Of a DNA stretch of 64,000 nucleotides, positions 1 through 64,000 are shown one piece after another (the stretch's first letter is position 1; each line of letters begins with the position of its first letter). The position numbers were made by a program, and so were the translations under genes. The stretch comes from Myxococcales bacterium (GTDB lineage Bacteria > Myxococcota_A > UBA9160 > UBA4427). The notes beneath the pieces were generated by a model that saw only the letters and a list, made by a program, of their open reading frames with translations, made no database searches and had not been told where the DNA came from. The stretch is from the NCBI GenBank assembly GCA_012959805.1, contig DUCN01000098.1:69646-133645 (forward strand). The letters run 5' to 3'.

Positions 1-71
1 ATCACATCGAAAAGTTGGTCGATATCGCCCGCGTAGGTCGATGCGGCCGGGATCAAGGAGTTGATTATCAT
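1..71 (-). CDS. cytochrome c oxidase subunit II, N-terminal fragment (gene runs off the left edge)
   Basis: An ATG at 69-71 (minus) opens MIINSLIPAASTYAGDIDQLFDV. This resembles the AST.A..ID.L(F/Y) segment that precedes TM1 of bacterial CoxB/CtaC. It lies downstream of a c-type cytochrome gene. Only 23 codons are visible. Confidence 0.3.
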   Translation of the reverse strand, partial: MIINSLIPAASTYAGDIDQLFDV

Positions 72-92
72 GTATTTCCCTACCTGCTTCGG

Positions 93-218
93 CTAGATAA
101 TGAAGATGAAGACGACGGCGATGAAGCCAAGAATGCCGGCCATCACAATCGCGAATAGACGGTTGCCTAGGTCCTCGGCGGACGGCGGCTCGGGTTCGAC
201 GTGTTCGGGGTCGGACAT
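93..218 (-). CDS. 41-aa single-pass membrane peptide (below the ORF-track cutoff)
   Basis: Read by hand: ATG at 216-218, TAG at 93-95, translating to MSDPEHVEPEPPSAEDLGNRLFAIVMAGILGFIAVVFIFII. It has an acidic N-terminus followed by one hydrophobic helix. It is wedged between the cytochrome c gene and the putative coxB start. Confidence 0.3.
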   Translation of the reverse strand: MSDPEHVEPEPPSAEDLGNRLFAIVMAGILGFIAVVFIFII

Positions 219-336
219 TTCATTTGCTCCATCCGGCTGAGTCTCTGAACCCGCTCAATTTGAGTGGACTTCAAACGCCGGAGATGATTAGAGGGCCTAT
301 AGCCATTAACGGAGGTTAGAAAGAAGTACCGCTGAC

Positions 337-1008
337 CTATTTCTCGAGAGATTGGATATGGGCGATGACGTCTCGAATCGCATCGTCGTTCGGCAAGGTT
401 GCAACCATGCCGATCATTGCTGGACCGTAGACATCGCCAACCGCACTTCCACGAACCTTCGTTTTGTATTTCTGAATCGACGAGAAGAGATACCAGTCAC
501 TCATCCCAACGAGCGGCGGGGCGCTCATCGCCTTGTTCCCCGTGCCGTCCGCAGCATGACACGCACCACAGACCGCGTAATAACCCACGCCCTTCGTCGC
601 ATCGCCGGGATGCGCAATCTCGCGCTTGGTGGCAACCGCAGGCATGCTTTCGATGTATCCGGCGAGCGCCTTCTGATCGGCTTCGTCCCGGATCCACAGC
701 GACATCGGGTACATCCGCAGACCACCTCGATCTTCCGCGTGAAGGCCACGAATTCCGCTCTTGAAATTCTTCAGCTGGTTCTCGACATACCACGCGGGCA
801 GACCCGCAATCGCCGGGGCGAGAAAGGAGCTATCGCCGCCGCCGTTTGCCGAATGACACTGCGTGCAGAGGGCAAAGAGTTTTTGACCCCGTGCGAGATC
901 TGCTGCGCCGTCTTCGGCTACGGCGGGACTCGGAAATCCGATCGACATGAAAACGAGAAGAGCCATCGTGGCAAACGTGATGAGCGTCGTAGTTGGTTTG
1001 GCGGACAA
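337..1008 (-). CDS. dihaem c-type cytochrome (c4-like), secreted
   Basis: Two CxxCH motifs (CTQCH, CGACH), each in a roughly 100-aa repeat. An N-terminal signal-like hydrophobic segment ends in AVAED. Confidence 0.85.
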   Translation of the reverse strand: MSAKPTTTLITFATMALLVFMSIGFPSPAVAEDGAADLARGQKLFALCTQCHSANGGGDSSFLAPAIAGLPAWYVENQLKNFKSGIRGLHAEDRGGLRMYPMSLWIRDEADQKALAGYIESMPAVATKREIAHPGDATKGVGYYAVCGACHAADGTGNKAMSAPPLVGMSDWYLFSSIQKYKTKVRGSAVGDVYGPAMIGMVATLPNDDAIRDVIAHIQSLEK

Positions 1009-1513
1009 GATCGTTCCTTTTCTTACTGACTACTTCTCTGTTCTTTTACTGCTTCGATTCCGCACACCGACCGTCCGGAGACAAACCATCGGAGAACGCT
1101 TCTAGAGCTCACATCCGACAGCTGACGGAACCGCTCGCGAGGTAGCCCATCGATCTCCAATACGTCAAGCCCGACGCTGCTTTTCAGCTCCGTCGTTCAT
1201 GTCCCGTGTCCCCATCGACCAACCGAATCGGCGAATGACGCGCTCACCTCGAAAAGACGCGATCGGTATTCTCAAACTTATTCGTGATCGATCCTACGTA
1301 GGCGACGTGCAGATGTGGCAGTCCAAATCCTCACGCACGTAATCACTCGATTCACGCAAAAACCGGGGTGATTCATCGAAACCTTGCCGGCCATTGACCC
1401 GACATCGAACCCGATTTCGGTTCAGACGACGACGGATCCCCATCGAAATCAACAGCCCGCACAAACCCCGGACCTGTGCGGGCACAAGCATAGCGGCGCG
1501 ATCGGTGCGGCGG

Positions 1514-1538
1514 TGAAAATTCGCCTCGAAAGAGGCGA
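1514..1538 (-). terminator. candidate rho-independent terminator after the DUF420 gene
   Basis: On the minus strand: TCGCCTC-TTTC-GAGGCGA (7-bp perfect stem) followed by ATTTTC. It lies about 60 nt past the stop at 1599. The T-tract is short. Confidence 0.4.
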
Positions 1539-1598
1539 GTGCGCCGCAACGATTCGCTGCACAATTCCGACAGCGACCCAATTGCGATTGAGTCTGGC

Positions 1599-2045
1599 CT
1601 ACAGGGCGGGCGGATTGAATGGATAGAGCAGCAAGTAGATCAAAACCCCGGTCACGGAAACATACATCCAGATCGGCCAGCCGATTCGCGCGAGTCGCCG
1701 ATGCCGCGGCCGGTCGTCTTTCAACCCGTACCGTATGAGGGCGATCGCGATGAGGGGAACCGTCATGGCGAGTAGAATGTGGGATGCAAGCAACACCAGA
1801 TACGCGGTCTTGGCCCATCCCTCGACATTGAAAGTCGTATTCTCGAAATTACGCGAGACTTTATGACTCACATATAGAAGAAGGAAGAGACTCGACACCG
1901 CGAAGGCAGCCATCATCACAATCCGATGGCGAACCACGTCTCCGCTCTGAATCAGTCGTCGGCCTACGATGAGCAATGCAGTCGCCGTGGCATTGAGCGC
2001 AGCATTGATCGGGGGTAGCTGAGAAAAGTCCATGAGGGGCGCCAC
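1599..2045 (-). CDS. DUF420 family membrane protein (CtaM-like, oxidase-associated)
   Basis: 148 aa with 4 predicted TM helices. The N-terminus PPINAALNATATALL and the HR..M...F motifs are typical of DUF420. The neighbourhood contains cytochrome/oxidase genes. Confidence 0.8.
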   Translation of the reverse strand: MAPLMDFSQLPPINAALNATATALLIVGRRLIQSGDVVRHRIVMMAAFAVSSLFLLLYVSHKVSRNFENTTFNVEGWAKTAYLVLLASHILLAMTVPLIAIALIRYGLKDDRPRHRRLARIGWPIWMYVSVTGVLIYLLLYPFNPPAL

Positions 2046-2140
2046 CTTAGCAGTCTCTCACCTCGCTGCGCGGCCCGGCGATATCCCACATCACGCATTG
2101 CCCGGCCCCACGCCTGGCTCTCTCTCAATCGAGCCTCTGC

Positions 2141-3178
2141 CTATAAATAAGTCAGAGCCCGCTTGAAGAGTCCCACGGTCGCAGAGTGAAGCAGGTCCCC
2201 GGTCTGCCGATCGGCCCGGCCAGCACACGCTCGTGCATGGGTGCCCTCGAGAATGATGCCCAGCCGATAGCACGCGAGAACGACATACCAATTGATGGCG
2301 CTGAGGTCGCGCCTGGAATTCTCTCCGTACCGCGCCACGAGTTCCTGGCCCGTCGGCAGACCGCCAAGCTGGCCCAGCGTGTTTCCGAGAGGAGTTTTCC
2401 CCTCGGCATCGGGCCAACTCGCGAGGAGTGCCCCGAGGTCGAGCAAGGGATCTCCCACCGTCGCCAACTCCCAATCCACGATCGCCGCCAGCTCCGGTCC
2501 ATCGAAGGAAAACATCACGTTCGCGATGTGATAGTCACCGTGCAGGATGCCGGGCTGGAACCCTGTTGGGCGATTGGCTTCGAGCCAGGTTGCGATTCGA
2601 TCGACGCCGGGAATCTCCGGCCCCGGGTAGCCCTCCATGTCGCCATAAGTCTCTAGCTGATGCTGCCAGCGTGAAACCTGACGCTCGAGGAAGCCCTCGG
2701 GACGCCCAAATCCCTCGAGCCCCACCGCCAGATAGTCGACGGCCGCAAGCGCTGAAATGCCATCCGCCATCGCGAGGCCCATGCCATGCCTAATGTCGGG
2801 ATCCCCTTCATGCCGTTCCGGTAAGCCCGCCGTGGCATTGAAACCATCGATGGGCTCCATCAAATAGAAAGCCGCGCCTAACAGGGACTCATCACCACAT
2901 GCCGCGATCAGCTCGGGATGCGGAACACGCGTTCCCTTGAGTGCGCCGAGTACCCGGGCCTCGCGACGCATCGTCTCGTCGCTATTGGCTCTCTTGTGAA
3001 TGGGCGGACGGCGCAGAACATAGTGGCGCCCGCCCCGCTCGAAGCGGAGCAAGACATTCTGCGTTCCCCCAAGCAGGCGATCGACGACACCAATCTCCCC
3101 AGGTGGAAGCGATTGATCGTTCATCCACTCGTTCAAGATCACCAGATCGACCCCAAGGGTCTCGTCTTGTTGGATCAC
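2141..3178 (-). CDS. phosphotransferase (APH/ChoK-like kinase) family protein
   Basis: Contains ILHGDYHIANVMF (catalytic HGD.H..N) and VDWELATVGDPLLDLG (D.E motif). GTG start overlaps the upstream stop (GTGA). Confidence 0.85.
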   Translation of the reverse strand: MIQQDETLGVDLVILNEWMNDQSLPPGEIGVVDRLLGGTQNVLLRFERGGRHYVLRRPPIHKRANSDETMRREARVLGALKGTRVPHPELIAACGDESLLGAAFYLMEPIDGFNATAGLPERHEGDPDIRHGMGLAMADGISALAAVDYLAVGLEGFGRPEGFLERQVSRWQHQLETYGDMEGYPGPEIPGVDRIATWLEANRPTGFQPGILHGDYHIANVMFSFDGPELAAIVDWELATVGDPLLDLGALLASWPDAEGKTPLGNTLGQLGGLPTGQELVARYGENSRRDLSAINWYVVLACYRLGIILEGTHARACAGRADRQTGDLLHSATVGLFKRALTYL

Positions 3179-3492
3179 CGCTCTGAATTCCCTTCCTCTT
3201 CGCCTTCGTCTTCAACGTCATGCAATTGTCGCCGATCGAGTTCGAGCCCGCGATACCCCGCACGAAAGCCAGCACGACAGAAGGCATCGGCCAGAGGAGA
3301 CGAACGCGCCTTCTCGCCGTCGATCTCTTCGATTTGAAGTCGTTTGAGAGCCATTCGCCGCACGGCTTTGACAAGGCTGCGCAGCGCGCGTTCGAGCTGT
3401 GAGGCTCCAGCCGCAGTCGTCTCGTCGCAAAAACTCAGAACTCTCGCACCGCCACCGTCGACGAAGAGACATAACCGTCCATCCACCAGCAC
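3175..3492 (-). CDS. short ORF resembling only the extreme C-terminus of Lhr-type helicases (likely relic, possibly still expressed)
   Basis: VLVDGRLCLFVDGGGARVLSF ... LKRLQIEEIDGEKARSSPLADAFCRAGFRAGYRGLEL matches my memory of the last ~95 aa of Lhr C-terminal domains. No helicase core lies upstream. 4-nt overlap with the next gene. Confidence 0.4.
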   Translation of the reverse strand: MLVDGRLCLFVDGGGARVLSFCDETTAAGASQLERALRSLVKAVRRMALKRLQIEEIDGEKARSSPLADAFCRAGFRAGYRGLELDRRQLHDVEDEGEEEGNSER

Positions 3493-3507
3493 GACGCTCG
3501 CCCCTGC

Positions 3508-3637
3508 CTACGCCGGTGCGTGACTAACTGCTTCGACATTATTGCCATCCGGATCCAACTCGAAGCCGCCGTAGTAGTCGATGTGATAGATCTAGCGTTG
3601 GAAAATCCGTCGTATAGCTGCTGAGGTGGCCGATCAT
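3508..3637 (-). pseudogene. VOC/glyoxalase-family gene relic (core deleted, frameshifted)
   Basis: MIGHLSSYTTDFP (a VOC-type N-terminus) in one frame. After a frame change comes YHIDYYGGFELDPDGNNVEAVSHAPA* (a classic VOC C-terminus). 130 nt in total, versus about 380 nt expected. Confidence 0.45.
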
Positions 3638-3903
3638 GGCAGATGCCTCCTGGTCTCGGTGAAGTCCTGACTGGAAAGAATACCGAGCCTCAACGCATTT
3701 GCTCCTCTGAGATCGTCGCAGACTCGCCAATGCGCGATGCGATACGCTTCCCGTGGAATCTCCCTGGGGGTCGACATTGTGGAAGCTCGAGTGGCGAGTG
3801 TTCATCGAAGTCTCGTCCACGAGTTCTCGAAGGCTCTCGCTCCATCGATTCGCCTCCTGGTCGGCCTCGGCGCCGAAGGCGATGCGAGCCGGAGAATGAA
3901 TTG

Positions 3904-4527
3904 ATGAACTCGACAACCGAAGCGCGGCTCGTGCGGGCAACCGAATTGGCCTGGCGCTGGCATGGTGATCAGACTCGGAAGGGCAAGTCGACTTGTTATG
4001 TGAGCCACTTACTCCAGGTCCAGGGGCTCGTACTCGACAATGAAGGGGACGACGATTCAGCCATTGCCGCGCTGCTCCACGATGGTCTCGAAGACTCAGA
4101 CAACCCAGAAGAACGATCGGCCCGCGAATCGACGATTCAAACGGACTTCGGTTCAGCCGTGCTTCGGATCGTGCTCGATTGTACGGATACCCTGGCGAGC
4201 GAGGCGGGCACGAGCAAGGGTCCGTGGCGTGAGCGTAAGGAGCGCTACCTCGAACAGCTTGCCTGCGCGGGGGCGGCCAGCCATCTCGTCGCCGCCTGCG
4301 ACAAACGACATAACCTCGGGGATCTCATCTCGGACTTGCGTCATGAAGGCACCGGAACCCTTGATCGCTTCAATGCCAGCGGCCTCGATCAGATCTGGTA
4401 TTTCGATTCGGTCGTGCAGGCCTGTCGCGAGTCAATTCCGGTCCGACTCGCCAGCGAACTCGATACCCTGCTGGATGAGCTTCGAGATTTCGTTGATCGC
4501 GATCGCTCCACCGAACGCCACAGTTAA
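3904..4527 (+). CDS. HD-domain phosphohydrolase (RelA/SpoT-hydrolase-like)
   Basis: WHGDQTRKG ... YVSHLLQV ... AALLHDGLEDS is the HD/(p)ppGpp-hydrolase pattern. I chose the ATG at 3904; the 3643 start in the ORF track adds an Arg/Pro-rich non-protein-like leader. Confidence 0.8.
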   Translation: MNSTTEARLVRATELAWRWHGDQTRKGKSTCYVSHLLQVQGLVLDNEGDDDSAIAALLHDGLEDSDNPEERSARESTIQTDFGSAVLRIVLDCTDTLASEAGTSKGPWRERKERYLEQLACAGAASHLVAACDKRHNLGDLISDLRHEGTGTLDRFNASGLDQIWYFDSVVQACRESIPVRLASELDTLLDELRDFVDRDRSTERHS

Positions 4528-4985
4528 CAGAGATGCAATCGTCGCGTACTTGTTCATCCTCATGTCTTCAATTCACGCCACCTCTACGACCCCAGCCACG
4601 GTCATGGCCACGAGTACGGTCCTGTCCGCGACCATCCGTAGTCGATCTGCGGGCGATGCCACCGATCTTGCGTGCTGTGAATGGTTTGTGCGGATTCATG
4701 GTGTCGTTGGTTGCACCGCTTGGACGAAGCCGATGATTGCCCAAATGGGTGGAACGAGCTTACCCTTCGAGGACTAGCAGACAGACTGTCAGCAACCCGA
4801 AGCCCTCTTCCGCGCCGCCGGGTGATGCTGCCGAAATTTATGGCGACGGAGCTCGACGACGGAGCTGAGGAAATCGGCGGCGTTGCTCTGGATTGGATTG
4901 CCGCGAGCTATGGCTATCCCTTGATCTTCCAACTCGCTTCGGGCGCCCTGGTCGTGGCAGGCCTATTGATTGCCAATGCACCCAG

Positions 4986-6542
4986 TCATGATTCGACGCG
5001 TCGGAGATGATTCGCTCCAGAAAGCGTTTCCAGAGTGGCGCCAACATGGGTCGCCACCTTGCGTTCGAGAATCGTATCGACGAAAACGAACTCCGCACGG
5101 GCACGCTCGGGAGTCAGATCAAGAATGACAAACCCCTTCTCCACGACATCCTTGTATTTAAGATGCGGACTTCGCGCTTCGATTCCGTCCAGCATCTTCT
5201 TGGCTCGAGGCGAACTCAACGAATTTCCGGCGGCGACAGCGGGGGTCACGAATTCCACTGCATGGGACCCCTCTCCGGTTTCCGGATCGTAGGCGCGTCC
5301 CGAAGCCAGAGGTGGCGGAACGTCATAGGCCCAAGAGCTGTGCACATCACCGGTCAGAAAGACGACGTTGTCGATGGACTCGCCGCGGAGATGATCGAGG
5401 ACCTGAGTGCGATTCTCGCGATACCCGTCCCAACTATCCGAGTTGAACCCCGCGACTCCGTCGGTCCAGGGAGAGAAAACCACCTGCTGGCCAAGGATGC
5501 GCCAGCGGGTTCCCCGCGAATCGGACTCGGAAAGAAAATCCAATAGCCATTTAGTCTGATCCTTTCCGAGAAGGGATCTCGATGGATCAAGGGCCGCCGC
5601 ATGATCACCTCGCGGCGCGGGATCGTCGCGGCCGTGCAACCGCGTATCGAGCATCACGAGGTCCGCGAGCGTTCCGAACCGAAAGCTCCGAAAGAGCTGC
5701 GTCGGCAATTCTCGAATCGGCATCCATTCGTAGTAGGCGCGAATCGCAGAAAGCTTCCGGGTCTGCCACTGCCCTTCGCTCGCATCATGATTCGCCGCGC
5801 CATCTCGACCGGAATTGTCCGCCGTCTCATGGTCATCCCAGACTGTGATCCAGGGATGGCGTGCATGGGCCGCCTGTAAGTCCGGATCGTCCTTGTAGTG
5901 GGCATGTCTACGTCGGTAGTCCTCGAGATTGATGATCTCATGAGCCGGTTCCATAATCCGACCCAAAGCCGTGCCGTCGCCATACTCGCCATTGCCGTAT
6001 TCATAGATGTAGTCGCCTAGGTGAAGAACGACATCGATATCGTCACGAGTCGCGATCGCTGCATAGGCATTGAAGAATCCGCTGGGAAAATTCGCGCAGG
6101 AAGTAAACGCGATACGCACTTGCTGAACCGACTCGACGGGCAGCGTTCGCGTTCGACCCACGGCAGAGTCGAAGCCTCGAGCCTTGAACCCGAAATAGTA
6201 TTCGCTACCGGGCTGGAGTCCCTCAGCATCGATCTTGATGGTAAAATCGTGATCCGAGGTGGCCTCGGTTTTGCCCGCGGCGACAACATCCGATCCGTCC
6301 TGATCGTGCGCAATCCACCACCGCGTCGGAACCGTCTGCGTAAGTCGATCTTCCTCGGGAGAGACGCGCGTCCATAGAATCACTCGATCCGTGAGCGGAT
6401 CACCGCTCGCGACACCATGCTGAAACGGATCCTTCCCCGACGAAACACCGACGGCACCTGGATGTTTTGCGCAAGCCGAGAGGCCAGCGCCCACGAAGGC
6501 CGTTTGGATTACGCTCGCGCGCAGAAATCCCCGTCGATTCAT
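4986..6542 (-). CDS. phoD: alkaline phosphatase D family (PhoD), Tat-exported
   Basis: Twin-arginine signal MNRRGFLRAS...C. VASGDP PhoD N-domain and a metallophosphatase core (LHLGDYIYE, WDDHE). Confidence 0.9.
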   Translation of the reverse strand: MNRRGFLRASVIQTAFVGAGLSACAKHPGAVGVSSGKDPFQHGVASGDPLTDRVILWTRVSPEEDRLTQTVPTRWWIAHDQDGSDVVAAGKTEATSDHDFTIKIDAEGLQPGSEYYFGFKARGFDSAVGRTRTLPVESVQQVRIAFTSCANFPSGFFNAYAAIATRDDIDVVLHLGDYIYEYGNGEYGDGTALGRIMEPAHEIINLEDYRRRHAHYKDDPDLQAAHARHPWITVWDDHETADNSGRDGAANHDASEGQWQTRKLSAIRAYYEWMPIRELPTQLFRSFRFGTLADLVMLDTRLHGRDDPAPRGDHAAALDPSRSLLGKDQTKWLLDFLSESDSRGTRWRILGQQVVFSPWTDGVAGFNSDSWDGYRENRTQVLDHLRGESIDNVVFLTGDVHSSWAYDVPPPLASGRAYDPETGEGSHAVEFVTPAVAAGNSLSSPRAKKMLDGIEARSPHLKYKDVVEKGFVILDLTPERARAEFVFVDTILERKVATHVGATLETLSGANHLRRVES

Positions 6543-6622
6543 CACCATATGAATTTGGTCCCCGAGCCTGCGCAATCATCCGCGAAGCGCCAGTTTGTCA
6601 AAACCGGAAGGCTGTCGATCGG

Positions 6623-7936
6623 CTATGCCAGTGGTCGAAGCTCATAACGAATCGGCAATCGCTTCACTCCGCCCACCAGACCCGAATGCAATCGGTCGAC
6701 GGGCCCCGCCAGCTCGATCTCCGTGATTCGTGGCAAGAGATATTTGTACGCCACCTTCATTTCTAGCCGCGCGAGATGCGCCCCCAGACAAAAATGTTCG
6801 CCGACCCCGAATCCCAAATGCCGATTCGGCATCCGATCGATCTGAAACTCGAACGGGTTCTCGAAGACCTCTTCATCCCGATTCGCCGAGGGGTAGAAGA
6901 GTGCGACCGAATCACCCTCTCGTATCAATTTGTCCCTGAGTTGAAAATCACTGGTCGCGGTTCGCGCAAAATGGATGATCGGCGTCGACCATCGAACGAC
7001 TTCCTCGATCGCCGAGTCGAGCATGCTCATATCCGCCTGCAAGCGGCGAAGCTCCGACATGTGCTCGATGAACGCCAGCATGCCCCCGGTGGTGCCGTTC
7101 CTCGTCGTTTCATTGCCCGCGATCACGATGATGAAACACCACGAAAGGACTTCCATATCGGTCAGAGGGCGCCCCTCGTACTCGGACTGTATAAAGACGC
7201 TAACGAGATCATCCTGTGGATTCTTTCGACGCTCCTCGATCATCTTGCTGAAATATCCGAAGAGTTCCATCTGGGCCTGTGTCGCAGTTTCGCGAGCCGT
7301 CTGCCCTTCGATCTGGTAGTCGGGATCACCCGCCCCAATCGTTCGATTCGTCCAATCGAATAACATCTTCCAATCAGACTCGGGAACGCCCAGAAGCCAC
7401 GCGATCACAGCGATCGGAAGCGGTGCCGAAACTTCTTCGACGAAATCGCACTCCCCCACGTCGCCTTGTTCATAAAGTTTCTCTACGATCTCGCGGCCGA
7501 TCCGCTCGATCGGCTCATGGATTCGTTCGAGCATCCTAGGCGTGAATCGTCGGCTGATCTGTTGTCTGAAATCGCCGTGAATCGGCGGGTCCATTTGAAT
7601 CAGCGTCGGCGGAAAGCCGCTGATCTCTTCCTCCAGGGATTGGATGACGATGCGCGGCCCGGAAATAAAGAGGTCGGGACGTTTACTGATGAGCGTGATG
7701 TCTGCGTGTTTGGTCACCGCCCAATAGTCCGTCGCGTTTCCGGGTTGAATCTGCCAAGACACGGGTTCCTCTGCTCGAAGGCGCGTCCAGATCGGATGCG
7801 GGTAACCGTGGGCGGCGTAGTCCTCGGGATGAACGAGACCGAAGTCTTCGGGGAAGTCGGCGGGCTTTAGATCGGGGCTTGCTGCCATGGTCGGGGTACT
7901 CCAGTGGGCTCTTGATATTGGCTGGCCGAGATCCAT
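6623..7936 (-). CDS. cytochrome P450
   Basis: Haem-thiolate loop FGVGEHFCLGAHLA, I-helix AGNETT and an ExxR (EEVVRW). The start may instead be the internal Met at 7888. Confidence 0.9.
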   Translation of the reverse strand: MDLGQPISRAHWSTPTMAASPDLKPADFPEDFGLVHPEDYAAHGYPHPIWTRLRAEEPVSWQIQPGNATDYWAVTKHADITLISKRPDLFISGPRIVIQSLEEEISGFPPTLIQMDPPIHGDFRQQISRRFTPRMLERIHEPIERIGREIVEKLYEQGDVGECDFVEEVSAPLPIAVIAWLLGVPESDWKMLFDWTNRTIGAGDPDYQIEGQTARETATQAQMELFGYFSKMIEERRKNPQDDLVSVFIQSEYEGRPLTDMEVLSWCFIIVIAGNETTRNGTTGGMLAFIEHMSELRRLQADMSMLDSAIEEVVRWSTPIIHFARTATSDFQLRDKLIREGDSVALFYPSANRDEEVFENPFEFQIDRMPNRHLGFGVGEHFCLGAHLARLEMKVAYKYLLPRITEIELAGPVDRLHSGLVGGVKRLPIRYELRPLA

Positions 7937-8211
7937 CGGCTGCCATTACGGAGATCGGTCAGGAAGCGATCACCACCGTGATTAATCGATGCGGATCACT
8001 GAATCACCAAGACTGGCACAGAATGAACATTCTTTCGCCTACTTGTTCTATTTGAGAGATTGTCCACTGGACTCCTCGAACTGGCTTCGAAACACGACAG
8101 AAAGGGAATAGCCTTGACGAGGTCCCCAATCGATAACGACCCAACGCCACCACTCAATTCGGAGTTGAACGAACGGCACGACAACCGAGTCGTTGCCTGG
8201 CAGCGATCCTG

Positions 8212-8469
8212 GTGATTATTGGCGTGGTGGTTCTAGCGGGATGTGAAGACGAAGACTCAATGCATCCGATCCAGAATCTATGCGCAGCGATTGAACGTGA
8301 GGACCCGGGACGACTAAAGACCATCATGGTGCCGCTGGGCCAGGACATGGACGAGGTCTCGCGCGGACTCTGGCTGGAAGATCTTGCCGCTCCGACCACC
8401 GCGAGGCATTACGTTAGTTTGATCGATCTTCGGTGGCTGCTCTCGATCAGCGTTTCCGCCGCCGAGTAA
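8212..8469 (+). CDS. possible small lipoprotein (start uncertain)
   Basis: Lipobox-like VVVLAGC-EDED near the N-terminus. The in-frame hydrophobic leader extends upstream of the GTG with no canonical ATG. No recognisable family. Confidence 0.3.
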   Translation: MIIGVVVLAGCEDEDSMHPIQNLCAAIEREDPGRLKTIMVPLGQDMDEVSRGLWLEDLAAPTTARHYVSLIDLRWLLSISVSAAE

Positions 8470-8475
8470 TCGAGT

Positions 8476-9527
8476 TCAACTCGGATCGGGTGCGGGCGTA
8501 TTCGGTCCGCTTTCGGAAAGCTCGGGCTCTGCGATATAGACACTGTCCCACTCGCCCGTCAGACTGCCGAGGAACGCAACGATGTCCCCGACTTGAGCCT
8601 CCTCGAGTATCACACCGATCTGATGATGCGACATGATCTTGACCGCGGCTTCAAGGGTCATGATGGAACCGTCGTGGAAATAGGGTCCCGTCTTCGTGAC
8701 ATTTCGCAGCGATGGAACCTTGAAGACATGTCGATCTCCAGCATTGCCGGTGATCTCCTCCCGACCGATGTCTTCCGTGGGAAACGGAATCACGAAACCA
8801 AGCTTGCGATAGATCTGACCGCCGACGGCGGCTCCGGTATGACAGGTATTGCATCCAACGGACAGAAAGGTCGTTAAGCCGCGCTGTTCTGCGGTATCGA
8901 GGGCATCGTAGTCGCCCCCCATGAACGCATCGAAGCGGCCCGGCGTCATCAGGTTCCGCTCGAAGGCACCGATCGCCCGCGCCATATTGTCATAAGTGAG
9001 GCTCGCGCCCGAGGCCTTCTGATCTTCAGGGAACGCATCATCGAAAGCGCTGACATAACCGCGAATTGAAGCCAAGACTACGACCGCGAACTCCTCGGAA
9101 GGAAGTGCCATCTCGATTGGATTGTTCGGCGGGCCCTTCGCCTGCGCCTCGACGTCGGCGGCACGACCATCCCAGAATTGCGCGATATGCATGACGGCGT
9201 TGTAGACGGTGGGTGAGTTTCGGCCACCGCGCTGCCCCCATGTCCCGGGGAGGTCGGCTCATTGTCGACGCCATAGGCATCGGGAAGATGGCAGGAGTTA
9301 CATGCGATGTCGTGGTTCTTCGACAGGCGCTTGTCGTAGTAGAGCATCCGGCCCAGATCGATCTTCGCCTTCGATGCGACGTTCTCCGCATTAGGCACGC
9401 TCGCCGGAAGTGGCCCAAAGATCGAGGCCGCCCGTTCCTACAGCGCGACTGATGCGGGATCGGGCATCTCGACCGACTCGGGCGTCCCGGCACAGGCAGA
9501 ATTCAAGAGAATCAAAGAGACCAACAT
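8476..9527 (-). pseudogene. dihaem cytochrome c peroxidase (CCP/MauG family), disrupted
   Basis: Lipoprotein signal MLVSLILLNSAC. In-frame TAG at 9438-9440. First haem site CNSCH. A +/-1 frameshift at the C5 run 9235-9239 (..SPGHGG / QRGGRNSPTVYNAV..). The rest is intact with FWDGRA and the second haem site CNTCH. The total span matches a ~350-aa CCP. Confidence 0.8.
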
Positions 9528-9675
9528 GCTTGGGTTAGCCGGCTTTGGATCGCTCCCGCATCGTCGTATAGTCGTTGGCGTGCGCTTCATCTTTCGGGCT
9601 CCTCTACTCATCATTCGGGATGATTTGGCATTTTGGGATCCAACCGTCAAAAGAGCATCCCCAAAGGACGATGAA

Positions 9676-9924
9676 ATGGAATCGGACTCACAGCAGCACC
9701 CAGCCACATTTCTCTCCGTCGCCCTGCGTCGAACCGTCATGCGACGGGCGGCCGGATACGCGGTCGTGGTCGGCGCGATCCTGGTCACGATCAACCACGG
9801 CGATACGCTGCTCGCAGGCGAGTTTTCGAGGACCCTGTTGATGAAGATCGTCCTGACGACGACGGTTCCCTACTGCGTGTCCACGGCCTCCTCGGTCGGC
9901 GCGATTCGCAGCGCCGACCGATAA
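9676..9924 (+). CDS. NrtS-family small membrane protein (putative nitrate/nitrite transporter)
   Basis: 82 aa starting at MESDS. ALRRTVMRRAAGYAVVVGAILVTINHGD...TTTVPYCVST resembles NrtS-family proteins as I recall them. The upstream part of the 9526 ORF is antisense to the peroxidase start. Confidence 0.55.
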   Translation: MESDSQQHPATFLSVALRRTVMRRAAGYAVVVGAILVTINHGDTLLAGEFSRTLLMKIVLTTTVPYCVSTASSVGAIRSADR

Positions 9925-10008
9925 ACCAAACCCGACCCCACGCCGGGTCTCCGCTCCGCGGGCTCTTCGCATGGCGGGAGATTAGGGCGTGTGCAACCCT
10001 CAGCGATC

Positions 10009-11289
10009 ATGTTAGATCCTCGTAGTCTGAAAGACCGACGTTCTGAAATCGTCGAGAGCTGTCGCGCGCGTCACATCGATGCGGATGTCGATGCTGCAAT
10101 CGCGCTCCATCAGCGTGCGAGTGAGGCACGGACCGAACTCAATGAGGCGAATCGCCAGCGAAACGACCATCAGAAGTCCGGCAAGAAGAAGCTCGAGAGC
10201 GACGAAAGAGACGCGCACACCGCTCTCGGCCGCCAGCTCAAACAAGAAGTCACCACCCTCGAAGTCAGGCTTCGGGACATCGAGACCGAGTTCGAGACCG
10301 AACTCCGGCGCCTTCCCAACTACCTGCATCCAGAAACCCCGATCGGAAACGAAGAGGACTGGAAGCTGGTCTCGACCTCGGGTGAGCCCCGCAAATTCGA
10401 CTTCGCGCCCAAGGATCATCTCGTTCTCGCAAACGACCTCGATCTCGTCGACTTCGAAAACGCATCCCGCGTCGCGGGCCAGAAATTCTACTATTTGAAA
10501 CGCGAAGCCGCGCTCCTCGAACTCGCTCTCCAGCGTTTTGCTCTCGACCATGTCATGCCGAATGGTTTCATTCCGATCGTGACACCGGATCTCGCGCGTC
10601 CCGACATCATCGAAGGCCTTGGGTACAGCCCCCGTGGAAAAGAGACACAGATCTACTCGATCGAAAACCATGACCTCTGTTTGATCGGAACTTCCGAAAT
10701 CACGTTAGGCGGAATGTACGCGGATTCGATTTTCTCCGAGGAGGAACTTCCGCTTCGACTGGCCGGTATTTCTCATTGCTTCCGAACCGAGGCCGGCGCT
10801 CATGGTCGCGAGAGCAAGGGTCTCTATCGCGTCCACCAATTTACGAAGATCGAGATGTTTGTCTTTTGTCGCCCCGAGAATTCCGAAGAACATCACGCAG
10901 AGCTGCTGCGGCTCGAACAGGAAATTTTCGACGACCTCGAAATTCCGTACCGCGTCATCGATATCGCCAGTGCCGATCTTGGCGCGCCCGCCTATCGAAA
11001 ATTCGATCTCGAAGCCTGGATGCCCGGGCGGGGGGAAGCCGGCGACTGGGGTGAGATCACGAGCACATCGAATTGCACGGATTTTCAATCGCGCCGGCTG
11101 AAGATTCGTTATCGCCGGACCGGAGAAAAGAAGAAGAACGAGTTCGTCCATATGTTGAACGGCACAGCGATCAGTAATGCCCGAGCGATCGTCGCCTTTC
11201 TCGAAAATCATCAGCAGAGCGATGGCAGTATCACGATCCCCAAGGCGCTGGTTCCTTATATGGGATGCGATCACATCGGGCCGCGCTGA
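10009..11289 (+). CDS. serS: seryl-tRNA synthetase
   Basis: MLDPRSLKDRR start, N-terminal coiled-coil arm, class II motifs (FRTEAG, GTSEITL, NGTAIS..RAIVAFLENHQ). Confidence 0.95.
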   Translation: MLDPRSLKDRRSEIVESCRARHIDADVDAAIALHQRASEARTELNEANRQRNDHQKSGKKKLESDERDAHTALGRQLKQEVTTLEVRLRDIETEFETELRRLPNYLHPETPIGNEEDWKLVSTSGEPRKFDFAPKDHLVLANDLDLVDFENASRVAGQKFYYLKREAALLELALQRFALDHVMPNGFIPIVTPDLARPDIIEGLGYSPRGKETQIYSIENHDLCLIGTSEITLGGMYADSIFSEEELPLRLAGISHCFRTEAGAHGRESKGLYRVHQFTKIEMFVFCRPENSEEHHAELLRLEQEIFDDLEIPYRVIDIASADLGAPAYRKFDLEAWMPGRGEAGDWGEITSTSNCTDFQSRRLKIRYRRTGEKKKNEFVHMLNGTAISNARAIVAFLENHQQSDGSITIPKALVPYMGCDHIGPR

Positions 11290-11307
11290 GCGCCCTGCCC
11301 TTCGCCT

Positions 11308-13251
11308 ATGGCCGCCCCGAAAAGTCTCGTCCTCGGAACCGCCGGACATATCGATCATGGAAAGACCGCACTGGTTCGAGCGCTCACTGGCCGTGATCTC
11401 GACCGACTCCCCGAAGAAAAGGCACGCGGCATCACCATCGAATTGGGATTCGCTCCGCTGGAACTCCGCGATGGGATGCGGCTGGCCGTCGTCGATGTAC
11501 CCGGCCATGAAAAATTCGTACGGACGATGGTGGCCGGCGCAAGCGGACTCGATCTACTCATGCTCGTCGTCGCCGCGGATGAAGGCGTCATGCCCCAGAC
11601 CCGCGAACATCTGGCCATCTGTGAACTCTTGGGGATCCGGCGTGGGCTCGTCGTCCTGACCAAATCTGACCTCGTGGACGATGAAGAGATGCTCGAACTC
11701 GCCGCCGAAGAAGTTCGAGACGTGCTTGCGGGCGGACCGCTCGCCGATCTCGAGATCATCCCCGCGAGCGCACAAACCCATGCCGGGATCGACACGATTC
11801 GATCGGCCCTCGAAGAGCTGATCCGCACAGCGCCGGACCGCGCTGATGATGACCGCCCCTCCCGACTCTTCGTCGATCGCAGCTTCACCAAACATGGCTT
11901 CGGAACCGTCATCACGGGAACCTGGTCCGGACGGCCACGCCGTATCGGTGACACCGTCGTCCTTGAACCAGGCGGCCGAAAAGCCAAGATCCGCGGTCTC
12001 GAGCGACATGGTGAGTCGATCGAGCAAGCTGTTTCCGGAGCCCGGATTGCGGTCAATCTTCAAGGCGAGGCCCGAGACGAGATTCACCGCGGAGATTTGT
12101 TGACGGAGCAGGGCGCTCTTCTCGAAACCGAAACCTTCGATGCCAGCGTGCGCTGGATGGCGAACAATAACAGCCTCAGCGACCAGATCTCAGTCGAGTT
12201 ATTATGCGGCACAGCGGAGCGCCGGGCACGCATCGCCCCGATCGGAGACAAGCCGATCGCACCTGGCGATGACGGTTACGTACGCATTCAAATCGACGGA
12301 CCTCCCCTGGCGCTGCTTCCCGGGGATCGCTTCGTGCTGCGCGGCTTCGCACGCGATGCCGGAGTCGGCTCGACACTCGGCGGCGGTATCGCCCTGGACG
12401 TCGCCCCGCCCCATCGCCGTCGGCGCGATGCCGGCCTCATCCGGGATCTCCAACGAATGGCGGAAGACACGCCAGAGGAGGCGCTTGAAGTTCGTATCGC
12501 TCGCGCGGGCCTCGAAGGCGCACGGTCTGAAAGGCTGGCCAAAGAAACCGGCATGGACCTCGAGCGGCTACATGGCGTCCTAGACCAACTCGAATCAGCG
12601 AATCTGATCGCGCGCCTCGATCCATCCACTTCCATCTCGTCACATGCAGCCGACCGACTCACCCAAGACCTCCTCACCGGTCTACGCGAATTCCACGAGC
12701 GCGAACCGCTTCAGCCCGGCATGCCACGTGCGGCACTCGCCGGACGACTGCCGAGCAATACCGCGGGCGAAGCCGGCACCTATTTACTCACTCGCCTCGC
12801 TGCGCAGGGCGAAATCCTGATTCGCGATGAAGTCGTTTGTGCCATGGATTTCAAGTCCTCCCTTAATCCCGTCCAAACAAAGCTCGCCGACCTCCTGCGC
12901 AGCCGTTATGCGGGGGCCGGCCTCGACGCGCCGACGCTTCGATCACTCGCCGATGAACTCGATGAGGAGGCAAGTCGGCTGCGGGAACTCTGTCATTTCC
13001 TCGAACGCGAGGGCAGTCTTGTCGCGGCCCCAGATGAACTCTTCTTCGACCGGGCTGCGATCCTCGCACTCATTGAACGCGTGTTGTCGCATTTTGTGTC
13101 GAATCCAGAACTCGACACGCAGACACTCAAAGCCTTTATTGGAACCAGTCGGCGCACGGCGATGCCGCTGATGGCGCTACTCGATGACCTTCAAATCACG
13201 AGAAGAGACGGCAGTATTCGCAGGCTCCTCAATAAAACGCCGCGCTGGTAA
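11308..13251 (+). CDS. selB: selenocysteine-specific translation elongation factor
   Basis: G-domain GHIDHGKT / DVPGHEKF / TKSD, EF-Tu-like domains II-III, and a long C-terminal extension of the winged-helix type. 647 aa. Sits 18 nt after serS. Confidence 0.9.
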   Translation: MAAPKSLVLGTAGHIDHGKTALVRALTGRDLDRLPEEKARGITIELGFAPLELRDGMRLAVVDVPGHEKFVRTMVAGASGLDLLMLVVAADEGVMPQTREHLAICELLGIRRGLVVLTKSDLVDDEEMLELAAEEVRDVLAGGPLADLEIIPASAQTHAGIDTIRSALEELIRTAPDRADDDRPSRLFVDRSFTKHGFGTVITGTWSGRPRRIGDTVVLEPGGRKAKIRGLERHGESIEQAVSGARIAVNLQGEARDEIHRGDLLTEQGALLETETFDASVRWMANNNSLSDQISVELLCGTAERRARIAPIGDKPIAPGDDGYVRIQIDGPPLALLPGDRFVLRGFARDAGVGSTLGGGIALDVAPPHRRRRDAGLIRDLQRMAEDTPEEALEVRIARAGLEGARSERLAKETGMDLERLHGVLDQLESANLIARLDPSTSISSHAADRLTQDLLTGLREFHEREPLQPGMPRAALAGRLPSNTAGEAGTYLLTRLAAQGEILIRDEVVCAMDFKSSLNPVQTKLADLLRSRYAGAGLDAPTLRSLADELDEEASRLRELCHFLEREGSLVAAPDELFFDRAAILALIERVLSHFVSNPELDTQTLKAFIGTSRRTAMPLMALLDDLQITRRDGSIRRLLNKTPRW

Positions 13252-13285
13252 CAAATCCAGCCGACCGGCTCTTCCCTGCCTCAGC

Positions 13286-14752
13286 TCATCGGACGACGCG
13301 AAGACTGGCCACCGCCGCCTCGATCGAATCGAATAGAACATCGGCAACGCCTTCAATGCGAAAAACCGGAGCAATTCCGAAATAGAGGATGGCCGCCGCG
13401 CACAGCGCGAGCACGAACTGTTCATTGCTCAGCGCTCGACTCTTGGCCGATTCGTCCGCGGCTGGACGCAACATCGCGAGCAGAGGGCGGCCAACCGCGG
13501 TCAGTGCGAGAACGGTCCCCGCCAATCCGGCAAAGAGTAGAACGCGATGCCCCCCATGTTCGAGAGCAGAGAGGATCTCGACGCGCGCGACGAATCCGAC
13601 TGTGCCTGGAAAGCCGCCGAGGGAAAGCAGGAAGAGTGCGAGCAGCGCCGCTCGAATCGGGCTCTCCTGCATCATGCCGGCCAGATCCCCCACGTGTTCG
13701 CATGCACGCTCGTGATGACTGAGCGAGGAAAGAATCGCCAGCACACCGACTGCTGAAATACCCGCCGCAAATAACGCCAACAACAAGGCAGGACCACCCG
13801 CGTCCGTCGCTTCGACCAGGGCCAGTGCGAAGAAACCGGCTTGACCAACGCCCAACCAACCGACCAATCGGCGCAGCCCCATCTGCACCTGCGCCATAGC
13901 ATATCCCCAGACAAGGCCAAGACATCCCAATACGGCGAGCAGGCTTGTCAGACGTGTCGCGATCTCGCCGGGAGACAGAATGAAAGATATGCGCAGCAGA
14001 ACGAAAAATGTCGTGGCCTGGAGCGCCATCACGATATGTGCGGTCACGAAACTCGGCGCGCCTTCGTGGACGTCCGGTGACCAGGGATGAAATGGTGCGA
14101 CAACGGCTCGGGCGAGGAGGCCGAGCACGATCAGGGTCACTCCGACATCAAATAACATCGGACGCGCAACCAATTCCAGACTCAGTGAAGAGAGATCGAG
14201 GCTTCCGGTCGCCGCAAACACTAAGGCAACCCCATGGGCGAAGATGATGCTTGCAAGAACATGTGCAAAGAAAGCCTTCAGACTCGACTCGCTCGAAGAC
14301 AAACGTCGTGAATCAATCGAGATCAGCGCGACCACGGGCAGCCAGGCCAGTTCGATCGCGAGCATGAGTCCGAGTAGGTGATCGGAATGAATGGCGGATG
14401 CCATTCCCGCAAGCGAAAAGAGCACAAGGGCAATCGGTTCGGCGGGCCGGGAGCGTGCCATACCGAAATGGGTGAGCGACAGACTCAGAACCAGAAACCC
14501 AGAAAGCAACACGAACGCAACCGCGAAGAATGAGAAGTCGTCGAACATCGCGTCCGTACGGCGAGCGGCCGCCAGACTCGCGGCCAGAGCGAAGACGGCG
14601 ACGGAACCCAAACGAATTCCCGATAGTGCATTGGCTCGGGCAAGATCGCCTTCGACCGGCTGGGAGGCTGGCGAAGGTTGCGACCTCGAGAAGAGATCGA
14701 AGGCCAGCACCGCAAGTGCACCCGCGGCGACGACATGAGCCGGACTCATCAT
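13286..14752 (-). CDS. complex I subunit N-like antiporter-type membrane protein (divergent)
   Basis: Contains AIELAWLP and VAPFHPWSPDVHEGAP (compare the PFH.W.PDVY.GAP of NuoN). About 14 TM helices. 4-nt overlap with the M-like gene. Confidence 0.85.
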   Translation of the reverse strand: MMSPAHVVAAGALAVLAFDLFSRSQPSPASQPVEGDLARANALSGIRLGSVAVFALAASLAAARRTDAMFDDFSFFAVAFVLLSGFLVLSLSLTHFGMARSRPAEPIALVLFSLAGMASAIHSDHLLGLMLAIELAWLPVVALISIDSRRLSSSESSLKAFFAHVLASIIFAHGVALVFAATGSLDLSSLSLELVARPMLFDVGVTLIVLGLLARAVVAPFHPWSPDVHEGAPSFVTAHIVMALQATTFFVLLRISFILSPGEIATRLTSLLAVLGCLGLVWGYAMAQVQMGLRRLVGWLGVGQAGFFALALVEATDAGGPALLLALFAAGISAVGVLAILSSLSHHERACEHVGDLAGMMQESPIRAALLALFLLSLGGFPGTVGFVARVEILSALEHGGHRVLLFAGLAGTVLALTAVGRPLLAMLRPAADESAKSRALSNEQFVLALCAAAILYFGIAPVFRIEGVADVLFDSIEAAVASLRVVR

Positions 14753-16410
14753 TGCCTTCGCCCCATGTCATCGGGTCCCAGACCGATCGTGAGATGGACG
14801 ACCTCGATCTCGATAGCACCTTCATCCCCACCTTCGCCCTCTGAGCCGGTGGGAAGTTTTGGAGTAGCTCGCTGGTCCATCTGATTCAGGATTTCGAGCA
14901 CTGCGGGTTCAACCCGGCGCAAGATCGGATTCGGGTAGACGCCAACGAACACGATGGGAATCGTCATGGCGAGCAGCAGCGTTCGCTCGATGCGATCAAG
15001 ATCGATCAATCCGCGATTACCGGGTTTGTCCACCGGCCCGAGAAAAATCCGGCGCTGAACCCAGAGCAGATAGGAGGCGGCCACCACCATTGCCATCAGC
15101 GTGACGACCGACAATTCCCGCCGCGTCTCGAGACTTCCGAGCAGGACGAAGAGATCCCCGACAAACCCACCCAAAAGCGGCAGCCCTATGAGCGAGAAGA
15201 CCATGACCGCAAAGAAAAACGCGCAGACCGGCATCGGTTTCGCGAGCCCACCGAACGCGGCCACGTCAGTCGTGCCTCGACGCAACGCAAGCGTCCCGAT
15301 CAGGATGAAGAGGCCCGCCGTCGCCACACCATGGGTCAGGAGTTGCACGACTGCACCGGTCAGTCCCTGAACGTTCAAGGTCGAAATACCAAAGACTGCA
15401 AAGCCCACATAACCGACACACGTATACGCGACCAACCTTTTCAACTCTTTCTGGACCAGCGCGATCAGCGAGGCATAAACAAAGGCAACAATCCCGACAA
15501 CAGAAAGTGCAGGGCCTGCTGCGATCGCCGCGTCGGGGAAGAGAGGCAGCGCATAACGAAGAATGCCGAGGGCTGCGGCTTGGACAAATCCCGTTGCCAG
15601 CAGAACCGATAGGCCGGTCGGCGCCGCAGCGTGGGCAGCCGGAAGCCAGAAATGCAGGGGCACCAGGGGGAGGCGTGTCCCGAGCGAAACAGCCAGAACG
15701 AAGAAGAGCCAACCCTGATCCAGTTTCGAAACGCTCACGTCCAGTAGTGAAACACCGCTTGCTCCGGGAATCGCCACCAGGTCAAAGGTCGCCACACCCA
15801 ATTGATCCAGACTCGCCTCGCGAAGAACGAAAGCGACAAAGAGCAGTCCGGCCAGACCGATCGATTCGATCGTCCACATCCGACTCGCAGCGCGCGCGCG
15901 CCCCAGCCCGCCCCATCGCCCCATCCAAAGAAGGATCGGAAGCAGACTCGTGGCCCAGAAGAAGATGAAGGACAAGAAATTCACACTGGTGAAAAGGCCG
16001 AGCAGGCTCGTCTCGAGAAATAAACAGGTCATCACCCAACTACGAACGGACCCCTTGACCTCCCGCTCTGAAGCCAGCATGGCGATTGGTACCAGTCCCG
16101 CGGTCGAGGCCATGAAACAAAGGGCGATTCCGTCGATGCCAAATCGCATTCCTGCGCCGAAGCGATCTCCGAATCCCACGACTTCGACGAATTGGAATCC
16201 GAGCATCTCGGGATCGAATCCGAAAACGAGACCCACCACGACAAGTCCAAACGTCACCAACGTGACCCCCAACCCCAGGGTCCGCCAAACGACTTCGGGC
16301 AGCGAGCGCAGTCCTATGAAATTCAGGAGCAATCCCGTTCCCAGGAGCACGAGCGCGGCGGCCGCCGGTAGCGCCACAATCAATGACAGGATGTGTTCGG
16401 CGTAGTCCAT
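14749..16410 (-). CDS. complex I subunit M-like antiporter-type membrane protein (divergent)
   Basis: PLHFWLPAAHAAAPT and FFWATSLLPILLWMGRWGG align to the NuoM PLH.WLPDAH..APT and FFWE..L.PMY...WG motifs. Confidence 0.85.
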   Translation of the reverse strand: MDYAEHILSLIVALPAAAALVLLGTGLLLNFIGLRSLPEVVWRTLGLGVTLVTFGLVVVGLVFGFDPEMLGFQFVEVVGFGDRFGAGMRFGIDGIALCFMASTAGLVPIAMLASEREVKGSVRSWVMTCLFLETSLLGLFTSVNFLSFIFFWATSLLPILLWMGRWGGLGRARAASRMWTIESIGLAGLLFVAFVLREASLDQLGVATFDLVAIPGASGVSLLDVSVSKLDQGWLFFVLAVSLGTRLPLVPLHFWLPAAHAAAPTGLSVLLATGFVQAAALGILRYALPLFPDAAIAAGPALSVVGIVAFVYASLIALVQKELKRLVAYTCVGYVGFAVFGISTLNVQGLTGAVVQLLTHGVATAGLFILIGTLALRRGTTDVAAFGGLAKPMPVCAFFFAVMVFSLIGLPLLGGFVGDLFVLLGSLETRRELSVVTLMAMVVAASYLLWVQRRIFLGPVDKPGNRGLIDLDRIERTLLLAMTIPIVFVGVYPNPILRRVEPAVLEILNQMDQRATPKLPTGSEGEGGDEGAIEIEVVHLTIGLGPDDMGRRQ

Positions 16411-16444
16411 CAGGATCTCATGGCTCTAAACGCATTCGCCGCGC

Positions 16445-18487
16445 TCATTGCAGCATCCAGCTGACGATGACCAGGACCGTGAGCAGCCCAAGCAGCGCAT
16501 AGCTCTGCAATCGGCCGTTCTGGAGTCGGCGAAGTCCGCTCCAGACGAAGCGACGAGCCAGGCCGGAACCACCGGAAACTACAATGCGATCGATCAACCG
16601 AGTCTCGATGAGGCCAACCAATGCCCAGCGCGAAAGCGCCTTAAGCGGACGGACCAGGACCAGGTCGTAGAATTGTTCGACGAAAAACATTTCGCGCATC
16701 ACGCCTTGCGATAAAAGAACGGCCTGCTGTTTCGATTGTCCCTGGTATCCGCGACGCGCATAACGCCATGCGGCGATGCCTCCGCCCAAAGCAATGCTCA
16801 CGAGCAGCCCGAGAATCAGACGAATCCGAGCAGCACCGAGCAGCAAGGGATCTGGATTGCCAACAAGAGAGCCTGCCATGAAATGACCGACCGAATCCAT
16901 CTGCTCCACGCCCCAGGGACTTCCCCAATATTGCGAAGGCGTGAGAACACCCGCCACGACGGCAATCACCGCAAGCACCGTCAGTCCATGCTGCGTCCAG
17001 CCAACCGGGTCTCGCAATCGTTCTTGCGAAAGACCTCCCTGGCGAACGTTGCCCCAGAAGATCAGGAAGTAGGCGCGTCCCAGCGCAAAAGCCAGAATGC
17101 CGATCGACAGCATAATGGTCATGATCAAAAACCAGCGATCCGGACGCTCGGAAATGGCGATGAATGCCAGAATTTCTTCGATCGAGAAGAAGTTCGAGAA
17201 AGGCGGACATCCGACCAACGCGAGACACCCACCCGCCGCCATCACGTTCGTCCAGCGCATCGTGAGTGCGAGCCCGCCCATCCGACGAATATCGGTTTCA
17301 CCCCGCAAGGTGATCACTACAATTCCCAGAACAAGCAGGAGCTGCGCTTTGATGAAGGCATGAGTGAGGAGCAAAAACGCACCGGCCGAATACGCGCCGA
17401 TGCCTATGCTGATGATCACAAGTCCCAGCAGACTCGATGTCGTATAGGCAATCAATTTCGGCAGAGACCACTGCGCGCTGGCCGCCAGACTGGCCATGAA
17501 CATGGTCAACACCCCGGCGATGACGAGAAACATCCGTGCAATCGGCGCGCTGTCGAGCAGAAAGGAGAAGCGCAACAAGAGATAAACACCCACCACGACG
17601 GTGGTTGCCGATTGCATCAAGGCGTTTGCCGGAATTGGCCCGGCCGACGCGTTCGGAAGCCAAAAATGAAGTGGAAACTGCGCACATTTCGTGAGCGCCG
17701 CGAGCACGAGTCCAATCCCCACGATCTCGAGTAGAAGCGGAGGTGACCCCGCACTCCATTCGAGCCACGCAAGGCCCTGTCCATCAAGCAGGCGGAATGC
17801 CGACTCGATCCCGCGAAAACTGAGCACCGGCGCATTCGCCCGAGACAACCCATCAAAGAGCAGAAGGATCGCGGCAAGAAGTCCTAGGTCGCCGACCCGC
17901 CCCACCACGAAAGTCACGGCACCAGCGCGCGAGGCTGTGCGTTCCTCGTAATCGAAGGAAGCGAAGAGCTGTGAGGCAACACCGACGATCGTCCAGCCCA
18001 GAAAAAGCAGCAGCAAATTGTCGGCCAAAATCAGGACGAGCGTGCCACCGACTAACAAGTCGAGCATGGCAAACATTCGATGCCCCGATTCGGAGGTCAG
18101 CGTCCCATCGCGAAAAAGCCCGATCGTATAGATGTAGACTGTCAATGCGATCAAAGTAATCGCGAGACAGAAAACCGCGGAGAGGGGATCGAGCTGGAAG
18201 GTCAGTTCAGCGCTGAAGCTTCGGCCACCCACACCGCCACCGATCCAGGGGCCGAGACTATCGAGTATCCGCTGACTACGACCGACACCGACAAGATCGA
18301 AGACCGTCAGTACACTGAGGCCGAAGGAGGCGGCGATGGCCGAAAGTGAAATGCCCCAGATCGACCGATCGGTGAGTCTGGCACGAACGAGTCCGATCAA
18401 GAGTCCGTGAGCGACCGCTGCAATAAAGGGCAGAATCGCAATCCAACGGACCATCGAAAACGGAACGCCAACTCCCCATTCGTTCAC
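16445..18487 (-). CDS. complex I subunit L-like antiporter-type membrane protein with C-terminal lateral-helix extension (divergent)
   Basis: ILADNLLLLFLGWTIVG, TKCAQFPLHFWLPNASAGPIP and LTHAFIKA align to NuoL motifs. 680 aa with a long C-terminal extension. Confidence 0.85.
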   Translation of the reverse strand: MNEWGVGVPFSMVRWIAILPFIAAVAHGLLIGLVRARLTDRSIWGISLSAIAASFGLSVLTVFDLVGVGRSQRILDSLGPWIGGGVGGRSFSAELTFQLDPLSAVFCLAITLIALTVYIYTIGLFRDGTLTSESGHRMFAMLDLLVGGTLVLILADNLLLLFLGWTIVGVASQLFASFDYEERTASRAGAVTFVVGRVGDLGLLAAILLLFDGLSRANAPVLSFRGIESAFRLLDGQGLAWLEWSAGSPPLLLEIVGIGLVLAALTKCAQFPLHFWLPNASAGPIPANALMQSATTVVVGVYLLLRFSFLLDSAPIARMFLVIAGVLTMFMASLAASAQWSLPKLIAYTTSSLLGLVIISIGIGAYSAGAFLLLTHAFIKAQLLLVLGIVVITLRGETDIRRMGGLALTMRWTNVMAAGGCLALVGCPPFSNFFSIEEILAFIAISERPDRWFLIMTIMLSIGILAFALGRAYFLIFWGNVRQGGLSQERLRDPVGWTQHGLTVLAVIAVVAGVLTPSQYWGSPWGVEQMDSVGHFMAGSLVGNPDPLLLGAARIRLILGLLVSIALGGGIAAWRYARRGYQGQSKQQAVLLSQGVMREMFFVEQFYDLVLVRPLKALSRWALVGLIETRLIDRIVVSGGSGLARRFVWSGLRRLQNGRLQSYALLGLLTVLVIVSWMLQ

Positions 18488-18501
18488 GAAGCCATAGCCT
18501 C

Positions 18502-18837
18502 CTAGCCTTCCAACAATCCGGCATCATCCGCATCGAGCGTGCCGCGACGCCGGATGCGAGCCATGACGACGCCCAGCCCCACTGCGATTTGCAGACAACA
18601 GATGGTGACGACACCGAGCACCAACACGCCGCTCATCGCCGCTTCGTCAGGCGTCGCCCGACCAAGACCAAAGCCGATGACCACCATTGCCACCGAAACC
18701 CAGGCAAATAGAACACCCACCAGCATCCCGACCAGACTTCTGCGCCAGAGCAGACCCAGCATGCCGATCCAGAAGAGCGCGGCTCCACCGATCACCAACA
18801 CTGAACTCGTCGACGCGATCATTCCAGGCTCACCCAC
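18502..18837 (-). CDS. complex I subunit K-like protein (divergent)
   Basis: 111 aa, 3 TM helices. LFWIGMLGLLWRRSLVGML aligns to NuoK LF.LG..GL..RRNL..ML. C-terminal ..AVGLG..M.R. Confidence 0.75.
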   Translation of the reverse strand: MGEPGMIASTSSVLVIGGAALFWIGMLGLLWRRSLVGMLVGVLFAWVSVAMVVIGFGLGRATPDEAAMSGVLVLGVVTICCLQIAVGLGVVMARIRRRGTLDADDAGLLEG

Positions 18838-19347
18838 CTAGTTGTTCCCCTCGTCGTCCTGAAGCAGCAACATGGTCGCGAGTAGTCCCCCGGCGATCAG
18901 AAACCCCAGTAGCTGCACCAACTCCTGGAGCGGGCCAAAAAGAAGTCGGCCAATGCCCGCTGAATCGATGAGAAAACCATGCGGCGCGAAAGGCGTGAAT
19001 TCGCCGACCGCCGAAACAGAATCGATCAGCAGAGCCAGACCTCCAGCAAGAAACAGAAAGGCGATGGCTCTCGCCAGAGAGGTCGGCCGATCCGTTGCGG
19101 GCAGATGATCCCGATCCACGTCGACTAACATCCAACCAAAGAGCTGAATGATACCGAGCGACAGGGTCGCCAGGATCATGACCGCATGACCGACGAATCC
19201 GGAACCTGCGAAAAGAAGGGTGAAGGCCATCGCCGCGACGAAGACGAAGGCAGCGGCGATCTGACGAGTCAGATTTCGACCCACGACGATCGAAACGAAT
19301 GCCGCAACGAGCGCAATCACGAGGGCGCTGAGCATCGCGATGCTCAT
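18838..19347 (-). CDS. complex I subunit J-like protein (divergent)
   Basis: 169 aa, 5 TM helices. General NuoJ layout, including the C-terminal GRLLFGP...LLGFLIAGGLLA segment. Directly abuts the K-like and H-like genes. Confidence 0.65.
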   Translation of the reverse strand: MSIAMLSALVIALVAAFVSIVVGRNLTRQIAAAFVFVAAMAFTLLFAGSGFVGHAVMILATLSLGIIQLFGWMLVDVDRDHLPATDRPTSLARAIAFLFLAGGLALLIDSVSAVGEFTPFAPHGFLIDSAGIGRLLFGPLQELVQLLGFLIAGGLLATMLLLQDDEGNN

Positions 19348-20616
19348 TTAGCCGCCTCCTAACAGCATCTGCGAGAGCTGGTTAGGAGACCCTTGTACGA
19401 ATAATGAAGTCGCCGAGACCAGAAGAAGGTTCGCCCAGGCCAGCGGAAGGAGACGAAAGGCGACGAGCCGTGTTCGCTGGTCGTCGCGTAGATTCGCCAT
19501 CGATCTGCGAAACATGCCGTCCGCGATGAGAACAAACACGAGCTTTCCAAAGAAGACACCGATCCCAATCCCAACGGCCAGAAAAGCGGGGAGCGCAAAA
19601 CCAACGTGGGGCGCCAAGCGATCGACGACGTCACCGATTCGAAGAAAAGGGATGGCACCTGCGCCGAGAAAGAGTGAAACGAAAAGTGCCGCAGCGAAGA
19701 CTCGGGCGAGGCGCGCCTCCAGCCGCCCCCAATAGAGGTCGACGGGATCATGATCGAGACCAAAGCCAGCAAGGCAGACACTTCCGGTTTCCGGGTTCGC
19801 AACCCAGGACCGCCGAGTCAGCCCATAAAGGGCCAGCCAAAACAACAACGCGGTCAACGGCTGAACGAAAATATTCCATCGCGGCCAGCGGAGATCGCGG
19901 ATCCAATCGAAGACTTGGCCCGACAAGACTTTGGGAAGCCAGAAGAGTGGCGAAAATGTTGAGTTTTGTGCGGCCACAATATTCTGGAGCCGGGCCTCGG
20001 GCTGTGAGGAGGCCGTCATCGCAACGATCTCCGACGCAATCGCTCGATCCGTCAGCCCCGACATGTCCGAAATGGAAGTCACTGCGAGCGGGGCAGTCAC
20101 GAGGATGAGGAGCCCCAGACCGGCCAGGGTTTGGCTCGCAATCCCGACGCTTCCGAGCCGGGACCACGGACTTCGATCCGCCAGTCCGATGCCCACCTGC
20201 GCGAATCCCATCAAGAGGAGCAAGAAGACAATCGCAATCAAACCATGATCGAGATCGGCAACGATCAAAGGACGCCCCGCCGCGCGACCACCCCAGGTTC
20301 CCGCAAAGGGAATCAGAGCAAGTCCACTCGCGAACGCGACGCATGAAATCAATCGGCCGATCCGTCGCAGCCAGGCGGACTGATCAAGCACCCGGGTTCT
20401 CGACCGCACCATCCGAGCGACACCGGCCAGGCCGCGCGCAACCAGGGAAACGACTGGCGGGCGATCCGCATCAAAACCCCAGGCCGCGCGGGGCGCCGAC
20501 CAGCGACCTCGCCTAGTCGAATGGGCGAGTCGACCCCGCCGTTCCAACACAGCGCAGGCGACTAACGCGAGCAACACGATGCCCACCCAGAGGATCGCCA
20601 TCCCCACGCCGATCAT
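19348..20616 (-). CDS. complex I subunit H-like protein (highly divergent, ~100 aa longer than NuoH)
   Basis: Blocks LERR, IVADLDHG, ..WSRLGSVGIASQTL.., FRRSMANLRDDQ...RLLPLAWANLL align to NuoH (GERR, VADLN.G, KYSLLGA.RA.AQTLSYE, R...PR.RYDQ...K..LPL.L.NL). Confidence 0.7.
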   Translation of the reverse strand: MIGVGMAILWVGIVLLALVACAVLERRGRLAHSTRRGRWSAPRAAWGFDADRPPVVSLVARGLAGVARMVRSRTRVLDQSAWLRRIGRLISCVAFASGLALIPFAGTWGGRAAGRPLIVADLDHGLIAIVFLLLLMGFAQVGIGLADRSPWSRLGSVGIASQTLAGLGLLILVTAPLAVTSISDMSGLTDRAIASEIVAMTASSQPEARLQNIVAAQNSTFSPLFWLPKVLSGQVFDWIRDLRWPRWNIFVQPLTALLFWLALYGLTRRSWVANPETGSVCLAGFGLDHDPVDLYWGRLEARLARVFAAALFVSLFLGAGAIPFLRIGDVVDRLAPHVGFALPAFLAVGIGIGVFFGKLVFVLIADGMFRRSMANLRDDQRTRLVAFRLLPLAWANLLLVSATSLFVQGSPNQLSQMLLGGG

Positions 20617-21083
20617 CGCGACGACTCCCGCTGACGTGCGTGCAGCGCAACGACGAAGGTCGGCAAGACGAGCCCGATCGAAACCTGTAGAGCAGACAGT
20701 CCCAGCATTCGAATCGCACTGACACCTGGCAGGACCAGGATCGCGAGAACGCAGACCAGCGCGGTCGTGATCAGGGTTCGATGCTGCAAGACCGCTTGCC
20801 GGGGCGAGCGCAGGGATTTCAGTGAGGAACCAAAGGCGACCGGCTCAAGATCGATCGGATGCCGTGCAGAAGCCGGCAGCTGCCGCCGAATCACCCAGAC
20901 CAGCGCGGGCGTGGTCATCGCACAGACAAGGATCAAGACCAAAAGAGTCAGCCAGCCCAGCGGCGCAAACGAAGCCGTCGCCGGGTCTACATTTTCGATC
21001 ATCGAAGGAAAGGACTCGGCGAGCATCCGTGCCATCCGCGTGCCGTCCGCCAAATCGACGGCGGGGTCATCCTTTGAGGCCAC
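20613..21083 (-). CDS. first gene of the operon: 3-TM membrane protein, tentatively NuoA-like
   Basis: 156 aa with three hydrophobic helices, in the operon position of nuoA. The similarity is weak and the FDVE-type motif is absent. 4-nt overlap with the H-like gene. Confidence 0.45.
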   Translation of the reverse strand: MASKDDPAVDLADGTRMARMLAESFPSMIENVDPATASFAPLGWLTLLVLILVCAMTTPALVWVIRRQLPASARHPIDLEPVAFGSSLKSLRSPRQAVLQHRTLITTALVCVLAILVLPGVSAIRMLGLSALQVSIGLVLPTFVVALHARQRESSR

Positions 21084-21166
21084 TCTGGGGCCCCGAAGGG
21101 AGTCGCAAGAGTAGCCGTAGCCCCCCAGAACGTCAACGAAATTCGGATTCGCGAGTGTGTTCGCAA

Positions 21167-22255
21167 ATGTTTTCGGAAGGCGGTGTCACTGGGGTCGGCG
21201 GTGTTAGAGTCCCCGCCGTGAGTACACCGACCGCAGTTCTCGGCGCCGGCAGCTTCGGCACGTGTCTGGCCATGCTCTGTGCCCGCGCCCACGACGTCAA
21301 ACTCTGGAGCCGGCGTCCCGATGTGGCCGAGGCCATCAATCGAGATCGCCGAAATCCCCGCTATCTCTCCGAATTCGCTTTGCCCGATCGCGTCGAGGCC
21401 ACCGCCGACCTGCGCGACGCACTCGCCGGCCGCGAACTCGTCATCATCGCGGTGCCCAGCCATTCTTTGCGCGAAGTCATGACCGAGGCCGCACCCTTCA
21501 TCGAAGAAGGCGCGATCATCGTCTCGGCGGTCAAGGGCGTCGAGTTTGAAACGGGACTCACCATGAACGGAGTCTTTCGAGAAGTTCTCGACGTTGCACA
21601 CCATCCCCGCCTCGTCGCACTCTCGGGCCCGTCCTTCGCAGCGGAAATTGCCCAACGCCTACCCACCGTAGTGACCGTGGCCTGCCGTGAAGAGGCCTAT
21701 GCCATCTCGGTTCAGGCGACGCTGTCTTGTCCATGGTTTCGCTGTTACACGCATACGGATGTGATCGGGGTGGAGACGGCGGGCGCGCTCAAGAATGTCA
21801 TCGCCATCGCCGTCGGCATGTCCGATGGAACGGACAGCGGACTCAATGCACGGGCCGCCTTGATGACACGCGGACTCGCGGAGATCACGCGAATCGGAGT
21901 GGCCCAGGGTGCGGAAGCGGAAACCTTTCTCGGGCTCTCGGGAATGGGTGATCTCTTGTTGACGTGCACCGGGGACCTCTCCCGAAATCGGCGCGTGGGG
22001 CTCGGCCTTGGACGCGGCCGGAAGCTGGCGGAAATCCAGGCGGAGCTCGGCGAGGTGGCCGAGGGCATTGCAACAACCCGAGCGGCGGTTCGTCTGGCCG
22101 AGCGGCTCCGAGTCGAGGCTCCCATCTGCCAGCTGGTGCGGGCGGTCATCGACGGGGAACGCACGCCCCGCGAAGCGGGGCTATCACTCATGACTCGGCA
22201 GCTGCGAAGTGAGCGGGATCGCGGACCCCGAGTCAGAAAATCCGGTGGCCCATGA
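21167..22255 (+). CDS. gpsA: NAD(P)H-dependent glycerol-3-phosphate dehydrogenase
   Basis: AVLGAGSFGTCLA Rossmann start, RNPRYL, GALKNVIAIA, GDLLLTCTG..SRNRRVG. The ORF-track start at 20822 is an Arg/Pro-rich artefact; a GTG at 21218 is an alternative start. Confidence 0.9.
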   Translation: MFSEGGVTGVGGVRVPAVSTPTAVLGAGSFGTCLAMLCARAHDVKLWSRRPDVAEAINRDRRNPRYLSEFALPDRVEATADLRDALAGRELVIIAVPSHSLREVMTEAAPFIEEGAIIVSAVKGVEFETGLTMNGVFREVLDVAHHPRLVALSGPSFAAEIAQRLPTVVTVACREEAYAISVQATLSCPWFRCYTHTDVIGVETAGALKNVIAIAVGMSDGTDSGLNARAALMTRGLAEITRIGVAQGAEAETFLGLSGMGDLLLTCTGDLSRNRRVGLGLGRGRKLAEIQAELGEVAEGIATTRAAVRLAERLRVEAPICQLVRAVIDGERTPREAGLSLMTRQLRSERDRGPRVRKSGGP

Positions 22256-22320
22256 ACGAGAACGTGATCGCAAAGTTGGATTTTTAGCCACCAAACAAGC
22301 GAAACTCAATAAAATCGCTA

Positions 22321-22354
22321 ACTTTCGTGTTTACTGGAAACGACTTTCGTTTTC
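22321..22354. promoter_or_regulatory. candidate operator upstream of feoAB
   Basis: AT-rich island. Direct repeat ACTTTCGTGTTT (22321-22332) / ACTTTCGTTTT (22343-22353). Imperfect palindrome GAAACGA-CTT-TCGTTTT (22337-22353), about 30 nt before the feoA ATG. Confidence 0.3.
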
Positions 22355-22380
22355 AAAATAGACCCACGACAGATTCTGAA

Positions 22381-22692
22381 ATGCCCGAAACGCAGTCTTC
22401 TGAAATCAGATCCCTCGACCAGATTCCGAATGGCGAATTCGTTGAGGTGGTGGAAGTGGTCGGGGTGATGGAAGTCGCCGAAGCAGCCGACGCCCACACG
22501 CCTGGAGACGATCCCATCGCACGACGTCTCGACGACCTCGGCGTCCGCAAGGGCACTCAGATCGAGGTCATCCGGCGGGCACCACTAGGCGACCCGACCA
22601 TCTATGAGCTCTGCAATTATCAGCTCTGCCTACGCCGAACCGAGAGCGCTCGGATTCTCGTCCGCCTGCTCGCAAAGCCCGATCGCTCATGA
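22381..22692 (+). CDS. feoA: ferrous iron transport protein A
   Basis: SH3-like FeoA pattern: LDQIPNGEFVEVVEV ... LGVRKGTQIEVIRRAPLGDPTIYEL. 4-nt overlap with feoB. Confidence 0.85.
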   Translation: MPETQSSEIRSLDQIPNGEFVEVVEVVGVMEVAEAADAHTPGDDPIARRLDDLGVRKGTQIEVIRRAPLGDPTIYELCNYQLCLRRTESARILVRLLAKPDRS

Positions 22693-24626
22693 CGAGTTCC
22701 GCGATTCCCAACGGCCTTTCCAATTCTGCGAGCCCGCTCGTCTTCGGACTCCTCGGTAGTCCGAACGCCGGGAAGACAACCCTCTTCAATGCGTTGACCG
22801 GTCTGCGTGCGAAGGTCGGCAATTACCCGGGCGTCACGGTTGAACGCCGCGAAGGCGAGGTCAGCTTGGGGCGGGGTGATTCCCGCGCTCTGCTGATCGA
22901 CCTGCCCGGCACCTACGGCCTCACGCCGATCAGCGCCGACGAAGCCGTCGTGAACGATGTCCTGTCGGGGAGCGCAGTCGGCGTAGCGCGACCCGACGCG
23001 CTGATCCTGGTCGCCGATGCCTGCTCGCTTTCGCGAAGCCTCCCCTTCATCGGCCAGGCCATTTCGCTCGGGATGCAAACCTGTGTCGTCCTGACGATGC
23101 TCGATGAATTGGCGGCACGCGGCGGAAGCCTCGACATCCAGCGGTTGGAGGCTTCTCTGGGCGTTCCCGTGGTTGGTGTCGTGGGCCATCGTGGCCGGGG
23201 CATCGATGCCCTGCGACAACTACTCGGGGATCCGGCAGGCTGGTCACGGCCGGCCATTGATGCTCCCCAGGACCGAGCGGAACGCACCGGCTGGGCAAAT
23301 TCGATCGCCGAGAACGTCATCACACAGCGGCCGGCGCGCCATCAACTGACCGAACGCGTCGACCGGGTCGTGCTTCATCCCGTCTGGGGCTCGCTGCTTT
23401 TCCTCGCGGTGATGGTGCTCTTCTTCCAGCTGATCTTTACCTGGGCCAGTCCCGCCATGGATGCGATCGATGGCCTGATTACCGCGCTCGCGAGTCTCGC
23501 GCGGGACGCGCTGCCAGCCGGATGGATCGCAGATCTCGTCGCGGACGGATTGGTCGCCGGGGTAGGCTCGGTCGTCATCTTTCTGCCACAGATCATCATC
23601 CTCTTCGCACTTCTCTATCTGCTCGAAGATCTCGGGTATATGGCCCGGGCAGCATTCGTCGTCGATCGCCTGATGGGGCGAATCGGGCTCGAGGGACGCT
23701 CCTTCGTGGCGCTGCTCTCCTCCTATGCCTGCGCGGTTCCCGGCATCATGGCCACCCGCACGATCCCCTCCCCTCGCGACCGCCTCGTCACGATTCTCGT
23801 TGCCCCACTCATGACCTGTTCCGCACGGCTTCCCGTCTACGCCTTGCTGATCAGCGCCTTCGTTCCCGAGCGCTCGGTCTGGGGTCCGATCGGATTACAG
23901 GGTCTCATCCTGCTCGGGTTGTATGTGGCTGGCGCAGTCGCGGCGTTGATCGTGGCCGCACTCTTCAAGAAGACGTTGATCCGCGGGGACGGTCTGCCCT
24001 TTACGATGGAGCTGCCGACCTATCGATGGCCCACCGGCCGTGTCTGGCTTTCCCAGGTCGTGGGCAGCGCCTGGGCTTTCATCCGCCGTGCGGGCACGAT
24101 CATCCTCGCGGCCTCGATCATTCTCTGGGTCCTGCTCAACTTTCCCAAGGTCGAGATCCCCGCCCATCTCGATGAAAGTGCAGCAAGCGCCTACGCCCTC
24201 GAATACAGCGCTGCAGGACGAATCGGACATGCAATCGAGCCCGCCATCGCACCGCTGGGCTTTGATTGGAAGATCGGCGTGGGCCTGATCGCCAGCCTCG
24301 CCGCTCGGGAAATCCTGGTCGCGACCCTCGCACAGGTCTATGCGACCGATGGCGAAGAAGGTGAATCCCTTCGTGAAGCCTTGCGCAACGATCGCGATCC
24401 CGAGACGGGAAATCTGGTCTTCACTCCGGCGACGGTGGGCGCGCTGCTCGTCTTCTTCGTGTTCGCGCTGCAATGCACATCGACGCTTGCGATCATGCGC
24501 CGCGAAACGAATTCCTGGCGCTGGCCAGCCTTCGCCTTCGCTTACCTCTTCGTCCTCGCCTACACCGCGAGTTTCGTGACTCACCGCGTGATCACCGCAC
24601 TGGGCGGGACCGATTGGGTATCCTGA
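22689..24626 (+). CDS. feoB: ferrous iron transporter B
   Basis: N-terminal G-domain GSPNAGKTTLFNALTG, DLPGTY, followed by a polytopic membrane domain with the gate motifs. Confidence 0.95.
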   Translation: MTSSAIPNGLSNSASPLVFGLLGSPNAGKTTLFNALTGLRAKVGNYPGVTVERREGEVSLGRGDSRALLIDLPGTYGLTPISADEAVVNDVLSGSAVGVARPDALILVADACSLSRSLPFIGQAISLGMQTCVVLTMLDELAARGGSLDIQRLEASLGVPVVGVVGHRGRGIDALRQLLGDPAGWSRPAIDAPQDRAERTGWANSIAENVITQRPARHQLTERVDRVVLHPVWGSLLFLAVMVLFFQLIFTWASPAMDAIDGLITALASLARDALPAGWIADLVADGLVAGVGSVVIFLPQIIILFALLYLLEDLGYMARAAFVVDRLMGRIGLEGRSFVALLSSYACAVPGIMATRTIPSPRDRLVTILVAPLMTCSARLPVYALLISAFVPERSVWGPIGLQGLILLGLYVAGAVAALIVAALFKKTLIRGDGLPFTMELPTYRWPTGRVWLSQVVGSAWAFIRRAGTIILAASIILWVLLNFPKVEIPAHLDESAASAYALEYSAAGRIGHAIEPAIAPLGFDWKIGVGLIASLAAREILVATLAQVYATDGEEGESLREALRNDRDPETGNLVFTPATVGALLVFFVFALQCTSTLAIMRRETNSWRWPAFAFAYLFVLAYTASFVTHRVITALGGTDWVS

Positions 24627-24778
24627 CCCCAGGGTCATCAAACGCTCGGTCATTCATCTAGCGTTCGTCCCAACTCCCAAGCTCTACGAAGCCGCCCGCC
24701 GACGAGGGAATCAGAGTTTGCCCAGTCGACGTTAGGCGTGTTCTTAATAATTGGTGGGCACGATAGTAGTCTTGATGC

Positions 24779-26434
24779 TCATGTGTTCTCCGTCGGCGAA
24801 GAGGCCAGGCGAACTTCCTCGCCCTGCGCGGCCGCCACGATCGCATCCTCCGCACGCGCGAAGATGTGGTCTTCATCCACCGCTCCGGGAGCCACGCCGA
24901 GGCGCGTGAGAAGATCCCTCGGCTCTTCATGCAGCTCGGCGATGTAGATCTCCGTGCCTGCTTCAGTCATTTCTGTGATCAAGTCGGCCAGCGTATAGAC
25001 ACCTGATTGATCGAGATAGCGCACGTCCCCCATGTGCAACACGACGACCCGCGCATCCTTCATCCCACCGAGCTTGCGCTGGAGGGGACCCGCGTTGCCG
25101 AAGAAGAGAGAGCCATGGATTTCCACGACGTAGATCCCCGAGAGCACCTCTTCCGGCGTCTCCAGATCCGGGATCCATGGCCGGTGCGCCGCAATGTCAA
25201 GCAGAGGAGAATGGGTCGCAGGATCAATGTCGCTCAGTCGCTTGAGCAGAATCATACTCGCCATGACCATGCCGACGGCGACCGCCCACATCAAGTCGAC
25301 AAAGACAGTCAGACCGAAAACCGTGAGCATGACCGCCGCGTCGCCACGTGGAGCACGACTAACATGGCCCAGGCCTTTGGTGTCGACAATACCGATGCCG
25401 ACTGTAATCAAGATGCCTGCCAGGACGGCCATTGGGATCTCGGACGCGAGCGGTCCGAGCGCCAACAGGATGGCCAGAAGCAGAACTGAATGAATGATTC
25501 CAGAAAGATGGGTCTCGCCACCGGAACGGACATTGACGACGGTGCGCATCGTGGCGCCGGCGCCGGGCAGACCACCAATCAATCCGGCCACGATATTCCC
25601 GATGCCCTGCCCCATCAGCTCACGTTCGCTGTCGTGACGTGTCTTGGTGACGGCGTCTGCGACGAGTGACGTCAAGAGCGAGTCGATGGCCCCGACAATG
25701 GCCAACATCAGCGCCGGGACCAGGATGATCTGGAACATCTCGAAGTCCCAACCCGGAATGCGCGGGACGGGGAGTCCGCGGGGAATCTCTCCAATGCGCG
25801 GAACTTCGATGCCCAGAAGGACCGAGCCCGCAGTCATGACGATGAGGGCAACCAGCGTACTGGGGACGACTCGAATGAGTCGCGGCGCGGTGTAAATGAT
25901 GCCGATCGTGCATAGGCCGAGGATCAGGGCTGAAGGATTGATATTCTGAAAGGCCTCGGGAATGTGTCGGAGCGCGGCCACCGTACCGCTGGCGGGTTTA
26001 TGCCCGAATAACTGCGCCAGTTGGAGGATGATGACGATCGCCCCGATTCCGCTCATGAAGCCAGAAACCACGGGATAGGGAACGTAATGGATATAGCGGC
26101 CGAGCCTCAGCAGTCCCATCAACACCTGAAGGACTCCAGAGAGCGCAACCATCGCGAAAACCCACGCGATGTCTCCGGTTAGAGCCCCGACGATGCCTGC
26201 GACCACGACGGTCATCGGGCCGGTGGGACCTGAAATCTGGGAAGGCGTTCCACCGAAGAGTGCGGCGAAGAATCCAACCGCAATCGCGCCATAGAGTCCC
26301 GCGGCGGCGCCGTTCTCGACACCCGAAGCAACACCGAAACCCAATGCAAGGGGCAATGCAACGACGCCGGCGGTCACACCACCGAAGATGTCTCCACGCA
26401 AGTTTCCGCAAAACCGCTGGGTGAACGAACTCAT
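24779..26434 (-). CDS. SulP-family inorganic anion transporter with C-terminal STAS domain
   Basis: Typical SulP N-terminus (DIFGGVTAGVVALPLALGFG.ASG), about 12 TM helices, and a STAS tail (VVLHMGDVRYLDQSG). Confidence 0.9.
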   Translation of the reverse strand: MSSFTQRFCGNLRGDIFGGVTAGVVALPLALGFGVASGVENGAAAGLYGAIAVGFFAALFGGTPSQISGPTGPMTVVVAGIVGALTGDIAWVFAMVALSGVLQVLMGLLRLGRYIHYVPYPVVSGFMSGIGAIVIILQLAQLFGHKPASGTVAALRHIPEAFQNINPSALILGLCTIGIIYTAPRLIRVVPSTLVALIVMTAGSVLLGIEVPRIGEIPRGLPVPRIPGWDFEMFQIILVPALMLAIVGAIDSLLTSLVADAVTKTRHDSERELMGQGIGNIVAGLIGGLPGAGATMRTVVNVRSGGETHLSGIIHSVLLLAILLALGPLASEIPMAVLAGILITVGIGIVDTKGLGHVSRAPRGDAAVMLTVFGLTVFVDLMWAVAVGMVMASMILLKRLSDIDPATHSPLLDIAAHRPWIPDLETPEEVLSGIYVVEIHGSLFFGNAGPLQRKLGGMKDARVVVLHMGDVRYLDQSGVYTLADLITEMTEAGTEIYIAELHEEPRDLLTRLGVAPGAVDEDHIFARAEDAIVAAAQGEEVRLASSPTENT

Positions 26435-26502
26435 AGTTTCCTGACTTTAGTACGGCTCTCCGAAAATTCTTTTCCGCCGTCCACTATTTTGACATCAGTC
26501 AC

Positions 26503-27183
26503 TCATCTGGACCAGGGCAGCCCCTCACCCAGGCCATTCGTGACCTCGTAGAAGCCACCTACGACTTCGATCTCGCCTGCTGCTTTCATTTCCTGCAAGA
26601 CGCCACTTCGTTCGGGAATTGCTTTCGCTCTGCGCCACTCATTTTCCGTCGCGGCGGCGTCGTCAAGCTTTTCGTTGTCGGAGGTGCAGAGCGCAGCATC
26701 GATTGAACCGACAACGCTGTCGACAGCGGGCGCGATCTTTCGAAGCATCCCCGCCAGATGACCGAGTTCGACATTGTCGCAGGCCCCCTTGATGGCGTCG
26801 CAGCGGGAGTGCCCAAGAAGCACAATGTGTTTCGCGCCTGCAATTCGAGAGGCGAAACCCAGGCTGCCGCGAATATCTTCGCTGAGATAAATCCCTGCGA
26901 TCCGGCCGCTGAAGAGTTCGCCTAACCCCTGTTCAAAGAACTGCTCCGTCGATGTGCCTGAACCAATGCAGCTATGGAACGTCGGGGAAGGAAACGAACC
27001 GTCCCTGGTTTCGTTCTCCTGTTGCAAACGATTGCGGTTGGCCTTGAGATTCGCGTTGAAACGCTCGTTGCCCTCGAACTGAATCTCGAGAGCGTCGGCC
27101 GGGGGCAGAGCCTCCGTGATTTCTTCGGTGTGGGCATGCACTTCGCCGTCTCCATTGATCGCGAGGGTGTCCACGCAGGGCAC
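26503..27183 (-). CDS. beta-carbonic-anhydrase-like protein with a non-canonical active site
   Basis: Aligns by eye to beta-CA. Zn ligands are retained (C72, H125, C128 in GHSRCDA), but CSDSR is replaced by CIGSG, so the Asp/Arg dyad is absent. Confidence 0.75.
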   Translation of the reverse strand: MPCVDTLAINGDGEVHAHTEEITEALPPADALEIQFEGNERFNANLKANRNRLQQENETRDGSFPSPTFHSCIGSGTSTEQFFEQGLGELFSGRIAGIYLSEDIRGSLGFASRIAGAKHIVLLGHSRCDAIKGACDNVELGHLAGMLRKIAPAVDSVVGSIDAALCTSDNEKLDDAAATENEWRRAKAIPERSGVLQEMKAAGEIEVVGGFYEVTNGLGEGLPWSR

Positions 27184-27230
27184 GATGGTACTGGGTTCAT
27201 TCTCGATCGGCGTATTCTAGGATCGACTGT

Positions 27231-27280
27231 TGATAGATTATATATAAATCATTACATAACTTGATAGTCTATCTCTATCA
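27231..27280. promoter_or_regulatory. paired LysR-type dyads in the divergent promoter region
   Basis: TGAT-N13-ATCA (27231-27251) and a perfect TGATAG-N7-CTATCA (27262-27280, of T-N11-A type). They lie in an AT-rich gap between the CA-like/SulP operon and the LysR gene. Confidence 0.4.
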
Positions 27281-27332
27281 GACATCTTGTCCCGCAATTG
27301 TCTATTCAACGATCGAATCAGGAGTGCTTGGC

Positions 27333-28286
27333 ATGGATCTCATTCGACCAACCATCAGACAGGTTCAATACTTCGTCGCGGTCGCGGACGAATTGAGTTT
27401 CAGACGCGCGGCGGACAACCTCGGCGTGAGCCAGCCGACACTGAGCCATCAGATCCTGGCACTCGAAGAATCATTCGGAATCCAGCTCTTCGAGCGGTCC
27501 CGCGCTGGAACGACTTTGACCGTGTGCGCCCGAGAGCTTCTGCCCGGCTCACGCCGACTCCTCGAAGAATTGCGCGGTCTCTGCGACAAGGCCGAGTCGA
27601 TCTCACGCGGTCCGGCTGGGACCTATCGGCTTGGAGTCACGCCGACGCTCGGCCCCTACCTGCTTCCGCACATTCTCCCGCCGATTCATCAGCGTTATGC
27701 CGCGCTCAAGCTGTACGTCAGAGAAGATGCGCCGCGAAATCTCGAAGCGGGTCTGGCTGCTGGCGATTACGACCTGATCCTGACTCCGCTGCCCGTGGAT
27801 CAAGCCAATCTGAATGTCGTGCCTTTGTTTCGAGAGCCGGTTCAACTCGTGCTCTCCTCGGAGCATCGACTCGCCAACAAGAAGCGGATCGGGCGTAAAG
27901 AACTGGCCGGGGAATCCGTGCTCACGATCGAAGAGCACCATCATTTTCATCGGCAGATTCAGGAGCTCTGCGACCGACTCGGTGCGCACGTACTTCGGGA
28001 CTACGAAGGGACGAGTCTCGACACCCTCCGACAGATGGTCGTCATGGGAATGGGCATCGCTTTCTTGCCTGCGCTCTATATCCGCTCCGAGATCCACGAC
28101 CAACATGAGCTTCGGGTCGTCACTGTCTATGGCGAAGAGATTCATCGGATCCATGCGCTCGCATGGCGCAACACGTCTCCGGCTCGTCAACTCTTTCAGG
28201 AAATGGCCGGCGAAATCCGCAGTCTGGTCAAGAGAGATCTTTCTGACGTCGTGAAGCCGATCTTGAAGACCCCTTCCGCGACATGA
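27333..28286 (+). CDS. LysR-family transcriptional regulator
   Basis: HTH QVQYFVAVADELSFRRAADNLGVSQPTLSHQILALE plus a LysR substrate-binding domain. AGGAG lies 9 nt upstream of the ATG at 27333. Confidence 0.9.
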   Translation: MDLIRPTIRQVQYFVAVADELSFRRAADNLGVSQPTLSHQILALEESFGIQLFERSRAGTTLTVCARELLPGSRRLLEELRGLCDKAESISRGPAGTYRLGVTPTLGPYLLPHILPPIHQRYAALKLYVREDAPRNLEAGLAAGDYDLILTPLPVDQANLNVVPLFREPVQLVLSSEHRLANKKRIGRKELAGESVLTIEEHHHFHRQIQELCDRLGAHVLRDYEGTSLDTLRQMVVMGMGIAFLPALYIRSEIHDQHELRVVTVYGEEIHRIHALAWRNTSPARQLFQEMAGEIRSLVKRDLSDVVKPILKTPSAT

Positions 28287-28532
28287 GCGTTTCGGTCTCA
28301 ACCTGCGTTGACGCGGTACCGAAACGATCGGTGGAATCCCTATCTCGACATTCCTGTCTCGATGACATCCCCGGACACCCTTTTTGGTGAGCAGTTTCAC
28401 CGCTACCTTGCCTCGCCTCATTAGTACTTACGCCGGAACTCTCATGACTCTTTTGTCTCCCCCGTCTCGATCTGACGGCTGTCGAAAGGGCCGGTCTGCC
28501 AAGAGTCTTCGTTATAGAGGAGCCCGCGCACT

Positions 28533-31500
28533 ATGACCACCTTGCTTCAAGCCGTTGCTATTGCCGCCCTGGCGATCATTGGACTTCGCATGCCGAAGGG
28601 CCAGACCCGAGGTCGCCTCTTCAGTGTGCTGAAGCTGTGGTTCACCGTTCTCGTCTTCTGGCAGCTTCTCTCCCATCCAATCGAACTCGAAACCGGTGAA
28701 ACCGAAATCGCCTGGCGGCTCATTCGCCGTCAGCTCGCGGACATCGACGCTGGCAGGTTCTGGCTCTTCTTGTCCCTGGCCACCGCCATCAAGGCCGTCG
28801 GCATGATCTCCTCCATGATCCGCTGGCAGCTCATGCTTCGCGGACAGCGAATCGAACTTCCCTTCAAGCATCTTTTCGGATCGTTCTTGATCGGGCGCGC
28901 GATCGGAACCTTCCTTCCCAGCACCGCCGGGCTCGACGGCTACACGCTATACGACGCTTCGCGATTCAGTGGCAAGACCGTCGAAGTCGCTGCCGCGAAA
29001 TTCGTCGAGAAGATCTGCGGCTTCTCGGGCGTCTTCATGACCTTCCTGGTCGCCCTTCCCTTTGGCATCGGAATCTTTGGCGAGAACGCCACGCTATTCG
29101 CGCTCCTTTCGATCCCGATCGCTGGCGGAATCATCGTCGCTCTCATCATCGCGCTGCTCTTTCCCGGAGTGATCCAGTGGGTCCTCGAAAATGTTCCGAT
29201 TCCCGCCAAGCAGCGCATCACAGGCATCGTCAACCGAATCTCGAGCTCCGCCGCCGCCTACCGTGACCGCCCCGGCATGATCCTCCAGATCCTCTTTCTT
29301 TCCTTCGTCGTCCATTTCACGACCGCCGTAATGTATTACTTCACTGCCCTCGCTATTGGCGCCGACGGCGTCGACTTCTGGAAGATCACCTTCGGCTCTG
29401 CCATTCAGATCTTCGTCACCGTCATCAGCCCCTTCACCATCGCTGGCGAGGGAATTCGAGAAGCAGCCCAGTACATATTGTTAGGCGAGTTGATCGGCCC
29501 GACAGCGGCCATCGTTTCCGCAGCCCTGGGATTCTGGGCGGCCGAAGCCCCGACCATGCTCGGCTTCGTCTTCTGGTGGATGCGAAAGGACGACTACACG
29601 CCCGAGTTCGCTCTCGTCGATGGCGTACAGGTCGACTACGAAGCGGCCGCGGCCGCAGCCAGCAGCCTCGAAGAAGATGTCGACGTCTCCGCTGGGGGCG
29701 AAGATGCGACTCCGATCGGCGAACGCCTCTGGCGGGCTCCGAGCGCTGGTGCCTTCGCTGGCATCGCCGCGGGCCTCATCATCGGACTTGGCGAAGCGAT
29801 CGTGATCTACAACACCGGGCTCGGCACAGAAAGTCAGGTCTTCTGGTACGGCCCCCTCGCCTGGGCTGCCGTCCTGGGCGGCCTCGCCGTCGTCGGCGGA
29901 CTCTTTCTCTCGGTTCTACCGATGGATCGACATGAAATCGGGAGCTGGGTCACACGACTGGGATTCGGCGCCTGCCTGATTCCCTTCGGTCTCTTCGTGG
30001 TGCTCTTCCGGTTGCGCCGTGACGTGTATCTCGAACAGATGCCGCCCGTTCTCGTCATCATCGCCGTCCTCGCCCTGGCGACGCTTCTTCTACTGATCAT
30101 CTTGAATCCGTTGAAGAAGTTGATTGAACCGATCGCCGACAAACTCGCGACACCGCTTGCCCCAATCGCGCTCCTGGTCGTCGGCGTGGGTCTCGGTGCA
30201 ATTCTCTCTCTCGTCTTTTCACCCGCTGCGCCGGCCTCGAAGACCTCGAGCGGTGTCCCCGACGCGCTTCGCGATAAACCGAATGTCATTCTGGTCATGG
30301 TCGATACGCTGCGCGCCGATCACCTCTCGTGTTATGGCGGCGACATCAAGACGCCCAATCTATGTCGGCTGGTGGAAGGCGGAACGGTCTACCAAGGCTT
30401 CTCGCATGCTTCCTGGACTAAGCCGGCTACCGCGTCGCTCCTCTCTTCGACTCTTCCTTCGACTCATCAAGCGATGTCGAAGCCCTCGAGACTGTCGGAA
30501 GACCTGACACTGATCTCGGAAGCCATGCAAGACGGCGGCTACACGACCGGCGGCATCGTAACCAATATCAACCTGGCTGAGAGCTTCGGCTTTGCCCAGG
30601 GCTACGACGACTACTACTACCTGGCCCCGGACTACATCGCGTCGGCCAAGGAATCGAGTTCGAAGCTCATCGTCTATCAGCTCGTGCGGCAACTCTGGCT
30701 CGGCGTCGCCGGAGGCGATCAAGTGCGCTTCAACGACTTCTATCAGGATTCAAAGGTCGTGAACGAGGTCGCCTTCGATTGGATCGATCGGCGCAAGGAC
30801 GATCGCTTCTTCCTCTTCCTGCATTACATGGATCCCCACGATCCCTATTTCGAACATCCCTATAACGGGGTCGGCATCGCACGGGTTTCGATGCCCGAGC
30901 CCGAACCGGAAATGGCCCAGCGGCTGCACAATCTCTATCGCGGCGAAATCGAGTACCTCGACGTGCAGTTTGGCGAATTACTCGCCAAGCTCGATGCCCT
31001 AGGTCTCTACGATGAAACGGTCATCGTTTTGACCGCGGACCACGGCGAGGAATTCAACGACCACGGCGGGTACTGGCATGGGCTGACGCTCTATGACGAG
31101 CAGATCCATGTCCCCCTGATCATCAAATGGGCCAAGGGCAGCCAACCGACGAAGCCCGGGATCAGCTCAGGCATCGCTCGCCTGCTTGACGTGGCGCCGA
31201 CGCTCATTGGTGTCGCCGGACTACCAGCATCGGACACCATGCAAGGCGTCGATCTCCGAGAACCCTTCTCGACTCGTCTCGAGAAGGATCAGCAGGTCTA
31301 CTCAGAAGAAGATCATGAAGGCAACGTGCTCTGGTCGCTTCGAACCGAGGACGAAAAACTGATCATTGCGAATCCCGGGAACCCACGCGGACTGCCCGAG
31401 CGAGCCTTCTTCGATGTTTCGAGTGATCCCGGAGAACTCGCTCCCTACGAAGATCTCGGCGCAGAACCGATCCTCGAGGAGGCAGCGCGGTTCCAGCGAT

Positions 31501-31610
31501 TGGCCGCCGAAGGCAAAGCGGTCGAAGGCGAAGAAGCCGAGATGACCTTTGCCGATTGCGAAAGGCTGCGCATGCTCGGCTACGTCGAGGACTGCTCACA
31601 CCTGCACTAG
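28533..31610 (+). CDS. fusion: MprF-like flippase-type TM domain + additional TM block + sulfatase-fold (alkaline-phosphatase superfamily) domain
   Basis: N-terminal ~330 aa carry the LPG-synthase-TM/UPF0104 pattern (FLIGRAIGTFLPSTAGLDGY). C-terminal PNVILVMVDTLRADH ... DHGEEFNDHGG is sulfatase-fold. The nucleophile motif reads T-K-P-A-T instead of C/S-x-P-x-R. Confidence 0.85.
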   Translation: MTTLLQAVAIAALAIIGLRMPKGQTRGRLFSVLKLWFTVLVFWQLLSHPIELETGETEIAWRLIRRQLADIDAGRFWLFLSLATAIKAVGMISSMIRWQLMLRGQRIELPFKHLFGSFLIGRAIGTFLPSTAGLDGYTLYDASRFSGKTVEVAAAKFVEKICGFSGVFMTFLVALPFGIGIFGENATLFALLSIPIAGGIIVALIIALLFPGVIQWVLENVPIPAKQRITGIVNRISSSAAAYRDRPGMILQILFLSFVVHFTTAVMYYFTALAIGADGVDFWKITFGSAIQIFVTVISPFTIAGEGIREAAQYILLGELIGPTAAIVSAALGFWAAEAPTMLGFVFWWMRKDDYTPEFALVDGVQVDYEAAAAAASSLEEDVDVSAGGEDATPIGERLWRAPSAGAFAGIAAGLIIGLGEAIVIYNTGLGTESQVFWYGPLAWAAVLGGLAVVGGLFLSVLPMDRHEIGSWVTRLGFGACLIPFGLFVVLFRLRRDVYLEQMPPVLVIIAVLALATLLLLIILNPLKKLIEPIADKLATPLAPIALLVVGVGLGAILSLVFSPAAPASKTSSGVPDALRDKPNVILVMVDTLRADHLSCYGGDIKTPNLCRLVEGGTVYQGFSHASWTKPATASLLSSTLPSTHQAMSKPSRLSEDLTLISEAMQDGGYTTGGIVTNINLAESFGFAQGYDDYYYLAPDYIASAKESSSKLIVYQLVRQLWLGVAGGDQVRFNDFYQDSKVVNEVAFDWIDRRKDDRFFLFLHYMDPHDPYFEHPYNGVGIARVSMPEPEPEMAQRLHNLYRGEIEYLDVQFGELLAKLDALGLYDETVIVLTADHGEEFNDHGGYWHGLTLYDEQIHVPLIIKWAKGSQPTKPGISSGIARLLDVAPTLIGVAGLPASDTMQGVDLREPFSTRLEKDQQVYSEEDHEGNVLWSLRTEDEKLIIANPGNPRGLPERAFFDVSSDPGELAPYEDLGAEPILEEAARFQRLAAEGKAVEGEEAEMTFADCERLRMLGYVEDCSHLH

Positions 31611-31673
31611 CGCGCTCGGAAATCGCGATTCAGCGGTCGGCCTTGGTTCTCTGATTCTTGTCCGCGCCACGGA

Positions 31674-32336
31674 CTAACGTCGGCGGTCTGGGCTTTCCAG
31701 GAAGGGCAGGAGTTCGTTCATCGACGCGAACACGTCGTGGGCCAAATCGAAATCTCCATGCTTCGAGAGATCGTTTGGAATCACCACGCAAGACATCGCC
31801 GCCGTCGTGGCCGATCGCAATCCCCTCTCCGTGTCTTCCACCGCAAGACAGCGCGCGGGGTCGACCGAGATACGCTCCGCTGCCGCCAGGTAGGGGGCCG
31901 GATGGGGTTTGCCATCCGAATACTCACCGTTGGCGATCGAGAAATCGAAGTAGCGCAGAAGACCCGTCTGCTCATGCATGGCTTCGAGATGGCCGCGATC
32001 TGAACTCGTGACGATGGCCATCGGAATTGATCCATGTAACCGCTCGAGGGCCTCGACGACACCCTCGAGAATCGAGACGCCTTCGTCGAGAAGAGCCGAA
32101 TAACGCACGTCGCGCCGAGCACGCAGCGCCTTGATCTCGGCGACCGAGAAACCTCTTTCCGCTGCCAGATCGAAGACACTTCGCCCCGCGCGCATCGAAA
32201 TATCGTGATAGTCCTTCGCCGTCACGCGGACATCGACGGAGCCCAGAATCTCTTGCGTTGCCTGGAGGAAGAGAGGCTCCGTATCGACGAGGACACCATC
32301 GTTATCGAAGAAGATCGCGTCGAAGGCTTCGGTCAT
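31674..32336 (-). CDS. HAD-superfamily hydrolase (subfamily IA)
   Basis: Motif I FFDNDGVLVDTE, motif II VTSS, motif IV VEDTERG. Confidence 0.85.
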   Translation of the reverse strand: MTEAFDAIFFDNDGVLVDTEPLFLQATQEILGSVDVRVTAKDYHDISMRAGRSVFDLAAERGFSVAEIKALRARRDVRYSALLDEGVSILEGVVEALERLHGSIPMAIVTSSDRGHLEAMHEQTGLLRYFDFSIANGEYSDGKPHPAPYLAAAERISVDPARCLAVEDTERGLRSATTAAMSCVVIPNDLSKHGDFDLAHDVFASMNELLPFLESPDRRR

Positions 32337-32354
32337 CCGAAGAATTCCACGCTT

Positions 32355-32762
32355 CTATTCATCATCCTTTTCCAGACGAAGCGAAGCTGAATTCATGCAG
32401 TATCGAAGCCCCGAAGGCTGTGGTCCGTCCGGAAAGACATGACCGAGATGGGCATCGCAATGGGCGCATATCGACTCTCTACGGACCATGCCGTGACTGC
32501 TGTCTACGTTTTCCGCGACGGCATCCTCATTGATCGGCGCAAAGAAACTCGGCCAGCCGGTGCCCGAATCATATTTCGATTCTGAGCTAAAAAGTTTCGC
32601 GTCACAACAAATGCAGTGATAGGTCCCCGCCGCCTTCTCATCCCAATAGCGACCGGAAAATGCGGCTTCAGTCGCTGAGCAGCGCGCGACCTGAAATTCC
32701 TCCTCGCTCAGCTTCTCACGCCATTCATCATCACTTCGAATCGTCTTCTCATCGCTATTCAT
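32355..32762 (-). CDS. msrB: peptide-methionine (R)-S-oxide reductase
   Basis: Two CxxC zinc motifs (CICC.., CAHC), GTGWPSF, and the catalytic RYCMNS (Cys form, not Sec). Confidence 0.95.
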
Positions 32763-32810
32763 CTCGATTTTCTCCGTCGTCTTCGTGTTTGTCGATTCCT
32801 GTGTAACCGG

Positions 32811-33221
32811 CTAATCGAGCGAGACTCTCACGCTCCGCCCCGTCGATTCCAGCACGAGGATACGAGGATTGTCTGTCTCCTCACGAAATCTCAATTTCAG
32901 GATCATCAGCGAACGGAGCCCCCGCGCTCCAACGCCCTCTTCGACACCGCCCGGCCATGCAGCCGTCGCCGGCTGGCCCATGAGTCGCCACCAGGGATCC
33001 TCTTCATCGAGCGCTATGAGATCCTCGGGAATCGCCGAGCGATCCGACGCATGGGTCATCAGCAGTCCGTCGTCGCCGGACCGAACGAGCACCTGGCCGA
33101 CATCGAAGGTAAGGGCGAGCACGTCCGAGGTCCCGCCCGCACGATCGGCCTCGGCGCGCAGAATCCGGCCGCCCGACTTCACGATGCTTTCAAAAATTTC
33201 GAGACCCGACAACGTGGACAT
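32811..33221 (-). CDS. hypothetical protein
   Basis: 136-aa ORF with protein-like composition and no motif I recognise. Confidence 0.5.
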   Translation of the reverse strand: MSTLSGLEIFESIVKSGGRILRAEADRAGGTSDVLALTFDVGQVLVRSGDDGLLMTHASDRSAIPEDLIALDEEDPWWRLMGQPATAAWPGGVEEGVGARGLRSLMILKLRFREETDNPRILVLESTGRSVRVSLD

Positions 33222-33323
33222 CCGGGTAGTCTACACTGGCACGTCTTCGAGGAGAACGGATTGGCCCGCCGCAATTCCACAAAATCAAAACCGAGCTCCG
33301 TCGATCCCGAGACCCAGAAGCTC

Positions 33324-33596
33324 GTGCGTCCCGACGGATTGAGCGTTCGACGCAGGCGCCATGACCACGGTTGGTCACCGCGCGACCTCGTCACCGCCAT
33401 CGAAATGGCCAGCTTCGACGCAAGCGGGCTACGTCGCACGCTCACGCCCAACCTGCTGAAAGCCATCGAAGAGCAATCGGAAGCGATCCCCTACGACCAG
33501 CTGCTACTCCTGGCAGACGGACTCGGCTGCGACCCCGTCGACCTCATCGCCGAGGGCGAATTCTCGACGCGCCGCGCAGCTCGATCGATCAACTAA
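33324..33596 (+). CDS. XRE-family helix-turn-helix protein
   Basis: LSVRRRRHDHGWSPRDLVTAIE ... LLLLADGLGCDPVDLI is HTH_3-like. A GTG at 33324 is the first plausible start clear of the divergent gene. Confidence 0.6.
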   Translation: MRPDGLSVRRRRHDHGWSPRDLVTAIEMASFDASGLRRTLTPNLLKAIEEQSEAIPYDQLLLLADGLGCDPVDLIAEGEFSTRRAARSIN

Positions 33597-34335
33597 CCGC
33601 GGCACTCTCCTCCCCATCGAATCGCCATGTCCCACGCCGAGTCTCGAACTCGAGCACCCGAGTGAGTGCCTCCAGAAATTCTGAACGAGGCCAATCCCGT
33701 GCACCAAAACGCGTGAGATGATCGGTCTTCACCTGACAATCGATGAATTCGAAATTCCAACGCGCGAGCTGACGTACGAAGGCGCTGAAGGCGATCTTCG
33801 AAGCATCCGGTCGATGCGCGAACATCGACTCGCCGAAGAATGCGCGGCCAAGCGAAATGCCATAGAGACCCCCTACCAACTGATCCAATGGACCGTCCAC
33901 CGCGTCATCCAAGTCATCGCGGCACCAGGCCTCGATGCTATGCGCGAACCCGAGTTCATGAAGCCGGCAATAGGCCTCGATCATGTCATCGCCGATCCAG
34001 GTTCCGTCCTGGTCCGGTCGGGGAATTTCGGAGCAGGCGCGTATGACCTTCTCGAAGGCAGTGTCCATTTTCAGCACGAAGGGATGGGCGCGCTCACGCT
34101 TCGTGAGACTACGACTCATCCGGATTTCTGCCGGGCGCAGAACAGAACGCGGATCCGGCGAGAACCAGAGAATCGGCTCCTCGTCGTACCAGGGGAAAAT
34201 TCCCTGTGCATAGGCCGCGAGTAATCGTTCGGCGCCGAGGTCACCCCCATAGGCGAGCAAGCCGCGCGCATCGCTTTCTCGTGGATCCGGAAAGGGAAAG
34301 GCGCGAATCAGTTCTTCGATGAGCCCCTCTACCAT
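33589..34335 (-). CDS. aat: leucyl/phenylalanyl-tRNA-protein transferase
   Basis: GLLAYGGDL..ERLLAAYAQGIFPWY, PILWFSPDPR, GGLYGISLGRAFFGESMF. ATG at 34335, one nt after the upstream stop. Confidence 0.9.
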   Translation of the reverse strand: MVEGLIEELIRAFPFPDPRESDARGLLAYGGDLGAERLLAAYAQGIFPWYDEEPILWFSPDPRSVLRPAEIRMSRSLTKRERAHPFVLKMDTAFEKVIRACSEIPRPDQDGTWIGDDMIEAYCRLHELGFAHSIEAWCRDDLDDAVDGPLDQLVGGLYGISLGRAFFGESMFAHRPDASKIAFSAFVRQLARWNFEFIDCQVKTDHLTRFGARDWPRSEFLEALTRVLEFETRRGTWRFDGEESAAVS

Positions 34336-34336
34336 T

Positions 34337-34936
34337 TCAAACCGTCGCGAAACGAATTGCGTCAGCCGGCCATTCCGGGGCGGCGTGGATGGCCGGAAGC
34401 ACCTCGGCAATATCATCTACGGAATGCCAGATTTCGAGATGCTTCTCGTTCATGAAGCGTTCTTCGATGCTCCGTTCGAGCAACGAGAAGAGTGCATCAT
34501 AAAAGCCGTTCTGATTGAAAATGATGATGGGTTTCGTGAAGAGCCCGAGTCGCTTCTGTGTAATCGCCTCGAAGAGTTCTTCGAAGGTCCCGGATCCACC
34601 TGGCAAAGCGACGATCGCATCTGCTAGTCGAAGCATTTCACGCTTTCGTTCATGCATATCTTCGACGAGTTGAAGTTGGGTCAATGCTGGATGGGCCCAT
34701 TCCAGCTCGCGCATGAAATGCGGAATGACGCCAACCACCGAGCCGCCCTGCGCCAGCGCTGCATCGGCCATCGCGCCCATCGAGCCGAGAGCGCCGCCTC
34801 CGTAGACGAGAATATCCCCGGCACGAGCCAGCGCGTCGCCCAGCCTGGCCGCGGCGGCATGATAGGCTGGATCGCAGCTCGAGCTCGAGGCACAAAAGAC
34901 GAGAACGCTCCGCTGTGTCGGTACGGTTGTCGTCAT
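34337..34936 (-). CDS. LOG-family (TIGR00730) nucleotide phosphoribohydrolase
   Basis: VYGGGALGSMG and PGGSGTFEE motifs. Start taken at MTTTVPTQRSVLVFCASS. Confidence 0.85.
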   Translation of the reverse strand: MTTTVPTQRSVLVFCASSSSCDPAYHAAAARLGDALARAGDILVYGGGALGSMGAMADAALAQGGSVVGVIPHFMRELEWAHPALTQLQLVEDMHERKREMLRLADAIVALPGGSGTFEELFEAITQKRLGLFTKPIIIFNQNGFYDALFSLLERSIEERFMNEKHLEIWHSVDDIAEVLPAIHAAPEWPADAIRFATV

Positions 34937-35416
34937 CTGCCCCCTCGGTCTCCGCGCTCCAGGCGAGTCGGCCGCCCTCATCACCCCGATTGCTGGGGAG
35001 AGTTGACGGCCTCGGCCTTCGGTCGTAGGGTTGCGGCTTCCGGTTCGAAATCAAGGGGTTGATTTCCGGCGCTTGCAGACCCTCGGACCCGCTCAATTCC
35101 ACGCGGCCAGACGAATCATCTTCTGATGAATCTCCTGGCCACCGGGGCTGGGCGTGTAGGTCTGACCGACTGAACCAGTCTCGTCAGGGACCTGCCCGAG
35201 TTGCTAAGCGTCCTTCAACGATCAAGACATCGCGGAACTTCGTTCCCTCTATTGCCAACTGCAGCCAACCGCCTGGAATCATCCAGACGAGCGGAGGCCG
35301 GAATCGACTCAGCCATGCGCTGACCGAGGATCGCATCAGTGGCAGCCGATCGACAACCGACCCTGTCGATCGTAGATGGAGCGAAATCCGAAATGAAAGA
35401 TCGTCCGAGAGGCCAT

Positions 35417-36613
35417 ATGTCCAATCTTCCAGATGAACCCACCAATCGCGGCAGCGCAACGAGCTCCGTACATGCCGGCGAACTCCGTCAGCAAGAAGCC
35501 AACGCGATCACGACGCCCATCTACCAGACCTCGACCTTCTGGTTTCGCAATTCAAAGGAAGTCACGGACTACCAGGAAGGAAAGTCCAAGCGCGAAGAAT
35601 ACGGTCGCTACGGAAATCCGACTTGGCGTTCCGTCGAGCGAAAGATCAGCGCCCTCGAAGGCGGGGAAGAAACCATTCTCTTCGCCTCCGGCATGTGCGC
35701 GGCCACGACGACTTTCATGGCGCTCCTGCCCGCAGGCAGCCATCTCATCGTCACAAGCGACTGCTATCGGCGTACGCGCCAGTTCATCAAGCAATTCTTG
35801 TCTCGAATGGGCGTCGAAACGACGATCATCGAACCGAGCAATCTCGAGGCCTTCGCGTCCGCGATCCGCCCTAACACAAAGATCTTCTTCACCGAGTCAC
35901 CGACGAATCCTTATCTTCGCGTCATCGATGTCCCCGCGTTCACCAAGCTGGCGCACGAAAAGGGCGTGAAGGTCATCATTGATTCGACCTTCGCCACTCC
36001 GGTGAATCACAAGGCACTCTCGGACGGCGCCGATCTCGTTCTGCACAGTGCTACCAAATATCTGGGCGGACATAATGACCTGCTCGCCGGCACGGTGACT
36101 GGGCCGAGAGAGTTGATCGAACCGATTCGGAGTGCGCTGGGCGTGTTGGGTGGCATCATCGATGCCCACGCTGCCTGGCTATTGTTGCGCGGGATCAAAA
36201 CGCTGGACATCCGAATGGAGCGGCACAATTCGAATGGCCTCTCCCTCGCCCGACATTTAGAAGCCCACCCGATGATCCGAAAGGTCTGGTACCCGGGGCT
36301 CGAGAGCCATCCCGATCATGAGATCGCCGAGCGGATCATGAACGGCGCGGGCGGCGTCGTCACTTTCGAGATCGAGACCGACCTCGCAGGCGCGATGCGC
36401 TTCATCGATGCCACGACAATTCCGTATCAGGCACCAAGCCTTGGGGGGGTCGAAAGTCTGATCGAATTGCCTGTGACGATGTCGTTTTGGGACGTTCCAA
36501 AGGAAAAGCGTGAGGAACTCGGCATTACCGAAAGCCTGGTGCGTTATGCCTGTGGGATCGAAAACGCCGTCGACATCATCGCCGACATCGATCAAGCCCT
36601 CACAAAGGTCTAG
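35417..36613 (+). CDS. Cys/Met-metabolism PLP-dependent enzyme (cystathionine gamma-synthase / beta-lyase family)
   Basis: PIYQTSTF, and SATKYLGGHNDLLAG (PLP lysine). GAGAGG lies before the ATG at 35417; earlier in-frame starts exist at 35339 and 35393. Confidence 0.9.
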   Translation: MSNLPDEPTNRGSATSSVHAGELRQQEANAITTPIYQTSTFWFRNSKEVTDYQEGKSKREEYGRYGNPTWRSVERKISALEGGEETILFASGMCAATTTFMALLPAGSHLIVTSDCYRRTRQFIKQFLSRMGVETTIIEPSNLEAFASAIRPNTKIFFTESPTNPYLRVIDVPAFTKLAHEKGVKVIIDSTFATPVNHKALSDGADLVLHSATKYLGGHNDLLAGTVTGPRELIEPIRSALGVLGGIIDAHAAWLLLRGIKTLDIRMERHNSNGLSLARHLEAHPMIRKVWYPGLESHPDHEIAERIMNGAGGVVTFEIETDLAGAMRFIDATTIPYQAPSLGGVESLIELPVTMSFWDVPKEKREELGITESLVRYACGIENAVDIIADIDQALTKV

Positions 36614-36640
36614 GCGACCTCGAGGCTAGAGGCGCCGCAG

Positions 36641-37183
36641 CTAGAAAAGTCTCTTCTGCGCCGGCGATGGGTCGGAATGTCCCGATTCCATCGCCAGCAG
36701 TCGGGCCTTGAGTTCGAGCCCACCTGCATAACCCTGCAGCGCACCCCCTCGCGCGATCACACGATGGCAGGGAATCACGAGGGGAATCGGGTTCGCGCCG
36801 TTCGCCGCACCGACCGCGCGAACAGCCTTAGGCTTGTCAATGGCATTCGCAATGTCGGAATAGGACACCGTTTCCCCGTAGCCAATCTTTCCGACCTGCT
36901 GGTAGACGGCGAGCTGAAAATCCGTCGCACGCATGTCCAAGTCCATTGTGAACTCGCAACGCTCCCCGGACATAAACTCCATGAGCTGATCGATCACGCC
37001 ATCATGCGCGGCGCGTCGATCGAGGACTTTCGCATCATGGGCATGCGTTTTCTTCCAGCCTTCAAAACCGCGCCCGCTCTCGTTGGGAAGTTCGATATAG
37101 ACCAGACCTTTTTCGCTACTCACGATTCGAAGAGAACCAAGGGGCGTCTTGAAGCGGGTCGTAAAGAGAACTTCCATTGGCAT
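36641..37183 (-). CDS. ogt: methylated-DNA-protein-cysteine methyltransferase
   Basis: Active-site PCHRV, SYSDIA..., and an N-terminal ribonuclease-like domain. Confidence 0.9.
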   Translation of the reverse strand: MPMEVLFTTRFKTPLGSLRIVSSEKGLVYIELPNESGRGFEGWKKTHAHDAKVLDRRAAHDGVIDQLMEFMSGERCEFTMDLDMRATDFQLAVYQQVGKIGYGETVSYSDIANAIDKPKAVRAVGAANGANPIPLVIPCHRVIARGGALQGYAGGLELKARLLAMESGHSDPSPAQKRLF

Positions 37184-37229
37184 GCGGATATTCTACCGGA
37201 CGCCGCGACGAATCAAACAAAGATGGGGC

Positions 37230-38774
37230 TCATTCCTCGTCAGTTTCGGACGCGGCTTCCGGGCGCTTCAACTCCTCGGCGGGAATCTCGAGGCGTTTAA
37301 TCATCTTCTGAAGCGATTGACGGGGGATCCCTAGTTTCTCAGCGGCCCCGCTCTTGCTGCCGGCCTCACGAACCGCGAGAATCAACATCCGCCGTTTGAG
37401 CGCATCAACTGAGCGATTGAGATCCCAATCGTCAACGGCCGCAAAACTCTCAGCGTCGACGGGTCCACGGGATCCGCCACGGCCATCGCCCCGGGCCGTC
37501 GCGCCACCCCGAACGTGTGCCGAGAGATTATCAACGCCAATCGTTTCCTCAGGCCCCGCCAGCGCCGTGATCCGCTCGATTTCGTTCGCGAGCTCCCGGA
37601 CGTTTCCCGGCCAGGCGTAGGCCACCAGAATATCCATCGCGGCGTTCGAGAATCCAAGAAATTCCCGCCGAACCTTCGCCCCGGCCTCATCGAGAAAATG
37701 ATGCGCCAGAGCGGGAATATCCGAACTCCGCTCCCGCAGCGGTGGCAGCTCGATCTCGACAACTCGCAGCCGGTAATAAAGATCTTCTCGAAAACGACCC
37801 TCTTCGACGCACTTTTTCAGATCGCGATTCGTCGCCGCAAGGACCCTGACATCGACCTTCCGGGTTTCGGACGAGCCCAATTGCCGAATTTCACCGTCTT
37901 GCAGCACCCGCAAGAGTCGGACTTGCATCCCGGGCTCCGTCTCGCCGACCTCATCGAGGAAAATCGTGCCGCCGTCGGCCAGTTCGAAAAGTCCCTTTTT
38001 GTCGGCGTGGGCCCCCGTGAACGCTCCGCGCTTATGGCCAAAGAGTTCGCTTTCGAGCAAGGTTTCCGGCAGCGCACCACAATTTTGCGCCACGAATTTC
38101 CCTTCCTTGCGCGGTCCGGAATAATGGATCGCACGCGCGAGCAAGTCCTTGCCTGTGCCGGTTTCCCCGGTGAGCAATACCGTCGCATCGGTCTGGGACA
38201 CCTTGTCGGTTACGTCAAAGATCTTCTGCATTGCGGGCGCGTCACCGATGATCCCGTCGAAGGAATAACGCGCCTCGACCTCGCGACGCAGATAGACATT
38301 CTCCGCCTGCAGCCGCTCGTTTGCTACCGCCAAGGCGTCGGCGAGCTTTGCGTTCTCATTCGACAGCTCGTAGACCTCGAGCGCGCGCTTCACATTGATT
38401 CGCAGCTCGTCCGGCTCCCAGGGCTTTGGCAGATAGCGATAGATGCGGCCGTCATTGATTGCGCGAATGAGCGAGGGCATATCCGCATAGCCCGTAAGCA
38501 TCATGCGGATCGCACGGGGATTGCGCTCGATGACCTTCTCGAGGAACTCGACACCGCTCATCCCGGGCATGACTTGATCGGAGATGACGAGCGAAATGTT
38601 CTCGCGATCGAGAACCTCAAGGCCCTTCTCGCCACTATTGACCGCGAAGATTTCGTACTCGACGCCAAGGGTGTAGGAAAGGGACTCGAGAATCGCGTCC
38701 TCGTCATCAACGACGAGGATCCCGTAGCGATGTGTTTCACCAGTGGGACGTGCGCTCTCGATTTCGCTCATCAC
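37230..38774 (-). CDS. sigma-54-dependent response regulator (NtrC family)
   Basis: Receiver domain (ILVVDDE, ...SDQVMPGMSG), AAA+ domain with GETGTGKD and the GAFTGA motif, and a C-terminal Fis-type HTH. Confidence 0.9.
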   Translation of the reverse strand: MMSEIESARPTGETHRYGILVVDDEDAILESLSYTLGVEYEIFAVNSGEKGLEVLDRENISLVISDQVMPGMSGVEFLEKVIERNPRAIRMMLTGYADMPSLIRAINDGRIYRYLPKPWEPDELRINVKRALEVYELSNENAKLADALAVANERLQAENVYLRREVEARYSFDGIIGDAPAMQKIFDVTDKVSQTDATVLLTGETGTGKDLLARAIHYSGPRKEGKFVAQNCGALPETLLESELFGHKRGAFTGAHADKKGLFELADGGTIFLDEVGETEPGMQVRLLRVLQDGEIRQLGSSETRKVDVRVLAATNRDLKKCVEEGRFREDLYYRLRVVEIELPPLRERSSDIPALAHHFLDEAGAKVRREFLGFSNAAMDILVAYAWPGNVRELANEIERITALAGPEETIGVDNLSAHVRGGATARGDGRGGSRGPVDAESFAAVDDWDLNRSVDALKRRMLILAVREAGSKSGAAEKLGIPRQSLQKMIKRLEIPAEELKRPEAASETDEE

Positions 38775-38797
38775 GGAACCATATCGTAGGATCCCGA

Positions 38798-39172
38798 TCA
38801 GCCGCTCTTTCGCGCAGTGACCTTGATCTCCGCCCGGGTGCCGGGAATGACCAGTGACGAAATCCCGATCCAGGTGGACGCCGGATAGGGTTCCTTGATG
38901 AACTCATCCTTGACCTCGGCCATCGCTCCGGCGTGCTTCGCCAGGTCAACGATATAGAGAGTCGAATCAATGATGTCCTCGAAGCCCACTCCGGCTTCGC
39001 GCAAGATCTCGCCAAGTGACTCCCAGGCGCTTCGGAACTCTTCTTCGGGTGTGTCGCCCTGACCGATGACTCCGGAACAGAAAATCAAATCACCATGTCG
39101 AACGGCCGGTGCAAAATGCCAGCTCTCGTAGGTCTTGCGCGAGGATTTCGGAACGATTACATCGATGCCCAT
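38798..39172 (-). CDS. RidA/YjgF-family protein
   Basis: 124 aa with the RidA pattern (..VFCSGVIG.., ..PASTWIGISSLV.PG..EI). Confidence 0.85.
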   Translation of the reverse strand: MGIDVIVPKSSRKTYESWHFAPAVRHGDLIFCSGVIGQGDTPEEEFRSAWESLGEILREAGVGFEDIIDSTLYIVDLAKHAGAMAEVKDEFIKEPYPASTWIGISSLVIPGTRAEIKVTARKSG

Positions 39173-39331
39173 TGGATTTTCTCCTTTGATTCAAGAACAG
39201 GGGCTGAGCGTGATCGACGGGGACTCGTTCGAGCCGCCGTCATGCAGTCGATGCAAAATCGTAGCGTGCTAAAAAGACGAAGGGTTGCTTCGAATGACCG
39301 GCGCCCATACGAGTGACCCAAAGCAAGTGCC

Positions 39332-40108
39332 CTATCGCTTGCGCAGCCACCAGATCTGCTCGGACGGAAACTGCTTCGCCCAATCCGCGGACACCGAATA
39401 GGGAGCCCCCGTCGCCTCCTTCGGCGCCTCCACTTCTGTGTAGTCGACGATCTCGAAACCTGTTTCATGAAAGAGCTTGATCCAGGCGGAGGGCATCAGG
39501 GTGAACTCGATGCCACCGGGATCATCGACGGCTTCTCTCCAATCCAGTCGAAACTGACCGAAGTAGGGCTGCTCGAGATTTCGAGTCAGTGGGGCCGAGC
39601 CGTCCACAGGAGAACAGACCGCTGTCAGGATATGGCTGCCCAAGAATGCGAGCTGACCACCAGGCGACAGAAGTCGATGCGCCTCGGGGATCCAGACATA
39701 GGGGTCGGCCCAGATCGCGGCACCATATTCGCTGACTGCGAAATCAAAGGACGCATCAGGCTTGTCGACGGTCTCCGCATTTCCGTGAATGAGTTCGAGC
39801 GGAATTTCATGCTCGCGCGAGAGTCGGGCGGCCGTCGCGAGCTGACGCTCGGAATTGTCGATCCCAGTCACCCTCGCACCGCGTCGAGCCATCCACGCAG
39901 AGACATAACCGGTCCCGCATCCGAGTTCGATCGCACGCAGGCCCTCCATGTCGCCGGGCAGCAGGCTGATCTCCGAATCTGGAATCCCCCATTGTCCCCA
40001 GACAGGAATCGTGCGCGCCCAGCCCCGCTCGCCTGCTTCGACCCACTGGTCGGCCATGCCGTCCCAATACGCCCGATTCTCAGCAACATGTTCTGGAAGC
40101 GACGTCAT
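39332..40108 (-). CDS. class I SAM-dependent methyltransferase
   Basis: Motif I ELGCGTGYVS and motif post-I VTGIDNS. An ATG at 40138 is an alternative start. Confidence 0.85.
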   Translation of the reverse strand: MTSLPEHVAENRAYWDGMADQWVEAGERGWARTIPVWGQWGIPDSEISLLPGDMEGLRAIELGCGTGYVSAWMARRGARVTGIDNSERQLATAARLSREHEIPLELIHGNAETVDKPDASFDFAVSEYGAAIWADPYVWIPEAHRLLSPGGQLAFLGSHILTAVCSPVDGSAPLTRNLEQPYFGQFRLDWREAVDDPGGIEFTLMPSAWIKLFHETGFEIVDYTEVEAPKEATGAPYSVSADWAKQFPSEQIWWLRKR

Positions 40109-40162
40109 AGACGCATCCTCATTGACAATCTCCCTCAACTCCCGCGCTCTCGCGGCTTTCCT

Positions 40163-40552
40163 TTATTCAATCTTGATCTGTCCGGGCACGATCAATTCAA
40201 TGATGTGGCCATCGGGATCGCAGATCCACATCTGACCCGCCTTTCGGCTCTCGACGACTTCGAAGTTCTGGTCCCGTAGTTGCGAAAGTGCGTCCTCGTA
40301 ATCCTCGATCGCGAAGGCCGCATGCCGCGCCAGAGGATTAAGTGATGGCGGAGTCTCTCCAACATCCGCACCGGCGGGTGTTTCGATGAGATGGACTTCG
40401 CAATCGCCCGCGGCGTACCAGATGCCTCGAAGCCCGCCCAGATCAGGCCTGGGAATCGGATTCAACCCGAGAACATTCTCGTAAAACGCTCGCGAACGAT
40501 CCAGATCGCTCACGGGAAAGGACATGTGATGAGCCGATATTTTGATGGCCAT
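40163..40552 (-). CDS. VOC/glyoxalase-family protein
   Basis: HHMSFPVSDLDRSRAFYENVLGL ... DPDGHIIEL. Confidence 0.85.
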   Translation of the reverse strand: MAIKISAHHMSFPVSDLDRSRAFYENVLGLNPIPRPDLGGLRGIWYAAGDCEVHLIETPAGADVGETPPSLNPLARHAAFAIEDYEDALSQLRDQNFEVVESRKAGQMWICDPDGHIIELIVPGQIKIE

Positions 40553-40709
40553 GCAATCTCCTCAATATTCCTAAAAATTCTAGCCGAAGCCGAGTTCTGG
40601 CTCTCCTTCGAAGGTCGATTCAGTGTAATCGACAATCGAAGCACACTCACTTTCGGCAACGGACTGTCTGCCGTCAATGGATTCTGCATCTCGTAGTATC
40701 TAGAAGCCA

Positions 40710-40763
40710 CCTCGCGGACACGACGCGAGGAGCTTGAGGATTCGAGTCCCTCCCAATCTCCAC
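40710..40763 (+). other. tRNA-like 3' fragment (anticodon-arm-like hairpin + near-perfect T-arm + acceptor-like tail), not a complete tRNA
   Basis: CCTCGCG-GACACGA-CGCGAGG (7-bp stem, 7-nt loop), a 5-nt spacer, GAGGA-TTCGAGT-CCCTC (T-arm with one A/C mismatch), then CCAATCT-C-CA. No matching 5' acceptor strand or D-arm lies upstream. The loop lacks U33. Confidence 0.2.
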
Positions 40764-40791
40764 TCAATCATCCAATCAATCCCCTCCGAAG

Positions 40792-41261
40792 ATGGGCGCC
40801 ATTCTGGTCAGCGAGCAAATCGCGAACCGTTATGCGAAAAGGCTGGCTTCGATCGCCCCGGACCGAGACCTTGTCGTGCTTGGACCCGATGGACTTCGCA
40901 GCCCACTCGAGGATCAGCGCGAGCACCGATGGGGACGACAGATTTCCCACGATCTCGAAGGAACAACCCTCCCCGTACTCGGCCTCGGTCCAATCGGACT
41001 CGAGGTCGGTCGGGCTGGGGCGGGGCGGCTCTGCGTGGCCGTGCCCCTGACCCCGGAAACTCGCCATCTGATTGACAAGGCCTGCCTAACGCAGATGAAG
41101 TCGGACTGGGCGAATTGCTCCACGAGCCCGCGCTCATCGAAACTCTCACGAACGGAACGCTTAAGGGTGCCATACTCGATGTTTTCGAAGCAGAACCTCT
41201 GCCGGAGTCAAATCCGCTTTGGGATCTACCCAATGTCATCGTCACGCCACACTGCGACTGA
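40792..41261 (+). pseudogene. D-isomer-specific 2-hydroxyacid dehydrogenase relic
   Basis: Recognisable blocks: GTTLPVLGLGPIG (NAD site), VPLTPETRHLIDKACLTQMK, then after a frame change ELLHEPALIETLTNGTLKGAILDVFEAEPLPESNPLWDLPNVIVTPHCD*. All are compressed into 470 nt, versus about 950 nt expected. Confidence 0.6.
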
Positions 41262-41276
41262 CGTCACCCGCTCGAT

Positions 41277-42092
41277 CTATTGAAGAGCGGCCCTGCAGTT
41301 CGCAGCACCAGCCACGATCTTTTCAAACTCGTCGAACTCTCGATAGCGAGCACCGTGAACAAGGCTCGTGACCCCCACCTCGCGCATTGCATTCGCAAGC
41401 TCGACCGCCTTCTCAGGTTCGGAGAGCGGTAGCCCCGTCATGACTTTCACTTCCGGCGTGGCCTTGCCTGCCTTAGCCGCCAGCTCGTTCAGTTGCAGAA
41501 TCGGTTCGCGCAGCTTCTCCGGGTCCCTGGCCATCGGCATCCAGCCGTCACCGTACTCGACCGTGCGCTCGAGTGCGTAGGGAATGCCGCCACCGATATA
41601 GATGGGCGGACATTCCGGACGCGGCAAGAAAAGGAATGACTGCCCATTCGATTCAACTTCATCTTCCTCGAAACAGCGTCGAATAAATGCCAACCCCTCA
41701 TTTGTTAGGCGTCCTCTCTTCGCCCGAGCAACACCCAGCGCGCGAAATTCGGCACCCATCCAACCCACGCCAACCCCGAGGCGAAGGCGACCTTGCGACA
41801 GTTCCTGGACGGTCGCGATCGCCTTGGCCGTCGGCAAGGGCGCGCGATAGGGAATGTTGAGCACCCCCGTCCCGAGGCCAATCGATTCTGTGCAGGCGGC
41901 GAGATAGGCGAGGGTCGTGAGCGGATCGAGATAGCGACCTCCCGATCCCTCGGCGTCGTCGGGGGGAATCGCGATATGATCCTGGATCCAGAGATCGTCG
42001 AGTCCGGCCCGCTCGGCTGCCTGTGCGCATCGGGCCATCAGGTCACGACTTGACTCGGGTCCTTTGTTGCTCACGGTGATGCCTAACTTCAA
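41277..42092 (-). CDS. luciferase-like (LLM) flavin/F420-dependent oxidoreductase
   Basis: LLM pattern: GLDDLWIQDHI, LGTGVLN.PYR.P, LRLGVGVGW. Confidence 0.85.
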   Translation of the reverse strand: MKLGITVSNKGPESSRDLMARCAQAAERAGLDDLWIQDHIAIPPDDAEGSGGRYLDPLTTLAYLAACTESIGLGTGVLNIPYRAPLPTAKAIATVQELSQGRLRLGVGVGWMGAEFRALGVARAKRGRLTNEGLAFIRRCFEEDEVESNGQSFLFLPRPECPPIYIGGGIPYALERTVEYGDGWMPMARDPEKLREPILQLNELAAKAGKATPEVKVMTGLPLSEPEKAVELANAMREVGVTSLVHGARYREFDEFEKIVAGAANCRAALQ

Positions 42093-42166
42093 ATCCGCTC
42101 CTCATGGCCGCGAAGGTAACGCGCGGATTCTGACGGCAGCCCGGCATGGGCCGGCCCACTATCCCC

Positions 42167-43255
42167 TCAACAGTTGAAGGCCGCCGGATTGGCCGGCAAA
42201 TGATCGAAAACCCCGGCCGGCCGCGATCCGCGATACTGCGCCACAATGCATTCGAGTTGTGTGGGGCTCGCGCCATGCAAGATCACGCCGTCACACCCAA
42301 GGGCGAATTGGTTTCGGATCGCGTCGACACACTGCTCGGGCGTTCCCGTGGCCGAAGCCGCCAGCCACTCTTCGGGTATGAGCGTCGCGACGTGGTCGAG
42401 TTCGTCACTCGTTGCGGTCATATCAAGCCCCCCACGAAAATTCTGGATGAAGTCATCCGCTCTGAAGCGTGCCAGGATCGCGGGATCCCAATCATTGGTC
42501 TTCACCAGCAGATCACCGTAGCCCTGCAGATAGGTTGCCAGGCGCCCAACAGTCTTCTTCCGCCGCAACGCTTCTGGAAGATGATCCCCAATTGTCGCAA
42601 AGCACGACCAGACACGAACGCTTTCAGGATCCCTTCCGGCTTCCTCCGCTGCGCGCTTGACAGTCTTCACGCAGCGCTCGGTCGTTTCCTCCGTGAAAAA
42701 GGTATGCAGTACGACCGCGTCAAATGCACGGCCGCCTAACGCGAGGGAGTTCGGTCCAAACGCAGTAAACGTCATGGGAATATGGGCCTCGTATTGTGGC
42801 CCCATCATGAGGAGTGGGTACTCACCAGCAGGACCGTCATGGCCGACGACGAACTCGCCCTTCCAGATACGCCGCATCAGTCCGACGAAGTCTTCGATCT
42901 GCGCCGTCGTAATCGGCTCGAGCCCGTAAGCCTTGAAGAGCGGATCTATGCCGCGTCCGAGTCCCAGGGAAAAACGTCCGCCGGTTAGCTGGTGCATGGT
43001 CATCGCGAAGGCGGCCGTCACCATCGGGTGTCGCGTCGTATGATTTGTCGCAGCGGTCGCGATCCCAATCTTTCGGCTGACGGCGCCGACCGCTCCCGAA
43101 AGCGTCGCCGCTTCCTTGATGTTGAATCGCTCGGAAATGAAGCAGGCGCCAATGCCGAGCGCCTCAGCCTGCTCGACTTCCTCGATCAAGTCTCGTGGAC
43201 TCTCGGGCTGTCCGGCAAGGGTGTAAAATCCCAGCTCGTTCATGTTATTCAGCAT
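42167..43255 (-). CDS. luciferase-like (LLM) flavin/F420-dependent oxidoreductase
   Basis: LLM pattern: ALGIGACFISERF, GRFSLGLGRG. 362 aa. Confidence 0.85.
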   Translation of the reverse strand: MLNNMNELGFYTLAGQPESPRDLIEEVEQAEALGIGACFISERFNIKEAATLSGAVGAVSRKIGIATAATNHTTRHPMVTAAFAMTMHQLTGGRFSLGLGRGIDPLFKAYGLEPITTAQIEDFVGLMRRIWKGEFVVGHDGPAGEYPLLMMGPQYEAHIPMTFTAFGPNSLALGGRAFDAVVLHTFFTEETTERCVKTVKRAAEEAGRDPESVRVWSCFATIGDHLPEALRRKKTVGRLATYLQGYGDLLVKTNDWDPAILARFRADDFIQNFRGGLDMTATSDELDHVATLIPEEWLAASATGTPEQCVDAIRNQFALGCDGVILHGASPTQLECIVAQYRGSRPAGVFDHLPANPAAFNC

Positions 43256-43276
43256 ACAACCTCTGCTGGGTTCGGA

Positions 43277-44263
43277 TCAGCGCGCGTCGACTGACGCTTC
43301 GACGCGATCGAGGATAAGTGATTCAAGTTTTACGCCGTCCAGCGCATTGATCTCCTGCACCCCGGTTGGACTCGTCACATTGATCTCGGTCAGTTTTCCT
43401 CCGATGACATCGATGCCCACGAAGAAGAGGCCCTGGTCTTTCAGAAAGGGCCCGACCTTCGAGATGATCTTGCGGTCGGCGTCGTCAAGGGGCGCCTTGC
43501 TCGCGCGCCCCCCGACATGGAGGTTGGCACGGGTCTCGGAATCTGCGGGAACCCGAAGCACGGCACCGATCGGTTCCCCTTCAAGCAATAGGATGCGCTT
43601 GTCGCCCTCACGAATGGCGGGAAGGTATTGCTGGGCCATGATCGCGCGAGACCCGAAATCCGTGGCCTGTTCGAGGATCGAACTGAGATTGCGATCGTCT
43701 GCGGTGAGATGAAAAATCCCCTCACCCCCTTTTCCGTCCAGGGGCTTCACGATCATCTGACCACCGTTCTCAGCCATGAATCCGCGCAGCTCGGAGATTC
43801 GCTGGGTGACCCGGGTCGCTGGCATGAGGTCGGCGAACTGAACGGCGAGGAGCTTCTCATTGAAGGCGATGACTGAGGCAGGCCGGTTCAGGACGATCGT
43901 ACGCTTACAGATATCGAGAATCTGGGTGGCAATGATGAAATCCCGGTCGACGGGCGGGTCCTTTCGCTGGAAGGCCACGTCGATTTCTCGATCAAAATCG
44001 AAGACTCGTGCCTCCCCCCGTTGGACGGGTTCATCCGTCCCGAGAGCGAGCGTGATCTCCACAGCCTCCGCGAGAACCCGGCCCGCATCGACCTCGAGCT
44101 TCGCCGGGTCGACATAAAGGACACGATATCCGCGATCCTGAGCCTCCCGCATGAGAACAATCGTCGTCGAGCCCTCCATGGGCTCCGCTTCGACGGGGTC
44201 CATCACAAATGCGAGGGTCAGGAGGCGACGGGATCCCGTCTTTGGTTCCATGATGAACTCCAT
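43277..44263 (-). CDS. gshB: glutathione synthetase (ATP-grasp)
   Basis: LAFVMDPVE...EGSTTIVLMREAQDRGY N-domain, ATP-grasp core (MIVKPLDGKGGEGIF), EINVTSPTG. The start could be 44251, 44263 or 44317. Confidence 0.85.
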   Translation of the reverse strand: MEFIMEPKTGSRRLLTLAFVMDPVEAEPMEGSTTIVLMREAQDRGYRVLYVDPAKLEVDAGRVLAEAVEITLALGTDEPVQRGEARVFDFDREIDVAFQRKDPPVDRDFIIATQILDICKRTIVLNRPASVIAFNEKLLAVQFADLMPATRVTQRISELRGFMAENGGQMIVKPLDGKGGEGIFHLTADDRNLSSILEQATDFGSRAIMAQQYLPAIREGDKRILLLEGEPIGAVLRVPADSETRANLHVGGRASKAPLDDADRKIISKVGPFLKDQGLFFVGIDVIGGKLTEINVTSPTGVQEINALDGVKLESLILDRVEASVDAR

Positions 44264-44451
44264 ATGCGCGGGGGTGTCAGACGCCGGGGTGCGCCAGCCA
44301 ATGGGAGCGCCAGCCAAGGGTCGGCGCCAGACAGGGGTGTCAGAATCGACGCCTCTCGCATTGCTCAGATATCCCGGAAGGCGCCTCGGTCACGGGTATC
44401 GGTAGCGCACCGGCGATGGCGTCGGCTAGTTTCTGCAGCTTCGGAGAACAA

Positions 44452-47196
44452 ATGGCAAGTTTCCGGTCTGGGGGGATCCGGATCGTCCTAGTAGGACTCG
44501 CGGTGATGGCTGGCTTTGCCAGTCTCGCCGCAGTGGCGATCTACGTACTCCTGATTCGAGATCTCCCTGACTTTCGCAGCCTTGATGATTACCACCCTCC
44601 GGTCGTAAGTGAAGTTTTCGACCGCAATGGCAAACTCATAGGCGAGTTCTACACAGAACAGCGTAGGATGATCGCCATCGACGACATCCCCGAACACGTA
44701 AAGTTCGCATTCGTCGCCGCGGAGGACGGCTCCTTCTACACCCACGGCGGCGTCGACTACGTCTCGATCATGCGGGCCACACTGGCCAACCTGCGCGAGG
44801 GCGGCATCGCTCAGGGCGCGAGTACGATCACCCAGCAAATGGTCAAGAGCCTCCTGCTCACACCGGAACGAACCTACAAACGAAAAATGCGCGAGATCAT
44901 TCTCGCGCGACAGATCGAGCAGCAGTTCAGCAAGGACGAGATCCTCTTCCTCTATCTGAATCAGATCTATTTCGGAAATGCGGCATGGGGAATCGGCCAG
45001 GCCTCGCGCAGCTATTTTGGCAAGGAAGCGAGGGACCTGACGGTCTCGGAGGCCGCCCTACTCGCAGGCCTTCCCCAGAGACCCAGCTCCTACGATCCCA
45101 ATCGCAACCCGAAGGCCGCCGAGGCACGACGAAAATACGTTCTCGGCCGAATGTTAGGCGACGGGTACATCGATCAAGATATCTATGAAAGCGCCCTCGC
45201 CGCACCGCCTGAAATCAAGCGCCATCCCGATGGCGAAAATCTGAAGATCTCCGGCTATTTCACGGAGGAGGTCCGCCGACTGCTATTCGAAGAGCTCGAT
45301 AGCGAAGTCGTCCTGAACGAAGGGCTTCGAATCGAGACTACGCTGGATATCGACCTGCAGCGTGCTGCCCGCGATGCGATCCAGACCGGCCTCCGCGCAC
45401 ACGATCATCGCCGCGGCTATCGGGGACCCGCCAGTCAGATCCCCGAAGAGGGAATCGCCGACGAGCTCGCCAAGCTCGATGAGATCAATGCCGATGACTT
45501 TCTCGAGACCGAGATTCCAGACCTGCTCGCGATTCTGGAAGAAGAAGGCCCGGACGCCGAAGACCTCACCAGCGATTTCGATTCCGAAATGGCGCACGAT
45601 GTAGGGAGCCCGCAGGCAGATCCCGGCGAGGACGCAGCGGAGTATTCTCCAGCGGAATCGATTGAATGGGCCGATGGCAAAGAAGCCACCTCGGACAAGG
45701 AAGAGAAAGACCCGGTCTTCATTCTGCGAGAGTTGCCCTTCGAGACTCCCGTATACGGCATCGTCCTCGAAGTCGACGCCGACAGCCAGCAGGCACGAAT
45801 CGGCTTTGGCGAAAACGTGACCGGCATGGCGAGCCTGACCGATGTCGCTTGGGCACGCGTCCCGGATCTGAAGATTCGACCGCGTGCTGTCAAGAAGATC
45901 ACTTCGATTTTTTCGGTCGGTGATGTCGCGCGATTCATTCGTCTGCCAGATCTCGAACCGGAGCCACCAGAGGAAGCTCCAGTCGACGAAGACATGAACG
46001 CCGACGATGAATCCGCCGAACTCCGCTTCGAATTCCCGATCGCACGCGTCGACCTCTGGCAGGAGCCCGAGGCCGAGGGCGCCCTGCTCTCAATCGACAA
46101 TGAGACCGGCGACGTCATTGCCATGATCGGCGGATACGATTTCGCGCGCAGCGAGTTCAACCGCTCGGTCCAGGCGATGCGACAACCGGGCTCTGCCTTC
46201 AAGCCCTTCATCTATGGCGCGGCGCTCACTCGAGGCTTCACGCCCGTCTCGACCGTCATCGATCGCCCGGTCGTCTACACCGATCCAGTCACCGGATTCG
46301 TCTGGGCCCCGCGCAACTACGGCCGACGGTTCTACGGTCCGATGACCATGCGCGATGCTCTCAAGAAGTCGATCAACAACGCGACCGTTCATCTCTTTCG
46401 AGATCTTGGCGTGCGATACGTGATTGACTACGCGCGGCGCCTGGGAATTCAGGCTCCGCTGACCGCAGACCTATCGCTCGCGCTGGGTTCGAGCAGCCTG
46501 ACACTGCTTGAATTGACGCGGGCTTACGCCGTCTATCCCCGCGGTGGAACCCGCGTCGTCCCGCGCTTCATCACGCGGGTCACCGATCGTGACGGCAAGG
46601 AATTGCTTGGGGAAGTGCCGCTGGGCGATGTGCCACCGCCGGTCCTTCAGCCGCTGCTCGCGGCAGGCGAGACCCGCGAAGAGACCTATCCCGATTCCGA
46701 GATCATGCCGACACAGCAGATCATCACCCCCGCCGATGCGTATCTGATGTCCGATCTATTGCGGACGGTGGTTCAAGAAGGAACCGGTCGACGCCTGCGA
46801 AGACTGGGACGAACCCTTGGCGGCAAGACCGGCACAACGAATGATTTCTCGGATGCCTGGTTCATGGGTTTTTCGCCTGAGCTGACCACCGGCGTCTGGG
46901 TCGGTCATGACAACAATGCAACGCTCGGTTGGGGGGAGAGCGGCGGCAAGACCGCCCTGCCAATCTGGGGGGCCTTCATGGAGGTTGCCCTCGCCCCCTA
47001 CCCCCAACACGACTTTATGGTTCCCGAAAAGATCGAATTTCAGCGAATCGATCGAATCTCGGGACTCCTCGCCAATGCGAACACCGAGAACGCGTATTTC
47101 CAGCCTTTCTTGGAAGGCACCGCGCCGGAACGCAGCTTCACCGAACAGGACACCACAAAGAGGCGCGAACGAGCTGCCCGAGACGACGTATTTTGA
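44452..47196 (+). CDS. mrcA: class A penicillin-binding protein (PBP1A type)
   Basis: Glycosyltransferase motifs EDGSFYTHGGVD and RKMRE. Transpeptidase motifs SAFKP, SINN, KTGTT. A large acidic insert lies between the two domains. Confidence 0.9.
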   Translation: MASFRSGGIRIVLVGLAVMAGFASLAAVAIYVLLIRDLPDFRSLDDYHPPVVSEVFDRNGKLIGEFYTEQRRMIAIDDIPEHVKFAFVAAEDGSFYTHGGVDYVSIMRATLANLREGGIAQGASTITQQMVKSLLLTPERTYKRKMREIILARQIEQQFSKDEILFLYLNQIYFGNAAWGIGQASRSYFGKEARDLTVSEAALLAGLPQRPSSYDPNRNPKAAEARRKYVLGRMLGDGYIDQDIYESALAAPPEIKRHPDGENLKISGYFTEEVRRLLFEELDSEVVLNEGLRIETTLDIDLQRAARDAIQTGLRAHDHRRGYRGPASQIPEEGIADELAKLDEINADDFLETEIPDLLAILEEEGPDAEDLTSDFDSEMAHDVGSPQADPGEDAAEYSPAESIEWADGKEATSDKEEKDPVFILRELPFETPVYGIVLEVDADSQQARIGFGENVTGMASLTDVAWARVPDLKIRPRAVKKITSIFSVGDVARFIRLPDLEPEPPEEAPVDEDMNADDESAELRFEFPIARVDLWQEPEAEGALLSIDNETGDVIAMIGGYDFARSEFNRSVQAMRQPGSAFKPFIYGAALTRGFTPVSTVIDRPVVYTDPVTGFVWAPRNYGRRFYGPMTMRDALKKSINNATVHLFRDLGVRYVIDYARRLGIQAPLTADLSLALGSSSLTLLELTRAYAVYPRGGTRVVPRFITRVTDRDGKELLGEVPLGDVPPPVLQPLLAAGETREETYPDSEIMPTQQIITPADAYLMSDLLRTVVQEGTGRRLRRLGRTLGGKTGTTNDFSDAWFMGFSPELTTGVWVGHDNNATLGWGESGGKTALPIWGAFMEVALAPYPQHDFMVPEKIEFQRIDRISGLLANANTENAYFQPFLEGTAPERSFTEQDTTKRRERAARDDVF

Positions 47197-47284
47197 AGCC
47201 GGGAATAGACGATTGAAACTTGAATCAAGTGCTTATCTCAGGCCTAGTTGACACCGCTTTCCGAGATCGGTAACTCCCAAGCCA

Positions 47285-48586
47285 ATGGGGGGTAATATGG
47301 ACAGTGGTTCGCGCATAACGCGTGGCGCGGAGAACGCGCATGTCAACGAAGATCGGCGAAACCAGTCCACCCGTACGACAAATCGACGACGCGCAGCCGA
47401 GAGCGCGCTACTCGATGAGTTGCTACTTCCCCACGCTCCACAGAACGAAAACGTCGGTTCCGAAGGCCAGACACTGCTGATGCGAGCCCTCGCCAGGCTC
47501 GAAAGACAAGAAGACGTCGACGCCGCAGTCGCATGGGCACCCGGTCCGGGTGGTGAACCGCGGGTCCTGGCTGCAAACCCACCCGAGGCAGCGGACGAAA
47601 TTCGACCCGTTCCAGAACTTTATGACGCTCTTATGAAGCTCGAACGAGCCCAACGCCTTACCGACCCAAACCCAGAACTCGAATTAACGGCGCTCGCCGC
47701 GCGCGGAGTCAGCGCAGTTGCGCCCGTTCCCGGGCTCGGCGCGAGCCCAGCGGCGGCACTGCTTCTCTTCGCCAAGAAAGCCGGACGACCTCTGCGACCC
47801 CGAACCATCGCGATCTTGAACGAAGTCGCGACCGGCCTGGCTCGTTCAATGTCGACCAGTCTGGCCCTCGACCGGCTCGGCAGGCTCGACGAAGCCGTCG
47901 CACAGCTCGATCGGCAGGCCTCGCTGGGGCGCCTGGTCTCGGAAATCGTTCACGAGATCCGCAACCCGCTGGTCTCCGTCAAGACTTTCCTCCAGCTCCT
48001 GCCCCACCGGCTGGAGGATCCGGAATTCCATCAGGACTTCCGCCTCGTCGTGAACGACGAAGTCCAGCGTCTCGAACGCATGCTCGACGATCTACTGCGA
48101 CATGCCAGCCCACGAACTTCGCCGCCAATCGCCGATATAGCCCGCATCGGTGACGCCGTCCGAACCACAATTGCCCTCATGACCTATCGGTTCAGCGCAC
48201 AGGGCGTTTCCTTCGAGCACCAAATTTCCGACGACCTTCCGGCGCTGCGTCTCTCGGAAGATTCGCTCCGCCAACTCCTGCTGAACTTGTTGCTTAACGC
48301 GAGTGCCGTCACGCCCAAGGGCGCCGCCATCTCGCTGCATGTCGACTGGAGCCCCAACCACGCAAACCATCTCGAGTTGAAGATTTTCGACGAAGGTCCG
48401 GGCATCGATCCCAACACCGCCACACGAATCTTCGAGCCCTTCTGGACGACGCGTCCGGATCGGGTCGGCGGACTCGGGCTCGCCATTTGCAAACGCATTG
48501 TCGACGATGCCGGAGGTGAGATCGAGATCAGCAATCGCAGGAGCGGCGGCGCGTGCTTCCGAGTCGAACTACCAATCGCTGACTAA
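47285..48586 (+). CDS. sensor histidine kinase (NtrB/AtoS-like, apparently soluble)
   Basis: H-box EIVHEIRNPL, N-box LLNLLLNA, G-boxes DEGPGI and GGLGLAICKRIV. No obvious TM segment. Confidence 0.85.
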   Translation: MGGNMDSGSRITRGAENAHVNEDRRNQSTRTTNRRRAAESALLDELLLPHAPQNENVGSEGQTLLMRALARLERQEDVDAAVAWAPGPGGEPRVLAANPPEAADEIRPVPELYDALMKLERAQRLTDPNPELELTALAARGVSAVAPVPGLGASPAAALLLFAKKAGRPLRPRTIAILNEVATGLARSMSTSLALDRLGRLDEAVAQLDRQASLGRLVSEIVHEIRNPLVSVKTFLQLLPHRLEDPEFHQDFRLVVNDEVQRLERMLDDLLRHASPRTSPPIADIARIGDAVRTTIALMTYRFSAQGVSFEHQISDDLPALRLSEDSLRQLLLNLLLNASAVTPKGAAISLHVDWSPNHANHLELKIFDEGPGIDPNTATRIFEPFWTTRPDRVGGLGLAICKRIVDDAGGEIEISNRRSGGACFRVELPIAD

Positions 48587-48613
48587 CATCGACCCGTCGG
48601 TCCAATCATCGAC

Positions 48614-49282
48614 CTATCGTTCCGATCTCGATTCGAGCCAGGCGCGTGTCGCCTCCCCGATCCCCGCGAGTCCGTTCATAAAAAAATGATCGACGCCTTC
48701 GAGAATGACGAGCTTCGATCCGTCGATTCCGTCTAGAACGGCACGCAGTGCCGGAATAGGAACATAGGAGTCACGATCTCCCGCAATCACGAGAGTCGGC
48801 ACGCCTCGCTCGTCCAGGGCGGGGGCGTCGAGCATCTCTGGCGGTGGTGCAACCAGGATCAGTTTCCGGACGCGGGACGCGTCCAAGCAAGCCCGAGCCG
48901 CCGCGAGCGCGCCCCAAGAATAACCGCAGGCAACGATCGCACCGTCGACGGAATCTTCCATGAACGAAAGTGCCGCGCGGTAGTCGGTGACTGCGTCGAC
49001 CATTTCGCCGGAAGCCACTCCCGCACTCGCCCCAATACCGCGCCAGTTGAATCGCAGCGACACGAATCCAAGATCACTGCACGCCAGGGCCAATTCAGTG
49101 ACCACCGGAGAATCCATGCTGCCCCCCATCTGGGGATGAGGCGCCGCGATGACCGCCGCTCCACTTGGTCCGCCATCGCCGACCTCGGGTAACCAGAGCC
49201 CATCAAGGGATGAGCCCGCCGCAAGCTCGGGCAACCCGGGAAGCGCAATCGTGGCGGGCCGTTCGAAAGGGCGCGGACTCAT
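48614..49282 (-). CDS. alpha/beta-hydrolase-fold protein
   Basis: Nucleophile elbow G-Y-S-W-G. Starting at MSPRPFERP (49282) avoids a non-protein-like leader. Confidence 0.75.
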   Translation of the reverse strand: MSPRPFERPATIALPGLPELAAGSSLDGLWLPEVGDGGPSGAAVIAAPHPQMGGSMDSPVVTELALACSDLGFVSLRFNWRGIGASAGVASGEMVDAVTDYRAALSFMEDSVDGAIVACGYSWGALAAARACLDASRVRKLILVAPPPEMLDAPALDERGVPTLVIAGDRDSYVPIPALRAVLDGIDGSKLVILEGVDHFFMNGLAGIGEATRAWLESRSER

Positions 49283-49368
49283 GATCTGCAGACTACCCTG
49301 CCGCTGTGTCTCGCGCCGGACGACGAGATACTTTCGAAAGTAGATTTGATATTTGAGAGGAAGACAGA

Positions 49369-49887
49369 ATGGGCGAACGAAGGGTCCAGCGCGGAGCACA
49401 ATTCACACTCGTCACCGAGCCGGTTTCGCTCCCAAACGGACGACGAGTCGACCTCGACTTCGTGGAACATCCGGGCGCGGCCGCGGTCGTACCCTTTCTG
49501 GGTGCGGACGAGATCCTGATGATTCGCCAGTACCGATTCGTGACGGGTGGCGAAATCTATGAGATCCCTGCCGGCAAACTCGATCCCGGCGAGGCGCCGG
49601 AAGCCTGTGCAGCTCGGGAACTGGTCGAAGAAACCGGCTATCGAGCGGGAAGAATCCAGCGCCTCGGATCGATTTGGACCTCGCCGGGCTTCACCAATGA
49701 AATCATCCATCTCTACGCCGCCTTCGACCTAGAGAAGGCAGAGCAGCAGCTCGAACCCGACGAGATCATCGAACTGGTCCCGATGTCTCTGACCCAGGCT
49801 CTCAGCCTCACCCGAGAATGCGAGGTCTTCGATGCAAAAACAGCCATAGCCCTGATGTGGGCGGCGGATCAGTTTCAGGGCGGCTAG
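49369..49887 (+). CDS. NUDIX hydrolase (ADP-ribose pyrophosphatase-like)
   Basis: Nudix box GKLDPGEAPEACAARELVEETGY. Confidence 0.85.
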   Translation: MGERRVQRGAQFTLVTEPVSLPNGRRVDLDFVEHPGAAAVVPFLGADEILMIRQYRFVTGGEIYEIPAGKLDPGEAPEACAARELVEETGYRAGRIQRLGSIWTSPGFTNEIIHLYAAFDLEKAEQQLEPDEIIELVPMSLTQALSLTRECEVFDAKTAIALMWAADQFQGG

Positions 49888-50136
49888 TCCGCCCCGCGGG
49901 ATAACCGCATTGTGACAACTCGAAGAACGCCTTTATTGACCAGACATTCAACGATGCTTACCCTAAGCGAGTTCAGCGGGGGAACGCGCCCATCCCGCCG
50001 ACACCGATCCAAAGGCCGCGGTTTCTGACTCTGTACCTTGGCGATTCAAGTCGAATCTGCCCGGCTCCGAGTGGAACCGTAACCAGCCCCGAATCAAGTT
50101 GGAGTGTCTACATTGTACGGACGCGGCGGCGCGCAA

Positions 50137-50913
50137 ATGAGTTTCGGACCCTCGAAAACTCCCGACATCATCAAGAATTTGATGATCGCAAACGGACTCG
50201 TCTACATCGCACAACTCGCCGGCCCGAGAATGCTCGGACTCGACGTGACGGGCCTCGGCGTCGTCCAGCCCTATGCCGTCTGGAGCGAATTCGAGCTCTG
50301 GCGAATGTTCACGTACATGTGGCTGCATAGTCCGAACTCGATCATGCACATTGCCGTCAACATGTTCTCCCTGTGGATGTTTGGTTCACCCGTCGCCTTG
50401 CTTTGGGGCGACGAACGCTTCCTCCGCTATTACCTGTTATGCGGGGTCGGCGCCGGCTTCTTGATCGCCACCCTGCCTTCTCTCGTAGCAATACTCGGAT
50501 TCACTTCGACTGGGCTCGCAGTCTTCGGAAAGACCCTCGGCGCTTCAGGCGCCGTCATGGGCGTACTCCTCGCCTACTCCTTTACATGGCCTGATCGCAC
50601 CATCATGCTGATCTTCCCGCCCATCCCGATCAAATCGATCTACTTGATCCCCCTCATCTTCGTGATGGAGTGGATGTCGAGTGGATCGAGCAATGTCAGT
50701 CATACAGGCCATCTGGCCGGCGTTCTCGTCGGCTGGATCTACCTGGTGAACGAGGGACGCACGCCCGGCGCTCCAACCCCCCAAACCCTGCTTCTCAAAT
50801 GGCGGCGCTATCTCATGCGACACAAGATTCGCGCCGTGCATCGTGAAGACAGAGACGAGCGTCAGCGTCGGAACAACAATAAAGACGATGACGATCAGAG
50901 GCGATTCCATTGA
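50137..50913 (+). CDS. rhomboid-family intramembrane serine protease
   Basis: WRMFTYMWLH, the catalytic GASGAVMG and HTGHLAG. Lys/Arg/Asp-rich C-terminal tail. Confidence 0.85.
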   Translation: MSFGPSKTPDIIKNLMIANGLVYIAQLAGPRMLGLDVTGLGVVQPYAVWSEFELWRMFTYMWLHSPNSIMHIAVNMFSLWMFGSPVALLWGDERFLRYYLLCGVGAGFLIATLPSLVAILGFTSTGLAVFGKTLGASGAVMGVLLAYSFTWPDRTIMLIFPPIPIKSIYLIPLIFVMEWMSSGSSNVSHTGHLAGVLVGWIYLVNEGRTPGAPTPQTLLLKWRRYLMRHKIRAVHREDRDERQRRNNNKDDDDQRRFH

Positions 50914-50983
50914 TTCCCGGCCCCCCCCGCGACCGTAATGACCACCGCAGCGACGACCGCCTGCATGGCGATGGATATCGGCC

Positions 50984-51892
50984 ATGAAATTCCATCATGA
51001 CGACACAGAAGAAGAGATCGGACCCGACTCCGGTTCCGGTTTTGGCGGCCCCGGCTTTGGCGGACTCCTCCGAAGCCTCTTCTCGAAAATACCCTGGGGC
51101 GAGCAGGTCAGTCACGAAGAAAGCCTCGTCGTGCCTTCGCCGGCGGGCCGCGCGATCAATATCTACAACGCCAATGGCAAGACCCGCGTCCTCGGCGAGG
51201 ATCGAGACGACATCGAAATCCGAGTTCATAAGAGCGTCCGCGCGGACTGCAAAGACCTGGCGACGAAACTCCTCGATTCCATTCGAATTCAGAACTCGGC
51301 CACGACGGAAATTCTCGACATCGAAGTTCAGATTCCCCGAAAATGTTCTCGACACGCCGTCGCGCATGTCGAGATCCTGGTGCCCCGAGATACGAAGGTG
51401 AGTCTAACCTCGACCAACGGGAAAATGTGTCTGGAGGGTCTCGAACGCGCCGTTCATGCCCGCTCGAGCAATGGTCCAGTATTGATTCGTAACGTCGTTG
51501 GCGACATCGACGTCACGACGGCCAACGCCAAGGTCAAATGTTCCGACACGGAAGGACATCTCCGGGCACGATCGAGCAATGGCAAGATCGAAGTCGAATG
51601 CCATTGCGGCTCACTCGACGCTTCGACCTCGAACGGCATCATCCGCGCCTCGATTGATCAGCTCGATACCGCCGGCGTCTCTCTCACGACGACCAATGGG
51701 CGCATCGTTCTCGACCTTCCCGAGAAGACCGATGCCGACATCGACATTCGGGTCGAGAACGGTCACATCCGAAATGACCTCGAATTAATGGACCAGACCC
51801 GAGAAAACGACGGTCGCGTTCGAGGCCGCATCGGAGTGGGGGGGACACCGATTAGCCTCCGCACCTCGAATGGAACGGTCTCACTTCGTTAG
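50984..51892 (+). CDS. DUF4097-type beta-repeat protein
   Basis: Repeated ..T/S-(S/T)-NG-x-I/V.. strands (TSTNGKM, SSNGPV, SSNGKI, STSNGII, TTTNGRI, RTSNGTV). Confidence 0.75.
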   Translation: MKFHHDDTEEEIGPDSGSGFGGPGFGGLLRSLFSKIPWGEQVSHEESLVVPSPAGRAINIYNANGKTRVLGEDRDDIEIRVHKSVRADCKDLATKLLDSIRIQNSATTEILDIEVQIPRKCSRHAVAHVEILVPRDTKVSLTSTNGKMCLEGLERAVHARSSNGPVLIRNVVGDIDVTTANAKVKCSDTEGHLRARSSNGKIEVECHCGSLDASTSNGIIRASIDQLDTAGVSLTTTNGRIVLDLPEKTDADIDIRVENGHIRNDLELMDQTRENDGRVRGRIGVGGTPISLRTSNGTVSLR

Positions 51893-51900
51893 CGTTTCCG

Positions 51901-51975
51901 GAACTCTTTCGTGAGGAACTCTTTCGTGAGGAACTCTTTCGTGAGGAACCCTTTCGTGAGGAGCCCTTTCGCGAG
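51901..51975. repeat. 15-bp tandem repeat, 5 copies (3 perfect + 2 degenerate)
   Basis: GAACTCTTTCGTGAG x3, then GAACCCTTTCGTGAG and GAGCCCTTTCGCGAG. It fills the gap between the two convergent stop codons (51890-51892 and 51991-51993). Confidence 0.9.
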
Positions 51976-51990
51976 GAGGCGGCGGCGCCT

Positions 51991-52383
51991 TCACTCCTCT
52001 CGGAGTCGGCCCTCGAATCGCATCGCGAGTTCTCTTGCGCGCTCCGCTCGTTCGACGGGCACTTGAACCTCCACTTGTACATCGAGAGTGGGGAGTTCTC
52101 CGACGCCGCCTAGCAGCATCTCGCCCTTGATATAGACGGGGATTCCCTCGGCCTCGATCGTGCCCGCAACGACGTGGCCTTCCGTGGCATTGGCCGCGAT
52201 GAAGACGGTCTTGAGTTCGTTGAATTCCAACCCGATCTCCGGATCGATCTCACCGGGCCCCGCCACGAGCCGAGTGCCGCAGTCGACGCACTCCTCCAGG
52301 CTTTCGACGAATTCGGCAATCGAACCATCTCGCGCCAGACCGGCACATTCCACATTCGGGCAATGCTTGATTCTATGAACCAT
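51991..52383 (-). CDS. zinc-ribbon + DUF2007-like small protein
   Basis: N-terminal C..C...C..C (HCPNVEC ... CVDCG). The C-terminal half resembles the DUF2007 fold pattern. Confidence 0.6.
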   Translation of the reverse strand: MVHRIKHCPNVECAGLARDGSIAEFVESLEECVDCGTRLVAGPGEIDPEIGLEFNELKTVFIAANATEGHVVAGTIEAEGIPVYIKGEMLLGGVGELPTLDVQVEVQVPVERAERARELAMRFEGRLREE

Positions 52384-52453
52384 CTTGACCCACTCGAGTG
52401 ATTAGACTCATGCACTTGTCTGCAATCAGGATTCTGGATGCCCTAAAAACGAA

Positions 52454-52936
52454 CTAGAATGAGAAGGTGGACAGATCCGATGCTTCGCGGCTTGCCGCTG
52501 ACACGAGCCAATTCCGTGCCGAATAACAAGTAATCGAATCGACGTCGACGGGCGAGATCGAAAGATCCATGAGCGATGCGATTCCTGGACTCGCCGCGAT
52601 CAGTTCCGACACCCCGCCGATGCCACACAATTCGCTGCGCTCCACCTGAAGCTCTCGATATTCCCGCTGCATCTTTTTGTCCATGGCAATGGGACAGAGA
52701 ATCGGCGAACCCAGACATTGTATATCCTGCTCGCAACTCGTCGCGGCGCGGGATAGGACCTCGATCTTCCGCTCGAGCCCATCACAAAAAGACTCATATC
52801 GCTGAATCGGGATCGCCGAGCTCACGGTCGGCGCGAGATTTGCCTCTAGAGCAGAGACCAGGAGTATTGCGGTGATCATGGCCGCGGGGGGAACAAACGC
52901 AAGCAGTCTGAGTCGCATGATGAACCTCGCGATCAT
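52454..52936 (-). CDS. secreted Cys-containing hypothetical protein
   Basis: Has an N-terminal signal-like helix and six Cys residues. No family recognised. Confidence 0.5.
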   Translation of the reverse strand: MIARFIMRLRLLAFVPPAAMITAILLVSALEANLAPTVSSAIPIQRYESFCDGLERKIEVLSRAATSCEQDIQCLGSPILCPIAMDKKMQREYRELQVERSELCGIGGVSELIAASPGIASLMDLSISPVDVDSITCYSARNWLVSAASREASDLSTFSF

Positions 52937-53111
52937 TTCGTCAGGTCGCGACTGTCAGTCTGCACAGCCCACGCAAGCTGTGAAAACCAGACTCGACGCT
53001 TAGAGCCGCGACGGAATCAGTATACCAGAGAGCCTCTCGAACCTGGACGATTAATCGCTTCGGCCGCTCGTCTGATGCTTCGTCACGTAGCCGACCAACC
53101 CCGGAGACTTG

Positions 53112-53417
53112 CTAGTTGAGCGCTGAGTCGATGCCGCGCGAAACGCCTTCGTCTCCACCCTCGTCATGACACCTCTCATGTCGCCAAACCAGGAACGCAG
53201 CGATCGAGACGGGGATCGTGAGTCCGAAACAAACAATCGCCAGCCAGGGCCCGAACGCGCCCGGCGGAAGGAAGTAGTACGACGTGATGACCTCCAGCGA
53301 CGCGAAGAACGTTAGGTAGAAAACGACGACCCATGGCGTCCTCCAACCGCGAAACCGCAGGATATAGAGCGAGGTCAATAGGGCAGCAAATGACAGACCA
53401 TTCAGCGCCGATTCCAT
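53112..53417 (-). CDS. small 3-TM membrane protein
   Basis: 101 aa with three clear hydrophobic helices. No family recognised. Confidence 0.5.
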   Translation of the reverse strand: MESALNGLSFAALLTSLYILRFRGWRTPWVVVFYLTFFASLEVITSYYFLPPGAFGPWLAIVCFGLTIPVSIAAFLVWRHERCHDEGGDEGVSRGIDSALN

Positions 53418-53629
53418 TATTCGCTTTCCTTTCGACGTTTCATTTCCGAAATCCGCATTCGAATCAGTTCCCGTTTGGTCGCCTGCTCGAAACCGTCAGT
53501 CATCTCGTGCCAGGGTGCCTTGAAGTCAACGAGGATATGGCGATCCGGCGATAGGCCAGGCGCTTCGTCGAGTACACCAGCAGCCACCTCGAATCGCACG
53601 ACGCCACAGAGGCAGCTCCCTCGGATCAA
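53417..53629 (-). pseudogene. GFA/CENP-V-family relic (zinc-binding core missing)
   Basis: The TTG-start IRGSCLCGVVRFEV (a GFA N-terminus) is joined directly to GVLDEAPGLSPDRHILVDFKAPWHEMTDGF (a GFA C-terminus). About 70 aa versus about 130 expected. Confidence 0.5.
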
Positions 53630-53882
53630 GTGCCCTCCCCTCGACTACCGTCACCGAGCACCTTCCCGAGTGAAAGCACCTGGTCGACCGCGTAACCGCG
53701 ACTCTTTCTTCTGCGGCGGCAACGAAGAAGAGTCCGTCCTCGACCAACAGTTTTCGATCAATCACGGCATTGGGTTCGTTGCGAGGTGGGTCTCCGGAAA
53801 AAGAGATCTGCCAGAGCGCAACCACATGCTCTCGATCTTCCCGAAGATAGTTTCGAAGGAGAAATTCTGGAGTTGGCACCAT
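53630..53882 (-). pseudogene. GNAT acetyltransferase relic (N-terminal third only, frameshifted)
   Basis: LLRNYLREDREHVVALWQISF..PRNEPNAVIDRKLLVEDGLFFVAAAEE resembles a YpeA-like GNAT N-terminus. The acetyl-CoA motif region is missing. The reading frame runs into the GFA relic. Confidence 0.45.
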
Positions 53883-53898
53883 CCGCGATTCCCAATGC

Positions 53899-54498
53899 TT
53901 AGAGGTCTGAAAATGCCTCGTGGTAGCGAACCCAGCCACGACATTCTGATAACACGTCGGGAACGAGTTCGATCATCTGAAATCCCGCGTCAAAAGCCTC
54001 GCTTTCGTACCGAAGCCCGTGCTCCGCCGCCAATTCGAATCCGAAGCGCGAATAGTACGCGGGATCGCCTAACAAGAAGACTGCCTGCCATCCAATCCTT
54101 GCACATTCCTGCAATCCCGCACGCACCAATGCCGACCCCGCTCCCATCGACTGTGTTTCTGGCGTCACAGCCAGGGGAGCCAGTCCCGCAAACGTCGGAG
54201 CCTCCTTCGAGTTTTCAGAGGACGACGTCTCCTCAATCGTCACCGGCGAGAACAAAACATGACCAACCAGATCATCGCCCTTCACGGCAACGAGTGAGAC
54301 AAACGGTCTAGCCCGCTCACGAAGTGTGTTGACGAGGTGGGCTTCTCCGTCTTGACCGAATGCCGCTTTCTGAATCTCGTAGACCCGCGCATGATCCGAT
54401 ACTTGCTCTCGTCGAATTTTGAATTGATCCAAGATGTCAGACCTTCCGGCGTCTTCCTCAAGCCTCGGCAAGTCTCGCCGCGACCTCCACAATTTCAT
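53899..54498 (-). CDS. GNAT-family N-acetyltransferase (YhbS-like)
   Basis: IRREQVSDHARVYEIQKAAFG..EAHLVNTLRE, LAPLAVTPETQSMGAGSALV, LGDPAYYSRFGF. A TTG at 54432 is an alternative start that avoids overlapping the LysR gene. Confidence 0.8.
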   Translation of the reverse strand: MKLWRSRRDLPRLEEDAGRSDILDQFKIRREQVSDHARVYEIQKAAFGQDGEAHLVNTLRERARPFVSLVAVKGDDLVGHVLFSPVTIEETSSSENSKEAPTFAGLAPLAVTPETQSMGAGSALVRAGLQECARIGWQAVFLLGDPAYYSRFGFELAAEHGLRYESEAFDAGFQMIELVPDVLSECRGWVRYHEAFSDL

Positions 54499-55369
54499 CG
54501 ATCAAGAATCGGGTCGATGGTGATTTCGTCCTTTGACGAATGAGATGGATTCCGTCATTGGTGCGCAACCGGGCCGGCACATCCCGTTGAACCAATTGCC
54601 CGCTCTCACAGACGAGTTTCCCCAGCGACCGCGGAACCATCGTAATCGCCCGGCCTGCCTTCACCAACTCCAGGCAAGCCGCGGTCGTTTCGAGCCGATA
54701 GAAAGGAAAGCGTCCCGCTGCCAGCGCTTCGTCGAAAGGCCGAGGCAGATCGCGCGCCTGAATCGGTGCCGGCGTCGGCATCGCCCAGGGATAGGAAGCC
54801 GCTTCGGCAAGATCGATCTCTTTTGCGAGAACCGGATGCTCTGCGGATAGCACGACCACGAGAGGCTCCCGCGGAAGTTCGATGACCTCGAGTTCGACCG
54901 CGGCGGGTGTGTCCTCATACTTGCTCATGTCACAAACAACGAAGTCGAGCTCACGTCCGAAAAGAGCCTTGAGCAGATCGCGCGCCGTCCCGGCAACCAC
55001 ACTCACTTGAATTCCATGATGTTTTGCCGAGAGGGATTGAATCGAGCTCGTGAGGAGAGGTTGTGCGGGATACGGTCCTGTCCCGACGCGAACATGGCCG
55101 GCAGCACCGACACGAAGTTGGCGCGCCTCTTCTTCGAGGGCGCGGATTCCGTCGATGACATCCCGGGCCCGCTGAATCAGTCCTTCCGCGGCGTCGGTCG
55201 GCTCAACGGCGTGGGTCGTCCGATCGAAAAGCCTCTGCCCGAGTTCGTCTTCAAGCTTTTGGAGACTGCGGCTGAGCGCGGACTGTGTGACGCCATGTGC
55301 GTCGGCCGCCTGCACAAAACTCCGAAGCCGATATAGCGCCTCAAAATGCTGAAGTTGCTTCAGCTGCAT
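54458..55369 (-). CDS. LysR-family transcriptional regulator
   Basis: HTH LKQLQHFEALYRLRSFVQAADAHGVTQSALSRSLQKLE. Divergent from the glp operon. Confidence 0.9.
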   Translation of the reverse strand: MQLKQLQHFEALYRLRSFVQAADAHGVTQSALSRSLQKLEDELGQRLFDRTTHAVEPTDAAEGLIQRARDVIDGIRALEEEARQLRVGAAGHVRVGTGPYPAQPLLTSSIQSLSAKHHGIQVSVVAGTARDLLKALFGRELDFVVCDMSKYEDTPAAVELEVIELPREPLVVVLSAEHPVLAKEIDLAEAASYPWAMPTPAPIQARDLPRPFDEALAAGRFPFYRLETTAACLELVKAGRAITMVPRSLGKLVCESGQLVQRDVPARLRTNDGIHLIRQRTKSPSTRFLIDEIVEVAARLAEA

Positions 55370-55417
55370 GGGAACACCCGCCTTCCTTCAGTCATCGACT
55401 CATGAGTAAATATCATG

Positions 55418-55434
55418 ATTGATTAACTTTCAAT
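55418..55434. promoter_or_regulatory. LysR-type dyad (T-N11-A) between the LysR gene and glpD
   Basis: A perfect ATTGA-N7-TCAAT in the AT-rich 108-bp divergent intergenic region. Confidence 0.4.
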
Positions 55435-55477
55435 GAGAGTATGGTATTTACGAACTACAATCGGACCGCCCCTCCTC

Positions 55478-57100
55478 ATGACCGTCCCCTCGCCCCGCGC
55501 TGAAGACCTGGATTTTCGCGATCGTGCCCGAATTTTCGCGGATCTCGAAGCCGAAACCTTTGATCTGATCGTGATCGGCGCGGGTATTACGGGCGCCGGC
55601 TTGGCCCGCGCCGCGTCCGCTCGAGGCGCCAGCGTCGCCTTGATCGAAGCCGCAGACCTCGCCGGCGGGACCAGCAGTCGAAGCTCGAAGATGATCCACG
55701 GCGGCCTGCGTTATTTGGCGCAAGGGGACGTCGCACTCGTCAAGGAAGCCTCGACCGAACGCCAGATCCTACGGCGCATCGCGCCGCATCTCGCACGCTT
55801 CACACCCTTCCTCTTGCCCACGCGCTCGCCCGCCGGCATGGCGAAGTTTCGCGCGGCGATGTGGGCCTTCGAAAAACTCGGCAAGGTCCCGCCTAACGAA
55901 CGGCACGAGGTCTGGAATGCCAAGGACCTCGCCGCTCGCGAACCCGTCGCGGCGAAGGAAGGAACGAACGGGGCCGTCCTCTACTTCGAGTTCTTGACGG
56001 ATGACGCCCGCCTCACACTCGCCAACGCACGCAGCGCCGCGGCCGATGGCACCAAGATCATCACCTATGCACCGGTCACAAAGATCGAGCTCAAAGACGG
56101 ACGAGCCATCGGCGTTCACTGCGAAAGCACCCTCGACGGCGAATCGCTTGGCGCCTTCGTCCGGGGCCGAGTCATCGTGAACGCCGCGGGCCCCTGGGTC
56201 GATGCGATCCGCGCCCTCGAAATGGCAGACGAAAAGCCGCGACTCTCCCTCACAAAGGGTATCCATCTCGTTATACCTCACGAGAAGCTCCCCCTGACAC
56301 GCACGGTCCTGATGAGTGCCGCAGACAAACGGCCGGTCTTCGCGGTTCCCCGTGGCGACGTCACGTACCTCGGAACCACTGACACGTTCTATCCCGAGCT
56401 GAAGGCCTGGCCCGAAATCGACTCGGAAGATGTCGACTATCTTCTACAGGCCGCCACCCTTTCGTTTTGCTCGGATCCACTCGAGACACGAGACATCGTT
56501 TCTTCCTGGACCGGAGTGCGCCCCCTGGTGGCCCAGGCCGGAAAGAAGCCGTCCGAGATTTCTCGACGTGACGAAGTCTGGACGGGACCCGGCGGCATCC
56601 TCTCGATTGCCGGCGGAAAGCTCACGGCCTACCGCAAAATGGTCGAACGTGTCGCCGACTCCGTCTTCGAAATCCTCGGAAAGAACTCTCGAGAAGCCGC
56701 CTCCGAGGATGCTCCCCTGGCTGGGGGCGATGTCGCACCGACAGTGATCGATGACGCGGCCAAGGCCGGCAAACGCCCGATCGATCGTCTCGCCGATCTT
56801 TATGGCTCCGAGGCGCCCGACGTAAAAGCCGATGGCGGCGACGTCGCGGCGGAAGTTCGTCAGGCCGTACATCGCGAAGGCGCGCTGCGACTCGAAGACT
56901 ATTGGATGCGTCGGGGTGCACGAGCCTTCTTCGATCCCGATGCAGGGATCGCAGCGCTTCCGCCCGCATCGATCGAAATGGCTCGATTGCTCGGATGGAA
57001 TGAAGCGAAGCGTCAGGCCGAACTGGACGCCTGTCATCATCGACATGAAGAAAACAACGCTCTCTTTTTGCAAGCGCGAAAGAAGGAGGAAGAACTATGA
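55478..57100 (+). CDS. glpD: FAD-dependent glycerol-3-phosphate dehydrogenase
   Basis: DLIVIGAGITGAG, GTSSRSSKMIHGGLRYL, and a C-terminal GlpD helical domain. Start taken at MTVPSP. Confidence 0.9.
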   Translation: MTVPSPRAEDLDFRDRARIFADLEAETFDLIVIGAGITGAGLARAASARGASVALIEAADLAGGTSSRSSKMIHGGLRYLAQGDVALVKEASTERQILRRIAPHLARFTPFLLPTRSPAGMAKFRAAMWAFEKLGKVPPNERHEVWNAKDLAAREPVAAKEGTNGAVLYFEFLTDDARLTLANARSAAADGTKIITYAPVTKIELKDGRAIGVHCESTLDGESLGAFVRGRVIVNAAGPWVDAIRALEMADEKPRLSLTKGIHLVIPHEKLPLTRTVLMSAADKRPVFAVPRGDVTYLGTTDTFYPELKAWPEIDSEDVDYLLQAATLSFCSDPLETRDIVSSWTGVRPLVAQAGKKPSEISRRDEVWTGPGGILSIAGGKLTAYRKMVERVADSVFEILGKNSREAASEDAPLAGGDVAPTVIDDAAKAGKRPIDRLADLYGSEAPDVKADGGDVAAEVRQAVHREGALRLEDYWMRRGARAFFDPDAGIAALPPASIEMARLLGWNEAKRQAELDACHHRHEENNALFLQARKKEEEL

Positions 57101-58512
57101 AGTCTGAAGTCATCGCGAAGCTGCGCAAAGAAATCGGCGACGGAAAAGTCCACACGAGCGACGACGCTCTCGACGAGCGGCGTTTCGACTATTGGGTCGT
57201 GAGTCATCTGCAGAATTGGCGGGGCGAAGAGCTTCCGCGCCCTGGCGTGGTCGTTCGACCGGAGTCCACCGAGGAAGTCCAGGCCATCATGCGAGTGGCA
57301 AGCGTCTCAAAGACGCCCGTCGTTCCCTATGGCCTGGGTTCGGGCGTCTGCGGTGGTATTCGTCCGGATCCGAGTGTGATCCTCGTCGACCTGTCGAGCA
57401 TGAATCTCGTTCGCGAAATCGACGAAACGAATCTGCTCGCTTCCTTTGATGCGGGCAAGCAGGGACTCGAAGCCGAAGAAGCGGTCGCCGCTCTCGGGCT
57501 TACGATCGGTCATTGGCCTCAATCAATTGCCGTGAGCACCGTAGGCGGATGGGTCTCGACCCGGGCCGCCGGCCAATTCTCGACGGCTTACGGAAATATC
57601 GAAGACATCGTCTATTCGATCGAAGCCGTGTTGCCAAACGGAGATCTCGTTCATCTTGGAAAGGCACCGCGCGCAGCCGCTGGCCCGGACCTTCGACACA
57701 TCCTGTTAGGTGCAGAAGGAATCATGGGCATCGTTACCGGCGTGACCCTCGCCCTGCGTCGCCAACCTGAAGAGCGTGCCTATTCTGCCTTCTACACGCC
57801 TTCGCTCGCCGCAGGCTTCGATGCCCAGCGTGCAATCGTGCAGTCGGATTGGCTTCCGCCGGTAATGCGGCAATACGACGCCTCCGAGGTCACGCGAAAT
57901 TTCCGAGACCTGACCGCCGAGACGGCAAACGATCGCGGGCTGCTTCTGATGGTCCATGAAGGCCCCGCCTCGCGCGTGGCTGCGGAACTCGAGGCTGTTG
58001 CATCGATTGCAGCCGAACACGGACTCGAAGCCGCGCCCGAAGAACTCGGCCCGCATTGGATGAATGGCCGCAACCATGTTCCCGCCTGGCGTGATCTTTT
58101 CGAGCGGAACCTGATCGTCGATACCATCGAAGTTTCGGCTTCGTGGAGCCAGATAGAGACAATCTACGACGATGCGATCGCCAGCTTGCTGGAGGTCGAC
58201 TCGATCATCATTGCCTCCGCGCATAGCTCGCACGTGTATCGCACAGGCATCAATCTCTACTTCACCTTCCTGGCACGCCACGAGGATTCCGCCGACATGG
58301 AAGCGACCTATCTCGACTGCTGGCGGCGAGTCATGGAAGCGACCGCACGACACGGCGGGGGTGTCGCACATCACCACGGTTCCGGCCGACTTCGAAAGGA
58401 CTACATCGTCCACGATCTCGGCGAAACCGGCGTCTCGCTCTTGCGGAGCATCAAAAAGGCCGTCGATCCACATGGCTTGATGAATCCGGGTAACTTGATT
58501 CCCGATGAATGA
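57097..58512 (+). CDS. FAD-linked oxidase, alkylglycerone-phosphate-synthase (AGPS)-like
   Basis: FAD-binding PCMH domain. The block GHWPQSIAVSTVGGWVSTRAAGQFSTAYGNIEDIV...VLPNG...GPDL...LGAEGIMGIVT closely mirrors the AGPS block GHEPDS.EFSTVGGWVSTRASG...YGNIEDLV as I remember it. ATGA overlap with glpD. Confidence 0.8.
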   Translation: MKSEVIAKLRKEIGDGKVHTSDDALDERRFDYWVVSHLQNWRGEELPRPGVVVRPESTEEVQAIMRVASVSKTPVVPYGLGSGVCGGIRPDPSVILVDLSSMNLVREIDETNLLASFDAGKQGLEAEEAVAALGLTIGHWPQSIAVSTVGGWVSTRAAGQFSTAYGNIEDIVYSIEAVLPNGDLVHLGKAPRAAAGPDLRHILLGAEGIMGIVTGVTLALRRQPEERAYSAFYTPSLAAGFDAQRAIVQSDWLPPVMRQYDASEVTRNFRDLTAETANDRGLLLMVHEGPASRVAAELEAVASIAAEHGLEAAPEELGPHWMNGRNHVPAWRDLFERNLIVDTIEVSASWSQIETIYDDAIASLLEVDSIIIASAHSSHVYRTGINLYFTFLARHEDSADMEATYLDCWRRVMEATARHGGGVAHHHGSGRLRKDYIVHDLGETGVSLLRSIKKAVDPHGLMNPGNLIPDE

Positions 58513-59953
58513 TTTGATTCTTGGACTCGATGTCGGATCGACGAGCGCACGTGCGCTCGTCATCGATCTCAATGGCCGTGTCCATGGCCAGTCGATCGTT
58601 CGACTCGATTCAACTCATCCGGGACCCGGCCGCGTCGAGCAGGATCCCGCCGACGTCTGGAGACGCGTTCAAGGAACGATCCACGAAGCGCTTTCTGCAG
58701 CCGGCAAGAATGTAGAGGATCTAGCGGCCGTCGGACTCGCCGCGCAGCGTTCGAGTGTCGTCCTCTGGGATCGTGTCTCGGGCGAGACACTGGGTCCGAT
58801 GATCATCTGGAGCGATCTTCGCGGAACCCAGAGAGCAGAAGAACTCCAGGCCGCCGGACATCTTGCTCCTGCCGTCGCCGCGGTCACCAAACTCGAAGCC
58901 GCCCTAGACGCCATCCCAGATGGGCGCAAGCGCGCTGCGGCAGGCGAGATCGCCTGGGGAACCCTCGATAGCTATCTGACCTATCGACTCAGCGGCGGCG
59001 ATCATCATGTGACTGATTACTCGAATGCCTGGTCGACCTGCTATCTCGATCTCGCAACCATGCGCGATTGGAACGCAAAGCTGCTCGCGTTCCAGGATCT
59101 TCCCGCCGAGCTCTTCCCGACGTTATGCGACACCTACGGGCCCATCGGACAGACCAGCATTTCCGGCCTGGGAGCCAATATCCCCATTGGCGCGATCATC
59201 GGGGATCAACAGAGCGGAATGTTTGCGCATAACGCACTCGACCCCGGAAAATGGAAGGCGACCTACGGCACATCAGCAACTCTTATGGTTTCGACCGGGA
59301 ACGCGCCCGTCCTGGTCCCTGGACTGATGCCGATGTTGCTCGCAGCAAAGGGAGATGAAACGCTCTACGCGGTGGAAGGCATGGTGATCACTGCCGGCGC
59401 ACTGCTCGATTGGCTCGTCCGTGATCTCGGCCTTTTCGACGGAATCGAAGACCTCACGCGCGCCGCAGCCTCGGTCGATTCGTCCGGCGGCGTTGCGATT
59501 CGGCCGGCGCTTCAAGGTCTCGGTGCCCCATACAACGATCCGAACCGACGCGCAGCGATTGTCGGGTTCACCGGCGCCTCAAGCCGCGCGCACATTGCCC
59601 GCGCCGCATTCGAAAGTCTCGCTCTTCGAATGCGCGAAATCGTCGAAGCCGCCGAGGCCATCGAAGACATCCAGCTTCCCGACGTCCTTCCGGTCGACGG
59701 CGGCCTCGCCGCCAATGACGTCTTCCTTCAGATTCAAGCGAACATGTTGGGGCGCCCGGTCGCCCGTCATCAGAAGCTCGAAGCCACCGCACTGGGCGCG
59801 TGCATCGGAGCCGCCCTGGGCGTTGGCCTGGTGACGCGGGAAGAGATCGCCTCTCTCACTCAAACAGAAAAACGTTTCGAGCCGCAAACCGATGCATCCG
59901 AAGCAAAAGAGAAATTGCTGGCTTGGCGCGCCGCGGTCGATCTCGGCGGTTAG
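58505..59953 (+). CDS. glpK: FGGY-family kinase, glycerol-kinase-like
   Basis: LGLDVGSTSARALV, WGTLDSYLTYRLSGG..HVTDYSNA, GDQQSGMF, DGGLAANDVFLQIQANMLG. 8-nt overlap with the upstream gene. Confidence 0.8.
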   Translation: MNDLILGLDVGSTSARALVIDLNGRVHGQSIVRLDSTHPGPGRVEQDPADVWRRVQGTIHEALSAAGKNVEDLAAVGLAAQRSSVVLWDRVSGETLGPMIIWSDLRGTQRAEELQAAGHLAPAVAAVTKLEAALDAIPDGRKRAAAGEIAWGTLDSYLTYRLSGGDHHVTDYSNAWSTCYLDLATMRDWNAKLLAFQDLPAELFPTLCDTYGPIGQTSISGLGANIPIGAIIGDQQSGMFAHNALDPGKWKATYGTSATLMVSTGNAPVLVPGLMPMLLAAKGDETLYAVEGMVITAGALLDWLVRDLGLFDGIEDLTRAAASVDSSGGVAIRPALQGLGAPYNDPNRRAAIVGFTGASSRAHIARAAFESLALRMREIVEAAEAIEDIQLPDVLPVDGGLAANDVFLQIQANMLGRPVARHQKLEATALGACIGAALGVGLVTREEIASLTQTEKRFEPQTDASEAKEKLLAWRAAVDLGG

Positions 59954-59992
59954 TCGCAGCGGTTCATCGCGACAACAGTGCCCGGGCTTCGG

Positions 59993-60273
59993 TCAACTGA
60001 CAGCTGCAGCAGGACGCTCGCCCTGTTTTCCCTTGTCGAGGACCGTTAAGCCAAGCGCGAGGAACGCCGGCAGTTCTTGAATCAGCAAAATGGATGGGCC
60101 AGCAGTCGCGCCGCCAAGAACCCGTTGTACAGCCCCGGGTTTACTGCGAGGGTCGCGGACTGCTTGGCGAACTCGGGATCCAACCCAAAGACCTGAATGC
60201 CGATCGGCTCGGCCCAGAGAAACATTCCCAGAATCAAGAAGGCGAAATGCTGAAGCGCCACAAAGGCCACCAA
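59993..60273 (-). pseudogene. DUF1304-family membrane protein relic (internal deletion + frameshift)
   Basis: VALQHFAFLILGMFLW...FGL.PEFA....LAVNPGLYNGFLAA in one frame. Then GGATAGPSILLIQELPAFLALGL in another frame. The middle TM helix is missing. Confidence 0.5.
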
Positions 60274-60370
60274 GGGTTTCCAACGACACGAATACGTTAT
60301 TCCGCCTACGAGGGTATGTCCGGCTAGGTGTACGCCCGGAAGCGTTCGAGATTCGCCATACCGGCCAAGT

Positions 60371-60778
60371 CTATTCGTACTCTGTCAATTCGATGACAAC
60401 ACCATCGGGTCCGGCGATATAGGCGTACGTTAGTCCGGACTCGTCCTGAACGCGCTCACCAAGAATCTGGATCCCCGCCTCACTCAGTTCCACGAGACCT
60501 TGCTCAACGCTCTCTATCCGCAGACCAATATGTGCCACGCCAAAGCCATGCCTATAGGCGCCGTCGCCGGCTGCCGGAGGGGGCGATGCCGTATGCCCAT
60601 TCGGGAAACTGCCAACGACAACGATCTGCCCTCCCAACGCGAGAAAGATCCGTTCATCCCCATTGATATTCGTGTTCCGTACGACCGTCTTCGCATCAAA
60701 ATGATGGATATAGAAGTCAGCGGACGTCTCGGGCGTCGCCGAGTAGATATGAATGTGATCGAGGGATTTCACTTGCAT
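60371..60778 (-). CDS. VOC/glyoxalase-family protein
   Basis: LDHIHIYSATPETSADFY ... GVAHIGLRIES ... GPDGVVIELTEY. Start taken at MQVKSLDH. Confidence 0.8.
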   Translation of the reverse strand: MQVKSLDHIHIYSATPETSADFYIHHFDAKTVVRNTNINGDERIFLALGGQIVVVGSFPNGHTASPPPAAGDGAYRHGFGVAHIGLRIESVEQGLVELSEAGIQILGERVQDESGLTYAYIAGPDGVVIELTEYE

Positions 60779-60853
60779 CGATTTCGGTCGCCTTATGTTT
60801 CGGCCCGATCCGGCTGAGGCGACAGGGCAACGTAGTTCGGCCAAGCGGCGGTG

Positions 60854-61108
60854 TCAGTCCAAGTCAAGCGGCAGCGACGGAGGCTTGGCTCGATGCGCTC
60901 GCTTCCTATACCTGAGGCTCTCGGTCGACCTAGCATCAGTACCCGGCTTCACGTCCAATCGCTTCGGTTCCACAGTGATTTCCTCCCACTCCGCAACCTT
61001 CCCCCCGTCGGATCCAGAGATCGAATACTCATGCATGGACACGTAGAGGTACACGGCTGCCGCCAGCGTAAAGATCATGCAGACGACATTGACAAGGCGT
61101 TGGGACAT
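60854..61108 (-). CDS. small membrane-anchored hypothetical protein
   Basis: 84 aa with one N-terminal TM helix (VVCMIFTLAAAVYLYV). It lies downstream of the ExeB-like gene on the same strand. Confidence 0.35.
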   Translation of the reverse strand: MSQRLVNVVCMIFTLAAAVYLYVSMHEYSISGSDGGKVAEWEEITVEPKRLDVKPGTDARSTESLRYRKRAHRAKPPSLPLDLD

Positions 61109-61313
61109 GAAGTGGGCACGCCGCTCGACGGATGCCGATCAACGGCGAATCCGGCTGAAGGAAGTCGTCAGGATAACAGAAGGTCGGAGCAGAATAGAGC
61201 GAAGGAGCTTTAGGGTTTCTCGAGCTGAATCGTGCCCGCCTCTCCGAGTGCGAGCTGGGCAATCCGTTCAAAGTCGGAAACCCATGCAGACCTCGGACGG
61301 GCGAGAGGCTGAG

Positions 61314-62312
61314 CTACCGGCGAGAACCGGACAGGCCCACGCGGAGGCGGAGTTCGATATCCCCGGATCGGAAAATGACGGCGGAGGGAGTGATCTGTTG
61401 AACGACGAGTCGGCCAACAGCATCGCCTTCGCGGAGGGTCCGGGTCTCTTCGGTCGCGAGTAGCCGGATCTTTGCGGAGCGATAATCGGGTGTTGGATGC
61501 CAGGAGGTTTCCAGGACAGTGATGTCGGGAATAGGCGAAGCGAGGTGTTGTTCGACCGAGGGTTCGGTCGCGCGGTTGAGATCCGTTTCCGGGGCACGCT
61601 CGCCGGCTGATTCTATCACCGACTCGATCTGGGAGTGGATTTGAGATTGGATCGAATGGTCGATGACGTTCGCTGTGGTTGCATCATCGAGGATTGGTAA
61701 TGCGTCTATGGGTGTTCCGGTCGATCGGGTCGGAATTGGGGGTCGGGAAGACGGAGTGGGCACGATTTCGGCGGCAATGACTGGTGCGGTATCCGCTTGG
61801 ATAGCGCCCGTGGCTTCGCGCATTGCGGGCGTTGGGGTTACGGCGGCGCTGGCCAAATGTGATTCGTTCGAGGGTTGGCGTCCAGGCATGGAAGTCGGGC
61901 GGGCAGCGGGGAAATCTGAGAGTGGGGGGCGATTCGCGACGGACGGCGGATTCGCGGGCACGATGTTCTCGGGCGGATGGATTGGCAAGGGCGCGGCCAA
62001 GTCTGCTGGTTTTGCGCTTGGTGAAGTTGGGGAATCGACCGAGGCCAATCTTGGGGCAATGACTAAAACGCCGAGGCTGATGGCGCCCAGAAGCACCGCC
62101 GCGGCGGCGAGCGCGCGGGGGAGTGGCTGGGCCATCAGATTTTGGCTGTGTTGTTCGGCTCGGACCGCTGCGGCTTGCTCTTCTTCAAGAATTCGTAATC
62201 GGAGTTCATTGGTGGCGGGTGGATCGGTGGCCGGTCGCGAATCGGTCGGCTGGGTTTCCTCCACCGAGGCGTCCTCTTCGAGACGGCGAAGCGCGTTGAG
62301 AATCGTACTCAT
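61314..62312 (-). CDS. GspB/ExeB-like type II secretion accessory protein
   Basis: Hallmark N-terminus MSTILNALRRLEED, one TM helix, a Pro-rich linker, and a C-terminal ..VVQQITPSAVIFRSGDIELRL. 4-nt overlap with the ExeA-like gene. Confidence 0.6.
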   Translation of the reverse strand: MSTILNALRRLEEDASVEETQPTDSRPATDPPATNELRLRILEEEQAAAVRAEQHSQNLMAQPLPRALAAAAVLLGAISLGVLVIAPRLASVDSPTSPSAKPADLAAPLPIHPPENIVPANPPSVANRPPLSDFPAARPTSMPGRQPSNESHLASAAVTPTPAMREATGAIQADTAPVIAAEIVPTPSSRPPIPTRSTGTPIDALPILDDATTANVIDHSIQSQIHSQIESVIESAGERAPETDLNRATEPSVEQHLASPIPDITVLETSWHPTPDYRSAKIRLLATEETRTLREGDAVGRLVVQQITPSAVIFRSGDIELRLRVGLSGSRR

Positions 62313-64000
62313 TCGCGATCTCCGATCGCGGCGCTTTCCCGTGATAAATGGGTCGAGGGAGTCGATGAAGCTCCTGGCCGCGACTGGACAGGGGGTCCGG
62401 TGCTCACGGGCGGCGGCAGTTCTTCATTTCGCTGTGCGGATGAGGGCATGTCGTGGGCGGGCGGGCGATCGACTTCGGCGTTAGGCGACTTCGATAGGCG
62501 GGGGACGGGATAGCGGTCGAGTTCGGCGTAGAGGGCAATCTGAGTGAGTGGGCCGGCCATGCCGTCGGCGACGAGGCCGCTCTTTCGCTGAAATTCAATG
62601 AGAGCGGATCGGGTGGCGGTGTCGAAGGAGCCGTTCGCGCTGCCGCGGAAAAAATGGAGTTCCGAGAGTGAGCGCTGGAGCCAGAGGACGCCTCGACCTT
62701 GGCCGCCGATTGCCAGGAGGTCGGGGACCGGCTCATAGCGTTCCCAAACGATGATTCCGGTTTCGAGCCAGTGGTTGGCGAGGTCAAGCACTGGGACGGT
62801 GACGATTCGGCCGCTGATCAGCCCGGCCAGCCGAGCGCGGTCGCCGACGAAGCCCGTGATAGCGAGCCATCGAGGTGCGGTCGCATTCTTAGCGGTGGGA
62901 AGAGCTGATGGCGAGCGCGCTGGTGACGGACGAACAGGAAGAAGCGGAAGCAGAACGGGATGGTCGAGGCGGTGCAGCAATTCGATCGAGCCACCAGCGA
63001 AAGATGTTGCTGTTAGGCCGCGTTCTTCGATGCCGGCCTGGAGCATCTCTGGATCTGTGGGGGGGGCTGTGAGCCGCGGAACGCGGCGGCCGAATCGCTC
63101 GAGGACGGCGCGCTGGCTCTCCCCCATGGCAACTCTTTCGTCTCGGCTTTCAAGAAGCTTAGCGAGAAGGCCCGGTGCGAGAGCGAGGATTTCGGATCTC
63201 GGAGGTTTGAGAATCGGGAGAGCAACCGCCGAAGCGATGAGCTGACGCCGATCGCCCGAGTTCGCGCGTTCGCGGTTCGGCCCCTGAACTTCCATTGGCA
63301 TCGCGTCTGAGGTAGGCCTCGATAGGAAGCTCGAATCGCTCCCGGATTCCGGCGGCACATAATCAACCATTCGAGCGAGCGTTGGATCGTCATCGCGCGC
63401 CTCGGCAAGCTGTGCCGTGTCCGGGCGCGCCGGATCATTGCGGTCCCGCAAATAATTTGTGCCGACAGCGGGGAGTCCGGGGCCTACGGCGTCGCCCACG
63501 TTCAATCGTGAATCTGTGGAACTTCGAGGTTCAAGCGAGTCCAGGGTGTCGGTGGCGAGTTGGCGTGCATCTGGGTCCGATGCGAAAAGTTGGATGCCCG
63601 GCAAGAAGGACTGTGCTGCGTTGGCCAAACCATGTCGGCCGACTTGTATCCCGGCGTATGTCGCAGTCATGACGAGCGCGAGGCTTGCGATGGCGACAAA
63701 GGAGGGGCGCATCCAAGACGACCTGTGGAGTTCACCTTCGCCGCGGCGTCTCGCGTCGGGAATTTCACGGGCCGCCGCGCGGATGAGTCCGGGGCGGACT
63801 AGCGTTTTTCGAGAGGCATAACCGGCCAGCAGCGCGCGGTCACAGAGTTGGTTGATCAGGCGCGGAATGCCCCCTGTGCGACGATGGACTTCGCGGAGCG
63901 CGGCGTCGCTAAAGAGCTCCTTGGGAAGGCCCGCGGCGATAGCGACTCGATGCCTAACATAGGCACGGGTCTCTTCGCGCGTGAGGGCTTCGAGTTTCCA
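62309..64000 (-). CDS. ExeA/GspA-like AAA+ protein with C-terminal peptidoglycan-binding domain (5' end beyond the right edge)
   Basis: The frame is open from 64000: ..EETRAYVRHRVAIAAGLPKELFSDAALREVHRRTGGIPRLINQLCDRALLAGY.. (end of the ExeA ATPase domain). Then a TM helix, then PG_binding_1-like LQRSLSELHFFRGSANGSFDTATRSALIEFQRKSGLVADGMAGPLT. The ORF track shows only the part from the internal Met at 63712. Confidence 0.75.
   Translation of the reverse strand, partial: WKLEALTREETRAYVRHRVAIAAGLPKELFSDAALREVHRRTGGIPRLINQLCDRALLAGYASRKTLVRPGLIRAAAREIPDARRRGEGELHRSSWMRPSFVAIASLALVMTATYAGIQVGRHGLANAAQSFLPGIQLFASDPDARQLATDTLDSLEPRSSTDSRLNVGDAVGPGLPAVGTNYLRDRNDPARPDTAQLAEARDDDPTLARMVDYVPPESGSDSSFLSRPTSDAMPMEVQGPNRERANSGDRRQLIASAVALPILKPPRSEILALAPGLLAKLLESRDERVAMGESQRAVLERFGRRVPRLTAPPTDPEMLQAGIEERGLTATSFAGGSIELLHRLDHPVLLPLLPVRPSPARSPSALPTAKNATAPRWLAITGFVGDRARLAGLISGRIVTVPVLDLANHWLETGIIVWERYEPVPDLLAIGGQGRGVLWLQRSLSELHFFRGSANGSFDTATRSALIEFQRKSGLVADGMAGPLTQIALYAELDRYPVPRLSKSPNAEVDRPPAHDMPSSAQRNEELPPPVSTGPPVQSRPGASSTPSTHLSRESAAIGDRE

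Follow-up and report, generated by a model that had tools for sequence, protein, structure and literature searches.

A degenerate nuoAHJKLMN operon in an uncultured marine myxobacterium, probably encoding a non-pumping relic of the complex-I membrane arm

Introduction

Partial operons of the type nuoAHJKLMN are present in Salinispora, Streptomyces and Kocuria, and their products were proposed to function as ion pumps (PMC3314556; PMC6676996). A nuoAHJKLMN cluster also occurs in all Bdellovibrionota, a formerly 'deltaproteobacterial' lineage, at a chromosomal position conserved throughout; predatory members possess a complete nuo cluster as well, to which it is 37.5–41.5% identical (PMC13147790). 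The literature reports these partial operons without biochemical characterisation (PMC3314556; PMC6676996; PMC13147790). In actinomycetes the seven membrane-arm genes occur without Q- and N-module genes (Penn and Jensen 2012). These clusters are plasmid-borne or horizontally acquired, and their NuoJ is often annotated as hypothetical. The cluster on plasmid 1 of Arthrobacter sp. FB24 was read as an example.

Cyanobacterial NDH-1, Fpo and Campylobacter Nuo lack NuoEFG and retain NuoB/C/D/I beside or together with their membrane genes; these characterised enzymes also keep the proton-path residues, including the Lys/Glu relay. The Mrp antiporter consists of NuoL/M/N-like (MrpA/D) and NuoK-like (MrpC) proteins, which work without a redox module, together with MrpB/E/F/G. 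It has no NuoH or NuoA homologue and keeps the Lys/Glu relay.

The myxobacterial operon described here resembles the actinomycete operons in gene content and in its weakly matching NuoJ, but it occupies a chromosomal site shared with related Myxococcota. It differs from Mrp by the presence of H and A, the absence of Mrp-specific subunits and a replaced relay. Like NDH-1, Fpo and Campylobacter Nuo it is devoid of NuoEFG, but its proton-path residues are mostly replaced. The first-pass annotation of this DNA regarded the arrangement as one that could not be placed in any described system, a view superseded by the earlier reports of nuoAHJKLMN operons (PMC3314556; PMC6676996; PMC13147790). The Bdellovibrionota cluster has the same gene content and is, by its published description, less diverged (PMC13147790).

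Results

Organization of the operon and its flanks

The analysed window, i.e. the whole 64-kb stretch of DNA, stems from an uncultured marine myxobacterium (GTDB Myxococcota_A, UBA4427-type lineage). Its ORF list contains seven tightly packed minus-strand ORFs at 13286–21083, which are homologues of NuoA, H, J, K, L, M and N (Table 1). Coordinates and junctions agree with the order A-H-J-K-L-M-N proposed before. Neighbouring ORFs overlap by 4 nt at the N/M and H/A junctions and abut at K/J and J/H, while 34 nt separate M from L and 14 nt separate L from K; translational coupling via start/stop overlaps is preserved. Pfam families of the flanking genes matched the convergent selB and the divergent gpsA assumed as boundaries. 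The gpsA anchor is kept in the window family, in EFG-less intermediates and in relatives with an A-EFG-H arrangement, and the selB-serS anchor is kept in relatives as well. The promoter must lie within the 83–140 bp separating gpsA from the A-like gene; a sigma-70 scan identified no promoter.

Table 1 Features of the nuo operon and its syntenic anchors
Feature	Position	Strand	Length	Remark
serS	9991-11289			Listed with selB as syntenic anchor outside the system
selB	11308-13251	+		Convergent with N-like gene, 34-nt gap; anchor outside the system; assigned by Pfam families
N-like	13286-14752	-	488 aa	
M-like	14749-16410	-	553 aa	
L-like	16445-18487	-	680 aa	
K-like	18502-18837	-	111 aa	
J-like	18838-19347	-	169 aa	
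H-like	19348-20616	-	422 aa	
A-like	20613-21083	-	156 aa	
gpsA	21167-22255	+		Divergent from operon; syntenic anchor outside the system; assigned by Pfam families of called gene

The claim that no NuoB/C/D/I-like protein is encoded elsewhere in the 64 kb was confirmed: Pfam searches of all other ORFs of at least 100 aa in the window revealed no NuoB/C/D/E/F/G/I, and tblastn with verified NuoB, NuoD and NuoF baits gave zero matches there. A supposed accumulation of pseudogenes in the region was only weakly borne out, by two possible gene fragments (8476–9192 and 40792–41283). Four independent assemblies contain the identical locus, namely two NCBI MAGs, a 321 kb contig from JGI and one Logan assembly, and a survey of related genomes retrieved the order A-H-J-K-L-M-N from about 21 species-level MAGs, so that the locus represents neither chance nor a misassembled normal nuo operon.

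Assignment of the seven proteins

Profile PF00361 matched the N-, M- and L-like proteins with E-values of 2e-39 to 2e-50, and PF00662 additionally matched the L-like protein. Among the NCBIfam models, TIGR01972 recognized the M-like protein above its cut-off (343 bits, cut-off 264), while the N-like protein (TIGR01770, 216 bits, cut-off 333) and the L-like protein (NF005141, 354 bits, cut-off 556) scored below. The alignment of the L-like protein to PDB chains reaches the C-terminus of NdhF/Nqo12; both the lateral helix at the C-terminus and the final TM helix are retained. The K-like protein matched PF00420 (E 2.9e-11) and can be aligned to the NuoK/Nqo11/NdhE chains of the PDB.

The H-like protein was recognized by PF00146 (67 bits, E 2e-18) and reached about 30 bits against the NCBIfam NuoH equivalogs, whose cut-offs are 300–540. 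Its profile is alignable to PDB NuoH/NdhA, and the 50 top Foldseek hits of its AF2 model (pLDDT 82, pTM 0.85) were all NuoH/ND1/NdhA chains (TM 0.63–0.81). Only two loops, which are normally ordered by the Q-module, were of low confidence. According to this model, the highly diverged protein retains the NuoH fold.

Five of the assignments (N, M, L, K and H) were thus supported by Pfam, while the window copies of J and A had zero matches in Pfam or NCBIfam and were assigned by other means. For the J-like protein, orthologues gave weak PF00499 matches, the family profile aligned to Paracoccus NuoJ from the PDB (E 0.002, colinear over 4–164), and hhalign aligned it to NuoJ (96.6%, E 5.9e-10). The A-like protein (three TM helices; conserved core about 115 aa long) represents a diverged NuoA: hhalign against a NuoA alignment gave 93.9% and E 1.6e-7 over 97 colinear columns, and the gene occupies the slot of a PF00507 nuoA in the syntenic loci L034, L035 and L037. 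A PDB profile search gave no significant match (NdhC, E 0.87). The existence of the A-like gene was upheld, but its assumed start, the GTG at 21083, was not: because the conserved core only begins near residue 41, the true start probably lies downstream, e.g. at the ATG at 21026.

Replacement of proton-path residues

PDB alignments to solved complex I chains served to check the residue assignments. In the N-like protein the TM5 Glu is retained (E134), while the Lys residues of TM7, TM8 and TM12 are replaced by R215, Q245 and R390; all four residues are invariant in 14 orthologues. The M-like protein carries Ala (A153) instead of the TM5 Glu and retains H360; the replacements of the TM7 Lys by R246, the TM8 Lys by Q277 and the TM12 Glu by D419 are invariant in 17 orthologues. 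In the family read-out of the L-like protein, Thr or Ala occupies the position of the TM5 Glu, Ile or Leu that of the TM12 Lys, and Gln (13) or His (5) that of the TM8 His; K267 (the TM7 Lys), K380, H376, D200 and E437 are invariant. Both membrane Glu residues of the K-like protein are lost: E36 is Leu in the window copy (Leu or Gly across the family) and E72 is Gln in 20 of 22 orthologues.

In TM2 of the A-like protein the canonical Asp/Glu is gone (FDVE became non-acidic residues), whereas the loop between TM1 and TM2 retains LEPvAFG (canonical EPFECG); a new motif, FG.S..RSPRH..HR, is invariant within the family. The H-like protein retains the TM1 motif ERRxRL and the TM8 motif RDDQ..RR.LPLAWANLLL, but has lost the acidic motif PFDxPExESE of the TM5-6 loop and the SYE Glu. 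Its key residues read ELAEGVD instead of the canonical EEDEEEE, and its TM1-2 loop is Arg-rich, a feature conserved within the family. In TM3 of the J-like protein the family-invariant QLFGWMLVDVDRDHLP takes the place of the canonical QIMVYAGAIVVLFLFVVMLLN.

As counted from the read-outs, the window operon deviates at about 19 of 24 key positions: Arg replaces the Lys of TM7/TM12, Gln that of TM8, and Ala, Thr, Leu or Gln stands in for Glu. Several of these replacements are invariant across more than 14 species. At the level of sequence, residues that are non-titratable at physiological pH have mostly replaced the canonical Lys/Glu/His/Asp relay.

Some canonical features persist, namely K267, K380, H376 and D200 of the L-like protein, the E134-R215 pair of the N-like protein, ERR and RDDQ in the H-like protein and the EPxxFG loop of the A-like protein. 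They might allow a partial ion path or some residual contacts.

Syntenic relatives

Ten related loci (L034, L035, L046, L061, L066, L069, L071, L073, L075 and L080) encode A-E-F-G-H-J-K-L-M-N and, where flanks were available, share the feoB-gpsA and selB-serS neighbours of the window. These A-EFG-H relatives at the same site (feoAB-gpsA / nuo / selB-serS) likewise lack nuoB/C/D/I. The canonical Myxococcota split operon (L034, L035, L046, L071) thus has the site and membrane-gene order of the window operon, but carries nuoEFG and has canonical residues at all key positions. An operon without a Q-module is therefore the ancestral split-operon state, and the missing B/C/D/I genes do not make the locus 'stand-alone', as had been suggested. 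Synteny shows the change in the window lineage to be an in situ deletion of nuoEFG.

The A-H-J-K-L-M-N order is found at the same site with intermediate divergence in L037, L038, L076 and L078. In the 54 loci with nuoG adjoining nuoH, 703 of 706 key positions carry canonical residues, while all loci with nuoA adjoining nuoH are degenerate; the non-canonical fractions, approximate where taken from read-outs, are about 11/24 in L037 and about 18/22 in L038, and 22/32 in L076 and L078. NJ analysis of NuoL placed all EFG-less loci in a single long-branched clade within the A-EFG-H operons; the deep node joining them has a bootstrap value of 25/100, and this grouping may be due to long-branch attraction. 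The Arthrobacter cluster branches outside the Myxococcota clade, indicating a separate origin. Its A and H genes are separated by an additional gene of 335 aa that is rich in His/Asp/Met, and its residues are mostly canonical (A DE, K EE, L EKHKK, M DKKE, N LKKK): NuoA, K and L fully so, with a TM5 Asp in NuoM, a TM5 Leu in NuoN and a partly degenerate NuoH.

Divergence and selection

With canonical L034 as reference, the flanking gpsA and serS are 62–73% identical in all lineages. NuoH is 73–74% identical in canonical relatives, 55% in L037 and 23–27% in L038 and the window family, while NuoA and NuoJ of the window family fall below detection. The nuo proteins of the window are 23–39% identical to canonical ones compared to 47–66% for flanking genes. 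Divergence of the nuo genes thus far exceeds that of the flanks and is greatest in H, A, J and K; these subunits of the 'heel' and E-channel normally couple to the quinone module.

Comparison with L009 and L010 gave rough dN/dS values, with saturated dS, of 0.09–0.33 across the seven genes. Most of the approximately 21 species-level genomes (marine, lake, sludge and soil) carry all seven ORFs intact; across the family the H-like protein is 37–85% identical to the window copy. Broken M-like or N-like ORFs in three MAGs (L006, L016, L022) could be assembly errors or real decay. These comparisons point to purifying selection on all seven genes and support the proposal that selection maintains the operon.

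Discussion

We consider it probable that the operon encodes a degenerate relic of the complex-I membrane arm, which no longer pumps protons and is kept for another role, because most proton-moving residues are replaced and yet selection keeps the genes intact. It is unlikely that the seven proteins instead serve as membrane arm in a working split complex I of the 11-subunit type, with nuoB/C/D/I elsewhere, another electron-input module and non-canonical translocation, although functional complex I-like enzymes that lack NuoEFG are common (PMC4453560) and the A-like and H-like proteins retain EPxxFG and ERR/RDDQ. The absence of B/C/D/I from the locus proves nothing in this respect, because canonical relatives share it. 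The changed positions, however, include both NuoK Glu residues, the NuoA Asp/Glu and the PFDxPExE loop of NuoH, which couples quinone chemistry to the membrane arm; moreover, the Q-module-contacting subunits are the most diverged, and the equivalents of the Q-cavity loops are of low confidence in the H-like model. We see just as little prospect for a stand-alone ion transporter, either an Mrp-like cation/proton antiporter or a pump driven by the membrane potential. Such a transporter would match the purifying selection, the retained TM7 Lys, K380, H376 and D200 of the L-like protein and TM5 Glu-TM7 Arg pair of the N-like protein, and the architecture, which is that of the partial operons proposed as proton or sodium pumps (PMC3314556; PMC6676996). 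Nevertheless, Arg or Gln is found at every relay Lys of the M- and N-like proteins, the carboxylates of the K-, A- and H-like proteins are lost, and Pfam detected neither MrpB/E/F/G nor the MrpA C-terminal domain. According to established mutagenesis of E. coli NuoL/M/N/K, replacement of relay Lys or Glu residues largely or wholly abolishes activity. The one actinobacterial example, in which most canonical residues are retained, is a different case. Because the proton-carrying residues are mostly replaced, a conventional pump or antiporter is unlikely, contrary to the working Mrp- or complex-I-like ion machine implied by the first-pass annotation.

Extreme divergence confined to the nuo genes, lost catalytic residues and broken M-like or N-like genes in some MAGs would also be expected of a functionless relic decaying into pseudogenes. 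We regard this as very improbable in view of the low dN/dS, the ORFs intact in most species over a wide range of H identity, the retained start/stop overlaps, and the invariant replacement residues and new motifs such as QLFGWMLVDVDRDHLP in J and FG.S..RSPRH..HR in A. Nothing was found in favour of an assembly or binning artefact that clipped B–G and I from a normal nuo operon, and this can practically be dismissed: besides the agreement between assemblies and species, the missing genes have no room, because the A/H and H/J junctions are a 4-nt overlap and an abutment.

The relic membrane arm probably arose as follows. An ancestor of this Myxococcota lineage carried nuoA-nuoEFG-nuoH-nuoJKLMN between gpsA and selB, with nuoB/C/D/I presumably encoded elsewhere in the genome. 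Deletion of nuoEFG in situ, as shown by synteny, removed the NADH-oxidising genes, after which the seven remaining genes diverged very fast, H, A, J and K fastest, and the titratable relay of complex I and Mrp was replaced (Lys by Arg/Gln, Glu by Gln/Ala/Thr/Leu). The window family preserves folds, subunit set, gene order and the lateral helix of NuoL, and the seven proteins may still assemble as a complex-I-type membrane arm. This arm would be driven neither by NADH nor by quinone chemistry, and a canonical proton relay would be unworkable. The Arg and Gln substitutions might preserve the buried polar axis required by the fold and yet be proton-tight; the arm could therefore sit in the membrane without leaking proton-motive force.

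The non-pumping role of such an arm may be that of a scaffold or docking platform, which exposes an Arg/His-rich cytoplasmic heel at the former Q-module site; a second possibility is a transporter put to a new use. Should a Q-module be present and bind, the arm might still contribute to redox chemistry.

Gene content of the nuo-like operon

The ORF list agrees exactly with the seven minus-strand genes that the first-pass annotation had described as lying end to end between selB and gpsA, and no other ORFs are present in the operon. The N- and M-like as well as the H- and A-like genes overlap by 4 nt, K/J and J/H are directly abutting, and the remaining gaps measure 34 and 14 nt. With homologues of A, H, J, K, L, M and N in canonical order, the membrane-arm set of complex I is complete.

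Location of the operon genes and of further features in the window and in other loci (L-numbers are locus handles)
Feature	Location	Strand	Content or match
N-like	13286-14752	-	PF00361
M-like	14749-16410	-	PF00361
L-like	16445-18487	-	PF00361, PF00662
K-like	18502-18837	-	PF00420
J-like	18838-19347	-	no Pfam match
H-like	19348-20616	-	PF00146
A-like	20613-21083	-	no Pfam match
Longest gpsA ORF	20822-22255	+	477 aa, GTG start, 345 nt 5' of called start 21167
Cytochrome gene	337-1008	-	di-haem cytochrome c, at window start
238-aa ORF	8476-9192	-	C-terminal match only (64-148 of 149) to di-haem cytochrome c peroxidase profile
serS, selB	9991-13251		adjoining genes
SelR gene	32355-32762		MsrB
Genes between feoB and MprF-like gene	24779-28286		SulP/STAS and beta-carbonic anhydrase (together 24779-27183), LysR
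163-aa ORF	40792-41283	+	short piece of 2-hydroxyacid dehydrogenase NAD-binding domain
Glycerol genes	54458-59953		LysR, divergent from GlpD-like glycerol-3-phosphate dehydrogenase, FAD-linked oxidase, glycerol kinase
Three long overlapping ORFs	55433-59953		GlpD-like, FAD-linked oxidase, glycerol kinase
Oxidase region past window start	L120 11146-17718		DUF420; aa3-type oxidase operon COX2, COX1, COX3, COX4, COX3
Broken ORFs	L006 14255-17636		M-like and/or N-like
Broken ORFs	L016 14189-17083		M-like and/or N-like
Broken ORFs	L022 15717-17262		M-like and/or N-like
Atypical cluster	L036 7509-11092 (JGI 3300035099)		nuoA-nuoC-nuoG-nuoH
Arthrobacter sp. FB24 plasmid 1 cluster (L119)	NC_008537.1 114037-122066		nuoA, 335-aa gene, H-J-K-L-M-N

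Pfam searches, which had been proposed for all seven proteins, gave matches for H, K, L, M and N, and A and J were identified by hhalign instead. Against the NuoJ alignment the J-like protein reached 96.6% probability (E 5.9e-10), and its family profile aligned colinearly with Paracoccus NuoJ (E 0.002). The A-like protein has three TM helices, and conservation within its 156-aa ORF begins only near residue 41; the protein matched the NuoA alignment over 97 colinear columns (93.9%, E 1.6e-7), and its loop LEPvAFG is similar to the canonical EPFECG. A PDB profile search with the A-like family returned nothing significant (NdhC at E 0.87), and its matches to FliQ and PotC were spurious. Syntenic orthology with the nuo operons of relatives backs the subunit assignments.

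In NCBIfam the M-like protein scored above the NuoM subfamily cut-off, the L- and N-like proteins stayed under theirs, and the H-like protein reached about 30 bits versus NuoH equivalog cut-offs of 300-540. For the L-like protein, the top NCBIfam matches were NuoL and not MrpA; its alignment reaches positions 652/656 of NdhF and 602/606 of Nqo12, thus including the lateral helix and the terminal TM of NuoL. An AlphaFold model of the H-like protein (36-sequence alignment; pLDDT 82, pTM 0.85) matched NuoH/ND1/NdhA chains only, with a target-normalised TM of 0.63-0.81. Low confidence was limited to residues 42-52 and 272-287, the counterparts of the quinone-cavity TM1-2 and TM5-6 loops of complex I.

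No genes for the Q-module (NuoB/C/D/I) or the N-module (NuoE/F/G) were found by a Pfam scan of all other ORFs of at least 100 aa in the window, PF01058 and PF00346 included, and in tblastn the Pfam-verified NuoB, NuoD and NuoF baits found no match there. The absence claimed from the sequence alone is thereby confirmed for the 64 kb, and no nuo genes lie within 10 kb past the window start. Neither NuoE/F/G nor another module for electron input occurs in the operon or the 64 kb, although relatives carry NuoE/F/G at the same locus.

The operon is flanked by a convergent serS-selB pair on one side and by a divergent gpsA, followed by feoAB, on the other; beyond feoAB, SulP/STAS, beta-carbonic anhydrase, LysR and MprF-like/sulfatase fusion genes are located. 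A scan found no sigma-70-like promoter, and terminator-like sites occurred at chance level. The longest gpsA ORF extends into the A-like gene on the opposite strand, which is a GC-rich over-extension and no real overlap.

Replacement of proton-path residues

Residues were assigned by alignment to solved complex I chains (PDB), and the same positions, which hold the proton-carrying residues of complex I and Mrp, were read in 14-22 orthologues. Scored were TM5 Glu, TM7 Lys, TM8 Lys/His and TM12 Lys/Glu in L, M and N, the two Glu residues of NuoK, the TM2 Asp/Glu of NuoA, and the acidic TM5-6 loop and SYE Glu of NuoH. In the window operon, other residues have taken the place of the canonical proton relay and of the coupling elements, and by this read-out the conserved titratable relay is no longer encoded.

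Residues at the scored positions in the window proteins and in canonical complex I
Protein	Window	Canonical
A-like	CL	DE
H-like	ELAEGVD	EEDEEEE
K-like	LQ	EE
L-like	TKQKI	EKHKK
M-like	ARQD	EKKE
N-like	ERQR	EKKK

Among the orthologues, the L-like protein has Thr/Ala for TM5 Glu, Gln (13) or His (5) at the TM8 His position and Ile/Leu for TM12 Lys, while TM7 Lys, K380, H376, D200 and E437 are invariant. In the M-like protein TM5 Glu has given way to Ala, and Arg for TM7 Lys, Gln for TM8 Lys and Asp for TM12 Glu are invariant. The N-like protein retains TM5 Glu, and it invariantly has Arg for TM7 Lys, Gln for TM8 Lys and Arg for TM12 Lys. Furthermore, neither Glu remains in the K-like protein, TM2 of the A-like protein is devoid of acidic residues, and the H-like protein has lost both the PFDxPExESE loop and the SYE Glu.

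Distribution of the family

The exact H-like protein was found in two NCBI 'Myxococcales bacterium' MAGs (contigs to ~500 kb), a 321 kb Guaymas plume JGI contig and a Logan assembly, and the locus is identical in all four. A word-indexed search yielded 116 clusters of H-like relatives. When one genome per GTDB species was scanned, about 21 species-level MAGs from marine, lake, activated sludge and soil habitats carried the family, and every locus long enough to judge showed the A-H-J-K-L-M-N order; a survey for gene order had been suggested in the first-pass annotation. The lineage is the UBA4427-type group of GTDB Myxococcota_A (bioRxiv 10.64898/2026.07.10.737566).

Four MAGs labelled Spirochaetaceae or Enterobacteriaceae (L010, L012, L026, L027) bear the Myxococcota-type locus with the same flanking genes, and one of their isolate names contains 'MYXO'; these taxonomic labels are probably wrong. 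In three further loci (L006, L016, L022) the M-like and/or N-like ORFs are broken, by either assembly indels or real gene decay. NuoH-like proteins lacking PFDxPExE and/or SYE to varying degrees form about 50 clusters at 50% identity in the global library (P0127-P0223), and judged by these motifs degenerate NuoH appears to be broad, extending past the window family.

Origin by deletion of nuoEFG

A HMMER search with the H-like profile against 1.84 billion representatives revealed a graded series from the core family through intermediates to canonical NuoH. The intermediate group (E 1e-41 to 1e-20) includes many proteins without the canonical motifs, and its named members are Myxococcota. Two loci, L034 and L035, have the order nuoA-E-F-G-H-J-K-L-M-N with feoAB upstream, and L034 additionally has gpsA upstream and selB-serS downstream. 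At the same site L037 and L038 carry A-H-J-K-L-M-N without EFG. The EFG-less intermediates have their synteny anchors in common with both the window family and the A-EFG-H loci. Among the changes in L037 are strikingly isosteric neutralisations (NuoA FDVE to VNAQ, NuoK E36Q and E72Q, NuoL TM5 E to Q).

A metagenome scan with alignment A5, a subset of the broad intermediate alignment, added 80 loci, mostly canonical operons that formed a control set; gene order and the residues at 24 key positions were taken from an automatic read-out. In the 54 loci with nuoG adjoining nuoH, which span the A-EFG-H, Binatia A-CDEFG-H and standard A-B-C-D-E-F-G-H-I types, 703/706 key positions were canonical. 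In two new loci with nuoA adjoining nuoH (L076, L078), 22/32 positions were non-canonical. A neighbour-joining tree of NuoL placed the EFG-less loci as one long-branched clade inside the A-EFG-H operons; the family node was supported by 100/100, and the deep node by 25/100, with long-branch attraction possible.

The window operon is what remains, by orthology, of a split nuoA-EFG-H-JKLMN operon that lost nuoEFG by deletion. Q-module genes are missing at this locus in canonical relatives as well, and a Q-module could therefore be encoded elsewhere, as it presumably was in the ancestor. The stand-alone system that the gene content had first suggested is thus not demonstrable, because the canonical split operons likewise lack B/C/D/I here.

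Divergence rates and selection

With the canonical locus L034 as identity reference, the flanking genes gpsA (62-71%) and serS (62-73%) were about equally similar to all lineages. NuoH is the best-conserved nuo protein among canonical relatives (73-74%), whereas its identity to L034 falls to 55% in L037, 26% in L038 and 23% in the window. A and J drop to undetectable levels, and L, M and N to 30-39%. Since the flanks stay even while the nuo genes diverge, the acceleration is specific to the nuo genes. It is greatest in the heel/E-channel subunits H, A, J and K, which normally communicate with the Q-module. This pattern of divergence argues against functional contact with a Q-module, without proving its absence.

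Selection maintains the seven genes, as had been supposed from their uninterrupted ORFs: dN/dS was 0.09-0.33 for all seven against L009 and L010; against L017, which is more distant, it reached 0.56 (A core). In these estimates dS was saturated. The new motifs are invariant inside the window family.

Comparison with known systems

An Mrp antiporter would have MrpB, MrpE, MrpF, MrpG and the MrpA C-terminal domain, all missing from the window operon, and would lack NuoH and NuoA, both of which the operon has. Mbh/Mbx/Mbs, Hyf/Hyc, Ech and Fpo combine their membrane genes with NuoB-/NuoD-like genes, which the operon does not have. EFG-less relatives of complex I keep the Q-module and the relay. 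Such relatives are well known (PMC4453560).

By content, seven clustered genes without B/C/D/E/F/G/I, the operon belongs to the 'partial nuo operon' class nuoAHJKLMN of the literature. This arrangement was noted in Salinispora, whose NuoJ is likewise listed as hypothetical (PMC3314556), in Streptomyces from sponges and the deep sea and in Kocuria (PMC6676996), and throughout the Bdellovibrionota, where it occupies a single conserved site beside a complete operon (PMC13147790). The gene arrangement is thus already known, and its designation as an undescribed architecture had to be given up. In Degli Esposti 2015 the term 'partial nuo' refers to Mbx-like clusters. In the literature, nuoAHJKLMN clusters are always interpreted as extra pumps, and none is known to have been characterised; the literature searched describes no degenerate membrane arm. 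As far as this literature shows, neither the in-situ origin nor a proton path neutralised systematically and under selection has been described.

Common descent with the actinobacterial clusters is contradicted by the Arthrobacter plasmid NuoL, which branches outside the Myxococcota group; the window operon was derived in situ from A-EFG-H-JKLMN. In the Arthrobacter cluster NuoA, K and L are fully canonical, NuoM has Asp and NuoN Leu in TM5, and NuoH is partly degenerate. These residues and the NuoL placement make it a different case from the window operon. The cluster is located on a conjugative plasmid directly 3' of a multicopper oxidase gene, and its 335-aa hypothetical protein is His/Asp/Met-rich with a metal-binding-like motif of DMDHGSMDHGGMDMPMP-type. 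It may represent a copper-related use of a membrane-arm-only set.

Other arrangements were also observed. L036, with canonical H motifs, continues after nuoH without J-N, with an acyl-CoA synthetase-like gene and a Rieske/cytochrome b pair. Five loci (L100, L101, L115, L116, L118) have the order nuoA-C-D-E-F-G-H-J-K-L-M-N without nuoB and nuoI in the cluster and are a further split-operon lineage; NuoD of L115 is 84-90% identical to the matches listed, several of which are annotated Candidatus Binatia.

Neighbouring genes

A functional link of the operon to gpsA, feoAB or the MprF-like gene was rejected, as the same neighbours border the canonical operon in relatives. The genes between feoB and the MprF-like gene possibly form a bicarbonate-handling module; they are not at that position in the relatives L005 and L007 and hence are a lineage-specific insertion. 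A CO2/bicarbonate link to the operon was discarded because SulP/STAS and beta-carbonic anhydrase are missing there in these two loci. The three long overlapping ORFs considered as a second L/M/N-like trio proved to be part of a glycerol catabolism cluster feeding the quinone pool.

The cytochrome c, DUF420 and aa3-type oxidase genes are about 12-20 kb from the nuo-like operon. From the oxidase operon and the cytochrome c it follows that the organism has an aerobic respiratory chain. With selB next to serS, and a SelR gene nearby, it appears to have a selenocysteine-decoding system. The first-pass annotation had further assumed that pseudogenes accumulate in this region. Two ORFs with partial profile matches, of 238 and 163 aa, are possible gene fragments consistent with this; no other hint was found in the window.

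Interpretation and significance

The window operon encodes an unexpectedly remodelled, probably non-pumping complex I membrane arm. The seven subunits would still assemble, and the resulting arm would be driven by no redox reaction and would not act as a conventional translocator of protons or cations. The Lys to Arg/Gln and Glu to Gln pattern would retain a network of buried polar residues and at the same time prevent proton transfer, and a proton-tight arm could thereby persist in a structural, docking or re-purposed transport role. We tentatively propose, as a possibility that we hold to be rather unlikely in its full form, a 'pseudo-pump' kept by selection that lost nuoEFG and probably the Q-module, and whose charge-remodelled subunits were exapted to a new molecular function. 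This might be the docking of a new partner on the Arg/His-rich heel of H, A and J or, alternatively, conduction of a non-proton species along the Arg/Gln-lined axis. If true, the pseudo-pump would define a novel functional class among the membrane complexes derived from complex I, spread through Myxococcota_A and related lineages.

Complex I research leans on point mutants of the Lys/Glu relay. The family offers a natural counterpart, in which almost the whole relay is replaced across seven subunits and kept under selection in many species. The graded series at one locus, from canonical operons via L037 and L038/L078 to the window family, separates the needs of fold and assembly from those of proton transfer. 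It also raises the question of what use a redox-less, proton-tight arm has, be it as scaffold for other respiratory complexes, docking site or new transport activity. In split-nuo lineages, an operon without B/C/D/I is no evidence for a stand-alone system. Clusters of the nuoAHJKLMN type, and MAG annotations of these proteins as 'NADH-quinone oxidoreductase subunit', are usually taken to mean extra proton pumps or the presence of complex I; for this lineage such an interpretation would be wrong, as would metabolic reconstructions that rest on it.

Follow-up and report, generated by a model that had tools for sequence, protein, structure and literature searches.

A seven-gene operon from a Myxococcales MAG (an uncultured myxobacterial lineage) encodes homologues of all the membrane subunits of complex I (A, H, J, K, L, M and N) in nuo order, in which 13 of 17 checked axis positions are changed (12 if a conservative D-to-E is left out). 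The operon is considered, with modest confidence, to encode a complex I-derived membrane arm that descended in place and is without redox-driven pumping, being likely a structural scaffold and at most a passive conduit; that the product is a classical proton pump is very unlikely. The genes run in the order nuoA-H-J-K-L-M-N-like on the minus strand, at 13286-21083 of the window (the whole 64 kb stretch of DNA that was analysed):

20613..21083, minus strand: NuoA-like protein of 156 aa with three predicted TM helices, assigned by profile-profile match and operon position.
19348..20616, minus strand: NuoH-like protein of 422 aa, matching PF00146 (E 1.8e-18).
18838..19347, minus strand: NuoJ-like protein of 169 aa, assigned by family profile against P. 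denitrificans NuoJ (E 0.005).
18502..18837, minus strand: NuoK-like protein of 111 aa, matching PF00420 (E 2.9e-11) and supported by PDB alignments.
16445..18487, minus strand: NuoL-like protein of 680 aa including a C-terminal extension, assigned by PDB alignments.
14749..16410, minus strand: NuoM-like protein of 553 aa, assigned by PDB alignments and an AF2 model.
13286..14752, minus strand: NuoN-like protein of 488 aa, assigned by PDB alignments.

All seven reading frames are intact, and neighbours abut or overlap in the style of a coupled operon; the NuoA-like and NuoH-like genes overlap by 4 bp with no extra gene between them. Homology was traced through Pfam and NCBIfam models, PDB alignments and family profiles, and the gene positions correspond to those of nuo genes in syntenic relatives. 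The NuoM-like protein is the sole subunit above its curated NCBIfam cutoff (343 vs 263.8); the NuoL-like (TIGR01974, 351 vs 407.5), NuoN-like (TIGR01770, 216 vs 332.6) and NuoK-like (35 vs 57) proteins fall under theirs, and the A-like and J-like proteins match no Pfam or NCBIfam model. Pfam and motif scans of the 64 kb window found no peripheral-arm genes: nuoE, nuoF and nuoG are absent from both operon and window, and nuoB, C, D and I were not found within the window. Scans for tRNAs, Rfam families and promoters or terminators in the window or operon returned nothing informative.

The first-pass annotation, aligning by eye to the E. coli subunits, had proposed that the proton-relay residues of the L-, M-, N- and K-like proteins are systematically replaced. 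Columns were assigned here by phmmer pairwise alignments to PDB chains from E. coli, T. thermophilus, P. denitrificans, M. smegmatis and T. elongatus, and every substitution that it listed falls in the same column; a shift in the by-eye alignment is thereby ruled out. In the L-like protein GWEGVG reads GWTIVG (E144 is T166) and FFSKD reads FFSIE (K399 is I436, with E437 at the EcL D400 column); K267 (K229, TKCAQ) and K380 (K342, AFIKA) are retained, and H376 occupies the EcL H338 column. A further change, missing from the earlier list, replaces the TM8 histidine (EcL H254, ALIHAAT) with Q292 (ALMQSAT). The M-like protein has A153 for E144, R246 for K234, Q277 for K265 and D419 for E407; the N-like protein keeps E133 as E134 and has K159 at the EcN K158 column, with R215 for K217, Q245 for K247 and R390 for K395. 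Both glutamates of the K-like protein are lost (L43 for E36, Q83 for E72).

These replacements fall into a few chemical kinds. Arginine, which is permanently charged, stands at TM7 of M and N and at TM12 of N; glutamine, permanently neutral and polar, is the central TM8 residue of all three antiporter-like subunits (L, M and N) and occupies the NuoK E72 position; apolar or small residues are found at TM5 of M and L, at TM12 of L and at the NuoK E36 position. The formal charge of M and L would be unchanged, since each subunit has lost one acidic and one basic residue together. The Pro/Gly broken-helix motifs of TM7 and TM12 are kept, and the alignment of the NuoL-like protein to NdhF and Nqo12 extends to residue 677 of 680, which indicates that the lateral-helix region is present. 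The expectation that the fold outlasts the substitutions is borne out by the predicted structures, which still match NuoM and NuoH: the AF2 model of the NuoM-like protein (pLDDT 77, pTM 0.81) is closest to NuoM, ND4 and NdhD (target-normalised TM-score 0.82-0.85), with R246 in the TM7 break that separates helices 229-244 and 255-262, and that of the NuoH-like protein (pLDDT 83, pTM 0.86; loop residues 274-287 of low confidence) is closest to NdhA, NuoH and ND1 (target-normalised TM-score 0.7-0.8, at about 17% identity).

Degeneration goes further in the NuoH-, NuoA- and NuoJ-like subunits than in L, M and N. In the NuoH-like protein WVANPETGSVCLAGFGLDHDPVDL stands in place of the TM5-6 loop PFDxPEGESExxAGYxxEYSG, so that the loop glutamates are lost, as are most of the E-channel carboxylates; NF004744, its best-scoring NCBIfam NuoH model, gives 30 bits where the cutoff is 542 bits. 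Degenerate loops are displayed by about 35 representative NuoH clusters. The NuoA-like protein lacks the canonical ECG and FDxE carboxylates; its family profile found no NuoA and nothing significant among PDB sequences, and profile-profile comparison with NuoA of the syntenic Myxococcota operons gave a match at 94.8% probability (E 5e-8, 92 columns). It also shares its operon position with the PF00507 genes of the syntenic loci L020-L024. The NuoJ-like protein, whose TM3 is closed by an invariant QLFGWMLVDVDRDH motif, has the gene position of the PF00499 genes of relatives, and its family profile matches P. denitrificans NuoJ over the full length.

The substitutions recur across the family: the same residues are found in 15-18 orthologous loci and in 120 M-like clusters, which argues against chance drift. 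Among the M-like clusters (61-92% identity) R246 is present in 120/120, Q277 in 118/121 and D419 in 121/121, and in the N-like protein E134, K159, R215, Q245 and R390 are each invariant in 15/15 loci. The L-like family has T or A at the TM5 site and I, L or V at the TM12 site; the K-like family is more variable at its first site (L in 12, G in 4, F in 1, V in 1) and has Q in 16 and E in 2 at its second; 116 members of the NuoH-like family were found. Strong purifying selection acts on K, L, M and N (dN/dS 0.04, 0.09, 0.10 and 0.09), comparable to that on the neighbouring gpsA (0.09), and the operon is therefore not considered to be decaying; across the operon, dN/dS is 0.04-0.19 in six of the seven genes and highest in the NuoA-like gene (0.35). 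Within the family, L, M and N share 62-65% identity, equal to their conservation in canonical relatives; A, H and J are looser and change more quickly, an order of conservation opposite to that of canonical relatives. Identity to these relatives is 28-35% for L, M and N and 17-25% for A, H, J and K. GC bias was rejected as a cause of the K-to-R changes, as canonical relatives (GC 0.62-0.66) keep all functional lysines; syntenic relatives of similar or higher GC retain every canonical Lys and Glu.

The origin of the family can be read from its locus, a slot with gpsA on one side and selB-serS on the other that is shared with relatives. Four of these (L021, L022, L024 and L028) carry nuoA-EFG-H-JKLMN in the slot with every canonical residue present; the family is accordingly taken to be an in-place descendant of a real complex I. 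They share with the window operon the same seven membrane subunits, their order, the NuoL C-terminal extension, the broken-helix motifs and the predicted folds; the window operon, by contrast, has no nuoEFG, 13 of the 17 axis positions for Lys, Glu or His are occupied by other residues, and the carboxylates of the NuoH loop and E-channel are lost together with FDxE of NuoA and the glutamates of NuoK. Genes nuoB, C, D and I likewise lie outside this operon in canonical relatives, so their absence from the window operon is ancestral and is not proof of genome-wide absence. Two further loci represent independent intermediate states, L023 with A-G-H-JKLMN and L020 with A-H-JKLMN. An NJ tree recovers the family as one clade with a long stem and groups L020 and L023 with the canonical loci, which indicates that degeneration has occurred more than once. 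In the family's ancestral operon the NADH-module genes would therefore have been lost first, with the charged axis rewired afterwards.

It is proposed that the lineage's complex I operon, nuoA-E-F-G-H-J-K-L-M-N between gpsA and selB-serS, was the ancestor, that nuoEFG were lost from the slot in the window lineage, and that a burst of change on the long stem branch then gave way to a new state under tight conservation. A complex-I-shaped membrane arm is most likely still formed by the seven proteins, judging from the retained folds, NuoL C-terminal extension and TM7/TM12 broken-helix motifs. The carboxylate channel of NuoH, NuoA and NuoK, which couples quinone chemistry to the arm, is gone as well; the arm would more likely act independently of redox chemistry, its axis locked in place by fixed charges and hydrogen bonds, with N E134-R215 and M D419 with L K267 as plausible fixed pairs. 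Redox-driven proton pumping is not expected of such an arm because the proton-loading sites are replaced and the carboxylate channel is missing. The E. coli NuoN mutants K247A and K395A nearly abolish complex I activity; K217R, however, is well tolerated, which counts against lost pumping (PMC13073174). Also against a scaffold, R, Q, D and R are invariant along the axis of M and N, and so are the broken-helix motifs, where a mere scaffold should have become more apolar over time; this hints at a function that still relies on the polar axis. Of the earlier proposal, the part that denied a classical Lys/Glu relay and simple decay stands, given the fixed substitutions, the purifying selection, the predicted folds and the E. 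coli NuoN mutants; its extension to a repurposed scaffold, a channel or different ion chemistry is kept here in conditional form. The loss of nuoEFG, the stronger degeneration of H, A and J, the glutamine common to TM8 of all three antiporter-like subunits and the descent in place did not figure in that proposal, and they are the most important context for it.

A stand-alone secondary ion transporter with new ion chemistry, either Mrp-like or as proposed for an actinobacterial partial nuo operon, is possible but doubtful; here Na+, K+, an anion, or protons moving without Lys would pass along a hydrated axis lined by Arg, Gln and Asp. Transport is favoured by the invariance of the replacement polar residues and of the TM7/TM12 motifs, by the constraint being tightest on L, M and N, and by the J-like subunit having gained a conserved acidic cluster, DVDRDH; against it, Arg and Gln cannot shuttle protons, and no ion-binding motif was identified. 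Mrp antiporters resemble the window operon in being stand-alone, with NuoL/M/N-like and NuoK-like subunits and no redox module. Mrp, however, has MrpB, E, F and G with no NuoH or NuoA, and it keeps the relay residues (TM5 Glu and the TM7, TM8 and TM12 Lys); no antiporter-like subunit is known to work without the titratable residues of TM8 and TM12. The window gene set is instead of Nuo type, with NuoH, A and J, and its proteins find much stronger matches among Nuo models and chains than among those of Mrp.

Stand-alone membrane arms are nevertheless known: a partial NDH-1 operon, nuoA-hyp-H-J-K-L-M-N, which like the window operon encodes the membrane arm only and no peripheral-arm genes, is found in Salinispora, Streptomyces and Kocuria (Penn & Jensen 2012, PMC3314556; PMC6676996), and was reported as horizontally acquired in Salinispora (PMC3314556). 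Plasmid 1 of Arthrobacter sp. FB24 (NC_008537.1) carries the same arrangement and was looked at as an actinobacterial example. Its NuoH TM5-6 loop is also degenerate (RPFDAPAGSDIAGGVLAEAAG), but nearly all of the relay Lys and Glu that the window family has replaced are retained (E, K, H, H, K, K and D in L; D, K, K and E in M; K, K and K in N; E and E in K; FDVE in NuoA), which speaks against the transporter reading. An additional 335-aa gene separates nuoA and nuoH in Arthrobacter and has no counterpart in the window operon; the plasmid-borne arm is an additional copy on a conjugative plasmid, whereas the window operon is the in-place descendant of a main operon. The NuoH-like protein had no tblastn match in plasmids. 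Literature searches on relay-less or degenerate membrane arms and on nuo peculiarities of Myxococcota found nothing specific.

That the proteins form the membrane arm of a working quinone reductase, docking NuoB, C, D and I encoded elsewhere, perhaps together with another electron-input module, and pumping fewer or no protons, is improbable. In its favour, complex I forms without NuoEFG (the 11-subunit type) are known, the fold of NuoH is retained, all seven genes are under purifying selection, and nuoB, C, D and I, which canonical relatives encode outside this operon, could persist elsewhere. The deletion of nuoEFG from the locus weighs against this, as do the replacements in NuoH (the loop glutamates and most carboxylates of the E-channel), in NuoA (FDxE) and in NuoK (both glutamates), the very low NuoH-like score against NF004744, and the reversed evolutionary rates of H, A and J relative to L, M and N. 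Simple decay, with the operon pseudogenising after complex I loss, would account for the different and seemingly haphazard degenerations of several related lineages (L020, L023 and the NuoH clusters with degenerate loops) and for the raised dN/dS of the NuoA-like gene, but is scarcely credible given seven intact and coupled reading frames and the same replacement residues in more than 100 sequence clusters, and the low dN/dS of six of the seven genes rules out pseudogenisation.

There is no agreement yet on how protons move along the membrane arm of complex I, and most of the evidence is from mutants altered at one site. In the family described here nearly the whole titratable axis, together with the NuoH/NuoA/NuoK carboxylate channel, has been replaced naturally in an arm on which selection still acts at housekeeping strength across more than 100 sequence clusters; the family therefore separates the needs of the fold from those of pumping, and supplies ready multi-site variants that are testable in E. 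coli. The locus also provides a stepwise series at one site, from intact, through loss of E and F and then of E, F and G, to rewired. The nuo-like genes of these MAGs carry annotation as ordinary NADH-quinone oxidoreductase subunits, and metabolic reconstructions of them therefore probably over-call complex I. A bolder and tentative reading, judged unlikely, is that in a widespread uncultured Myxococcota clade the arm has become a new redox-independent machine whose invariant Arg/Gln/Asp axis serves a novel transport or energy-coupling chemistry, such as the conduction of anions or Na+, or a conformational role driven by the pmf; if true, the family would be a natural 'relay-less' control for the coupling mechanism of complex I.

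The interval 13286-18837, singled out in the first-pass annotation, holds the last four genes of a seven-gene minus-strand operon spanning 21083 to 13286:

20613-21083, minus strand: A-like, hhalign profile match to NuoA of related Myxococcota (probability 94.8%)
19348-20616, minus strand: H-like, Pfam PF00146
18838-19347, minus strand: J-like, full-length family-profile match to P. denitrificans NuoJ (E 0.005)
18502-18837, minus strand: K-like, Pfam PF00420
16445-18487, minus strand: L-like, Pfam PF00361 and PF00662
14749-16410, minus strand: M-like, Pfam PF00361
13286-14752, minus strand: N-like, Pfam PF00361

Adjacent genes share 4 bp, abut directly or are separated by gaps of 14-34 bp, and no internal terminators above chance expectation were found within the operon. 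The A-like and J-like proteins have zero Pfam matches; M-like alone passes its NCBIfam curated cutoff, and L-, N-, K- and H-like score under theirs, with H-like furthest short at 30 bits, where its best-scoring model has a cutoff of 542 bits. NCBI labels proteins of the window family (the operon and orthologous loci sharing its replacement residues) as ordinary Nuo subunits or hypothetical proteins. The operon, like the 64 kb window as a whole, contains none of nuoB, C, D, E, F, G and I.

The operon is flanked by gpsA and feoAB at one end and by selB and serS at the other. The longest gpsA ORF (20822-22255, plus strand) begins about 135 codons before its Pfam domains and overlaps the opposite-strand A-like gene; the true start is probably near 21200, leaving a divergent intergenic region of about 130 bp. 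serS and selB (selenocysteine elongation factor) adjoin the operon at 9991-13251; no tRNA, tRNA-Sec included, or other RNA family was detected in the whole 64 kb by ARAGORN and Rfam. A di-haem cytochrome c peroxidase (CCP_MauG; 8476-9493, minus strand) is apparently divided between the ORFs 8476-9192 and 9038-9493, which overlap; since relatives have one gene of 387-413 aa, the split may be a frameshift or an assembly error. A STAS-domain transporter of the SulP family (24779-26434, minus strand) adjoins a beta-carbonic anhydrase (26503-27183, minus strand), a possible bicarbonate uptake/hydration pair.

Relay columns were assigned by HMMER alignment to chains of solved complex I structures, and every substitution that had been proposed from alignment by eye sits at the column named. 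With E. coli Nuo numbers first, the L-like protein carries E144 to T166, K399 to I436 and D400 to E437, retaining K229 (K267) and K342 (K380); M-like carries E144 to A153, K234 to R246, K265 to Q277 and E407 to D419; N-like carries K217 to R215, K247 to Q245 and K395 to R390, retaining E133 (E134); and K-like carries E36 to L43 and E72 to Q83, so that both NuoK glutamates are lost. The same alignments add a change of the NuoL TM8 histidine, H254 to Q292, which places Gln at the central TM8 position in L-, M- and N-like alike. The NuoH loop and E-channel glutamates and the NuoA FDxE motif are also lost. M-like and L-like have each dropped one acid and one base with formal charge unaltered, which looks like neutralisation of buried charge.

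The same replacements recur in relatives, as the first-pass annotation had asked of orthologues. Among M-like orthologues (at least 120 clusters, 61-92% identity) R246 and D419 are invariant and Q277 is found in 118 of 121 sequences; the TM5 site has a small residue throughout (A, S, G, T or V). Orthologous operons come from 17 GTDB genomes and further contigs, all MAGs of uncultured Myxococcota or 'Deltaproteobacteria', a few mislabelled; in these, N-like E134, K159, R215, Q245 and R390 and L-like K267, H376, K380 and E437 are invariant, the L-like TM5 and TM12 sites are T/A and I/L/V, and the K-like E36 and E72 sites are L/G/F/V and Q. Positions thus fall into a replaced and frozen class (R, Q, D, R) and a neutralised and variable class (the TM5 sites of L and M, the TM12 site of L, and E36 of K). 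Measured against L025, a relative at 92% identity, dN/dS is 0.04 for K, 0.09 for L, 0.10 for M, 0.09 for N, 0.14 for H, 0.19 for J and 0.35 for A, compared with 0.09 for adjacent gpsA; this indicates purifying selection and rules out decay of the operon. K-to-R replacement as a compositional effect is likewise ruled out, because canonical loci (relatives' nuo operons keeping the relay Lys/Glu) have GC of 0.62-0.66 versus 0.594 in the window.

Two further features concern H-like and J-like. J-like residues 68-81, at the end of TM3, form an almost invariant motif, QLFGWMLVDVDRDH, which relative to canonical Myxococcota NuoJ has gained several conserved Asp and one His. H-like residues 25-75 hold a conserved Arg/Pro-rich segment, ERRxRL...RPxLxPPRAxWGG...ARALAGxARxVRxRTRV, of low confidence in the AF2 model (pLDDT 57-61); it replaces the canonical N-terminal segment, which lines quinone entry.

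The slot between gpsA/feoAB and selB/serS is occupied by differing nuo states in other Myxococcota:

L021, L022, L024 and L028 (Myxococcota contigs): nuoA-E-F-G-H-J-K-L-M-N
L023:1844-10942 (Myxococcota contig, gpsA-linked): nuoA-G-H-JKLMN, nuoG retained, nuoE and nuoF lost
L020:9607-17261 (Myxococcota contig, gpsA-linked): nuoA-H-JKLMN, nuoE, F and G lost

The first type has all canonical Lys and Glu; its NuoH loop is likewise canonical, and its NuoA has both the FECGE and the FDxE motif. L023 and L020 carry separate partial sets of K-to-R, K-to-Q and E-to-Q changes, unlike those of the window family, and are independent intermediate states; in a neighbour-joining tree of L+M+N they group with canonical loci while the window family separates as a clade with a long stem, so degeneration occurred repeatedly. 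Word-indexed search yields a discrete H-like family of 116 proteins, and profile searching across 1.84 billion representatives adds a second tier of divergent NuoH proteins; the genomic contexts of these proteins are decisive as to where the window family came from. About 35 representative NuoH clusters near the window clade have degenerate TM5-6 loops, and loss of this quinone-coupling loop appears common there; the loops vary, e.g. PFDAGDGPELIGGHRGAYSG and SAGGAPSGPELAAGHRAGWG (proteins P0247-P0298 of the representative library). Among degenerate lineages, the window family alone is a large, stable radiation.

Membrane-arm-only 'partial nuo operons' are known from marine actinomycetes (PMC3314556, PMC6676996). 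One on conjugative plasmid 1 of Arthrobacter sp. FB24 (NC_008537.1; L026:2761-10790), nuoA-hyp(335 aa)-H-J-K-L-M-N, resembles the window in its degenerate NuoH loop; however, its L, M, N and K Lys/Glu relay and NuoA FDVE are intact, so the window family is a distinct, more radical variant, which, unlike the partial operons, arose in place and is not an acquired extra copy. The Arthrobacter operon shows Leu at the NuoN E133 site, and plasmids of Gordonia, Rhodococcus, Pseudarthrobacter and Mycobacterium carry similar matches. An Mrp complex is rejected by subunit set and scores. No description of a conserved arm lacking the relay was found in the literature searched.

Several features argue that the membrane arm still folds and assembles: AF2 models retain the NuoH and NuoM folds and place R246 of M-like at the TM7 break, the Pro/Gly motifs of TM7, TM8, TM11 and TM12 are invariant, and the lateral helix is present, since the L-like alignment extends to the ends of both NdhF and Nqo12. 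What the arm has lost, by contrast, is its titratable sites. Substituting K247 or K395 of E. coli NuoN by Ala leaves next to no activity or pumping; K217R has a mild effect (PMC13073174). Genuine transport by the window arm is a less likely rival reading, which the invariance of its polar replacement residues supports. That nuoB, C, D and I persist and still dock onto the arm is conceivable because canonical relatives also carry these genes outside the operon, and is given a low probability. Sequence, conservation and context somewhat favour a redox-uncoupled, non-pumping arm, which would have a structural role or serve at most as a passive conduit.
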